A DNA stretch of 64,000 nt from the human T2T-CHM13v2.0 reference genome, Homo sapiens, in NCBI RefSeq assembly GCF_009914755.1, contig NC_060925.1. The stretch is one strand, 5' to 3'. The notes under the pieces were generated by a model that saw nothing but the letters and a program-made list of their open reading frames with translations, did not search any database and was not told the origin of the DNA. Both the position numbers and the translations under genes were made by a program. This document shows, in pieces, positions 1 through 64,000 of the stretch (within the stretch, counting starts at the first letter, position 1; each line of letters opens with the position of its first letter).

Positions 1-485
1 GAGCGTTCTAAAAAACAAGTTGATATGTGGAGTTGAGGAGCCAGGAGAAGCAGGAGAAAAATAGGGAGAATGAAGGGGATGACATTTGTGGTCATAATGG
101 CTGGAGTGTTTGTAGAGCTGAATAAAGACATGTGTCCTCAGATTGAACAGGACCACCGGGTTCCACTCAGGGTTGAAAAATCATAGTAACAGTCAGAGTA
201 GTAGTAGTAGTTGTTGTAGTCGTAGTAAAAACTTACACATTGAAATATCACAGTGGCATTTCGAGTTCTCAAGCATAAAGACAAAAATTGAAAAGCTGCC
301 AGAGACAGGCTGTTATGAGTTAGGTCACAAAGGGGCTCTGAGATCAAGGAAAGAATTTTATTCCAAGAGCAATAGAAGCCACTAGAGGATCCTAAGAAGG
401 GAGAAGGATGGTGATAAAAATCTGACTTTTTACAGATGTTTTAGGTTACTGAGGGAGAGTAGATGATGGCAAAAAGACTTGATGG

Positions 486-790
486 GGTCAGGCATAGTGG
501 CTCACACCTGTAATCCCAGCACTTTGGGAGGCTGAGGTGGGAGAATCACTTGAGGCCAGGAGTTCAAGACCAGCCTGGCTGACATGGCAAAACCCCATCT
601 CTAATACAAATATAAAAATTAGCTGGGCATGGTGGCGCATGCCTGTAATCTCAGCTACTCAGGAGGCTGAGGCACAAGAATCAATTGAACTGGGGAGGTG
701 GAGATTGCGGTGAGCTGAGATTGCGCCATTGCACTCTAGCCTGGGTGACAGAGCAAGACTCTATCTCCAAATAATAATAAGAAGAAGAAA
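486..790 (+). mobile_element. Alu SINE (AluS/Jb-type), full length
   Basis: Dimeric Alu body GGTCAGGCATAGTGGCTCACACCTGTAATCCCAGC...; (AAT)/(GAA) tail; degenerate TSD ending TTGATGG on both sides. Confidence 0.95.
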
Positions 791-894
791 TTGATGGTTG
801 GGGCAATTGCGGAAGCAGGGAGAGAAGGTAAGAAGATATCAGATTTGTGCCATCAAGAGGTGAATGTTTATAACTATTAATATGAAAGTGAGTA

Positions 895-1115
895 TTGAGA
901 ACTTAAGTGTCCAGCACTAGTATAACCACTGTACATATGTTTATTTATTCCATATTCATTACAACCCTCTAAGGTAGGGTTGTCTATAATCTCCATATGA
1001 CAGATGAGAAAAGGGATGCCCAGAGAGGTTAAATAAGTTACTGGAGGTCACCCAGCCAGTAGGTGGCAAAGCTAAGGTTTGAACCTGGGTAATCTGGCTT
1101 CAGAGCCCAGGCTTT
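895..1115 (+). mobile_element. MIR SINE
   Basis: MIR core CAGATGAGAAAAGGGATGCCCAGAGAGGTTAAATAAGTT...GGTTTGAACCTGGG. Confidence 0.8.
1056..1069 (+). promoter_or_regulatory. CTCF-like motif inside MIR
   Basis: CCAGTAGGTGGCAA matches CCASYAGRKGGCRS at 13/14 positions; motif match only. Confidence 0.35.
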
Positions 1116-1149
1116 AATCAATACACATTAGGGCTTTGCACTGGAGTAT

Positions 1150-1790
1150 TAATAAAAAAGAATGGAGGAGTGGATGGGTTTGAGAGATAGTCTGGAGGCA
1201 GATTTGACAGGTCGATGATATGGGAATAAGGATAAGAAATGCATTAAAAATGATTCCTGTATTTTGACTTGGGCAATCTGGGGTACTCCTTACTGACATT
1301 GCAAGTCCCTGCTTAAATACAGTGTTTCCCATTGCATTTAGAATAAATCCACACTCTCCTCCATGACTTCTAAGCCCCTATGCTAATAGCCTGCTGAAAG
1401 TGACCAACCATCCAGTTTCCTCAGGATTGCTACTCTCCCACCCTCACCGCCCTTTTCTGCCCAGTCAGGCAGTGGGACTCTCCGATCTCCCACCTTTGAA
1501 CATGTTTCTGTGAGTAGACGGCTCTCTGTCCACACTTTGCACAGATGGCTTCCATCACTCCTCAGGTCTCAGTTTAAATGTCACCTCTCGCAGGGCCCTT
1601 CCTGACGACACTATTGCATATAGTCCACCATCAATTCTCTATCTTACTCATTCCCCACCCTCCAAAACTGATCACAGGCTCAAGGACTTGTGGAATTCGT
1701 CGCTGGGTTGCACCCTCCTTGAGTGCAGGGCCCAGGTCTGTCTTGTTCACCTGCCTGAAGCAGGCACTTGCCATGCAGTTGTTGAAAGAA
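1150..1790. mobile_element. L2 LINE fragments (minus then plus strand)
   Basis: Purine-rich L2 antisense-like block (1150-1300), then pyrimidine-rich L2 3' region (CTCAGGTCTCAGTTTAAATGTCACCTC...GTCTTGTTCACC). Confidence 0.6.
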
Positions 1791-2284
1791 GGGCTCTGGG
1801 GATGAAGTAAGAAAAATTGACAATAGTTGCAGCAGGAGACATTTTACCAGCATATCAGGAAAGACTTCTCCACTGGAAGTTGCTAGGAAAGGTTACCAAG
1901 AGAGCTTGCAGCAAAGACATATTCAGAAATTAAGGCTTCTAATGATATCCTTAGCATTTTTTCCCTCTGCTTCTGCATCTCTGGCTTGCTCTAATCACAG
2001 TTAAGGAGTCAGCTGAGACCCACAGGGATCTTGGGCTTGCTGATAGGACAGATTATAAATTCTGCAAACTGTTTTCTACCTGACACCTTCCTTCTGCTTG
2101 GCCTTACTCTTAGAAAGAGCGCTACTGAAATTTAAGGAAGCCACAGCATTGACGTTATCAAACGACTGCTTCATTTCATTTGTATCACAGATAAAAGTAG
2201 TTAATATTTCTCTGCTGTTTAACTTTTCTTTGATGCATGCATATCCTATGTAGTCTTGTTTTTGTTGTTTTAAACCCTATCTCT

Positions 2285-2465
2285 TGCTCACAACAGTGAA
2301 AAATTGGAAACCAAATAAAAATCCAATAATATTTGATTGGGTAAATGAATTTGAGCTCATCCCTAGAGTAAAATACCCTAGAACCATTAAACGCAATTAG
2401 GTAGATCTATGTTTATTGACATGAAAACATGTCCATAATAAATTGGTAAATTTTAAAAAAGCTTA
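2285..2465 (+). mobile_element. Old L1M 3' fragment
   Basis: AAAAATTGGAAACCAAATAAAAATCCAATAAT...GTAGATCTATGTTTATTGACATG resembles L1ME 3' region. Confidence 0.55.
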
Positions 2466-3842
2466 GAAGAAAGTACACAGAAATATTAACAGAAGTGATC
2501 TCTGAACAGTGAGATAATAGTTTTTATTTCATCCTTTCTTTTTTTTGAATTTCTATAGTATGTTATTTTCACAACTAGTAGGGGAAAACACTTCCCCATA
2601 TGGAAAAAAATTTTAAAAACAAGTTTAGAAGAAATACATGTCTTACTTGCTAACATTTATTATTCTATGGAACTACCCCTAGTCTCCTAAAAGGGCAGCA
2701 AATTTGGATTGAGCCCAGTTTGTTTCTGCATATGCATATGTTATTTGTAATATATTGGTAACATATAGGCAAACACAGAAAGCCTACTGTTAAAATGTGT
2801 AATATGGCATGTGCTTTGTGAAGCAAGTGCAATTGTGTGTCTATATACATTTTGTATGCATATATCTTGTCCTGTATTCAGTATATTGTTTTTACTGAAT
2901 TTATTTTTCTAAGCGAAGTACTTAATGCACAGCCTATTGAGATAACTGATTCATATTGCAATCCTCTCCACCACACCTGTGCTGGAAGTGAACACCCACC
3001 AAGAGTCTTGGTTACTTTTTTTTTTTTAATTTAATGATAATTTTTTGAAAGATAAAGCACCCAGCTGGCTGGCTCCATGGAGGACTATAGAGCTCCTGAC
3101 AGCCTCATTAGTATTTGTTACTCAAACACAAACTTTCCTCAAGCGTTCCCAACACACCTGTGCTTCTTTCCTTTGATTGGCGCATGGCCTCTCCTGGTGC
3201 ATGGCCTCTCCCGGCCCAATTTATCTTAGGGAGTGGTGTGCCTATTGGGTTAGATAATGAATGATGAGCAAAGATGGCCTTCAGAGATCTGGTTTTGCAT
3301 CTCCACTGATAATGGTTCTCAGTTTTCACTGCCTGTGACAGACATTTCTTTTGAGCCATTTTTAATGTTCATTATTTTTTTCTTTAGCTAAACCTCTCGT
3401 CTTTCCTCTTTCCTTTTCTTCTTTTCCTCCACCTCTTTCCAACTCCAACTCAAAGTTTCTCTCTCACACAAGAAAGCACATGAGGTGTTTATCAGTTGAT
3501 ATTAGTAGTTGCAAATCTGCAGTGAGCTGTTAATGCACCCAGCACTCTAATTCCAGAGCATCGGACAGTCCCTGTGTCTCCAATGACATAGCTGACTGGC
3601 ACTGGGCCCTGGCTGCCCCGGAGCAGCTGGTGGAGCCTGGCGGCTGCTCCCCAGGTCAAACCACCTACCCCCACTTTCATTCCCACCTCAGCCAGTCTGT
3701 CCTGCTCCTGAAAGGGACCTTTGTGTATGGACTCTGCAGACAAAGCCCCAGCATCAGTGCATCTCATCATTGGTTCATTTGGACTCCAACTCACTCAATC
3801 TAAGAAAGCCAGGTGAGATCCCCTGCCTTGGTACATTGTTCG

Positions 3843-4135
3843 TTTCTTTTCTTGAGGTGAAGTTTCGCTCTTGTTGCCCAGGCTGGAGTGCAATGGCAGG
3901 ATCTCGGCTCACTGCAACCTCCGCATCCCAGGTTGAGGTGATTCTCCTGCCTTAGCCTCCCGAGTAGCTGGGATTACAGGCATGCACCACCACACCTGGC
4001 TAATTTTGTATTTTTAGTAGAGACAGGGTTTCTCCATGTTGGTCAGGCTGGTCTCAAATTCCCGACCTCAGGTGATCCGCCTGCCTCGGCCTCCCAAAGT
4101 GCTGGGATTACAGGCGTGAGCCACTGCGCCTGGCC
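3843..4135 (-). mobile_element. AluSp-like SINE
   Basis: Antisense Alu with CTCTTGTTGCCCAGG, GGTTTCTCCATGTTGGTCAGG and CCCGACCTCAGG (Sp-type positions). Confidence 0.93.
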
Positions 4136-4169
4136 CCTCGTTTTTTATTTTCTTTACTTATTTTATTTT

Positions 4170-4400
4170 CACAAACATGGAGTGCTTCTTAAATGCCAGA
4201 TTCTGTGTAATCACTTTAATTTATGGAATCCTCTTAACCCAATGAGGTAAGTATCAACATCATTCCCATGTTTCAGATGGAAACTAGAGCAAGACGGGGG
4301 TCAGTAATCAACCCAAGACAACCACACAGGGTGAGTCCTGGAGGCAGGATTAGAACCAAGGCTGGCTCAGGAGCTCCTGCATTCAAGCTGCACACTATGT
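4170..4400 (+). mobile_element. MIR SINE
   Basis: ATGAGGTAAGTATCAACATCATTCCCATGTTTCAGATGGAAAC...GGATTAGAACCAAGG. Confidence 0.7.
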
Positions 4401-4942
4401 CCCTGGCTCTTCCTTGTCTGGGGTAGAACTGCAGGAGACACACGTGCGTTCTGCTACAGTTCAGGCTGCTTAGGAACAGCCATCAGTTTTCATCAGTTCC
4501 TCTTCTGAAGTTTTTAGGGAAGGCATTCTAAATATGTGACTAGCTGAGACAGCATTACCAACCTGGTCTCGCCTGGTGTGGGAATCACAGGAAAGCAGGC
4601 TTGTTCAGAAGGAAGCTTCTCCTGTATTGGAGGAGGGCTCTGTGATACCCCAGGTGCTGGGGTGCAGGGAAGAGAGCAGGGATGGTGTGGGGAGAACAAG
4701 TTCTGGATCCAGTGGAACTACTCACTTGCTAGGTGACTTTCTGAAATGTCCCTTAACTTCTGTGGGGAGTGTTTGGGTCTACAAGATGGGAACATTATTA
4801 TTTTAGCTAGTGACCTCAGGAGTGTCAGAAAGGAGGCAGCTAGTATTCCAAAGGGCATATATTACAGGTAAGTCACTATGCTAGATATTTTCACATTTCC
4901 CCTATTGAAGCAATAACCATGGGAAGATAAAAATCATGATCA

Positions 4943-5190
<248 letters not shown>

Positions 5191-7054
5191 TCATCATAGA
5201 TAGGAAAGTGTTTTAGAAAATTGGGTGCTTTGCAAATATAAGGAATTCTTATGATAAAAAGTATGTTGCATTATACTAGATAATAAATAATAAGAAGCCT
5301 ATCGTGACGTATTTTAAGTGGTTATGGACTGTATTCCCAAAATGAGATAGACAGTGAAAAATGGATTCTGTATAATGCATCAAATAGATTTTGGAAGAGT
5401 GGAGTGCGAGAGGAAATATCCAGTGTCTGCATACAGTAGGGGATCAATAAATACTTCATTAGAAGTGGATAATAGAGAATGGCTTCAGGGCACAGCCATG
5501 AACCTAAGTCGTAAGCCCTTTTCCTCTCCCACGAGTGTGTACTTAGGACTGAAGGCTACACTACATTACCCAACAGTTGCTAGTCTTCACTCCTTAATCC
5601 TTTTCTTTTAAAATTGTATTAATTACTCACTTCTGGAATGTGTAATATGCTTCAGTCTTGGTTCTAGATATAAGAATATGTTTGAAAGTTTAAGAAATGA
5701 TGGTATTTCAATTAGAGGAAAGAGATGGGGATTTCAGGCTGAAACAGAGATTCACATCCCTCGATTTGACAAAGTAATAATTGACTCGAGAGTCCAGGGC
5801 CTTCTGAAAAGGTGGCCTTCACTAAAAACAAAATGTTATCCCATAACCCAATAAACTTAGGTACAACTCAATGTGCACTAAAGTAATTTTAGAAACCATC
5901 ATTTCATTTCAGCAGTAAATGCAGCTCAAAGTGGTATGAATTCCCCATTAAGATGATATGGTAGGGAGAGTGAAAGAATCTTTCAGTACAATCCATTTAT
6001 TTTAGTGTCCCAAATGTTCATAGCAACAGGAGCAAACGTGGTTGCAGCTGCCATTATGGTCAGCCTCCTGTCACCGTGGGAAATGGATGGCCTCTCCTTA
6101 GCCACCAACCTGCACTGCCTCCACAACAGAGGATTCATCAGTGTTCTCCAGAGAGTGGAATAGAAATCACATTTGGGTGTGTTGCAAATTAAACTTTTAA
6201 TAGAAAACCCAAGAAAGAAGCTTTGCACATTTATTTTATGGGTTACTGCTTTTGGAGAAGGAAAAGAGATTGGAAGTAGGATAGTGCAGTTAAGACTGGT
6301 TGACCCGTTCTTTGAAAATCTTCCTTTTGGAATATTTGCATGCTTCCTGAAACTTGAGGTTTCTTTTCCATTTCACTCTGGTTTTCTCATTATTTTCCAA
6401 ATAATCACCAGAAATGACTTCTTCACGATTATTCTTTCTCCTCACAAACACTTCTGAGGCTTCTGAGCCATACCTTGTATAGGACATGCCAGGATTCATT
6501 TGTTATTTCTGACCTTTGAAAAAGAAATCATGGAGCACAGACAAGGTAGTGCAGACAACCTTTTCTTCAAAGGAGAATGGTCCATTTATATGGCTACTAA
6601 ACTGCTAATGTCTTTACTTTAAAATAGTAAATAAAACTGACATTAAGTTATGACAGATTAAAAATCAGGCAAAATAATTTGATCTTTATTTCTTCCACAA
6701 GGAGAAACAAATTTGTTTTATATTTTATTTAATCTTCCCTTTTCTCTGGCTATCCTATTTTTGTAAATGAAAAAGAAAATATTTAGTCATATGGCCTTAG
6801 AATTATTAAAAGGTGACAAATGTAAAGAATGGTTCAACTTCTGGGATTAAAAAAACCTTTTATTTATATCTATGGAATTACAGAATTAACAAGGCATGGA
6901 CTAATTTCTGCCCAGGCATGTAGAGTCGCAAAGTTATGGCATATTTCAGCTGGCATAATTCATGTGATAGGTGACACCTAATTAGAAAAGATAATATTGG
7001 AACTCAGTTCTGCTAGCCTCTTGCAGACTTGCAAGAATGGAGAAGAGGGAAGTG

Positions 7055-7460
7055 TACTAGGGAATGCTAACTGCTGTCACAGATAAACTGAAATCTCAGC
7101 AACTTAACTAATAAAATCTGATTTCTTGCCAATATGAAGTTCTAAGAAGGTGTTCTTGATTTCCTGGAAGTCCAAGACATTATGTGGCCTTCCATGCAGC
7201 TGGTCACTCAGGGAGCCAGGCTGCTTCTATCTCCAATTCTTCATTCAGGAGGCAGATGGGGAAGAGGCTGAAAGTTGCAGGTGGTAGGTTAATAAAGGCC
7301 ATGACTGAGCAGCCATCACTTACACCTACATGTAATTCACTGGTACTTTAAGTCTCATGACTGTAATAAGCCCAAAGAAGGCTGGAAAATGTAATTCAGC
7401 TGTGTTCTCAGGAGAGCGAGGAAATGGGTTTAGTAGTCAGCTCACCTAGTCTCTGGCACA
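7055..7460 (-). mobile_element. MLT1 (MLT1K-like) MaLR LTR
   Basis: GGTCACTCAGGGAGCCAGGCT and GGCTGGAAAATGTAATTCAGCTGTG motifs; similar to copies at 33927-34342 and 54912-55426. Confidence 0.65.
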
Positions 7461-7782
7461 GGGAGCAAAGTCCCTGAGTATCAGGAATGATAAAGTAGAG
7501 CTTGAAGGAAGATTCAGGAGTTGGGTCAATTTACAGCAGAAGAGGAAGCTGTGAAGAGGTAATAAAAATGTTCACTATTGTCATGAACTAATGTATGGCA
7601 ATTCCCATTGTTCCATGCCCTAGCCTGCATCATAATTGTTAGAAATTTCCAATTTAATTTATTGTAAAGATTTTTTAATGGAATTGATACACTGTGGCAG
7701 TGAAAACAGGATTTTCTGTATAGCCAGCATTGCGAAAACACATCCTGTTGGTGAACACATACATCAATTAAAATGTCACCCA

Positions 7783-8216
<434 letters not shown>

Positions 8217-8870
8217 AAAAAAGCCACCCAAAGATAGGTAAACATTACTGCATGGGCAATGTATATTCCTACCTGTAAGTAATGAGTTATCAAGGGAATA
8301 ATTACAGAATCAAATTTCTCATTTCCATTTTTAATTTTTCAGTAATATAACTATGTAAGAGAAAATTTAGAAAATACAACAGGTTAATATTTTCTTTAAT
8401 CTGTGTTCTAGTCCACAAAGTCAGCTGACTTTTTGTTTTTTTCTTTTCTGATTTTTTAAAAAAGAAATATAGATGCATGCAGAACAGAAACAGAATAATT
8501 GTACTTATATTTCACCTGCAGTTTTGAATTTTGGTCAATAATAATTAGAAAAGTTATTCTTCCTGCTCAGTATTCATTGCAGTGGCCTCACCACACCAGT
8601 AGAAGAAAGAAAATCTTTGGTAAAATTGTCCTATTCTCAAAGTGGACTCTTTGGTGATTTGTTGTAGCCTCCCTCTCTCTGAATGTAATGGTAACAGCTT
8701 TAGAGTCTATGGTAACTAGACATCATCATCCTCTTAATCTTACCAAGAGGAAGTATAGTTAAAACAAGTGTTTTAAAAAAAATAAAATCTTTTAGTTTTT
8801 ATAACATTTTTAAACAAAATTATAATTTTCCTTTTATGTATACCCAGTACCATCCCTTTTAAACCTAACT

Positions 8871-8936
8871 TCATGAGCATTTTCTTTTTTTTTTTTTTCA
8901 AATTCCCTATTCTGAGAAGCACTCGTGAGCATTTTC
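8871..8936 (-). mobile_element. TSD-flanked 38-bp poly(A)-tailed micro-insertion of unknown source
   Basis: TCATGAGCATTTTC (8871-8884) and TCGTGAGCATTTTC (8923-8936) flank T14 plus 24 unique nt. Confidence 0.65.
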
Positions 8937-9110
8937 CCATGCCATTAAACATTCTTCAAATTGAGTTGTTGATAGCTGTATAATATGCCATAACGTGGCC
9001 ATGCCTGCATTGAATCAGCCATTCTCCTATAACCGAGCACTCAGGTTGCTTCCAGGTTTTTCTTTGCTCTAAATAACTCTGTGATAAATGGTAGAGTAAA
9101 TGATTCTGTG
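8937..9110 (-). mobile_element. Old L1M fragment
   Basis: GATAGCTGTATAATATGCCAT...CTCAGGTTGCTTCCAGGTTTT resembles antisense L1ME. Confidence 0.6.
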
Positions 9111-9127
9111 CATTTCTACATCCTTTC

Positions 9128-9553
<426 letters not shown>

Positions 9554-9640
9554 TAGTATGCTGAACCCTTTTGCTGTAGTGATTCTGAATGTCCCCTCCC
9601 AACCCGAGCATCATGTTTTTCAAAGCTTTGCTGTGATGAT

Positions 9641-9890
9641 CAAAATATCAAAACTTGAAATGAAGGCAGAATTTAACCCTACACTTGCACAATATGATCT
9701 CACTCACTCACTCACTCACCTATTTTGTCTTTATTTCAAATTTTGATATTTTGTACCTTGTGAACTATTTTTGCATTAATCAAAAATATATTGTTTTAAA
9801 ATGTTATCTTGATTACCGAGTTTTTTGGCACCCCTTTAAATTTGGGGGCTGGGTGAGCGCCCCTTTCACTTCATCTGTATCCTGGCCATT
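9641..9890. mobile_element. MER96B-like hAT non-autonomous DNA transposon
   Basis: Minus strand reads AAATTTAAAGGGGTGCCAAAAAACTCGGTAATCAAGATAAC, matching my recall of MER96B; contains an internal 32-bp inverted repeat. Confidence 0.6.
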
Positions 9891-10577
9891 TTAGAATCCT
9901 GGTGAGTTGGAACATTCTAGAATGCCCAGGGACATTCTAATATCTGAGAAAAAAACATCTTAGGACTTAGATTACTAAGCTTATGAAAGATCAAAGACGA
10001 TCAAGAGCTAGAGGGCCACACAAGACCTGCTGTGGGGTGGTTCACAAATGGCTGAAAATGGACAGGCCAAGGAGGGCCCATGCTGGCTGATGGCAGATAA
10101 TGGTGGTATCAGAACTTGCTTTGAAGCTTTTGCAACAAGACGTTCTATTCTCCTGATGCACATGCTTCACAAAGATTCCCCCTGAAACTGCCATTCCCCT
10201 CTCATTTGTTGAAAATATCGTTTACTGGAGCTGTGCACCCTATTACTTTTGGCTTTGATCTTTTTGAGTCTAATCACGGACTAAGAGTGTCCATGCTGTT
10301 TGGGCTGATTTAACACCAAAGCAAAGGAGGATTATCTCCTGTATTCATAATGATACTTCTCCATCCCCTAAGGTGGAGGAGACAAAGGCTAATGGTTCGC
10401 AGAAGGATGGTAACCGGACATAATGTACAGCTATCTGTGTTTAGAAATCAAGTTATCATTTTAATTCTAGAAGTATTTCTCATATAAACATATACATGGT
10501 TGTCAATAGTAAAGGTTATATAAAAAATAGCTCTTTAAAATTATCAAGGTAGTTTGCACAATGCTAAATATTAACTC

Positions 10578-10800
10578 TCATTCATTGACTCATTCATTCA
10601 CTCGTTGACTCGTTCACTTATTTATTTACTGGGCATTTATTATGTGCCAGATATGGTAGGTAGCCTCTGAGTAGACAGAGTGAAAAAAAGCCGGTAGTCT
10701 CTACTCTCACAGAGTTGACAGTTGGGTGGGAGAGATAGATAATAAATGAAATAATCACTTTGTAATTACAAATAGCAATGAGTATAAGAAAAGAGTAAAG
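10578..10800 (-). mobile_element. L2 3' end
   Basis: (CATT)n-like tail followed by TTTACTGGGCATTTATTATGTGCCAG. Confidence 0.75.
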
Positions 10801-12258
10801 TGCCCTGAATGTCTTCTTAATGTCCTGCACTTTGCCAAGCTGAGCTTTTATTGTCTTTTCATCCTGAGAATAATGCTGCAGCATGGATATAATTTTCTGC
10901 ATTTAACTGATGGTAAAATAAAGGGTAGTCTCAGCCAGCAACATGCTGAGGGTCTCCTAGAGATAGGTAGAAGTGGAGGTGGGTTTATAACTTGAGGGGT
11001 TGAGTCACGGCCTATGGTCTTACCTCTCCAAGAGTTGCTTCTTCAATCATTTGCTACCCAAACTCCATTCTCATGCCCCACAACCCCCTTGAGATTCTAA
11101 GAGGTTCATAGACATTCCTGCATTCTTACTTTGAGTTAGGAACTATGATGAGAATTGAACACAAGAGCCTCGCAGGACATCACAGTGTCTGTTTTAGAGA
11201 ACATGTTGCTATGCAACTGAATGCTTGTACATTATCTCTGCTCCCCTATGCCCCCACCACTACCCTGCTCTAGAACTTGGGGAGGTCAAGCAAAGGAAAA
11301 TTAGGATCTCGGCTGCTATGCCGAGTAGCTGTGGTTACCCAGATCCCTCCTTCGTGCTGACCCATCACAGCAAAGGAAAAAAAGAGAACCTTTCAGGAAT
11401 ACCTCAAGATTTTTCTATTAGTACATCAGCTCCATTCCATTGAGAAACCAGAACCAGAAACCACACTGTCACCCACCAGTTAGGTGACTTACTCGCTACT
11501 CCTCGGTGTGGCATGGGGGAGACTGGCCCAAGAGGCCTGGAGGTCCCTCCACGTGGAAATATAAGAACCAGGGGAGATGTTTTTTTCCAGCATACCCCAT
11601 CTCCATTTCAGTAAGTAAAACCCTATGCCTTCTGGGCAGCTATAACCTTTGGAAAAATCTGCCTGCCCTTCACAAATACTTTTTAAATTTATATGCATTT
11701 TCTTTTATAGAGATAAGGATTATAATATTAATAAATTAAGGCATAAAAACACCAGTTTAAATAATCAAGGGAGTAGTGTAGATAACTATAGTGCAAATGT
11801 GGCACTAATAAATTTACTACTAACAATTTCTTATCTACAGACCTGGACCAAAGTTCCAATTATGTAGGCAGGTGAATATCAGGATAACAGTTCATGTATT
11901 TATAACTGGTAATTGTAATTGTTTGTATAGCAGTTCAATATTGGCTATTAATATGCACCTGGCTATGTATACCCATGCAAAGGTGGCCTACATCACTGTG
12001 TCCCCAATGATGACAATCTGGACATCAGCATACAGCCAGGCCTGTTATTGGTACCCACTGAGAGTTGCCCTTCCAGACGAGCTGCTACTGTTTGTGGGGC
12101 CTGGAACTGTGAATGACTGATCCTTGGGTTTTATGTCTCCCTCTGATGTAGCTTCATCTTGTCCCTGCCCAGATTCATTCCTTCAGCAGGCATTCATATG
12201 CCTGTTTGAGGCCAGCGGTGGTGCTGGTTTCTGTAGCATGATGAGAAAGGAAGATACT

Positions 12259-12623
12259 TGATATGGTTTGGCTGTGTCCCCACCCAAATCTCATCTTGAA
12301 TTGTAGCTCCTATAATCCCCACATATCATGAGAGGGACACAGTGGGAGGTAATTGAATCATAGGGGTGGGTTTTTCCCATGCTGTTCTTGTGATGGTGAA
12401 TAAGTCTCATGAGAGCTGATGGTTTTATAAAGGCCAGTTCCCCTGCACATGCTGTCTTGCCTGCTGCCATGTAAGATGTGCCTTTGCTCCTCCTTCGCCT
12501 TCTGCCATGATTGTGAGGCTTCCCCAGCCATGTGGAACTGTGAGTCCATTAAACCTCTTTTTCTTTATAAATTACCCAGTCTCGGGTATGTCTTTATTAG
12601 CAGTGTGAGAATGCACTAATACA
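12259..12623 (+). mobile_element. THE1C/D solo LTR (MaLR)
   Basis: TGATATGGTTTGGCTGTGTCCCCACCCAAATCTCATCTTGAATTGTAG...CTAATACA; 5-bp TSD ATACT/ACACT. Confidence 0.93.
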
Positions 12624-12740
12624 ACACTTACATAGTCATCCTGCAGTTGGATGCCTGCTACAGTGGAGGTGAAACAAATTGTGAACAATGGGGTCTAAAC
12701 CTTCTCCCTAATGAATATATTAATTAAACATGCATATGGG

Positions 12741-13704
<964 letters not shown>

Positions 13705-13786
13705 TATCTTTTTTTAATTTGTAATTTTTATTTCAAGAATAGGGAAGATAAGACTGGGAAATACATTGACGGCAGAGAACTAGGGT

Positions 13787-13982
13787 CAGTGGTCCTCTGG
13801 AGATGTCTTGTATGGGCTTGAGAGAGCTGATTAATTGAATGTTCCAGGATTTGACCTGTTGTTAAACTATTAATAGCTTAAAATTGGCCATGATGGGAAT
13901 ATTTACACCATGGAAATAAGCAAATGCTACAAATCGGGGCTTCTCTCCTACAAAATTTTCCAAATTTATCAGCTTACCACTT
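13787..13982 (+). mobile_element. MER63A-like hAT DNA transposon
   Basis: CAGTGGT...ACCACT termini; ATTGGCCATGATGGGAATATTTACACCATGGAAATAAGCAAATGCTACAAATC core. Confidence 0.7.
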
Positions 13983-15559
13983 GTTATAGTTCTTAACCCC
14001 AAGCTTTTTTTTTTTCCTTGGTTTTGTTTTGGTTTTATTGTTTTAAACTGAGTGCATTCACATAGGCAGGCAAGCTCCTTGGTGCCATAGCCCCTTCACC
14101 CCGTTAATTTTGTCCTATCCCCCAGCCTGGTTCCCACATGTATACAGACAACTCTGCCACAAGCCCAGCCTTCTTAGGAATTTGTGTTTATCTCAGTGGT
14201 TTCTGGTTTTCTCTTGTGTGTGAGGGCTGGAACACCTCTTATGAATGGTCCACGGCTTTCACTCCTTCCATTGATAATGTTTGCTGCGAATGTTTTGGTG
14301 AAATCTTTCAAGAACCATGGCCATCCCCCTTCTTTTAAAGCCAAAACAGCACCAGTGCCTGGCACGGGTTATGCAGACGGTTGGCATCATCCCCTGCTAG
14401 GATTTACTATTATTTGGAAATTAATGATGGCTTCGTCTTTTCAGGAGTGGGGAGGGGAGCTGTGATTGACGAAACCTCTCTTTGACCATCTGTTTCTTTC
14501 CTTCAAGGCACTGCTTTTCACAGCCTTAAAATTTGAGAGAAATTATGCTAAGTGATCACAAATTTTCTTTAAAGTTTTACTTCAAAGGAAAACAAAAGAA
14601 AGCCTTTCAAAAAGACGACTAGCTCTTTTTCTGGAGGTCAATATACCACAGATTATAAGCCAGAAAAAAAAAAAAAAGGTAAAATGAGATTTTTGCTTGG
14701 ATTTGTTTTTAATTAAGACCTAAATCATGATTCTCTTAGAATGGAATAGAAAGTGACAGTAGCTCTGAGACCTACTTGATCAATTTTGCAATATCCCAGC
14801 TGCCAGCAGGGAAATGAGAGGAGGTAGGTATATCCAGGAGAATTCCTTTATATCCAGTTGACAGCCACCAGCACCAGTGCAAGTCAGGACATCTTACTAT
14901 TTCTAACCTCCCACCTCCAGAAACAAAGCTGATTATATTTGTCTGTTCCTTCCAGTAGGAAATTTTATGAATCTTGTCCTCAAAAGCTTTCTGAAAACCC
15001 ACCTCTCCTCCTAGCCAATTCGAAGGCCTAAATGTCTTGATTTTATGCAATGCAAATACATGAAAATATAGTTTTATCCATGAAATTAAAGAGGATACCA
15101 ATGATTCACTTTACACTGGGATTCTTATAGGATTTCTTTAATTAATAAATCCCTATAATGAATTCAAAATGACATCTGTTGTTCAGGAATTAAATGTACA
15201 CTCCACTTTTCAGGAATGTGTTTATTTTACCAAGCAGGATACATACCTGTATTTAGCATCCTCTACTTGGGAAGATTTTCTTATATGTAAATTTTCTGTA
15301 TTTATTTAAAGGCTATTTTAGCATATTATTTCTTAAGTAGATATGGAAAATCATTTATGTTTTTCCAGCACTTGTATCCTTTTTCTTTTGAGAACATCAG
15401 GTACACGGGGTTGATTTCATCATGCCCCTTGGTTGCTGGCTCACTGTTCTCACTGGGTCATGCAGAGACCTTCTCTCGTGCTACTAAGACTCCCTCTTCC
15501 TCCCATCCCCTCCGGCCTAAATAGGAAACTAGAACCAAGAAATATGATGGAATATGCCA

Positions 15560-16620
15560 CTGGTGTTAGGAATGGCAATTTTACATAGGATGGCCTGTTT
15601 GTAGCACAGGCCTGAAGAGATGAAGTAGGGATTCATGGAGATGTATAGGGGAGGAGTATCCAAGACAGAGGAGGGCAAGTGCAAAGGTCTTAAGGTTAGA
15701 ATGCACCTGCCATGTTTGCAGAGTGGCACAGAGGCCAGTATGGTTGAAACAGAGCCAGTGAGGGAGAGAAGTAGAGGTTAGTTGGTTAGAAAGGTCAGAA
15801 AGGTCACTTATAGGCTGTGATAAGGACTTTGGCTTTTACTTTCAAGAAACCAGTAGAGGGTTTGAAGCCAAAGAATTATGTGATTTGACTTACTTTTAAA
15901 AGGAACATTCTGACTATGTTGGGGGGAGACTAGTCTATGTGGGAGCAGGGAAGATTAGAAGCAGGGGGTCTAGTTATGAGGCTACCTGTGGTGGCCCAGA
16001 GGACAGCTGGTAGTGGCTCAGATTAGCACAGTAGCAGTAGAAGTGTCAGGAGCCTAGGCATATTTTTAAGAACCAACACGATTTACTGATGCATCATATG
16101 TGGGACACACAAGTGTGAAGATCAAATGGGATGATGGAGGTGGCCACTTACCAAGAGTGAAGATGGTGGTCTGAGCAGATTTGGCGTGGGCTTAAGGAGT
16201 TGGGATTTGGAAATGCCAAGTTTGAGGTGCCTATTAGACATGCAAGAAGAGACATTGGAATAGGAAAATGGATATGCAAGTCTGGATTTCAATTTGGGGA
16301 ATCATCTATGTATAATTGATTTTTAAAATCATGAGATTGGATGAGATCATCAAAGATGTGAATATAAGTAGAAGAAGAAATGATCCAAGGACCCGGTCTT
16401 ACCTCACCTCACTCCGGCTTTCTTTCTTTATTTGGAGTGTACATCGTTATCTGACATGATCACATACATGAATTTGCTTATCGGTTTGTTGTCTTTCTTT
16501 CCAAACTCAAGGCAAGATTATGCCAGTGGGGGCTGTGTTGGTTTTATGCACTGCTTTACTCAGCACCACAACCATGTCTGAAATAAGGTGTAGTCAATAA
16601 ATATTTTTTAAATTAAAGAA
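15560..16620. mobile_element. L2 LINE (minus 15560-16390; plus 3' end 16400-16620)
   Basis: GATAAGGACTTTGGCTTTTAC, CAAGTTTGAGGTGCCTATTAGACAT and GTCAATAAATATTT L2 motifs. Confidence 0.75.
15792..15806 (+). promoter_or_regulatory. Perfect DR3 nuclear-receptor element (VDR/RXR type)
   Basis: AGGTCA-GAA-AGGTCA; motif match only. Confidence 0.4.
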
Positions 16621-18812
16621 TTTAAAAATCTGCAGATAACCCCCAACTCAGCTTAATTGACAATCTCAACCTTCTTACTCTACAGCTTCCAATAAATGCT
16701 TATGGGACTTGAAAAATAAGTAGCAAAATATATGATTTTTCATTTACTTTCCTAATCCTTTCCTAGAAGGACATGAAAATAGTAGAATTATCTAAACACA
16801 ATAAAGGGGAGAAAGAGGAGGAGGTGCTAAAGACATATTTTTCAAGAACCAACAAGATTTACTGATGGATTGTATATGAGATGTAAAAGAGCATGAAAAA
16901 CAAATAGAATAGAGGTAGCCACTTACCAAGAGAATGAAGACTGTGGTACAAGATGATTTGGATAGTGGAGCTGGGGAGTTGACTTAATTTAGTCTGTGAG
17001 CACAACTGCAAGTGCATTGTGCCCAAGGCCGTGTGCTGAGCACAAGGAATGCAGAGTAGAAGACACAGCCCCTATCCTCAAGAACTTATGGTTGGGAAGG
17101 AATGATAGAAAACACAGGTAAGGTGATAAATTGTGCTGAGGTTGGAAAAGCTTAGTAAATCAAATGAAAAATTAAAAATAGCTTTAGGCTATGCAACATT
17201 TAGGTATGCAGAAAGACATGCCTGCATTTCTTTCATAAAGCTTTTTGGTAATCTCATGTTTCTAACTTAAGTGTTCTTGGAGTAATGTGTACATTAAGCA
17301 TTTATCAAAAAAGTCATTTCTCACGTGGGGAGCTATGAAATTGACAAAGTTTGGATTTGAAGTGACAAAGCCCTTCAGGAAATTCTTCTAATAATTTTCT
17401 GTGTTTGACACCAATTCATTAGATAAGTATGATGTAGAAGGAATGAGAGCTGTGTGATTGTCATTACAGGTTATTCATTTTTTAGGCTGTGTCAGGAGAG
17501 TCCCCAGAGTGTGGCTTGTAGGATTTATTTAACCAAAATGATTGTATCATTGATCACCAAATTCCTTCCTGATGAACAGACTTGGAAGGAATGTGGGAAG
17601 GGCCTGCTGCTCTAGACCTTAGTCCCACCAGTGCTTACATATTCCCATTTATCCTAACAACTGGGGATTCAAAGGTCTACTAATATTCTGAGGCCAAAGC
17701 TGGGTAGTATTAGAGGGAATTTTGATATTTCATTTAAGTTGCAGTTGAATAGCCTTAACTTTCTGCACAACGATTGGTTCTTTTTGGTGAAGGTTTCCTT
17801 TTTGAAATGAAGAAAACTGCTATAGGTCTGGCGCTTTGGCTTTATAAAGGTACTGTTGTCTTTGCTTTTCAGGTAAAGAAACTGAAGCCTACAGAAAAGC
17901 TTATTCAAGCCCATGCAAATAATAATTGGTGAGGGTGGATTTGAACCCAGGTCTGATAGGCTCTAATCTATGTAAACCATATTATTCTGGCTCTCTCAAG
18001 GCTTGTGCTATAGAATCCAAGAACTAGAGATGAACTGAGAGGTCAGGGAGGCTAAGCTTCTCATTAATGTTCATCCAACTTCTACAGGAATAATGTCTTT
18101 AATTATATTTCTTTTTTCCCAGCTAAAACATACTATATTTCAATTTGTATTACTATATCAATAACATACAAAAATATAAATATCTTGGAATATTGTGGCA
18201 GTGGCAGAAGAAGTTTTAAATATCCTCAATTTTTTTAAAAAATAGAGCAAAAAGATAGCAAAACCAAAACACATGAATGTCATTAACAAATTAAATTGAC
18301 AAAAATATGATTTTGGGGAGACAAATCATTAATAGCAACAAGGGCCCACATTATATCAGCCATAATTTAGCAGGAGGAAGCTAAGGGGAGAAACAAAGCA
18401 GTTGACATGCCTCAGGATCCCCAAATGTCCAACATGTACTCAATGGAAAGTAGCCAAAACTGGGAGAGGCTTTGTGTACTCTACTAGCAGGTGAATAAAA
18501 AGAGTTAACAGTAAGATCTAAAGGAGTGGAATGGTCTGGGTTTCTTGAACATTTGAAACTTCCTTCCAGGGTAGTCACTCACTGAGGACAAACTGTTGAG
18601 AGCAGGACCCAAACTGAGCAGTATAAAGACAAGGGAAAGAGAAGGTAAAGATAAAAGTGGAAGAAGTGCCTAGAGGTAAGAGATCTCAGAGAACAAGCTG
18701 CTGTATGTTTTGAAAACTGCATGAAAACAAAAGGAGAAGGTGCTGTAAAGCCTAAAGTTGGAAAAGTTAGTAAAACTATACTGAACTATATCCCGATTAA
18801 AAGTTGAAAAGA

Positions 18813-19103
18813 TGCTGAGCGTGTTGGCTCATACCTGTAATCCCAGCACTTTGGGAGGCTGAGGCAGGTGGATGACCTGTCAGGATTTCAAGAACAGCCT
18901 GGTCAACATGGCAAAACCCCGTCTCTACTAAAAATACAAAAGATTAGCTGGGAGTGGTGGTGGGAGCCTGTAATCCCAGCTACTCAGGAGGCTGAGGCTG
19001 GAGAATTGCTTGAACCCAGGAGGCGGAGGCTTCAGTGAGCTGAGATCTCACCATTGCACTACAGCCTAGGTGACAAGAGTGGAACTCTGTCTCAAAAAAT
19101 AAA
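18813..19103 (+). mobile_element. AluS SINE
   Basis: Full Alu; TSD AAAAGTT(G/T)AAAAGA at 18799-18812 and 19104-19117. Confidence 0.95.
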
Positions 19104-19159
19104 AAAAGTTTAAAAGAGCAAATTTTACATAGAAATGGGCAACAGGAAAAGATCACAGT

Positions 19160-19479
19160 TGCTACGGTTTGAGTATTTGTCACTTCCAAAACTTGTGTTG
19201 AAACTAATTGCCATTATAACAATATTAAGTAGTAGGACCTTTAATAAATAACTCAATTTAAGGGGGACTATGCTCTTATAAAAGGGAAAGTTCAGCCTCC
19301 TTTCCCTCTCTCTTTGCTCTTCTACCATGTCAAGATGCAGCAAGAAGACTCTTGCCAGATGCTGACAACTTGATATTGGACTTTCCAGCCTTCAGAACTG
19401 TGGGCCAATAAATTTTTCTTCATTATAAATTATCCAGTCTGTGGTATTCTGTAACAGCAACACAAAATGTACTAAGACA
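19160..19479 (+). mobile_element. MST-type MaLR solo LTR
   Basis: TGCTACGGTTTGAG...GACTTTCCAGCCTTCAGAACTGTG...AATAAATTT...ACTAAGACA. Confidence 0.8.
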
Positions 19480-21749
19480 TAGGTATAATCTTATTTAAAA
19501 AATAATAAAGAGTAAAATAGCTTCACAAAAAATTTAAAAATGCTACTAATACAGGCCCATCCCCCTTCAAATAAAAACTACAACCCACTATTTCTAACAA
19601 GCTAAAAAAAAAACCTAAGAAAATGTCACATGATGTGGAAAAATACATAATTCCAAATTAGGAAGATTTATAAATGAAGTTATATCACTCAGAAAGGATA
19701 AAAATGGAAATTTTTTTAAGGATTTGAGGGAAAGTGACAAATTTAGAAGGCAGTCAAAGGAGATCCAACATACGTATAATAAGGGCTCCAAAGAAAATCA
19801 AAATGAGGGAACAAAAAAATACCCAAAACTATAATTTCAAAAGTTTCCCAAAACAATTGTTTAAATTACATATTGAAATTACACACCACATAACTAAGGA
19901 AACTGACCCAAAATAACCAACACTGAGAGAAAGTTAATAAAACTATTAGACTTTGAAGAAAAACAAAAATTTAGGCATCCAGGCAAAAAGATCAAATCAC
20001 TTATAATAGACAATATCAGGCTTTCAGTAGACTTTCCTACAACATTGCTTTATACTGTAAGGAAATAGAATAATATATTTAAGATAATTAAGGAAAGATG
20101 TGTGAGCTAAAAATTTTATATCCAACTAAATTGACATTCACATGAAGGGCTCAGGCAAACTCAATGACTTGGAGAATATTTTTCCCATGAGCTTTTTCTG
20201 AGGAATTTAGTGAGAGTAAATTCCAATAAACCAAATTAACTAGAGAGTTATTAACATACAGCTTGATACTGAGTGCTATATATATTTATAGTAGAAGAAT
20301 TGCTAATGCTGAGTCTGTTTCATATATAATGAAATAAATCACATGGGCAATTATGTGATTTTCTAATTCTTGAATCCCCTGTGTTCTCTAGAATCAGTAT
20401 TCTGGCATGGAAGAAAGTAAATATAAATGCCAGGTAGAAAAGGTCAAGTAAAAATCCTGTGGTACTGAATTTAAATTGGAAGTATCATACATTGTGAGTT
20501 CATACTCGTGTACTGAAAAGGCTTAGAAAGAGAAAGCAACCCAATAGCAATGACATCTCTAGGACCCAGATTATGATCTTGAAATACTATTTCCCACTAA
20601 AAGAAAACAGCTATTCTTGGGAAATTAGAGGATTCTAGGTCTGGGCAGAATTTGTACAAGATGAGCCTAGGAGATTGTGTCATACACATACCTCGTTAGC
20701 AAGGAAGCTAGAAAACTATTAGGATTATGTCAAAAGGACAAAGGAACTAATGATTTTCCCACTGGACAAAGATCAGACAATTTATGTTCAGTAAGGATAA
20801 TATTTTCGGTGAACTGAAGCTCAATAAATATGTTTAAATTTATGAATTCATAAGGATAGAAAATAATTTGTCATTTTTGAAAATAATAACCACTTATTTT
20901 TTAAACTGGTAAATAATGAGGGCAAAAAATAATCTGTCTTTTCTATATGAGTTTCATCCCTGATAACCAAGCAGTAGATGAGTGAATTTTATCTTTATAG
21001 AATTATTTCAACTAATAACTAAATGAAGAATGATTAAATTAGAATATTACTATTTTGCAACTCAGATAAATTAATAGATCTAGGCATTGTACATCATTTG
21101 CTGTTATCATAAGTAAAGACACAACCGTACATCACATGGCTGTGATAGAAGAATACAATACTATTAATATCTCTATAGTTGTCTTGCCAAAAATTAAACC
21201 CAATGATCAATCCAGTAGATCCACAGAGATGCAATCAGCAAAATCCAGATAGTAAGAAACTCTATAGGACACACTTGTTTTCTTCAACAAATAAATTACA
21301 TGAGAAACAAATGTGGAGAGACCAAAGGGTAACCTGTAGACTAATAGAGACATAAAAATAACAGGGGAAATGAAATATAGGGATGTATAATCAGGTGATA
21401 AAACTGTAAAGGAAAGCTCAGAAGCGATTGCCATAAAAGTGAGGACAAAGATTACTTTTGAGGGTGTAGGGAAGGGAATTGTTGTTAAAATGATTGTATA
21501 GAGGGTTTATGAGGTGTCTGGCAGATTTCTTTGTCTTGATTTGGGTCATGGTTACAAAGTGTTGACCTTATAATAGTTTATTAAACTAAGCATTTATTTA
21601 ATGCAGTTTTTTGTATCTGTATTATTTTACAACTAATAAGCTTTTTAAAACATATATAATGTACCTTTTTATTAATTTCTCCAATAGGTTTCATGCAAAA
21701 TAAAACTCACACCACATTGGACAGGCAGACCTGTAAACAAGTAGGTCTT

Positions 21750-22600
21750 CATTAATTCATTCTACAAATATTTCATGAATAACCAACTCTTTTGGGTAGG
21801 CATTGGAGGAGCACTGCACCTAAAATAAGAAAATTGTAGTATGAAGCAAAATATGATAGGTGCTATATGGACAAAGTATTATGATAGTATAGAGAAATGG
21901 AAATTTATTTCTGTCTGGGAGATTAGCAAAAACTTACCAGGGCAATAACATTTCAGTTGAATCTTCTAAGATGTGTAATATGTGCTCTTACTTTAAAAAC
22001 CATCAATTCACATTAAAGGAATATTTAGAACCCACTGCCTCAATAACTACTCATCCTTAATCCATATGTTCTAGTTTGCATCACTCAACATGACTGAAAC
22101 CCACTGTCTGAAGGCCATTGATCATCTCTTAGCAACATTTCTTCAGTCGTTGTCCGCATAAACTCTGCCCAATTCATTATTGTTGAGTATTGCCTTCTAG
22201 AAATTATTTTCTTCCTTTTCTTCTGAACAACCAGGGTGTCCTGATCTCCCTCCTGCCTTCCAACTGTCCCTTTGGTGTCTTTTGGCTGCTTTTATCACCT
22301 CTTTGGTCATGCCTTCTGTGCTCTCTGTGTTCTCCTGCCTTGGCATTACCTGAAGTCATATGCAGTTAACATGGAAGTATCTACGACACTCTTGCCTGTA
22401 GGAGCTCCAGACATGTATTTCTGACTCTCTGCTCATCATTTCTTTCTGTATGTCCATCTGTCACCACAAAATTGATATGCCCAAAATTGGACCCATTTTC
22501 TTCTTCCAACCAAATCCTTCTCGTGACCTTGCCAACCCAATTAATAGCTTCTCCGCTTCCTGGTCCTGACTTAGAATCTTTGAGTCATCCCTAACTACCC
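21750..22600. mobile_element. L2 fragments
   Basis: CATT-type tail antisense block, then pyrimidine-rich L2 body (CTCCAGACATGTATTTCTGACTCTCTG). Confidence 0.55.
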
Positions 22601-25600
22601 TGTGGATGTGTTTGTTGTCTTAAACTTGGACAGCTTCTATTTCTCTGTGTCGAGAGGACTTACATGCTCTTTGGAACTTTTCCTGTGTGCAAGGCTTTGA
22701 ATGGACTTCATCCAAACCCAGTGATAAGGTTCCCTGTGATAGCTTAATTGGCAGGGTCTACCCTCATTCCCTGGTGGATCACACCATGTCTGCATCTGAT
22801 TTGGTGATAGCACATTCAGGCTCCAGACCAGTACCAGGCACTTTATACTGCTAGCTTAGGTTATGAATATTAGAATTAATGCAGCCGTCAACACTATCTT
22901 ACTAGCTTAACATGAACAAAGTACAAATGCTTCTTCTGTGGAGGGAGGAGCTCTCAAGCATAGATAGTCCCACATTTATCCTCCAGGGCTTTTATTCCCA
23001 ACCATACTTATACTTGTCAGGTTATTTTTTTCTGCTGAGGAAATGGCCTTAATTTACATTGATTTTTAAGAAAAAAGATTTATTACAGGCACAGCATCTG
23101 CTGTTTGTGCCTAGAGGTAAAGGTTTAGGTTGAAGCAGCTTCCTCCGCTTATCCATCTGCTTGTTCATCCCACAAGCATTACTGAAAGCTGACTTTGATG
23201 CGGGATGCTGGCTAATCAGGTAGGTTGTGTAGTTCCTGCCCCCAAGGAGTTCACTGTCTAGGTCATAGTTACACTAACTCTGTCATCTTGCTTAGTGTTT
23301 ATTAGCCCTGAGGATGTAATCACTCATTCCTTCACTAATTCACTTCCTTTTAATCTCTTCCTCTTTCATATCCTTAGTTACCATCCCTTTGTGGATGATT
23401 TTCAATATGTTTTAGACTCAGTGCTTGACCTTCACAACTATATTCGAAAGGTAAGTATTGAATTCTAAATATAATATAAGCATTGTGCTAGAGGTTTAGA
23501 ATACACTAAGAAACCAACAGCATGGTCCCTGCCCCTGGAGTCTTCTGTTAACATTATACAGGTTTCCATACTATCCTCACCCTCTAGAAATTTATGTCTT
23601 AAAATCATGATGTTTGCAATCACGATCCATGTAGATTGTTTTCTTTGTCTTTTTCTTTCTACATAGATAAGTTGCCTCCGAGAAGGGAAATAATAAGTTG
23701 CATTAAAACTCCTTAAAAAGAGGAGCTTGAGGTGTGATTTCTGTAGGAAAATCACTGCAGAGCTTGCCAGCTAGAATTATTTTCTGGCTTATTATAATCC
23801 TGTTACGAGTCACCATTATTGCACCAATTTTGTAAACAATACAGCTATACCAACAAGGCTATAATCAACCACCACTGAATGTCATATCATTTATCTACCT
23901 TTAAAGATCTGCAGGAAAAGGGGATGAGGTGGGAAGAAGACAAGAATTTTTTAAGTGATATGGATAATCAAGAATGCCTTTTAAAAAAATACCTCTTAAA
24001 TATATGCCCATGTCCCCTTAAATCTGATGGTGAAACATCTCATTTTAGTTGATGTATGACAAGGAAGCAATCACCGTTAATCAGAATGACACATTTCCAT
24101 TTACTTGATGAAAGGGAAGGTAGATGAAGGTCATGAATAAGAAAACAAAGCAGCTTGTGATTCGTGATGTTTGGGGTTTCTTTTGAAATTTGCTTCCTTA
24201 GGAAGTTTATAAGCTGGTTGCTTTCTTCTCTTGGCATCATTCATCCAAATTGCCAGAAGTCCTTGTCAGTGAAGATGGAAATATTTCATCTTCTCTCCTG
24301 AATAGAGAAATAGGTTAATTTGCTCCGGATTCTTTGACAAATTTGGGTTTTAAAGGTGTAAAATCTCAGAAGTTCTGACTCCAGATAGCTCTTTAAAAGT
24401 TACCAATTCCATTCTCTGGGTGATAAGATTATTCGTGGGGGATTAACCGTCCAGCTGGTCACGGCCATGCCCGTGGGGAACTGTGGGGGGAAATGGGCCA
24501 GAGGCTTAGTGATTTTATTAGAAGCAGAAATCAAGAGCCTCTTTCCACTCTCCCCTCTCTTGTATTATAAGACACTTAACCATTTAAATGCTGGCAATAA
24601 CTAAGTGCTGGTTAAAGCTTCGCTTTTCTTGGATACCACTTTTTATAAAGGAGTCTATGTTTCTGCTTTTGTTCTGTGGTTGGAGAAGAGGAGTGGCTGT
24701 AATTTATGGTGCAAGCCTAGCTTTGGGGCCATTAGATCTGAATTTATGCCTAAACATTTTTAGAAACTTCCAGAAGTCACTATGAGACCCCATTGGGCTG
24801 TAGAATATTATCAGTGGGCTGTTATAATCTCCATACCAAAAATTAAAATATAATTTGTGAAATACAGAGGAAATTTTGGCATTTGGGGATTCAGCACAGA
24901 TCTCCCAAGAGGGATGAATGTAAGGCTATTTATTTCAAAATCTAAGGATGACGTTCTTTCACTACCAGAGTTGGTCTTTGAATCTACAAAGGTCATGATG
25001 TCCCAGTATTTTGAATCTGCAAATATTATGATGAATAGGTATCTCAGGATAATTTTAAAACTTAGTATTTATCATGCTCAAAGCCTTTTGTAACTATCAT
25101 TATTATTATGGTCATCATCATCAACATCTTCATCATCATTATTTTAAATAGATAGGTTTAAATAAATAATTATTAAGCTATAGTAGGAGACTATAAAAAT
25201 ATAAAGAGAACTCTAAAGGTACTCTAGGGCTGAGGGAGCTTACCCAAGGAGAGGCAGACATGGAAGGTGCATCCCTCTTCAAAAGTTGGGTTCAGACTTT
25301 TTTGGAGCCAGTGTGGTTGCAGCTGTTGGATGGTGGAAGAGCTCTCTGGATTGCCCAGGGAAGAGGTGGTCCACAGTCACAGGACAAAGCAAGAAACACC
25401 TTTTGGGGCACTGAACACCTGTTATCTTGCTGAAACAAAGATGGCAGCCTGAAATGGTTGTTAGCATCAAGTTCTTTTGAAAATGCTTATTTTCCTAAAC
25501 TTTGCAAAAATCCAGCTATAGTAGGCTTTTTCCTGGCACAGGCTGTGATCCCAGTGCCAATGCCTAAGGAACTTATGTGCTGTCTATTTTGGGTCTGTGT

Positions 25601-27179
25601 AAAGCCAAGCTGTACAAACCCTGTCATCAGCAAGCCACTTAAGAGAGACCCCACTTTGTGCCATTTTATACTGGCTCACCCATAATGTACATTTCCTGCC
25701 CATGCTCCTTTTGGTGTGACAGAACTCCATAATCTATCATTATAATTTTCTCTTTGTGTCTTCTTCTTCCTTATGTTCTTTAGTCAGTCTTTTTAAAGCT
25801 CTCCCAAATTTCTATTGTTTTTGCAAATATTAGGCCAAATTTGACAAGAAATCCTGCATAAATTACAGTTAAGCTTCTTTAAACTGAATTTTCAGATGAT
25901 ACAAGACTCTCGACGATGAAACTGATACGAAAGGAGAAACACTGGATTAATTAAGAGTATTTGCACATGAGGGAAACCTCATCTATCTGGCTTGATTTGT
26001 CCACCCTGGGTCCAATCTGCTATGGTCAGAGGGGCAGTGGCATGTTTGTTACAGACAAAGCAGTTGGGAGTCCACATTGATGGGCAAAGGAGGTGATCAG
26101 CAAGGGCTAGGAAGACATCCCCAAAAGTATCTTCAACAAACACGAAGGGAGAACCATCCACCATTTAGAGTTCACGATCGTCAGGGCACAGGGCACTAGC
26201 TTCCTAAAATAAGACCTACAGTCTTTTTAATTTTTAGCAAGCTGGACCTTTCAACAATATACTTCCATGGAGAGAAATTTTTTAAAAACTTCAGGGGTGA
26301 ACAACTGCCAAAAAGGAATGTCTCATACCCAACTGTCATTGATTTTTATGTGAAAGTCAGTAGTTATTTCGGTGTAATGCCCAGGATGCACATGAGAAGC
26401 TCAGATTTCATAAAGGCCAAAGGGGCAGGGTCTAGTCAAGGGCAAATGAAAGCCTGGAACCAGTGGGAAGAAGGACCAACGAAAGCAAAGCATAAGGAGT
26501 AGAACATGTCAGGAACAACCAAAGAGAAATATTCTTTGGATTTTAAAGGTTGTACCGAAGCTGACAATGAAGAGTAGAACATACTAAGATAAACTAAAAG
26601 AAATGTTATTTGGTGTTTAATGATTATATCAAGAGCAAAAAGACAAAAAAAGGAAGAGGATACCACCTCTTGGATCTGGGTGATGCCAACAGATGCCAGA
26701 GAAAACTTCAGTTTTGCTTAATCTCTTTGGGCTTCCATTTTCTCTTTCAAGGAAAAAGAAGAGCCCATACAGGTTAGTACTAAACTGGATGACCTAGTCA
26801 AGCCTCCTTAGTTTGAAAGAAGCTACCAGCTAAGAAATGACATAGTAGGGGATGGCTGTAGGGATGCCTCAAGAATCTCAGACAGCCAGGGTAATCAGAA
26901 AGATGTTAACAAAATAATTGTCCTCTCCAGGTCTCAGGGAAAAAATGCCTAGCTCGGTGGTTTTGGCATGTTGGACTCAACTCTTCCTTTTCATAATAAA
27001 TATTTTGTAACATCCGTTTGCTCCCTTAAAATAAACTTCATAGATAATATAACCTACTTAAACATTTAATTTCAAAGCAAAGTGAATATATTACCCAAAC
27101 TGAAATATAAAGGAGGCTTACAGAGAAAGTAATTTATCTAAAACAGAAAGTAAGCTGTAGTTTAATTAATAAATGTTCA

Positions 27180-29250
27180 AAGACAAGGATGCTCACTCTC
27201 ACTACTCCTATTCAACATAGTACTAGAAGTCCTAGCCAGAGCAATCAGGCAAAAGAAAAAAATAAAATACATCCAAAGAGAAAGAAGAAAAGTCAAACTA
27301 TCTCTGTTTGCAGACAATATAATTTTACACCTAGAAAACCCCAGTCTTTGCTAAAAAGCTCCTAGATCTGATAAATGACCTCAGCAAAGTTTCAGGATAC
27401 AAAATCAATGTACAAAAATGAGCCACATTTCTATACATCACCAACATCCAAGCTGAGAGTCAAATCAGGACCATAATCCCATTCATAAAATACCTAGGAA
27501 TTCAGCTAACCAGGGAGGTGAAAGATCCCTACAGTGAGAATTACAAAACACAGCTAAAGGAGATCAGAGATGACACAAACAAATGGAAAAACATTCCATG
27601 GTCATGGATAGAAAGAATCAATATCATGAAAATGGCCATACTGCCCAAAGCAATTTACAGATTCAATGCTATCCTTTTCAAACTACCAATGACATTTTTC
27701 ACAAAATTAGAAAAAAATTCTAAAATTCATTTGAAACAAAAAAATAAGCCTGAATAGCCAAAGCAAGCCTAAGCAAAAAGAACAGAGGCATCATACTACC
27801 TTACTTCAAACTATATTACAGGGTATAGTAACTAAAACAGTATGTCCTGGTGCAGAAAACAGACACATAGGCCAATGGAACAGTAGTAAAGCTACATTCC
27901 TACAAGTATCTAATCCTTGATAAAGCCAATAATAACGAGCAATGGGGAAAGGAATGCCTATTCAATAAGTGGTACTGGAATAATTGGCCAGCCATATGCA
28001 GAGAATATTGAAACTGGACCCTGCATTTCACCATATGCAAAATTTAACTCAAGATGGATTAAGGACTTAAGTGTGAAACCTAAAACTGTAAAAACCCTGG
28101 AAGACAACCTAGGAATTACCATTTGAGACACAGGCCTTGGTGAAGACTTCATGATGAAGACTCCAAAAGCAATTGCAACAAAAACAAAAATTGACCATAG
28201 GACCTAATCAAACTAAAGAGCTTCTGCACAGCAAAAAACAAAAAAACAAAACAACAAACAACAAAACAAAACAAACAAAAAACCACCCTATCAACAGAGT
28301 AAACAGACAACCTACAGAATGGGAGAAAATATTTGCAAACTATGCATCTGACGAAGGTCGAATATCCAGAATCTATAAGGAACTTAAGCAAATTAACAAG
28401 CAAAACCCAAACAATCTCGTTAAAAAATGGGCAAAGGACATGAACAGACACTTCTCAAAAGAAGACATACATGTGGCCAACAAGCATATGAAAAAAATTT
28501 TCAATATCACTAATCATTAGAGAAATGCAAATCAAAATGCAAATCAAAACCACAATGAGATACCACCTCACACCAGTCAAATGGCTATTACTAAAAAGTG
28601 AAAAACAAAAAACAAAAAAACAGATTCTGGTAACGTTGCAGAGAAATGGGAAATAGTTCAGCCACTGTGGAAAGCAGTTTGGAGGTTTCTCAGAGAACTT
28701 AAAATAGAACTACGATTCAACCCAACAACCCTATTACTGGGTATACAGCCAAAGGAATATAAGTCATTCTACCATAAAGACACATGCACGTGAATGTTCA
28801 TCGCAGCACTATTCAGAATAGCAAAGACATAGAATCAACCTGGATTCCCATCAACAGTGGACTGGATAAAGAGAACATGGTACATATACACCATGCAATA
28901 CTACATAGCCATAAAAATGAGATTATGTCTTTTGCAATAACATGGATGGAGTTGGAGCCATTATCCTAAGTAAATTAATGCAGGAACAGAAAACCAAATA
29001 CCACATGTTCTCACTTATAAGTGAGTGCTAAACATCGTGTACGCATGGACACAAAAAAGGGAACAATAGATACTGGGGCCTACTTGAGGGTGGACAGTGG
29101 GAAAGTGTGAGGAATGTAAACCTACAGGTTGGGTACTACGCTGATAACCTAGGTGACAAAATTATCTATAAACCAAACCCCCACAACACACAATTTGCCC
29201 ATGTAACAAACCTGCACATTTACCCCTTGAACCTAAAAGTTGGAAAGAAA
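27180..29250 (+). mobile_element. 5'-truncated L1PA15/16-like LINE (ORF2 C-terminal part plus 3' UTR), frameshifted
   Basis: ORF2 peptides [31 protein letters not shown] and [16 protein letters not shown]; TSD AAT(T/A)AATAAATGTTCA at 27164-27179 and 29251-29266. Confidence 0.95.
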
Positions 29251-29399
29251 AATAAATAAATGTTCAGACAGAAGAAGAAACAATGAAGTAGCCACAGATT
29301 TATTTGCACCTATATGTAGAATCTTTGTGAGTATGACAACCTCAAATACAGATTGATAAAGTCAGATTGTACTGGCAACCTGATTTTTCAAAGTGGTGG

Positions 29400-29926
29400 G
29401 TCTTTCAGTTATCTCTTGCTGTGTCACAAACTAGACCTCAGTGGCCTCAAACCATCATTTTATGATGCTTTTGGATCCTATGGGTCAGGAATTCAGAAGG
29501 AGCACAGTGAGAATGGTTCTTCTCTTCCCCGTGATGTCTGGGGCCTCTTTGGGGATGGGTCGAGTGCCAGGACCTGGAAGAGTTAAAGCTGAAGGAATCA
29601 CTTCCAGGATGTCTCTGCTTCACTCACTCACCTGGCTCCTTGGCTGGAGGGTTGCAGACAGGACTCACTGTAGGTGGCCCTCCAGCCTGGTGATCTCAGG
29701 GTGCCTAAATTTCTTACAAGACAGGCAGAGTTCTAAGGACAAGTATCCCAGCAGAAGCTGCAAGATCTTTCATGACTTAGCCTCCAAAGTCACCAGTATC
29801 ACTCTGACATACCCTCAGTCAAAGCAGTCACATGGGGCAGGAGGCAGAGAGGATGTGAGTATACAGAGCCCACCTCTTGATGAGAGGAGTGTCAGAGAAT
29901 TTGTAGTCATGTTTGAAACCACCACA
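29400..29926 (-). mobile_element. MLT1 (F/G/H-like) MaLR LTR
   Basis: TCAGTTATCTCTTGCTGTGTCACAAAC...GGGTCAGGAATTCAG...GCCCACCTCTTGATGAGAGGAG...AACCACCACA. Confidence 0.7.
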
Positions 29927-30337
29927 GTGACTGGCTCTCAGCAAATTTCCAACAAAACAGCGGTCTTTCTATGAATTACACAGTAGCTACCTTCCTGGAA
30001 AATTCAGTACGTATTAAAACCTTGTAAACAGTATGTTATGTATGTATGTAGTATGGAAGCTTAGACTATATACACACCGTTCAGCAGCATCTTTGAAAGT
30101 TGTGTGAGACTCAGGGTGCTGCTTTGTTGTATACTTACACTCCAGAACACTGCAGGATGCTTAGCAACTTTGGTCCATGCCCACTAAATGCCAGTGCTGC
30201 CCATCCTGGTTATTTATCTCTCATCTGTAGACTGACTTCTTCTGATTACTTGGTGCATTGCTTATAGATCAAAATGGCACCCTTAGTCCTCACTCTACAC
30301 ACTTTTCAGCTCACCTCTTCCACTCAGCTGAGTTCTG

Positions 30338-30420
30338 ACAATGATAGTGATGATGATGATGTTGTTGATATTGGTAATGATGACTATAATGATGATGGCA
30401 ATGACAGCAGCAGTGACCAT
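30338..30420. repeat. Degenerate (GAT)n low-complexity tract, followed by a MIR (about 30430-30620)
   Basis: GATAGTGATGATGATGATGTTGTTGAT...; MIR core CAGATGAGGAAGCTGAGGCTTAGAAAG downstream. Confidence 0.8.
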
Positions 30421-32159
30421 TACCACTTTGCCAGGGGCTCTATTATGTTATGCACCATCTTACTTCAGGCTGACAACAACCTTACAGCAAATATTATTGT
30501 CCTTGCTTTTCAGATGAGGAAGCTGAGGCTTAGAAAGCTTAAATAATCTATATAGGATGATAAAATTAGAAACTGGGGAACCAAGAAGTTTGATTTTTCT
30601 CCTAGACCTCTGGATAGCTTTGAATGACAATGTGACCTCACCTAATTGTCTTTGGCTGAGGGGATAGAAGCAGTGTTCTGTAGATCACTGGGAGCCATTT
30701 GCTCAGAGAAGGGCCATGGGCAGGTGGGCACAATGATTAGCATCTCTGGCACAATGGAGAGGAGGAAATTGACATTCAAAATAGATGTGAAAATGGTAAA
30801 AGGGCATGAACCTACTCTTCCAGACTTCCCAGACTCTGGGAGAAGATGGCTGAATCTTCTGAATCTCATCTTCTTTGGGAAGGGTGGAGAATAAAGGCAA
30901 AGACAGTTCTAATGTTGAACAAAAGGAAGAAGGTGGAGCCTAGAAACATGAGCTGAATGTAAAATTCTAGATCATGTATTAAAAAGGACATCAGTCCGGG
31001 CCTACTCATTGTTGGCCAGCCAAGGAGGTATCTGCATTGTCATCTCCATGCCATTAGGTGGCCCAGGTATCCCAGCCTTGACCTCCCTCTTGGCTTGTCT
31101 TCTCTGGTCTGCATTCCCAGAACCATACTCAGTATGTTATCCACATGGCTCACACAGCCACACAGTGGCATGCTAACAGGAGAGCTTTGAAGATCTGTGA
31201 TTCAACTGAAGCAAGTCCAAAGCCTTGGAAGTGTTTTATGCTTCTGTGTATCTACTAATGAGGTGCCTTCATTTAGCAAGAAAATAGATATTATAGGCTC
31301 TATTTTTATGATCTTTAAAAATGGGGAAAATAAAATTGCACCACGAACGGCAAAAAAGACAAGGAAGAAAAATAGCTTGTGGTTCTTTAATTCAATTGCA
31401 GCCAACTGGGTTTCTCTCTCCTTAGCTCTCTTAAAAAACAAAACAAATTTGTAATATAAATGCTGTTTTGGCACATAATATATTCGGCTTTAACATTGCC
31501 TATCTGTATTACAAAAGTGTGTTTATAAAAGCCTTCGAGTGCTTCGTGAAAATATAACATTTTTAGAATAAAAAGTGTTATTGAGGTGTTATTCTCTAAA
31601 TTTTAAAAAAGTCTGAATATGAATATTTTATGTCTGTGTAACATATTTTATATAAAGGTATGATCATATTGGTGAGGAGAAATGCAAAAGATGAACAGAT
31701 GTAAAGAAAATTCATATTCCTGTTTCCTTTCGGACCATTAATTCTATGGCAAACAACGTCTCTAATGTTTTATCTTTTCCTTGAATAGTATTTTCACAGC
31801 AAATACGAAAATCTTATTCATATAAGGGCCCTCTAAGGGTGTCCTTCACCTAACATCAGTCATCATTTGGACCCTTTCAGGGCCCAAGCCCTGGAGAGGA
31901 ATCCGCACTTGAGGGACACCAGCCTTCATTTCTTAGATTTCTTGCCATGAGAAACCTGCTGTCATTATTCAAGAAATATCTACAGGAAGATGTTCTGAAA
32001 AATTGAGTCTCTCTCGCAGGAGCGTTAGATTCTCCTGGATGCAGAAGGAGCCCTGTGGCTCATTTGGTCCAGCAACCTGCCTCCAGCAGAGCCATATGCA
32101 AACCACCCTCTGCAGCGAATATGTTCCCTACATTATTTCAGGCTCTATTCTTCCTCCAG

Positions 32160-32362
32160 ACCCACGTTCTCCGAGAGAACCTTCCACAGTGATGGAAATA
32201 GTCTACAGCTGTGCTGTCCCATATAGCAGCCACTAACGTCATGTGGGTATTGAACACTAGAAATGTGGCTTGCGTGACCAAGGAGCTGACTTTTTAATTT
32301 TAATTAATTTAAATATAAACAGCCTCATGTGACTAGTGGCTACCTTATTGCCTGAGCAGTTC
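32160..32362 (+). mobile_element. MER3 hAT-Charlie MITE
   Basis: AGAACCTTCCACAGTGATGGAAATAGTCTAC...AGCCACTAACGTCATGTGG...CATGTGACTAGTGGCTACC. Confidence 0.8.
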
Positions 32363-32499
32363 TAGAGCCTCCAGGGATTTTGTGCAAAACAAAACACAAC
32401 AAGACAAAGGTGAACATAATCAGAGTTTGGTCTGAGTTACATAAAATTTCCAAGGTGACTTGGGAAGTTGTTTCTTACAAAAAACTAATAACACTTGAA

Positions 32500-33270
32500 A
32501 TAAACCCTTGCCATGTATTGGGCACTGTCTAACAGCCAGGCAAAGTGTACAATAAGTGCTTGAACAGTATTATTTTACTATTTTGCTGAACTCATAAGAT
32601 CCTTATGAGGTAAGCATTATCTCCCCCACTCCTTTTTTATTTGGAGATGAAAAAATCTGTGATTTAGAAACATTAAGGGTCACAGCTTGTTCTTGGCAGA
32701 GGGAGGCTTTGAACTCGGGTCGGAGTCCAATCCCTGTGTGTAGTGCTTTATATTTTTCCTCTATAGCTTGTTGGAATTTACACTACCTTCTAACTAGAGA
32801 TTTGGTTAATAATGGGATAGAACAAGTTTCTTAGTGCAAAGTTCTATTTCCACATGTGACTCCCCTGTAAGATTATAACCTGCCATGGAAGGTGACTCTA
32901 TGACACTGAACTTGTGTCTGAATTGTCTATTCTCCCCCTTGGTGGCCATATTTTTTCAGTAAGAAGGTTATAAACAATGATTTATGACCTCTTGAGGTGC
33001 TAGAAAACATTGCATTTGCATTTATATGTAGTCACGAGACAGTTCAGTTTAGTGTTAAGATCATAAATGATGGTCTCAAAGAAGCCTAAGGTCTCCCGTG
33101 GGCACCATGCATCTTCAGACAGGTTACTTCATCCTGGAAACCTCTGCTTTGTCATCCTTAAAATGGGGTAATAATAGGTCCCCCTTCATGAGTTCCTTGC
33201 TGTGAATCAATGAATGAGTGTATTTGAAGTATTAGCATGGTGCCTACTATACAGTAAGTGCTCAATAAAA
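32500..33270. mobile_element. MIR SINEs (plus 32500-32750, minus 33030-33270)
   Basis: MIR cores in opposite orientations (GGCAGAGGGAGGCTTTGAACTC; CTTAAAATGGGGTAATAATAG...GTAAGTGCTCAATAAA). Confidence 0.7.
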
Positions 33271-33926
33271 ACTAGAGGCTATTGGTTCTATTATCACTCT
33301 ATAGCCACTTCAGCTCATACCCATAAGGTTTATTATTAGTTTCTTATTTGGTTCTTAATAGTAGGGAAAAGAGATGTTGATCCTAGGAAATACATGGATC
33401 AAAGCCAATGAGATGACTGTCATCAAATGACTTTCTCTCTCTCCTGAGATATAAATGCAATCAAATGAGCCCCTGAATTGCTGGTTTGTACATAACAGAA
33501 AACAAACAAACAAACAAGAATGTGCTATCTTCCCCTCCCCTTGTAATTGATAAAGTGTAGCCAGAAGGGGGAGGCTCTATCTCATTTTTTTTTTAGCATG
33601 GCCCAGGTTCTTAGCTATTCAATACTCACTTTGGGATTACAACGGCCCATGCCGCCAGCATAGGTAATATATAAAGGGATGTCAAATGGTGTGTTAGAAA
33701 GAGCCAATGACAGAATCAAAAATCCTGTATCTGAGTCCTAGCTTTGTGGTGACTTACTCTGTGGCCTCATACAAATCACTGAAGCCCTCAGCCGATGCAT
33801 CTGTGAGATGAAGAATTTAAACTTGAGGAATTCCTCAACACTACCTAGCAATAACTGGTTATCAGTATCCAGTGTACCAATTAGGACTCAGAAACTCACT
33901 TTATCAGTTGCCATTTATTACACCTG

Positions 33927-34342
33927 AATGAGTTAGGGTAATGCTAGCTACTATAATAGATAATTCTCCAAATCTCACCTGCTTAGTACAGCAAACATTT
34001 ATTTCTCATTCATAGAAAGTCTAAACAGGTGCTCCTGATCAGCAAATAACTTTCCTCCATGCAGTGACTCAGGGATCCAGGCTCCTTTCCCCTGGAGATA
34101 CTACAGTCTTCAGTACTGGTCCCAAGGTTGTCAGCTTAAGGGAAGGGTCTGGGGGATGGCTTGGGAGGGGTTTATATGGGCCAGATCTGGGAGTGGCACA
34201 CATCACTTCCATTCTCATTCCATGGGTGGAACTCAGGCTCACAAACACACCCAACTGCAAAGGGGCTGGGAAATGTAGTCTGGCTGGGTGTTCAGAAGGA
34301 AGAGGAAATGGGTGTAGTGAACATCTAGTCCCTTTGCCCCAC
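33927..34342 (-). mobile_element. MLT1K-like MaLR LTR
   Basis: GTGACTCAGGGATCCAGGCTCC and AACTGCAAAGGGGCTGGGAAATGTAGTCT. Confidence 0.75.
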
Positions 34343-35322
34343 CTCTCAGCAGTATTAGATGATTGCTGCTATCACACCAGGTGACTCTTATTATAGTCAA
34401 AAGCAAAGAAACAAAGTTTTAGGTAGTTTTGTGGCTGTGTGTGTGTGCGCATGTATGTGCCTATTGCAGAGGTGGGGGCAGCGCAGGCAGTGGGGGATAT
34501 AACACTTCTGTTAAAATTTTTGAAATATTGAAAAAAGTTAGTAAATTATCCTCTCATTCCTTAGGTTTTAGACTCTTGCCAAAGCATGTAGAAGTTCCAG
34601 CCCCTATTGCCTAGTACCTGGTACCTAGGACAGGAAGACCCTACTCCATTTTCTAATTGATTCTTGGGGATCTGGAGAGGAAGTCTTGAGCTCTCCCTAG
34701 GGGCCGACAAGGTCCCCTTTGTCTATATTCTCACTTTGCCTTCTCTTAAGATTGCTTCTTCATAGCTCCTTATCCCAGCTGATACAGGGCTGAGATACAA
34801 TGGTTTCTTCTCCACTGCATAAAACTAAAGCATTTCTCTCTGGCTTAGTAGAATGTTGCGTGATGTTCCAGTACTCTTGTGTATGTCTGCTAGATTGTCT
34901 TCATTGTCACTTTTCCCCTCTTATAATTAGTTTTATTAATCTTCCTTCACAGTACATCTAATTTTCATAAAACAACGGGCATTTTAAAATAAAGAAAAAA
35001 TGAATATACAAACTTCTCAAGATATCTCAAGATGTCAATTGCAAAGAAAAACATCAGCTAACCAGATATCACATGAAAATGTGGCCACATTTTTTAGGGT
35101 AAAGAACTTTTAGAAAGGTAATTTAAAAGGATAAAAGAATGAAACTCCTATCATATTTAAAATGTTTTATTTTTCCATAATTTTAACAACATTGTAAGCA
35201 TCATCAAATAGTGAAATGAGATCCAGGTTTGGGGTCACTCTTGAGTTCTGCAAGGCTATGCCTCTGCCTCTCAGTATCCTTATGTGTAAAATAGCAGTAG
35301 AGGCACTTAGTTGCTAAATTCT

Positions 35323-35620
35323 TTTATTTTTTTTTTTGAGACAAGGTCCCACTCTGTCACTCAGGCTGGAGTGCAGTGGCACGATCACACCTCACTGCAG
35401 CCTCGGTTTCCTGCGTTCAACTGATCCTTCTGCCTCAGCCTCCCAAGTAGCTGGGGCTACAGGCATGTGCCACCACACCCAGCTAATTTTTTCATTTTTA
35501 TTTTTGTAGAGACAGTCTCACTATGTTCCCCAGGCTGTTCTTAAACTCCCAGGTTCAAGCAATCCTATTGCTGTGGCCTCCCAAAGCGCTGGGATTGCAG
35601 GTGTGAGCCACTGCACTCAG
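35323..35620 (-). mobile_element. AluJ SINE inserted in a MIR
   Basis: AluJ-type CTCACTGCAGCCTC and CACTATGTT; perfect 17-bp TSD CTTAGTTGCTAAATTCT (35306-35322, 35621-35637). Confidence 0.93.
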
Positions 35621-36017
35621 CTTAGTTGCTAAATTCTATATTGATTGCTTGGAAGATTGAATAAGGTAAATTATAAAGCATATAGCAAAAATGGCAAGCA
35701 CCTGGTAAGTGCCTAATACAGGTTAGCTCCCTCAGGTAAGAATTATCCCCCGGAATATGAAAGCCAAAATCAGCTGACTCTCTGCTTTCAAAGGTTCTGC
35801 AATCTCCATAGAGCACCCAGGAAGCAGGAACCTCAGTCCTGTCAAACAGCTTTCTTAATAATGCAAATGCAGGGACACTGATGCAATGTACATACTTTTT
35901 AAAGTACTGGTCAGAAAACCTCCACAGTGTGTCTTTTGTATGCAGAGCCCTTCCCTACTGCCTCTGCCAAAAGAGGACATAAATTAAAGACATAGTACCT
36001 GACCTTAAGGATCTTGA

Positions 36018-36756
36018 AAATCAAAACCACAATGAGATACCATCTCACGCCAGTTAGAATGGTGATTATTAAAAAGTCAGGAAACAACAGATGCTGGAGG
36101 GGATGTAGAGAAATAGGAACGCTTTTACACTGTTAGTAGGAGTGTAAATTAGTTCAACCATTGTGCAAGACAGTGTGGTGATTCCTCAAGGATCTAGAAC
36201 CAGAAATACCATTTGACCCAGCAATCCCATTATTGGGTATATACAGAGAGGATTATGAATCATTCTACTATAAAGACACATGCACACGTATGTTTATTGC
36301 AGCACTGTTCACAATAGCAAAGACCTGGAACCAACCCAAATGCCCATCAATGATAGACTGGATAAAGAAAATGTGGAACATATATACCATGGAATACTAT
36401 ACTATGCAGCCATAAAAAAGGATGAGTTCATGTTCTTTGCAGGGACATGGATGAAACTGGAAACCATCATTCTCAGCAAACTAACACAAGAACAGAAAAC
36501 CAAACACTGCATGTTCTCACTCATAAGTGGGAGTTGAACAATGAGAACACATGGACACAGGGAGGGGAACATCACACACCGGGGCCTGTTAGGGGATGGG
36601 GGGCTAGGGGTGGGATAGCATTAGGAGAAATACCTAATGTAGATGACAGGTTGATGGGTGCAGCAAACCACCATGGCATGTGTATACCTATGTAACAAAC
36701 CTGCACGTTCTGCACATGTACCCCAGAACTTAAAGTATAATAATAATAATAATAAA
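36018..36756 (+). mobile_element. L1PA7/8-like 3' end
   Basis: ORF2 C-terminus YKDTCTRMFIAALFTIAKTWNQPKCPSMIDWIKKMW, 3' UTR and (TAA)n tail; no TSD found. Confidence 0.93.
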
Positions 36757-37104
36757 AGCACACATAGGTGAAGAGTGAGAACATTCCAAACTAATTTTCC
36801 AATTGAACATGAAGATCTGTGCAAGGTGTGGGGGTGGTGGAGGTGATGGTTGAAGTGGGTGGAGCATGGGTAGCAGAGTCAATGACAAGTTGGGATAAAC
36901 CTTCCTGGACTAAATTTGTGCCAAATCTGGAAGGTGATGAATCTGAGTTAGCTAAAGCAAAGGAGAGCTTTTTGAAAAATTGCCTATGCAACCTTTTGGC
37001 AAAGCAGGTTGGCATATGTAGTAAGAACCTTTCAGATATGTATACTCAGGTTCTAGAATTCCACTGCTGCAATTCTATCTGGTTGAAGGAATCTTCAAAA
37101 TGGA

Positions 37105-37830
37105 AAAAGCTTCACTGCTGGTGGAATTACAAAATGATGCAGCCACTTTGGAAAATAGTTTGGTAGCTCCTGAAAATGTTAAATAGCTAGTTACTGTATG
37201 ACCCAGCAATTCCACCCACACATACATATCCCCAAAGAATTGCGGTGTATATCCGTGTGAAAACTTATGCACAGCTGCTCACAGCAGCATTATTCATAAT
37301 AGCCAAAAAGTGGAAACAAAAATGACATCAGCTGATGAATGGACATACAAAATGTAGTATAACCACACAATGAAATATTATTCATCCATAAACAAAATGT
37401 GGTATAACCACACAATGAAATATTATTCATCCATAAACAAAATGTGATATAACCACACAATGAAATATTATTCATCCATAAAAAAGGATGAACTACTATA
37501 ACATGGATGAAGCTTGACAACATTACACAAAGTAAAAGAAGCAAGTCATATAAAGCCACGTATTATATGATTTCATTTATGCGAATGGTCTAGGATAGAT
37601 AAATTCATAGTCAGAAAGCAGATTAGTGGTTGTCAGCGGAGGGGGGATGTAGGGAGTGACCACTATTAGGTAAGGGGTTTCTTTTGGGGATAGCAAAAAA
37701 GAAGCTTCTAAAATGGGATAGTGCTGATGGCCGCACAACTCTGAATACACTAAAAACGTCTGATTTGTCACTTTAAAAGGGTGAATTTTGTGGTACGTGA
37801 ATTATATCTCAATAAAGCAGTTGTAAAAAA
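37105..37830 (+). mobile_element. L1MB-like 3' end
   Basis: GCAGCCACTTTGGAAAATAGTTTGG...GAAAGCAGATTAGTGGTTG...GTGAATTATATCTCAATAAAGC. Confidence 0.85.
37348..37482. repeat. 45-bp tandem repeat, 3 copies
   Basis: CAAAATGT(AG/GG/GA)TATAACCACACAATGAAATATTATTCATCCATAAA starting at 37348, 37393 and 37438. Confidence 0.97.
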
Positions 37831-38821
37831 TAGAAAAATGTTTTATGCATAAAGATGACATAGTGACATTCTTTCTAAGACTGAAGAATTGGAAACAATC
37901 TAGATGTCAGTCACAGTAAAGTCTGAAAATACTATGGCCACTGGATGGACTCTTAGGCATCCATTTAAATAATTGTTGATGCGAATGACAAGAGTCCCTT
38001 CTGGCTTTATTGCTGGAAACAGCACCCTTCTTAGCAATCCAGTCTCTTTTTGAGCAACTCTCCACGGTCTTGTACAGGCACAGGAGCAGCTTTTTGGGTT
38101 GTGTTTGTTTTGTCTCATGCAGGTTTCTCACCCCTACCCCACGTTGCCCTGACTGCTTTTCAATGAGCAAAGCTCTGTCATCATTACTCCTCCATTCTTA
38201 GGAGAGAAGACGCCTTATCTAATATCATCCTAAAAAACAACACAGCTCCTTCCCCTTAATTTCCAGAATACAAGAAAGATAAAAATCCTACTTTTAATGA
38301 TATTCTTCAGATGTAGGGACAATGGGAAGAAAGTCCTATACAGATGATAATTTTCCTCTCCCACCCTGGGCCAGTCCACCCTAAGTGGCTTTAGGCTCCA
38401 GCTCCTGCCTGACTTCCCTTTTGCCTTCATCTGGTTTTATCTGGCAGAGGGAGGTGTGAAGGTTCTTTCAGGGTTGGGATTAAAGGCTCAGCTGACTCAC
38501 AGATCCTGAGATGGAAGGGAGGGTTTCGCCCCTCTTCCTAGTCCAACATCTGCTGCCCAGGTCTTCCTCTTGTGCAGTAGGATTGACTTCTTCTGAAGAT
38601 AACTCAGGGTAGGAAAATCCATTCTCTTCCTTTCATGGGACCACAGAGGCCTGGCCGGGGCTTCCCTCAGGCTGCTCCTCAAATGCAGGCTACTTCATGC
38701 ACTGACCAGGAACAGACCAGAGCAAAGCTCTGTTCTGCTTCATCCAGCCCCTTTCAGGTACTTTCCCTCAAGGATGACTTGAAGCTAATTTCATCCATGA
38801 TCATATTGCATAAAACGTATC

Positions 38822-39119
38822 GGCCAGGCACAGTGGCGCATGCCTGTAATCCCAGCACTCTGGGAGGCAAGGGTGGGTAGATTGCTTGAGCCCAGGAGTT
38901 TGAGACCAGCCTGGGCAACATGGAAAAACCTGGTCTCTATTAAAAAACAACAACAACAAAAGAGCCGGGTGTGGTGGTATGCACCTGTAGTCCCAGCTAC
39001 ATAGGTGGCTGAGGTGGCCAGATTGATTGAGCCCAGAAAGTCAAGGCTTCCATGAGCCACGATCACACCACTGCACTCCAGCCTGGGTGACGGAGCAAGA
39101 CCCTGTCCCCCAAAATAAA
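38822..39119 (+). mobile_element. AluJ SINE
   Basis: GATTGCTTGAGCCCAGGAGTTTGAGACCAGCCTGGGCAACAT (J-type positions). Confidence 0.92.
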
Positions 39120-40219
39120 GTATTAATAAAGAGAAGTGTTATTGAAATAACATTAAAGAAACAAAATCAACAATCACATATAAACAATGAAAATAAACTA
39201 ACCTACAGGGGCATATGCCTGCATTCTATATACCAAAAGATGATCAGAAAATGCCTTTTTCTGTTTTGCAACATTGTCCTCACTAGTTAGGTACTAAGTG
39301 TGACCCTTTTAAGGTTCATCTTTAAGGGAGGAGGAGTGGCGAGTGTGAACACCTTTCAGCATCTCACTCTCTGATCTTCAGGGGTTGCTCTTATTCTTAA
39401 CGTGAAAACTGTACTCAGTAGATAAGAAACAGACAAGGAGAATATTCCCGAATCTCAGGAGTGCTCTGGACTGAAGGGCCAGCGTATTTCCCCATTAACA
39501 TGATTGTTAATAGCTGAGGAGTGAGCAAGGCCCAGCTGGCCCCTGAGTACCAATTGCTTAGGAAACAAATTGCAAAGAGATCAGACCTTGGCTTTCAATC
39601 ATTGCCTCGTCACATGAAATCATTTCATGCATTCACTGGTCTCTGGACTGTTTCATTTCCAAACTCATTTGGAGAGTTTTAGTGTGCAGATACTCTTCTC
39701 TGAGTATCTTTCACTTAGGCACACCCTCTCCCTGGCAATGAGAGAGAATACTCTGTTATAATGCAGCATAAATCACCTGTGAACGTGCTAGAGAAAATCA
39801 TTACAGAATAGGTTGGTGTAATCAATATAATGAAATAATTCAAGCAGATTATTGACGCAGCAAACATTTATTAAGGACCTACTGAGTGCAAGGCCATAGG
39901 GATATAAAGATGAATGTTACATCCTGGGATTCCCAGTAGCTCATAGTGGGTTGAACCAGAGCCCTGGCAGGTCACGGACTGTATCATGACAGTAAGAACA
40001 GAAACGACAAGGTCCAAGAAGCCCACATGGGAATTCAGCTGTGCCACATGCAGGCTGTGTGTCTCTGGCTATGGGAATCCATTCTACCCTAGAGAGTTCT
40101 TCTTCCAATTTATAAAATCAGGTACTAAGCTCATTAACTTTCGGCCTTTCTTCTTTTCTAATATGCAAAGTTAAGGCTATACATTTCTCTCTAGTAGCCT
40201 CCAATTTTTTTCAATGACA

Positions 40220-40337
40220 TTTTTTAACAGCTTTATTGAGATAAAATTCACATACCATACAATTCAGCCATTTGAAGTGTACAATTCATGGTGTTGAGTA
40301 TATTCACAGAGTTATGCAGCCATCACCACAGTCAATG
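40220..40337 (-). mobile_element. L1MB 3' tip inside a MIR
   Basis: AACAGCTTTATTGAGATAAAATTCACATACCATACAATTCAGCCATTTGAAGTGTACAATTC. Confidence 0.8.
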
Positions 40338-40724
40338 TAGTACCTGCCTTGTAAGGCCATTTTTGAGGATTAAATGAGATAATCTAGGTAAGCAGTAGAC
40401 CCAATGCCAGACACTTAGTGGGTGTTTCTCTGCTGGTTTTTGTTCATGCTGCTGTGGTTGGTGCTGGGGCTGGCATCATGGAAGGCTGGAAGGAGTAGGT
40501 GATGGGACCAAATGAGAAGGAAAAGAAACATGTGAGACCCACTGTCTGGGTGTCCTCTCCAGATGGGAGTGACAGACTGTCATTATTAGCTGCTAGTGGA
40601 TTCTTTTCCGGCCCTCATATCGAGCCAAGTGAATTCAGTTAACAGGAGTCATTTGGGACTGGGTTGGGTGGGTTAAATTCAGAACTGATTATCATCAGGC
40701 CTGGTGGTCACATACCAACATGTT

Positions 40725-40850
40725 AACAAACAAACAAGCAACAACACGCTTATCCGATGAACAATAGCTATGCTAAATTTAGCTCCTCTTGGCCATCCGG
40801 GCTGGAGCCCATGAGAGGCCAGACATCTCTCTGGATGCTTATTTGCTAAA
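40725..40850. promoter_or_regulatory. Candidate enhancer motif cluster (FOX/GATA/SOX/MEF2)
   Basis: AACAAACA, CTTATC, GAACAATAG, palindromic GCTAAATTTAGC and TATTTGC in non-repeat DNA; motif matches only. Confidence 0.3.
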
Positions 40851-41596
40851 GCACTGCAGCTGGCCCTCAGAGGGTACTTGGCCAAGCCCAATGAGCTGCT
40901 CCGGAGGGGTGTTGCAATCCTGATGGGGAAAGGATGGAGGACCTGGACTTTTCCAATTTCAGTAGAGCCACGGCATCACACACAGCACTGACGTGTGTTT
41001 GCGTCACCAGCACAAACACCACCATTTCATTTATTTCATTTGTTACCCTGGGCAGAGGAACAATGCATTCTTAAGTCTGACTGTTTTAAATGGCAAACAC
41101 GTTCTTGAAGCTGTCACTTCTATGTACACCCAGATAGCTGAGGACTGTGGTTTCATTTGTACTGGGATTGTGATGACTTTCATGTTGCATGAAAACTTTG
41201 GCTATAATATCACAGATTCTCTTGGAATTTCAAATTAATAGTTTCCTCTATCTTTCTTTCTGGCACAAAATGGCTGAACTGCATGTTCTCCAGTCAAAAA
41301 GAAAGATTACGTAAGCCAAAAACCTCCCCTCATTTTCCGTAAGTCATGCTTTTGTTTTAATATAGCATTGATCATATGCTTTAGTGGACAAGGGCACACA
41401 GAGGTGATGCTTTGCCTCTAGTCTTCTGCAAAATTGCAATTTTAAATCATTCTTGTTTTTCTGTTATCACCCCAAAAGTTTTTTAAGAGGCTGGTTTACG
41501 TGGCATCATTTTCTCTGCATTATTGCTGTCAACTTACCAAGCTCTCTGAGTCTGGGGACCTGAAATCTAAAGAGGAAACTAAAGAGTTTGAGCTGA

Positions 41597-42175
<579 letters not shown>

Positions 42176-43079
42176 TTAGATTGAGTTGTGTATCAGACTA
42201 GAGGATGTCTACGGAGATTTGGGGCAAAGGCCTTGACTGTCTATTTGCTATCCTTTGTCTCAGAGCCTTAGCTTGATGAAATTTAGTCTTGTAGACAGGC
42301 TGTATGGTCCAGTGTTCAGAGCATAGACTTTGAATCCAAGAGGCCTGGACCTAGGCTGAAAGATACCAGTGACAAAACTCACAGATCTCAGCCATTTTCT
42401 TATACACAAACTATATCAGCAGATAAAAGGAAACAAGGCCTGGGAAGACAGAGGGAACATGTGGTGAGGTCAGCTCCCTGGTACTTGGGACCTCCTGTGC
42501 CCACGCGACACCTCTGTGTGCCTAGACAGGGGAGCCCACACTGTCCATAGGCTCCAGGCATGTGCAGCCCCCATGGGGAAGACACCATTGCAGTAGGACA
42601 GCACCTGGATTTTGGTGCCACTTTCTGCTTCCACCAGGAGGTCACACCAGGGGGCCTTGCTCAGTTCCTCTTTCTGCTCCTCGTGGGTTGTGCCCAGGAA
42701 GGGGGATGATGACAACAGCCAGGCCCAAATATCCCCAAATTAAGGGGTAACTGGGCTTCAGCAGCATCTACTCCATCCCCCAAGATCCCCACTGCTGCTT
42801 CTAGGACCTGCTTATCAGCATCCACAAGCTCAGTCACTAAGTAAGGCTGTCACTCTGCTACTTGGAAAACCACATCTCTTGGGCCTTTTGTCCAAATCTG
42901 GGATCTCAAAATTCTTTCTGGGCCATAGCTGCACCGGGTCACTATTCTACACCTATGTCACAGGCTGTGAAATCTTCTATATTGGAGCCAGCTTTGTAGG
43001 ATTTCAGAATGTTCCACTTCTGTTGGCTCAGGGGCTTTGCAGGGGCATGGGAGGGAGTTAGAGAGGTACCACCAAGTCC

Positions 43080-43920
43080 ATTTCCTGAGTTTAAATACCC
43101 ACCCCACCGAACTGGGGTTGTGACCTTCAGCAAGATTGTGTTCTATTTTAGTTTGTTTTAAACTTCTTCAAGTCTTCATTGTCTCATCTGTAAAGTGAGG
43201 ATCACAATGGGATCCCACTTCTAAGGTAGGTATGAAAATTAAATGCAGTCCTGAATGCCACGTGCTTAGCTCAAGTCCCAGCTAAATGGAGGCTACAGAG
43301 GACATTGGGTGAAACCACACCTTTCTTATCTTGTTGATGGTCCCAACAACCTTGGGTGGGGCAGCCTCTTTTGTCTCCCTCATTGGGCAGTTACAGAAAG
43401 CTACACCTGAGAGGTCACACATCTAGGAAGTAGAAGAACCTGAACTAGAACCCAGGACTCTGGATCTTCCCAGGCTCTGGCCTCCACTGAAGGTGTGAAA
43501 GTCAATAGCAATTAGGTGGCTGCCCCATTCATTGACATCAGGGCACTGGAAGGTCTGACTCTCCTCCTCTTCCTTCACCAGACAAAAGAGTCTCCTCTCT
43601 CTCTCTCCTACTGGCCCTGAATAGCTCATATTGTCTCTTTTGGATTAAGACACTGGAGACAAATCTTAAATGCACATTTCATTTGGAAGCCAGAAACAGA
43701 CATATAATAACAATAGTTGTTAATGAAAGGACTTAGCATTCATTTCTTCACTATTTCTGGCACACCTACTGTGAGCCAGCCACGGTGCTGTTCCCTACCC
43801 ATGTTTTGGCTTACTGACTCCTTCCTGTCCTTGGTGGGTAATGCACATTGCCATCCTTCCCATTTCACAGATGAGGAGAGAGAGGCTCAAAGAGGTACTT
43901 GAGCAAGACCATAGTCAGGA
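43080..43920. mobile_element. Cluster of MIR fragments
   Basis: CTCATCTGTAAAGTGAGG (minus) and CCCATTTCACAGATGAGGAGAGAGAGGCTC (plus) cores. Confidence 0.65.
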
Positions 43921-46319
43921 GGAGATATGCTGTATTGAAGAGGACTCAACTGGCCTCTGAAAGAAACTTTGAATTGCTGACGTGTGTCAGAAAATAAAAG
44001 AAGTTGATTTTCATAATATCTGTCTCTTAAAAAAATTCCAACTTTCTGAGAGCAGAGTATGATGTTTGCTTTCTACTATCCTTTTCCTCGTACCCCACCC
44101 CCAAAGTGTGCCAAACCTCCTTACTTGCAGAAGACAATTTTGGATTCTTACAAAAAGCAGCTTCACAGAAGCCATGGGAGATTTTTGCACAAAGCATTTG
44201 CCTAATTGGACCCTGTTCTATTTTCTGACCTGTTGCTCCTTGAAGTATCATCTTAAAGATGCTCTCCAGAAAGTGTCCTGAGCCTACATTTTCCCTTGGC
44301 TGAAAGACTCAGGTTCTCTCTGAAGATATGTTATACTGCTATACTTAACATTTATTTTAAATAGTGGAGAAAGAAAGAAATCTGAAGACTGTAAACTGTC
44401 TAAATAAGAGGAGAATTACACAGATAAGCAGATAATACATCGGTTCCTAAATACCGGTTGCGAAAGATTATAATGAACAGAAAACATTTAATCCACCACA
44501 TGAAGCAAGAGGGTGACCCCAGAGAGGTTGTCTGAGGTTTCCTTGGGGGGAAGCCCAGCCAGTGTTAAAAATGATGTCTATGAGAATGACAGACCTTCCA
44601 GCAAATGTGCTCACCACTTCTTAAGGTGAAAGAGAAAGAAAAACACTGAAAAAAATTACATATGTATTTGAACAACAAATATATATGGAATATCCACTCT
44701 GTACCAGCTAGGACTCAGGCAGTAAACAAAACAGACAAAGTCCCTGGCCTTATATTTGGGTGGGGGGATAAGGGAAAGAAAGACTAGAGAATAAAGCATA
44801 CTATTGCAGGAGATGGCTTTGCTAAGAATGAAAATGAGCTATCAGCCCATAGACTTGTGTCTAATGCAACCATCTGACAAAGGAGGCACAAAGCTAACTT
44901 GAACTTTGACCTGTTGCTAGTCCACATTTTCCCCAGCCCCTGCTGTCTCAGAAAGCTCTGTTTCCCAGAATCAGTGTCCTTTGGCAATTCACCATCATTA
45001 CAAACTCTTCTATATCAGAGCTGCCCAGTGTAGAATCCCGGCCCTTGTCCTTGATCTCTCAAAACGAATACAACAAAAACCAGCCACAGAAATGAATAAG
45101 TGAAACAAAACGTAAGAACAGGTCATACAAGGATACGTTTGTATGCATCAGTCTTCTCTGATGATTTCGAATGAAAATGAAGATTAAGTGAGAGCAGCAC
45201 GTGACCACGAACCCCAAATGGGACATCAGACAGTTAAAAGCCCTTCAATCACATCTCCCATGGGCCACCCACCACATCACTCAAGAAACGTCCCTCCTTG
45301 CCCCTCCACCATGCCACTACACACACACATACTGTGTTTCTCTGTTTTCAGTTTTGTTCGCCATTATTCCTTCTCTTGGGCTCTCTCCAGAAACCCAGCA
45401 TCTTTCTCTTTTCTTTGAGAGCAAATTCGACCTCTCTCCTGTCAGAGCCACCTGCATATACCTGAAGAATCAGGCTCTCTGATGACTAGCAGGTTTCTAG
45501 TCGGGCCCTACCCTTTTCTGCAGGCGGAAGGTAAATTTTCCTTTATCTTTTCTCCACCAGTCTCTGGGAGGTGGAGGAGGAGGGAAGAAGAGCAGAGTGA
45601 TCTATTGTAACATCGACATATAAATAATGCCACTTCATTTAGAACATAAACGTGGCGATGGTCGGTTTTGGTTTAACGTAGCTCTTCAAAATAGCTCCTC
45701 TCTTCCTTCACATGAGTATCTGGGTGAAGGTAGGTGAGCAGGAAACAGTCAAGACTATGTTAAGAATTTGCATATGGCTAACAATACCGTACTGTGTATT
45801 TGTTAAGATGACCGATCTCATGTTAAGTGTTCTTACCACAATAAAAACATCCAAACAAATAAATAATAAAAGAATTTGCCTGCTCTATGAAACAGTTTGC
45901 AAGCTGTTGCTAGGGGCAGCCTTATTTATCTGTATGTAAATTTAAGATGGGGGTCTGCACTGGAACCAGAGGGGAAAGGAGTGTCTAATCTCACTCTGCA
46001 GAGAATGGGGAAAACATGTAATTATGCGTGTTTCAGACTAGATGGGATACAGAGCCCTAATGTCCGCATCTTACAGAGGGCCAGCGTAGTTTACCCATCA
46101 TCACAAACCACAGAGCTACCCTGGGGGAGCCAAGGAAAACCAGGATTTCTGACCCTGGACTCAGTCCAAGAGAGACATGCAGAGTTGAGCGTCCCAATTT
46201 TGCACACTCAATCTATCTTCATAGATAAAGTAATAGAAACAACAATTAAACAGAGAAAAATTATCATTAAACATCACCCGCCATGTGGCTTCTGTTAAAA
46301 CAAACAAACAAACAAAAAA

Positions 46320-47130
46320 CTCTTGAGATATACCCTCTTTTCAGTTCCTTGAAAACTTTTGGATACTCTCTGCCTTGGGACACCTGTGTTTCCTGTTCCC
46401 TCCACTTGGATCATTTTTGCTCTGAGTCCTTGAGTGCAAGGCTGCTCCTTCTCATTGAGATATTGCTCAAATGCCACCTTTCAGAGAAGCCACCTCTGGC
46501 TACTTTCTCTACAGAAGAAGTAACCTGCCTGCCTGGCTCATACGAACTCTCTAACCCACTATTATGTTCACTTAATTTATTACACATTTCCCTGTTTGGA
46601 ATCATCTTCTTCATTGGTTCATTTGTTCAGTAATTTATTCATTTGAGTGATGTTTTCCAAGCTCTATGCTAGGTTCTAGGGAAACAGCAGGGAGCAAAAC
46701 CCTCTGGCCTCAAGGAGCTGAGGTTCTATTGGGACACGATAGACAATGCATCCTACGGACTACATAGAGGGTGATAAGTGCTTGGGGGAAATGAAAGCTG
46801 GGGGAGGTAGGGAGTGCTGGTGTGGAGTGGTTAAGGAAGGTGGTTTTGGGGATCTTGGGGGAGGAAGAACATTCCAGGCAGAGAGAACAGCAAGTACAAA
46901 GGCCCTGAGGCAGGGGCATGTGGGGTGAGGAGGTGAGAATTGATGGTGAACAGGAAAGCTAGAGTAGTTGGTCAGGGTGAGCAGGTGGGTAGGGGGTGTT
47001 GACAGAGAAAGCGTGTGCAGATTGTGTAGGGCCTTGTTAATCAGTGCAGACTGATGCTTTTATTCGGAGCGAGTTGAGGCAATTGTAGTATTCTGAGCAG
47101 AAGAGAGGCATGATCCAGCTTGTATTTTAG
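46320..47130. mobile_element. Tail-to-tail L2 fragments
   Basis: Plus-strand TTGCTCAAATGCCACCTTTCAGAGAAGCC, then minus-strand AACATTCCAGGCAGAGAGAACAGCAAGTACAAAGGCCCTGAGGCAGG. Confidence 0.75.
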
Positions 47131-47409
<279 letters not shown>

Positions 47410-47519
47410 AGGAAAACATGTAGGAGGCTCTGGCTTTTCCCCAGGCAGGAGAGGGCACAGGCAGGCATCAGGTTGGTAGTGTGTGTACACACACACATAC
47501 ATACTTACACAAAAGAGTG

Positions 47520-49280
47520 AATTTGTGTCCATGTATTCTGCTTGAGTACTGCTCCTCTGACTTGACAATATGTCAGCTGCATCTTTCCATATCAATAAAT
47601 GGGGAGCTATATCATAATTTTAGTGTGCTCGTATTATTCCCTTGCATGGATGTACCATAATTTAGCTGGTCCTGAATTAAACACTTCGGCAGTTTCACAT
47701 TTTTCACCGTGATAAAAAAAATCCTGCAGTGAACATTTTTGAACATATATCCCTGAGGACTTGCTTGTCCAAGTACATCTTTGAGATAGATTCCTAGAAA
47801 TAGAATTGTTAGGTCACAGTCTATAAGGGGCTGAAGGATTTTGATGCATAATGCCAAATTGCCTGGGAGAAAATGTGTACCAAGCACATCCCCACCAGCT
47901 GTGTTCCTGTTTCCTTATCTCATTTTAAGTATCATCACTGTTTTTATTCATTGCTAAGTTGATAGATTAAAAAATATGGTATTTCTTCCATTTGACCCAG
48001 CAATCTCATTGCTGGGTATATACCCAAAGGAATAGAAATCATTTTATTATAAAGATACATGCATGCATATGTTCATGGCAGCACTATTCACAATAGCAAA
48101 GATATGGAATCAACCCAAATGCCCATCAATGATAGACTGAATTTTAAAAATGTGGTACATATGCACCATGGAGTATTAATGTAGCCATAAAAAGGAACAG
48201 GATCATATTCTTTGCAGGGGCATGGATAAAGCTGGAAGCCATTATCCTAAGCAAAGTAATGCAGGAACCAAACACCACATGTTCTTACTTATAAGTGAGA
48301 GCTGAACAATGAGAACATATGGACACAGGGAGGGGAACAACATACACTGGGTCCTGTTGGGGGAGATGTTGGGGATGGGAGGAGCATCAGGAAAAATAGC
48401 TAATGCATGCCGGGCTTAATACCTGGGTGATAGGTTGATGGGTGCAGCGGACCACCATGGCACACATTTACCTATGTGGCAAACCTGCACATCCTGAGCA
48501 TGTACCCCAGAACTTAATTAAAAAATATATAGTATTTTTTGTTGTTATTTATTGCCATTTCATAGCTTTACCCATATTTTATTTGGGCTATTAGCCTTTT
48601 ATTAGTATTTAAGAACACTTTATTAAAAACATATTACCATAAATGTTGCAAAATTGTAAGGATTTTTTCATATAATCTTTTTATTTTTTGTTTTGGGAAG
48701 CTATGAAATATTATATGCATATAAAAATATATAACACACTTATGAAAGATACAAAAAATAAACACCGTGTACTCCTGACCCAGCTCAAAGAATGGAACAT
48801 TTCCAACACCCCGATTGCATTCTCTTTTCCCCCCAGCCAAACTAATTACTCGATGGTGATGATTCCCTTACTGTTCTTTATAGTTTTGCCTAAACTGTAA
48901 ATCTTCATAAACAGCCTAGTTTTAGTTGTGCAATGTTTCGAGCTTTATGAAAATAAAATCGCACTTTATGTATTTGTCCATGACCTGCTTTTTTTTCAAA
49001 CAATATTATGTGTGTGAGCTTCCTTCAGATGGAAGCCTAGCTGTGGGTCATCTCTCCCAGTGCAGCTTTGTAAAAATGTCTCTAGAAGTGTGATTTCTGA
49101 GTCTCCAGAAATGCATATCTTAAAATAACCCAGCTCATGCCGAATTATTTTCCAAAGTGGTTTTTACCAGTCTATAGTTTGTTCGGTACTATATGAAGCT
49201 TCCAATTTTGTTCACATCCTTGCCAAGGCACGTTATTGTCTGACTTTTAATTACTTTCCTAATCTAGTGTATATGAACAC
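47520..49280 (-). mobile_element. Old L1ME fragments, interrupted by L1PA
   Basis: AGATAGATTCCTAGAAATAGAATTG and TTTTCCAAAGTGG antisense L1M motifs. Confidence 0.65.
47988..48520 (+). mobile_element. L1PA (PA10-13-like) 3' end
   Basis: CCATTTGACCCAGCAATC...GAGCATCAGGAAAAATAGCTAATGCATGC...GTACCCCAGAACTTAA; degenerate TSD AAAAAATAT..GTATTT. Confidence 0.9.
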
Positions 49281-49663
49281 TAGATTGTATGGGAGTAGAT
49301 AAGGAACATTTCTTATTATAAAAAAAGGCAAGGTCTTAGAAGAAGTGGTTACATTTTTAAAAATACGGATTTTTAAAATATTTGTTTTACTCTTCCTAGA
49401 ATACTAGGAAGGCAAACTAACTTTCTTTCATTAGGCTAGAAGTGAATAGAACTTCAGTTAAAAATCAAGGTAATTTTAAGGTCAGAAAAACAAGCTATCT
49501 GGGGGACAATGTGCCAGAAGAGATGGTTACACTATTAAAAAACCAAATGCTCTCCTCTTTGGGCTTGTGGATAAGATCGGTGTTAGAATGCGCTATCAAA
49601 ACAAGTAAAAAGGATTCCTGAACTAATTTCTTCTGAATCAACATTTAAAAACATTCAATTTGC

Positions 49664-49761
49664 TCTCAATGTTCAATTCCCATTTATAAGTAAGAACATG
49701 AGGTGTTCGGTTTTCTGTTCCTGCATTAGTTTGCTGAGGATGATGGCTTCCAGCTTCATCC
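49664..49761 (-). mobile_element. Isolated internal L1PA fragment (ORF2 end), no tail or TSD
   Basis: Reverse complement GGATGAAGCTGGAAGCCATCATCCTCAGCAAACTAATGCAGGAACAGAAAACC...GGGAATTGAACATTGAG. Confidence 0.85.
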
Positions 49762-50881
49762 TTTGGTGCAGAAAGGAAATGGGTAGACCAATAGGTAAAG
49801 AAATGTGTTTTCTCACATTTTAGGAAGTGCTTCGTGATCGATACGCATCAAATGAGACCATTCAAGGTGTGCACATAGTCTAGATTGAGTATAGATTCTT
49901 TATATGTAGATTTCTTTGATAATGTCATTTTACTTTACACTTATGACAGGTTCATGAAAGTGAGAAACGTTCTAAGCACTGCAGAATAACTGCTCATCCT
50001 TTCCTTTTTGCTTTTTTTTTTGGGTGTGTGGCAATAATCTTCATGTACGCTGGCAGGCCAAACATCTGGCTCATGTGTGTGGGAAGCCAGTTGCTCTTGT
50101 ACTACACATTTCAGCTGAGAAGTACTGAGCCTGCTGACAAAATGCATAACCTAATTAGGCGTGAACTCTAACGCAATCGGTGCTTGTTTTTGCAGGTGTA
50201 AAACGCCACTCTCAATCTATTGTGTTTTCTTCCCAGGTCTAAAAGCATCACAAATTAGTAGGTTTGGAAAGCCAGGGATTTCACAGGCAAAAGTTGATTG
50301 CATAGATGCTCCCGGGTTCATTAACACCGAACATAAGCCTTTCTGAGAGCAACCGTGGGCTTTGTGTTTGAAACAATATGGTGGTGTAGTCATAATAACA
50401 CGGGAATTCCAGACAGGAGACATGGATTCTAAACTCCTATAAATGAGTTCTGTGACTTTAAACACGGCCCTTCCTGTCCAGGCTGGCATTTTCTCACTTG
50501 CAGAGTGAGGGAGTTGGACATTTTCACTAAACATATATTTGTTAGCATTTGCTGTGTACCAGGAGCCAAAGTAAAAATTATAAAGCATGGTGTCTGTTCC
50601 TTAGGATGTCCACAATTTGGAGAGGGGTGACAAAGAAGAATCGGACAGCTCCAATATGGTGAGACTAGCAGAGGGTGTGGATGCCACAGAGCAAAGCTGC
50701 TCCTAGCCCAGTTCAGAAGCTGGGAAATGCTTCTCATGGAGGTGGAACTGCTACAGGGCCATGGAGGATGAAGAGGGACTAGTTAGGAAGACTGGGAAGG
50801 GGAGAATGTTGTATGACAGAAGTATGTGCAAAGGCACAGCAGTGTGAGAATACAGTGCTACCTGTGTCATATCTGAGGTCC

Positions 50882-51425
50882 TGTGGTACTTTTAAAACAT
50901 GTTCCCAAATTCTTTGACACTCTTCCCATGGACAGGTGGGAGTCATGTCCCCTCCCCTGAATCAAGGCAGTGTTGTAAAGAGGGTGAAACTGATGCTATG
51001 TGAGACTAGGTCATGAAAGGTTCAGCAGCTTCTACGTTGTTCATGGGGACATTCACACTTAGAGGCCAAGCAGCCATGTTAGAAATCCAGCTATCCCTAG
51101 TCCGCCATACTGGGAGGAAGCCCAAGCCAGTCACATGGAAAGGCCATGCGTAGGTGCTCTGTTTGGAAATCTCAGCTAAGCCCCCAGCCTTTGTATTGAT
51201 TTTGCTCAGGCACCAGATATATGAGTAAAGAGACTCTCCATTATTTCAATGGCAAATGATTTACATCCTGCCTGCTAAAGCCCCTGACATAATGAAGCAG
51301 AGACAAACCATCCCCACTCTGCTGTTTCTAAATTCCTGACCGACAGGATCCATGAGCACCATGCAGCAGTTGTTGTTCTACACCATTAAACTTTGAGGTG
51401 GTTTGCTACACAGCAATGAAGGATG
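50882..51425 (+). mobile_element. MLT1F/G-like MaLR LTR
   Basis: TGTGGTACTTTTAAAACATGTTCCCAAATTCTTTGACACTC...GGTGGTTTGCTACACAGCAAT. Confidence 0.8.
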
Positions 51426-51559
51426 GGAATGGGTCTGTTTCAGCTCTAAAAGTTGATTATTCGGTAAAACTCCAAAACTAATTCCTGTTCTTCAAAAAGA
51501 AAGCTCTGATTATGTGAACTTTTGAATTAAAGAAAAACAGTTGCAGAAGGATCAAGACA

Positions 51560-52050
51560 GAGATTGAATTATTCAGAGAAATTATCGTCAACAAACCCAA
51601 ACTGGTTGAAATTGCAAAATGAATTTATCGACCCACAAAATCAGGAAGTTCCAGGTGTGAATCTAGTACTACAAGATTCAAGCATTCAAGAGATGATTAG
51701 AAACCAGTCCTCTCCAATTCTGCATTCTGCTTTGCTCCGTGCTGTCTTCATTGTCAGGCAGGCACTCCCCAAGGGGAAGCCAGATGGCCAGACCAGCACC
51801 CACTGAGCCCCAGAAGAAAGGGAGTCTCTTTACGATCATTTCAGCACATGTCCCAGGCCTGTCTGCTGTTCCCTCACTTCCATATGTATGAATTCCATAC
51901 CTATGGCTGTGGCCATGGGAAAAGAGGTCCCTGATTGGCCAGGTGGGGCTGCATTTCTACCTGTTGAGCCAGAAACAGTGTCTATGAATCCTGAATGTTG
52001 AAAGAAATGAGGTTCTCAGTCTTGTATTATCAGAAACAGAAATGAATACT
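51560..52050 (-). mobile_element. Old MLT1 (J-like) LTR
   Basis: TCAACAAACCCAAACTGG, CTTCATTGTCAGGCAGGC and CTGATTGGCCAGG motifs. Confidence 0.5.
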
Positions 52051-52194
52051 AAGTGAAAAAAAAAACAGATACCCCTTAGGCAGAAACTTCTTCTTCTGCC
52101 CACAGCTGTCCGTTTGGCATAACCTGATACTACTCGGGCTTCCTAGAACTATCCCTTTTACAGGTTTAATTAACCCCAAAGCAGCAAAAAAGCA

Positions 52195-53175
52195 GTTATG
52201 CCTTCAGTACAGGTTCATGAAAGATATTTTCTAGACTTACAGAGTTTGGAGATTCCTAATATTTAACCATCCCTTCCATTATTCTCTTTTGCTGTTAATA
52301 AATATTTCTGAATTTTACTGATTAGTTCCTTTATACACATGTTTATTCAGTAATAAAAATGGAAATAGCATGCCCAAATTACCTTCAAAATAAGCCAATT
52401 GTTAAAAAGCAGGAAGTATTTAGTTTCATGGATCTTATGCTAATCATTACGTTTTACTCAAATAATACAATATAAAGCCCCCAAGCTCTATAAATACACT
52501 CATTTTCCACATGTTCTTTTGCTTCAGAATCTTAATGTTGAATCTCACCATCAACTTCGGGATTCTAAGACACATATATATGAGATCCGGGATTTTTTTC
52601 TTGGGGTCAATCAATAAAATGGAGCAGAAAGAAACAGAATCAGCAAGACATTCAAAACTTGCTTTTTACATGATAGATAAAAGATGGAAAAGAAACAGAG
52701 ATCTAAGGAAGGAAAAAGACAACTAACATCACAGAAACAATATTATGAGAGTTAAAAAAAAAGTTGATGGTGAGATTCAACATTAAGACTTTGAAGCAAA
52801 AGAACATGTGGAAAATGAATATATTTATAGAGCTTGGGGGCTTTAGTTGTATTATTTGAGTAAAACATAATGATTAGCACAAGATCCATGAAACTAAATA
52901 TTTCCTGCTTTTTAACAATTGACTTAGTTTGAAGGTAATTTGGGCATGGTATTTCAACTTTTATTACTGAATAAACATGTCTATAAAGGAACTAATCAGT
53001 AAAATTCAGAAATATTTATTAATAGCAAAAAAGAAGAAACTAAGGGATGATTAAATATTAGAAATATTTATTAACAGCAAAAAAGAAAAAAAAAATCGAT
53101 GGTTAAATGTTAGGAATCTCCAAACTATAAGTCTAGGAAATATTTTTCATGAACCTGTACTAGAGGAGGCATAAC
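52195..53175. repeat. Long inverted repeat: arms 52195-52557 and 52761-53175, 203-bp spacer
   Basis: By manual alignment the reverse complement of the right arm matches the left arm end to end, with about 15 differences over the inner ~255 bp; right arm carries an extra 52-bp duplication. Confidence 0.97.
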
Positions 53176-53214
53176 CAAAACAACAACAACAAAAAACATG
53201 TTTCCCCTTCCAGA

Positions 53215-53228
53215 ATGCCCCCTAGTGA
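53215..53228 (-). promoter_or_regulatory. CTCF-like motif
   Basis: Minus strand TCACTAGGGGGCAT, 12/14 match to CCASYAGRKGGCRS with intact core; motif match only. Confidence 0.4.
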
Positions 53229-53830
53229 ACCCAAAATTACCAGCAGGAAAGAAAGGGCCTAACCCTGGAACTGAAACTATGTAATCTATGCTTGTGTGAT
53301 TCCTCAGCCTAATTCTGGGGTCTTCCTCATTCCAGGGTTCTCAGAATTCCATCCACGGAATGGGGAACATTGACATTGCCAATGACATTGAAGGATCATC
53401 TGTTTACCCACTGTGACCACCATCACTTCTCTTACATGAGGAAGAGGCTCTTGTTCTCTTTAAAGATGATAAGGTTGATTGAGATAGAAGTCACTCAGTC
53501 TTAGAAAGCTCTCAACCATTCCCCTCCCCGGCATAGCCTTGTCCTTGCACCATCTCCAGGAAGGCAATGTCTCTCCCTTTCTTGTTGGGTTATCTCTTCT
53601 TTGTTGTGTTGTTGGATCCACCATCATTTGGGAAGAGAAGAGGGATAGGGTCAAAAGTTGCTGTCATCTTGCTCAGACTCCTTATTAAGACATTCTGGGA
53701 GGGAGGAAAGAGAGACTTCTATGCCTTTCTGGAAGTTTCCTTCAGCTGCCATCTGGGATGTCTCAGAAGATCAAGTTGTCACTGGGGTAGGTCCAGAAAA
53801 ATCCAGGCACAGTGAAAAGTTCTCCCGGAC

Positions 53831-54135
53831 TTTTTTTTTTTTTTTTTTTTTTTTTGACACAGGGTCTCACTCTGTCACCAGGCTAAGTGCAGTGGCATGA
53901 TCATGGCTCACTGCAGCCTTGACCTCTTGGGCTCAAGCAATCCTCCTGCCTCAGCTTCCTGAGTAGCTGGGACTACAGATGCATGCAACCAAGCCCAGCT
54001 AATTTTTGTATTTTTTGTAGAGACGGGGTCTCACTATGTTGCCCAGGCTGGTCTTGAACTCCTGAGCTCAAGTGATCCACCTGCCTCGATCTCCCAAAGT
54101 GCTGGGATTACAGGTGTGAGCCACTGTGCCCGACC
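53831..54135 (-). mobile_element. AluJ SINE
   Basis: ATCATGGCTCACTGCAGCCTTGACCTC and CACTATGTTGCCCAGG; T25 tail. Confidence 0.93.
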
Positions 54136-54911
54136 CTCCTTGGATCTTGTGGGGAGCTTGTGAAGGTGAATTTCTAGATTCTCCAAATGTTAGAAAGAGG
54201 CCAGGAAAGGGGGACACTGCAGTCTTGGAAGAGGAGCCCAGATTCAACAGATGCTCAGCAGTGAGAGGAAATAAATTAGCCCTTTCTTCTTGTTTATGTC
54301 ATGTCTTTCTCTCTGTGCCTCCACTGTAGAATGCTTTTATCTATAAATGTGTTTTTCAAGTTAGAAATTACAGAGATCCAGATGTTCCTAAGGAGTCTTC
54401 TCCATTTGGTTTCTGTTTTGGTCACAAAGATGGATGTTTTATATTCAGATCTGTTTCCTTGCTAGTCATAAGCTGATGGATAAACTTGGAGTTCACACTA
54501 CCCAGAATGACTTGTCTATGACAGCATCTTATTATCATGGCTTTAATTAGGGACTGGCATTTGTGTGGTGGTGAATTTTCTCCAGATCTTATTCCTGGAG
54601 ATACCTTAATGATACCACTGCCCCATGAATTGCACTGGCTTCCTGTCTGTTTCTCAATCTTGCCAGGGCCTTTCCTACCCCAGGACCTTTCCTCATGTTG
54701 TTCCCTCTGCCTGGAACATTCCTGTCCAGCAACTCAGGCAACTCATGCTCTTCCTTCAAATATCAGTTCAGGGGCTGCCTACTGGGGTTGCTCTGTTGGT
54801 ATACATTCCCTACTCCATCCTATTCCATATAGCTCTTAGGAGGATTCAAATGCTTAAACAAATCTTTAGACATACACTTGATGGGTATTAGCTCTAATAA
54901 TGTTTGCTATA

Positions 54912-55426
54912 TTATTAGTTAGGATAAGTGATGTTAGTTTCATCAACAAATAAATCCCCACGTCTCAAGGGCCTAACACAATAAATTTATTCTGCACTCA
55001 TCTTACAATCCGTTGTTGGTTCAATGCAGGGGCTGTACTCCATGTAGACATCAGGGTTCCAGGCCCCTTCCACTGTGCGGTTCCATCATCTAGGCCCTCA
55101 GGGTGTACCATCAAACTGTTTGCATCAACTGGCAGTTGAGAGAAGAGAGGGTAGAAAATTCTGCAAGAGGTTTCACAGGCCAACCTGGAAGTAGTGGGTG
55201 TCCTGTCTTTCCTTCGGAAAAAGTTTAGCAGTTTGTTGTAAAAATAAATATACACTTACTATGTTACAAGTCAATCCCACTCTTGGCTACCTACTCCAGA
55301 AAAAAGAGAAAAAAAAAAAAAAACGGCCCCACCCGGTTACCGGGGTAGAGTTATATAGTCCAGCTGTTTGTCCAGGAAGAAGAGGAGGACCATGGTTGTT
55401 GGTGAAGCACTAAGCTTTTCTGCCAT
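54912..55426 (-). mobile_element. MLT1K-like LTR carrying a short L1M-like insert (about 55210-55323)
   Basis: TTAGTTAGGATAAG...CATCAGGGTTCCAGGC...ATAGTCCAGCTGTTTGTCCAGGAAGAAGAGG. Confidence 0.6.
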
Positions 55427-56842
55427 ATTATTACGATTATAATAGTTATTCCCAAGTCCCATACAGCATTTTAACAACCCACCTAAAAAGTACCCTACCC
55501 TTGCAGATTCCCTTCTTGCTCATCAAGCTTCTCGGCCTAAGGTCATATTTCTTCAGAATTTTGAATCATAAAGCACAGTGAAGTGTTCATCACATAAGGT
55601 AATAGCTATTTCTTCTTAAGTCATTTTATCTGAGTTAATGGCTACTAATGGGTTAATATATAATTGTCCATAGGACTATTTGCATTTTGAAATAAGACTC
55701 ATGGAGAAAAGAGAAACTGAGTTAGAGGGAGGAGATATTCGGGCTTTTGGCAGGTGGCAGCCTTGTCCTTTCAGGTAAAATCCAAGGAGAGGCCTTGGTG
55801 GCAATTTGTTCTTTCTTCTTTCCTTTCCAGGTGTAATGGTAACTTCTGGGTAGGGAAGGCTGCCTCTTTGCCTCCATGAACTGAGACTTTCTACTGCCCA
55901 CACTGTAGCCTCCTTTATTCTCCCCTCTGCAGACTGCTAAGAGAGAGCTCTTTGGCATACAAAATAGGCCTCGGACTTCCTTATCAGGGTGCTTTCTTTC
56001 ATTTCATAGAGCCCTCCCCGGCCAGATATTCATGTCGCAGATGTATGAGCTCCTGCAGTCATTATCAATCACTGAATGCTTAACAAATATTTAATGAATG
56101 GCTTCTATGAGCAAGCGAGACGTGACATTCTGTAATGGTGGTTGGGGCGGGGGGTGGGGGTGCATGCATTTTTGGTTTCGTTTATTTCATTTTTGGAGTT
56201 TATGAAATGTCTTAACTGTTAAGTCACAGAAAAGGTTTCCCACATAAAAAACATAAAAATCTGTTCTATCTGATCTGCTTTTATGCATTTTTCTAAGCCC
56301 CTGGTTTTCTAATTAGGGGGAAAGAAGAGGAAGTTTTATTCTCATACCCATTATGGCATGTGACCATGGTTCAATTATATTTTTCTTTTGGCTGGATAAG
56401 GGTAATGAATAGATCTTTATCAAATAATTTGATAGACATTGTTATATCCAGCAACTTTTGCTAATACAATGCACTTGGAATCTCATCTGTGTTTGAAGTT
56501 TGCACCGACATCTGCAGAAACTCAGAGAGAAGCTCCCTAGGGATCATCTCTGGTATTTATGACCTGCATCTCCACGTCGTTTTGCAGAAGTGAAAGCTGC
56601 ACTCGACCATTCCTTTTGTTGGTAACTCAAGCCAACAGCCCCTAATGGCTGATTGGATGAAGGAGCAATAACAGCCTCAATATAGTGGGGTGAGGTTCTG
56701 AAATCAAAGACTGATGTAAAAGTGGCAAATGGTCAAAATACAGCCCCTTAAATTGTCCATGCAATAAATTATGATGTCCGCCCAGAATTGGAACAGCTCA
56801 TTATTTTACGGCTAAGCACCAGATAAAATAGTAGGGGACTTG

Positions 56843-57579
<737 letters not shown>

Positions 57580-58580
57580 AATGTGTTTCATGATCTTTTT
57601 TTAGATATATATTTTTATGTGTGTAGTCAAATATAGTCAGCCCAGCAAGACGGAGGCTCACAGAAACGGAGTTTCATAAAGGAATGGCATCTTCAGTTCT
57701 GTCGTCCAGTACTGGGTTTATGCATATTGAATGGAATTATGGGAAGAATGACTTGCACCAATCAGAATGTTCCATCCATCTACTGGTCTATGTCATAGTT
57801 TTATACAACTGACATCAGCCAAAATAAAAGTTGCACGGTGTGACTTCCACAATGGTCATGGGTGCAGTACTTACAACCTGTCTGACACTGGGCTAACCCC
57901 TTTACAAGTGTGACATCGTTTTATCTTCTAAAGAACCCAGTGACTGAGGTAGTATCATTATGTCCATTTTATAGATGAGTATTTTAAATCACTGTGAGAT
58001 TAAATAATGTGTTTGGGTAAGTGGTGAGCAAAGTAACAATTTGAACCAAGGACTGGCTGCCTCCAAAGTGTGCACTGCTGTGTTATGCTGCCTGGTGAGT
58101 CATCCCTGGTAACCCACTCTAGGCAAGAAAATGGTTAGAACTGAGCTAAACCCAGAAAGGAAGTTTGATTTCCCTTTTCTTTTGTAAATTGGAGACTCTC
58201 TGTCGCAGCTTCTCTCCCTCCTAAGTGTCTGCTTTCAACAAGTCCTAAATAAAATGATTGTTACTCTTTAGATTTAGTTCCCAGAGCTGCTTTTTTGCTA
58301 ATATCAAAACCTATTACTAAGTTCTTTTCCTAATCCTTCTATGCTGTTAACTCAGGAAAGATGAGCTCTCCAAACCTGTATTTCCCGGTGCGTTGGAGTT
58401 GCTGAGATTCTTGCAAATGGTATTGCAACTCACCCTGGTGCTTTCTTCTGTCCTCAAAGATGAGCCAAGTGTCTCTGGCCACACAATATTTAATATGCAC
58501 ACTGTTAGCAGAAATTAGACACCCCATATTACCCACCCCCGCAACTTCTACATTATGAAGTAATGGTCTTACTGAAATTC

Positions 58581-58719
58581 AAAGGAGAGAAGGAGAGAGG
58601 GAAAGGAAGGAAAGAAGGAAGGGAGAAAGTGAGGCAGAGGGGAAAGGAGTAGGAAGGAGAAAGGGAAGGAAGAGAGGGAAGGAGACAGAGAGAGGAAAGG
58701 AGGGAGGGAGGCAAGAGAG
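58581..58719. repeat. Polypurine (GA-rich) tract
   Basis: About 140 bp that is almost entirely G/A (GGAA, GAGG units). Confidence 0.9.
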
Positions 58720-59302
58720 TACCCTGTTATTCACCTGTCCCCTGAGGTCTTTATTTAGAACATTCTAGAAAAAAATGGCAGAGGAAATTGCATTGGCTTT
58801 CCAGTTGGGTCTTCTCGGAGCCCATCCCTTCTTGGCTGTGTGATTGTGGCAACTGATTTAGGTTTCCCGAGCCTCAGTTCTGTCATATGTAAGGGGCAAA
58901 AATAACAGCATTTCACCCTAAAGAATTGTCAGCAGGATTAAATGGGATAACATATTTAATCAATATGGCACAGGATAGTAAACCTAAATTTACTCTCCCC
59001 ATGAAGGGCTTTAGGGGTCTTTTCTACTCATGCCTATTGTGAATTTCTCATTCAGTTGCAAGATCTGTAAAGGCATCGATGATGCGTTCTATTTCTTTAG
59101 GAAGTGTTCCTCTCCCACTCCTGCCCCAAATGGCACACTCAGTCCTTGCTTGATTCCCACAATATGACAAAATAAGCATGTTTGACTGACTGATCCTCTG
59201 CTCAGAGGCTGTAACAATGTTTAATTACCCTTTTAATCAGAAAGTTCATCCTTATCTCTTAGGTCCCTTCTGCTATAATTTATCCTTATTTTTGCCTGTT
59301 CA

Positions 59303-60174
<872 letters not shown>

Positions 60175-60326
60175 GAAAAGAAGGGGGAAGGGTAAGAATG
60201 GGGGAAAAATTAGACAATTTGATAGAAGCTCAGGCATTTATATGAAGTGCAAGAGACTGAACGGATGAAGAGAGAGAGGAGAGCCTGAGACCCTTCATCA
60301 CGGTAGATCACAATGAACCCTCCACC

Positions 60327-60361
60327 GTCCCAAAACTGTCCCAAAACTGTCCCAAAACTGT
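60327..60361. repeat. 11-bp tandem repeat, 3 copies
   Basis: (GTCCCAAAACT)3 followed by GT, all copies identical. Confidence 0.95.
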
Positions 60362-60383
60362 ATTTTGGGAAACATTTCAAGAT

Positions 60384-60718
<335 letters not shown>

Positions 60719-61337
60719 AAAAAAACACAGAGTTCAACTATAATTCTGGAAGAAAAGCTTCTTTTGCTATTCGTTTAATCTAGAATCTATACCAGGGAGA
60801 ACCAAATGCATTGGCGAGTTAAGCTGCTTTGCTTCAGAATATTAAATTCATTTCTCAAATGTTTGACTTCATGTCAGTGGTGAGTTTGTCATCAGACCAG
60901 GCTGTGTTTAAGTCCCAGCTCTGCCTGCTACCTGTCTGTCAAGCCTCTGTGCAAGTTGCTTTTGTTCTTAGAATCTCACCTGGAATGCAGGTGACTACAA
61001 CCTCGCAGGAATATGTAGAGATTAAATGATTTAATAGAAGTAAGAGAAGCTCACCTTGCTGTCTCCATGGTAAATGGTCAACACACGTTTATTGCATTGG
61101 CATCTCAATTTTGCAAAGTCCAAACAAAAGCAAAATGCAGAGTAGCTCCAAATTTGGAGGGATGGAAAGAGGAGAGGTAATCACGGGGCTGGGCGTCAGG
61201 TAGAGAGACTCAAAGGTCTGTCAGGTTATTGACATGTCCAACGAGCTGCGGGACAGATGAACAAAGGCACACTTTCAACTCGGAGTTGAAGTCACAAAGG
61301 CCGATGGTTTCTGCTTGGAGATGAGTGAAAGGTGGCT

Positions 61338-61606
61338 CACGTGGCTAGGCAGCATGCATGCCGGGCCCTCCTGGCTCCGCACTTGGTGTCGGATTCAGAG
61401 AGTATGCTGGGAGCACGTGTGCAACTCCACTGGGACAGTTTGTTCCAGATGTGCACAGCTGCGAGCCTCTGAGGGCTGAGGGCCAGGGCTTTCTGTAGGA
61501 AGTATATTGTGCTCCTTTCCCTTCCCCAATGGAGCTGACGGAGGCTTGCACAAGCTCCTGCTGTGCCGAGCTGGGACGGCGGCCATGGCACAGAGACAAG
61601 CACGTG
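61338..61606. promoter_or_regulatory. Candidate enhancer with three CACGTG E-boxes
   Basis: CACGTG at 61338, 61414 and 61601 in GC/CpG-enriched non-repeat DNA; motif matches only. Confidence 0.35.
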
Positions 61607-62309
61607 ATGTACCCAGGCGCTCCAAACATCAGCACCAAGACCTCCTTTTTAACAGTCCAACCCTCTGAGGCACGCCTTTGCCTTTCAGTCTTAGGAACAT
61701 CCCAGCCTCACCCCCCAAGTGGCCTGGCAAGACCTCCGTCCATCACATTGGCCTGGCTGTGGTTCAGGAATCATCTGAAAGAGGCACATTCGTTGTGTTA
61801 GCCTGAGGTTCATCACCATTTCCAGAGGAGATGCTAGTAACCCCGGACATGAGACAAACTGCTTCCTTTGATGCATCCTCCTGTCTGGTTAGGAAATGGC
61901 AGAGGTAGGAATCTTTGATGCAGGGCTAGACACACAGCAGCTGCAGGGCCTTCAGAAGGCTTTGGAAAAACTAGAAGGTTTTCTCAATGACTTCATCCCA
62001 CTTTACTTTGCGACAGTGACTTTGGGTGACCTTGTGCCTTTTGACTGGGTCCAGGAAATACCAGAGCTGCAGAGATATTGATCACTCTCCCCTTGAACAT
62101 ATAAATGGGCTGTTACCAAAGTGCAAGGTTTTATTAAAGCACAACGCAAGCGGATTTTTCTTTTGAAAATGGAACGGGGTTGTGGACTCTTTTATTCCCA
62201 TTTATTTTCTGAGTTGGCTGTTATCACCGTTTTCAATTTCTACACTCCTGAAGTCGGTCTTCCTTGTGTCTTGACAAAAATTTCACGACCTCTTCCCCTT
62301 TCATTGTTT

Positions 62310-62740
62310 CCCCTATTTATTTATTCACTCAACAAATGTTTACTGAGGTCCTGTGATATGCCAGGCACTTTTCTAGATACCAAGGAGACAGCAGTGAGCA
62401 AAACAGACAGATATCCCTGCCCTCGTGGAACTGATATTCTAGTGTAGGAGGCACACGATAAACAAAAGAAACAAGTAAAACCTGCGGAATGTCCGATGGG
62501 GTAAGTGCTTGGAGAACAGGAAGACTTACAAGGGAGGGAGGATGGTCTGGACATTTGAGCAGAGGTTTGAAAGGGTGAAGTAACCACCCAGAGAGCACTG
62601 CAGATGGAGAGAACAGCAGGTGCAAAGGCCCTGGGACAGAGCATTTCGATGACCCGCATGGCTGGAGCAGGGTGAGCCCATGGGGACAATAGGAGAGAAG
62701 TCAGATAGGGGGATGTAGAGTTAGGTCCAAGGTTACAGCT
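62310..62740 (-). mobile_element. L2 3' end
   Basis: TTCACTCAACAAATGTTTACTGAGG...GAGAACAGCAGGTGCAAAGGCCCTG. Confidence 0.85.
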
Positions 62741-62899
62741 GGATGGAGACATCATTAACTACGATCCACCTGAAAGACAGCCTGAGCCTGGAAATAGCTC
62801 CATTCTTTGTGAGCAATGCCACAAAGTCGTGAGTAAAGGACACGGGCCCGGCTGGCAGGCACCAGGCTGCTCAGCTGTGCACATTCCCACATCAAATTC

Positions 62900-63540
62900 T
62901 GTAGCAGTTCCTATTTGCCAGGCACTGTTTCTGCACTATGTATATAGTCGCTAATTTAACCCTCACCACACACTTGTCAGATGGGTACTGTTACTGCCCC
63001 ATTTTCCAGATGAGGCTCAAAGCGGTTAAGTCGCCGTCACAGGTTTCACAGCTGGTAAAGTGAGGAGTTGGAATTGAAATGAGGCAGACGGCCTCCAGGG
63101 TGCATGCTCCCACTCATGGAGCCACATCTGCCTCCCTTGCTAACACGACAATGATACCTGTAGTAATACATACTCTTTACATGTGAACACACACAGCATG
63201 CTGTTATGTATAGTATGGGCTCTGATTTTAATACATGTCTTAGGAAGACAGAAGTTAAGACGGCAACTATTTGCAAGAAGTTGTGGAACTATTCAAAGGA
63301 TCAGTTCTAAAGCTGTTTAAAAAAGTAGGGTGGGGAATTGGACTTCTTGGGTTCAAATCCTGGCTCAGCCCCTTACTATTGTGAGATCTTAGACAAGGAA
63401 TCTTGCTGGTCTGAGACTCAGTTACTGCAGCTGTAAAACAGAGATAGACAAGTAGGTATTTCATGAAGATGCATTAAGGATAAATGAAATCATGTATCTC
63501 AAAGTCCTGGCACAGAGGAATAAATCAGGAAATTTCAGCT
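62900..63540. mobile_element. MIR SINEs (plus 62900-63120, minus 63330-63540)
   Basis: CCCCATTTTCCAGATGAGGCTC; GGGTTCAAATCCTGGCTC...GGATAAATGAAATCATG. Confidence 0.75.
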
Positions 63541-64000
63541 CTGATCATCGCCATCAATTTATGATTATTATTGTTGTAATCTAAAGTTTCCAGGACTCGG
63601 GTTAAGATACGCTGGGTCCTCAGGATGGAGCTGAATGGTCCCCGGGGGCCAGATCAGATTTCTGATCATGAGTGTGTTTGCCTAGCTATTGATTTTCTGC
63701 GTGGCCTTTTACCAAGTTGCTGCTTTACCTGCCTTTGTGCTCATTCTCCACCGACGAGGCACTTAACCCTTCCAGAAGGATGTGAGGAGGCGGAAAAATC
63801 GTTTGTAAAATCATGCTGACATTTGGGGGTGGAAGGTGCTGAGGAACTGTGAGGCAGAGTGTTTCCCTTCCAATCACCCTCCCAGTCCGATTGGTACTCA
63901 TCTTGGAAAGGTCACTCTCTTGGCTTAAGAGTTTCCTGTGACACTCGAGCTGCAGCTTAAACGAATTGTTCCTGAAGTCTGTCTTGCGGTACTTGTCACT

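What the first reader, a model, noticed from the sequence alone, without database searches (positions are those of the whole stretch)
52195..53175. ~1-kb inverted repeat (foldback) built from sequence that is not a recognisable repeat
Seen: 52195-52557 is the reverse complement of 52761-53175 (from GTTATGCC...AGTACAGGTTCATG to AATCTCACCATCAACTT). Identity is roughly 94% in the inner ~255 bp by manual count, with a 203-bp spacer. The arms are AT-rich and I do not recognise them as Alu, L1 or LTR. Known: close, high-identity long inverted repeats are recombinogenic, can extrude hairpins or cruciforms, can mediate recurrent inversion of the spacer and give long dsRNA (ADAR/Dicer substrate) if transcribed. 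Inference: this is a local fold-back duplication, possibly homogenised by arm-to-arm gene conversion, or an unannotated foldback-type element; the flanks CAGCAAAAAAGCA and CAACAAAAAACA are weakly TSD-like. The arm mismatches show no clear strand bias toward G-U wobble (about 8 versus 6), so sequence alone does not show selection on RNA structure.
Basis: partly seen in the sequence, partly recalled or inferred. Interest (0 to 1): 0.8.

Follow-up and report, generated by a model that had tools for sequence, protein, structure and literature searches.

The report
Single-copy inverted duplication in KAZN intron
A real, roughly 1-kb imperfect palindrome made of otherwise unique intronic DNA, most likely an old local inverted duplication that has since decayed neutrally; it is an ordinary member of a catalogued class, not a new mobile element.

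Summary
Arms 52195-52557 (363 nt) and 52761-53175 (415 nt) are reverse complements around a 203-nt spacer: 339 of 360 aligned columns match (94.2%), with one 52-nt indel block. The RNA fold is -528.6 kcal/mol, z = -45.

Both arms, the spacer and both flanks match nothing else in the T2T genome; the arms match only each other. nhmmer against 264 kb of other human DNA gave 0 hits. In the control, 17 of 42 tiles had hits. Rfam and Pfam gave nothing. It is therefore not an Alu or L1 pair, and not a detectable transposon family.

The 21 mismatches (14 transitions, 7 transversions) are spread 7/7/7 over thirds. There is no conversion tract and no wobble bias (6 versus 8). The TSD-like flanks are explained by A-richness (P = 0.25-0.33).

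Best reading: a local inverted duplication, with the right arm probably copied into an A-rich tract. Arm divergence (K2P 0.061) dates it to roughly the ape/Old World monkey split. It is now a neutral intronic hairpin-forming relic. No primate genomes, Dfam, pangenome or RNA data could be consulted. Interest is low.

The parts
52195..52557 (.). Left arm (A), 363 nt, 30% G+C. Probably the original copy, and lacks one 52-nt unit that the right arm has.
   Evidence: alignment to the right arm, 339/360 identical. (only two places in the genome match it: itself and the right arm). (composition).
52558..52760 (.). Spacer (S), 203 nt, 32% G+C, 46% A on the + strand; unique in the genome.
   Evidence: 1 match, itself, at E<=10. 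(composition). (forms only small local hairpins in the loop).
52761..53175 (.). Right arm (A'), 415 nt, 28% G+C. Probably the inserted inverted copy.
   Evidence: (only itself and the left arm in the genome). (both adjoining 12-mers have 8/12 A; only 79 of 62,046 placements of a 415-nt segment in the window have flanks that A-rich).
52995..53098 (.). Two tandem 52-nt units inside the right arm (52995-53046 and 53047-53098). The left arm has one unit, which accounts for the 52-nt gap between the arms.
   Evidence: D1, 79%. (41/52 identical, 0 of 5000 shuffles reach this; the inner unit matches the left arm 46/52, the outer unit 42/51).
52754..52762 (+). A9 run at the spacer/right-arm junction, preceded by TT. 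Its last two A also belong to the repeat, giving 2 nt of possible junction microhomology.
   Evidence: sequence. (alignment ends at ...CAACTT / AAGTTG...)..
53176..53198 (+). A-rich (CAA)n-like tract directly after the right arm. Together with the A9 run it may be the two halves of one A-rich tract split by insertion of the right arm (inference).
   Evidence: (11 nt before plus 24 nt after the right arm are 71% A).
52175..52194 (+). Its similarity to 53176-53205 is not more than A-richness gives.
   Evidence: score 9; P = 0.25 against shuffled flanks, 0.33 against A-rich 30-mers, 0.025 against random places.

Best explanation
A stretch of about 415 nt of unique, AT-rich intronic DNA was copied once, in inverted orientation, to a site about 200 bp away. 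The cause was a DNA-level error: a replication template switch or fold-back repair, like the '3-2-1-4' type of the four-point template-switch model but far longer. The right arm is probably the copy, dropped into an A-rich tract. Since then the two arms have diverged independently and neutrally to 94% identity. That places the event near the split of apes and Old World monkeys, roughly 15-40 My ago. The left arm lost, or the right arm gained, one 52-nt unit. The locus lies in introns of KAZN (+), LOC107985467 (+) and LOC124905691 (-). Any effect today is therefore a by-product: the intronic RNA of either strand can fold into a duplex of about 360 bp, an expected nuclear ADAR substrate that is removed with the intron. 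Shown: the repeat, its uniqueness, the even neutral-looking divergence, the folding potential. Inferred: the mechanism, which arm is the copy, the date, the RNA fate.
For: Repeat and boundaries.

Single-copy status: left arm, right arm, spacer, left flank and right flank each match only this locus in the 3.1-Gb genome. In the 2.6-kb query only the Alu at about 53822-54138 is multi-copy (Rfam SRP-like hits).

No relation to common interspersed repeats: nhmmer with the arms, the spacer and the whole unit gave 0 hits at E<=10 in 264 kb (the window without the repeat, plus 200 kb from four other chromosomes). Controls worked: 17 of 42 363-nt tiles of the window and 5 of 5 masked stretches had non-self hits.

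Neutral-looking decay: 14 transitions to 7 transversions, spread 7/7/7 over thirds, longest perfect tract 41 nt, no conversion tract. G:U-compatible changes are 6 on one strand and 8 on the other.

Right arm as the copy: both of its edges abut A-rich DNA (0.13% of placements), and the G+C step is sharper at its outer edge (0.25 to 0.46) than at the left arm's (0.425 to 0.385 to 0.30).

Folding: -528.6 (+) and -532.8 (-) kcal/mol.

The class is known. Template switches that create inverted repeats: PMC5453318, passages read. Intronic inverted duplicated sequences are common and weakly selected: PMC7006430, passages. About 0.5 million non-repetitive predicted dsRNAs: PMC11838218, sections 9-10 and passages.
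Against: No outgroup genome could be consulted. The ancestral state, the date and the identity of the copied arm are therefore untested.

The whole 981-nt unit is AT-poorer than both flanks in G+C (24-33% against 39-52%), and its left edge also abuts an A-rich stretch. This fits insertion of the unit as a whole about as well.

Junction microhomology is only 2 nt and lies in a homopolymer, so it says little.

The genome search uses a loose first look and skips very common words (tool text). A low-copy family more than about 20-25% diverged would be missed, and Dfam was not available.

Described template-switch events are tens of bases long, not 400; the authors say they do not model long-range switches.

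The two tandem units in the right arm are 79% alike, less than the arms are to each other. The order of events in that part is therefore unclear.
Confidence: 0.62

Rival explanations
1. The 981-nt unit is one inserted mobile element of foldback or MITE type, with long terminal inverted repeats and a 203-nt centre. It survives as a single or very low-copy member of an unannotated or ancient family.
For: The unit is a discrete AT-rich block with G+C steps at both outer edges. Both outer flanks are A-rich and loosely alike (P = 0.025 against random places). An arm divergence of 6% would fit the last wave of DNA-transposon activity in anthropoid primates (recalled, not checked here).
Against: No other copy of an arm or the spacer exists in 3.1 Gb; a family active 30-40 My ago should leave copies BLAST can see. 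The flank similarity vanishes once A-richness is allowed for (P = 0.25 and 0.33), and the right-hand motif is not adjacent to the arm end. There are no 2-, 3-, 4-, 8- or 9-nt direct repeats at the exact edges (read by eye). Pfam found no match above its cut-off in 7 of the 21 stop-to-stop frames of 30 aa or more, chosen as the longest overlapping the unit.
Confidence: 0.08
2. The right arm is an L1-mediated retrocopy of an antisense (- strand) transcript of the left-arm region, inserted next to its source.
For: The sequence just before the right arm is TT followed by A9, like the L1 endonuclease target (consensus recalled). The arm is followed by a 23-nt A-rich tail-like tract. A - strand lncRNA gene spans the locus (hub annotation).
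Against: Retrocopies land essentially anywhere in the genome, so landing 203 bp from the source is very improbable a priori. The tail is (CAA)n-like, not pure A. No target-site duplication can be told apart from the A-tract. The left arm's outer end on the - strand is not followed by an A-run, and no canonical AATAAA lies just before it (by eye).
Confidence: 0.06
3. The repeat is much older than 6% divergence suggests and is kept similar by arm-to-arm gene conversion.
For: Close inverted repeats are known conversion substrates (general knowledge). It cannot be excluded without orthologues.
Against: Differences are evenly spread (7/7/7). The longest identical tract is 41 nt, below the random mean of 58.7. 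A 52-nt indel and four small indels persist between the arms.
Confidence: 0.1
4. The hairpin is a selected RNA element: a hairpin-RNA or endo-siRNA source, a miRNA precursor, or a structure that regulates KAZN or lncRNA processing.
For: Very stable fold on both strands. It is transcribed as intron on both strands according to the annotation.
Against: No Rfam family matches inside it at E<=1. 7 of 21 differences are transversions that break pairs. The 14 transitions split 6 to 8 between the strands, so neither strand's pairing is favoured. The 52-nt indel makes a large bulge. It lies in no annotated exon. Neither lncRNA name appears in any paper.
Confidence: 0.05

Closest known systems
Inverted repeats created by replication template switching (four-point model, event type 3-2-1-4 / 1-4-3-2; Loytynoja & Goldman 2017, PMC5453318, passages read)
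   Same: A reverse-complement copy of nearby sequence is written in one event, giving an inverted repeat with a spacer and a hairpin-forming transcript. No mobile element is involved.
   Different: Described events are short mutation clusters of tens of bases, found between human and chimpanzee. Here the copied fragment is about 415 nt and about 6% diverged. The authors state that long-range switches are outside their model. Whether the same mechanism acted here is inferred, not shown.
Human intronic long inverted repeats (LIRs) and 'inverted duplicated sequences'. Sources: Wang & Leung work as cited in Lirex, PMC5414712; Barak et al. 2020, PMC7006430; non-repetitive dsRNAs of dsRNAscan, PMC11838218
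   Same: A close inverted repeat in a long intron of a gene, made of non-repeat sequence and predicted to form dsRNA in pre-mRNA. This is a catalogued class. [quoted passage not shown]
   Different: At about 360 paired bases and -529 kcal/mol it sits at the long end. dsRNAscan reports medians for non-repetitive dsRNAs of 75 bp (unedited) and 144 bp (edited). It is below that paper's 'long and highly paired' cut (>96% paired). I could not check whether this locus is listed in any of these resources. LIRBase keeps only arms >400 nt, so the 363-nt left arm would fail its filter.
Inverted Alu pairs
   Same: Arm length of about 300-400 nt, intronic position, and the expected ADAR substrate behaviour.
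   Different: The arms are not Alu or any common repeat. They arose by local duplication, not by two independent insertions. They are more alike (94%) than the other close inverted pairs in the same window (76-84%).
Foldback / MITE-type DNA transposons
   Same: Long terminal inverted repeats around a short centre, AT-rich, about 1 kb.
   Different: No other copy in the genome, no target-site duplication beyond what A-richness gives, and no coding remnant.
Inverted-repeat-mediated polymorphic inversions (InvFEST-type; PMC13629690)
   Same: Two inverted arms that could in principle invert the spacer by homologous recombination.
   Different: No entry near the estimated hg38 position among that paper's 612 candidate regions (the position was estimated from recalled KAZN coordinates). 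The arms are 94% identical with at most 41 nt of perfect identity. That catalogue's breakpoint repeats range from 140 bp to 190 kb.

Membership tests
Local inverted duplication / long inverted repeat of unique DNA | Two arms in reverse-complement orientation, close together, far beyond chance | tested here: met
   339/360 identical, 203-nt spacer, fold z-scores of -45 (RNA) and -72 (DNA).
Local inverted duplication / long inverted repeat of unique DNA | Arm sequence occurs nowhere else in the genome | tested here: met
   Searches (arms; spacer; flanks): only this locus. Limit: BLAST-level sensitivity after a loose first look.
Local inverted duplication / long inverted repeat of unique DNA | Outgroup genomes carry one arm only (the ancestral state) | not testable with these tools
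   No primate or other mammalian genome is held; one search states that the genome 'has no relatives here'.
Template-switch event (four-point model) | Microhomology or a clean switch at the two junctions of the copied fragment | tested here: inconclusive
   There is 2 nt (AA) of possible microhomology at the spacer/right-arm junction, inside an A9 run. The outer junction cannot be judged without the ancestral sequence.
DNA transposon (foldback / MITE) | Multiple dispersed copies of the family | tested here: not met
   no other copy; 0 nhmmer hits in 264 kb.
DNA transposon (foldback / MITE) | Target-site duplication directly flanking the termini | tested here: not met
   flank similarity is no better than shuffled flanks (P = 0.25) or other A-rich 30-mers (P = 0.33). 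The right-hand motif starts about 17 nt beyond the arm end.
DNA transposon (foldback / MITE) | Match to a curated repeat consensus (Dfam/Repbase) | not testable with these tools
   No repeat library is available. The hub note says the stretch is not masked in NCBI's file, but that file lists no families.
Pair of interspersed repeats (Alu, L1, LTR) in opposite orientation | Each arm matches many other genomic copies | tested here: not met
   Positive controls (5 of 5 masked stretches and 17 of 42 tiles find copies in the same database).
Structured RNA gene (miRNA / hairpin RNA) | Match to a described RNA family | tested here: not met
   6 matches at E<=1 in 51000-54500, all inside the Alu at 53854-54134 and none in 52195-53175.
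Structured RNA gene (miRNA / hairpin RNA) | Substitutions that preserve pairing on the transcribed strand | tested here: not met
   6 (+) against 8 (-) wobble-compatible transitions, plus 7 transversions that break pairs on both strands. With two arms of one species, true covariation cannot be assessed.
Structured RNA gene (miRNA / hairpin RNA) | Small-RNA reads or A-to-I editing from the locus | not testable with these tools
   No expression, editing or small-RNA data are held.
Segmental duplication | At least 1 kb long and at least 90% identical. The 1-kb figure is recalled; the 90% figure is in the passage read. | tested here: not met
   Arms are 363 and 415 nt. Identity of 94% would pass.
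Inverted-repeat-mediated polymorphic inversion | Both spacer orientations seen among human haplotypes | not testable with these tools
   No pangenome is held. The Table S1 search found no chr1 entry at about 14.22-14.28 Mb hg38 among 612 candidates. The coordinate is my estimate.

The most novel reading that the evidence does not exclude
A single long-range template switch at a poly(A) tract created, in one step in a catarrhine ancestor, a hairpin of about 400 bp from unique DNA. That is an order of magnitude longer than described short template-switch events. The resulting non-Alu, single-copy intronic dsRNA is used today: it is heavily edited by ADAR, or processed into small RNAs that act on KAZN or the two overlapping lncRNAs.
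Probability: 0.07. Interest if true: 0.45.

Novelty: new member of a known kind. Interest (0 to 1): 0.2.

Why it matters
The finding matters little by itself. It is a clean example showing that long hairpin-forming inverted repeats in human introns need not come from Alu or L1 pairs; they can arise by local inverted duplication of unique DNA. Because it maps uniquely, it would be a convenient locus for studying ADAR editing or dsRNA sensing without the multi-mapping problem of Alu. Its junctions, once compared with other primates, could show whether template switching works at the 400-nt scale. Nothing found here points to a function or to instability.

Tried and rejected
I kept the 200 kb and did not ask again.
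3. A sequence-only profile of the inner 148 nt of both arms (A1, R1), meant to search the genome more sensitively: this genome cannot be searched with a model. R1 was not used further.
4. Coding remnants: 21 stop-to-stop frames of 30 aa or more overlap 52100-53300. I gave Pfam 7 of the 21, the longest overlapping the unit. There were 2 weak matches, both for one frame (E 0.066 and 0.23, far below cut-off), and 0 for the other six.
5. Copies elsewhere in the 64-kb window by blastn with word size 7: only matches of 13-37 nt (mostly 13-26 nt) in low-complexity or A-rich stretches.
6. TSD reading: rejected on the shuffles and the A-rich controls.
7. Gene-conversion reading: rejected on the spacing of the differences.
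8. A 9-nt direct copy of the right arm's last 8 nt plus 1 flank base lies 71 nt before the left arm (52116-52124). I tried to fit it to switch-and-return models on paper, and none reproduced the observed junctions. I treat it as chance.
9. Literature on the locus: 'KAZN' plus 'inverted repeat' gave 25 papers, and the 10 listed were all irrelevant. The two lncRNA names gave 0 papers.
10. The inversion catalogue of PMC13629690, Table S1: its smallest entry (197 bp) is on chr11, and there is none near this locus.
11. Supplements of the bioRxiv dsRNAscan preprint and the additional files of PMC7006430, which may list this locus, were not opened.

Full report
**The observation**

The sequence and the repeat finder show four collinear inverted pairs between 52201-52557 and 52761-53166.
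- left arm 52195-52557 (363 nt)
- spacer 52558-52760 (203 nt)
- right arm 52761-53175 (415 nt)

Of 360 aligned columns, 339 are identical (94.2%). Of the 58 gap columns, 52 form one block. The K2P distance is 0.061.

The unit folds at -528.6 kcal/mol as + strand RNA, against -182.8 +/- 7.7 for 20 shuffles (z -45). It folds at -532.8 as - strand RNA and at -333.9 as DNA (z -72).

Within the window it is the longest and most similar close inverted repeat. The other pairs of 80 nt or more within 3 kb are 76-84% complementary, and at least two lie in masked, Alu-sized stretches.

**What the arms are made of**

Each part was searched separately against the whole 3.1-Gb genome. The left arm, right arm, spacer, left flank 51500-52194 and right flank 53176-53815 each match only this locus. 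The arms find only each other. In a 2.6-kb query the only multi-copy part is the Alu beginning near 53822. That Alu also explains all six weak Rfam matches in 51000-54500; none lies in the repeat.

That search uses a loose first look, so I added a more sensitive test on a smaller target. nhmmer with each arm, the spacer and the whole unit was run against 264 kb of human DNA: the window with the repeat masked, plus 200 kb fetched from four other chromosomes. It gave 0 hits at E<=10.

The test has power. Five of 5 masked stretches of the window found 8-120 non-self hits, and 17 of 42 tiles of 363 nt taken every 1.5 kb found at least one.

Seven of the 21 stop-to-stop frames of 30 aa or more were scanned against Pfam, with nothing near a cut-off.

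The arms are therefore not Alu, L1, L2, MIR or any family common enough to appear in that sample, and no younger family member exists anywhere in the genome. A low-copy, strongly diverged family cannot be excluded, because no Dfam or Repbase library was available.

**How the arms have evolved**

- The 21 mismatches are 14 transitions and 7 transversions. Only one sits in a CpG context.
- They fall 7/7/7 in thirds of the arm.
- The longest mismatch-free stretch is 41 nt, against a mean of 58.7 for random placement (P of 41 or more = 0.93). There is no sign of a recent conversion tract.
- Transitions that would still pair as G:U number 6 on the + strand RNA and 8 on the - strand RNA. Neither strand's structure has been favoured.
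- The 52-nt gap is explained by two tandem 52-nt units in the right arm (52995-53046 and 53047-53098). They are 41/52 identical, and 0 of 5000 shuffles reach that.
- The left arm has one unit. It matches the inner right-arm unit better (46/52) than the outer one (42/51).
- The two units differ more from each other than the arms do. The ancestral arm may therefore already have had both units, with the left arm losing one, but this low-complexity patch also evolves faster than the rest, so the order is open.

**Age**

If the arms diverged independently, 6.1% (about +/- 1.3% sampling error; own arithmetic) is about the human-macaque level of neutral divergence. That figure, roughly 6-7% and 25-30 My, is recalled and was not checked here. 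I therefore expect the duplication in apes and probably Old World monkeys, with a range of roughly 15-40 My. No other primate genome could be consulted.

**Origin**

The whole unit is AT-rich (24-33% G+C in 200-nt windows) between flanks of 39-52%. Three of the four arm boundaries abut A-rich DNA:
- 52175-52194, before the left arm
- an A9 run preceded by TT, before the right arm
- a 23-nt (CAA)n-like tract, after the right arm

Only 79 of 62,046 placements of a 415-nt segment in this window have both adjoining 12-mers as A-rich as the right arm's. The simplest reading is that the right arm was written into one A-rich tract and split it.

The G+C step is also sharper at the right arm's outer edge than at the left arm's, as expected if the left arm is continuous with its old neighbourhood. 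Possible microhomology at the inner junction is 2 nt.

This fits a switch-and-return replication error or fold-back repair. The four-point template-switch model has an event type that creates exactly this layout (PMC5453318, passages), although described cases are tens of bases long. The same A-rich features also allow two rivals, which I rank low:
- An L1-type retro-insertion of an antisense transcript. This is very unlikely to land 203 bp from its source.
- Insertion of the whole unit as a mobile element.

**What it does now**

By the hub's annotation the repeat lies in introns of KAZN (+), LOC107985467 (+) and LOC124905691 (-), and in no exon. Either strand's precursor RNA can form a duplex of about 360 bp with a 203-nt loop and one 52-nt bulge.

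From the literature read:
- Intronic inverted duplicated sequences are common and only weakly selected against. The strong selection acts on mature mRNA (PMC7006430, passages).
- dsRNAscan predicts about 0.5 million non-repetitive dsRNAs in human, with median lengths of 75 bp (unedited) and 144 bp (edited). It singles out 2,018 that are >300 bp and >96% paired (PMC11838218, sections 9 and 10 and passages).

This hairpin is long for its class but falls below that pairing cut. I infer that it is a nuclear ADAR substrate discarded with the intron. That was not tested.

At the DNA level, a 203-nt spacer, 6% divergence and at most 41 nt of perfect identity argue against frequent cruciform extrusion or recurrent inversion (general knowledge, recalled). 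The locus is not among the 612 candidate inverted-repeat inversions of PMC13629690 (Table S1 searched), using an hg38 position that I estimated from recalled gene coordinates.

**Comparison and verdict**

This is a member of the known class of human intronic long inverted repeats of non-repeat origin. [quoted passage not shown] LIRBase would filter this one out, because one arm is under 400 nt (PMC8728187, passages).

It fails the tests for a transposon family, an interspersed-repeat pair, a segmental duplication and a described RNA family. I found nothing in print on this locus: 'KAZN' with 'inverted repeat' gave 25 papers, of which the 10 listed were irrelevant, and the two lncRNA names gave 0 papers.

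It is real, tidy and datable, but nothing suggests function or novelty of kind. Interest is low. What remains open is the ancestral state, a Dfam check, haplotype orientation, and RNA editing or small-RNA evidence.

Noticed in passing
window 53822-54138 (- strand): A full-length Alu directly downstream of the repeat. It produced all the genome-wide hits of the 2.6-kb query (2569 candidates) and all six weak Rfam matches (SRP, mir-1268, mir-1285, mir-3135 models), every one below gathering score.
   Followed up: partly
window 3849-4095 with 4943-5190, and 7902-8089 with 9130-9317: Two inverted pairs of Alu-sized masked repeats, 79-84% complementary and about 0.85-1.1 kb apart. These are ordinary inverted Alu pairs, inside or next to exon 1 of LOC107985467 as annotated (4113-21740).
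   Followed up: no
window 52116-52124 and 53168-53176: A 9-nt direct repeat: the last 8 nt of the right arm plus the next base recur 71 nt before the left arm. This also gives an 8-bp mini inverted repeat with the left arm's first 8 nt. It fits no switch model I tried and is probably chance.
   Followed up: partly
window 52754-52776 and 53086-53108: The junction sequence 'A-run + start of right arm' resembles an internal stretch of the right arm's outer 52-nt unit (19 of 23 identical, family D2). It could be low-complexity chance or a trace of how the tandem unit arose.
   Followed up: no
window 37739-37828 and 40220-40309: Another inverted pair, 90 nt long, 76% complementary and 2.4 kb apart. 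It was not identified further.
   Followed up: no
window 4113-21740: The predicted first exon of lncRNA LOC107985467 is annotated as 17.6 kb long and contains several masked repeats. It looks like a weak gene model.
   Followed up: no
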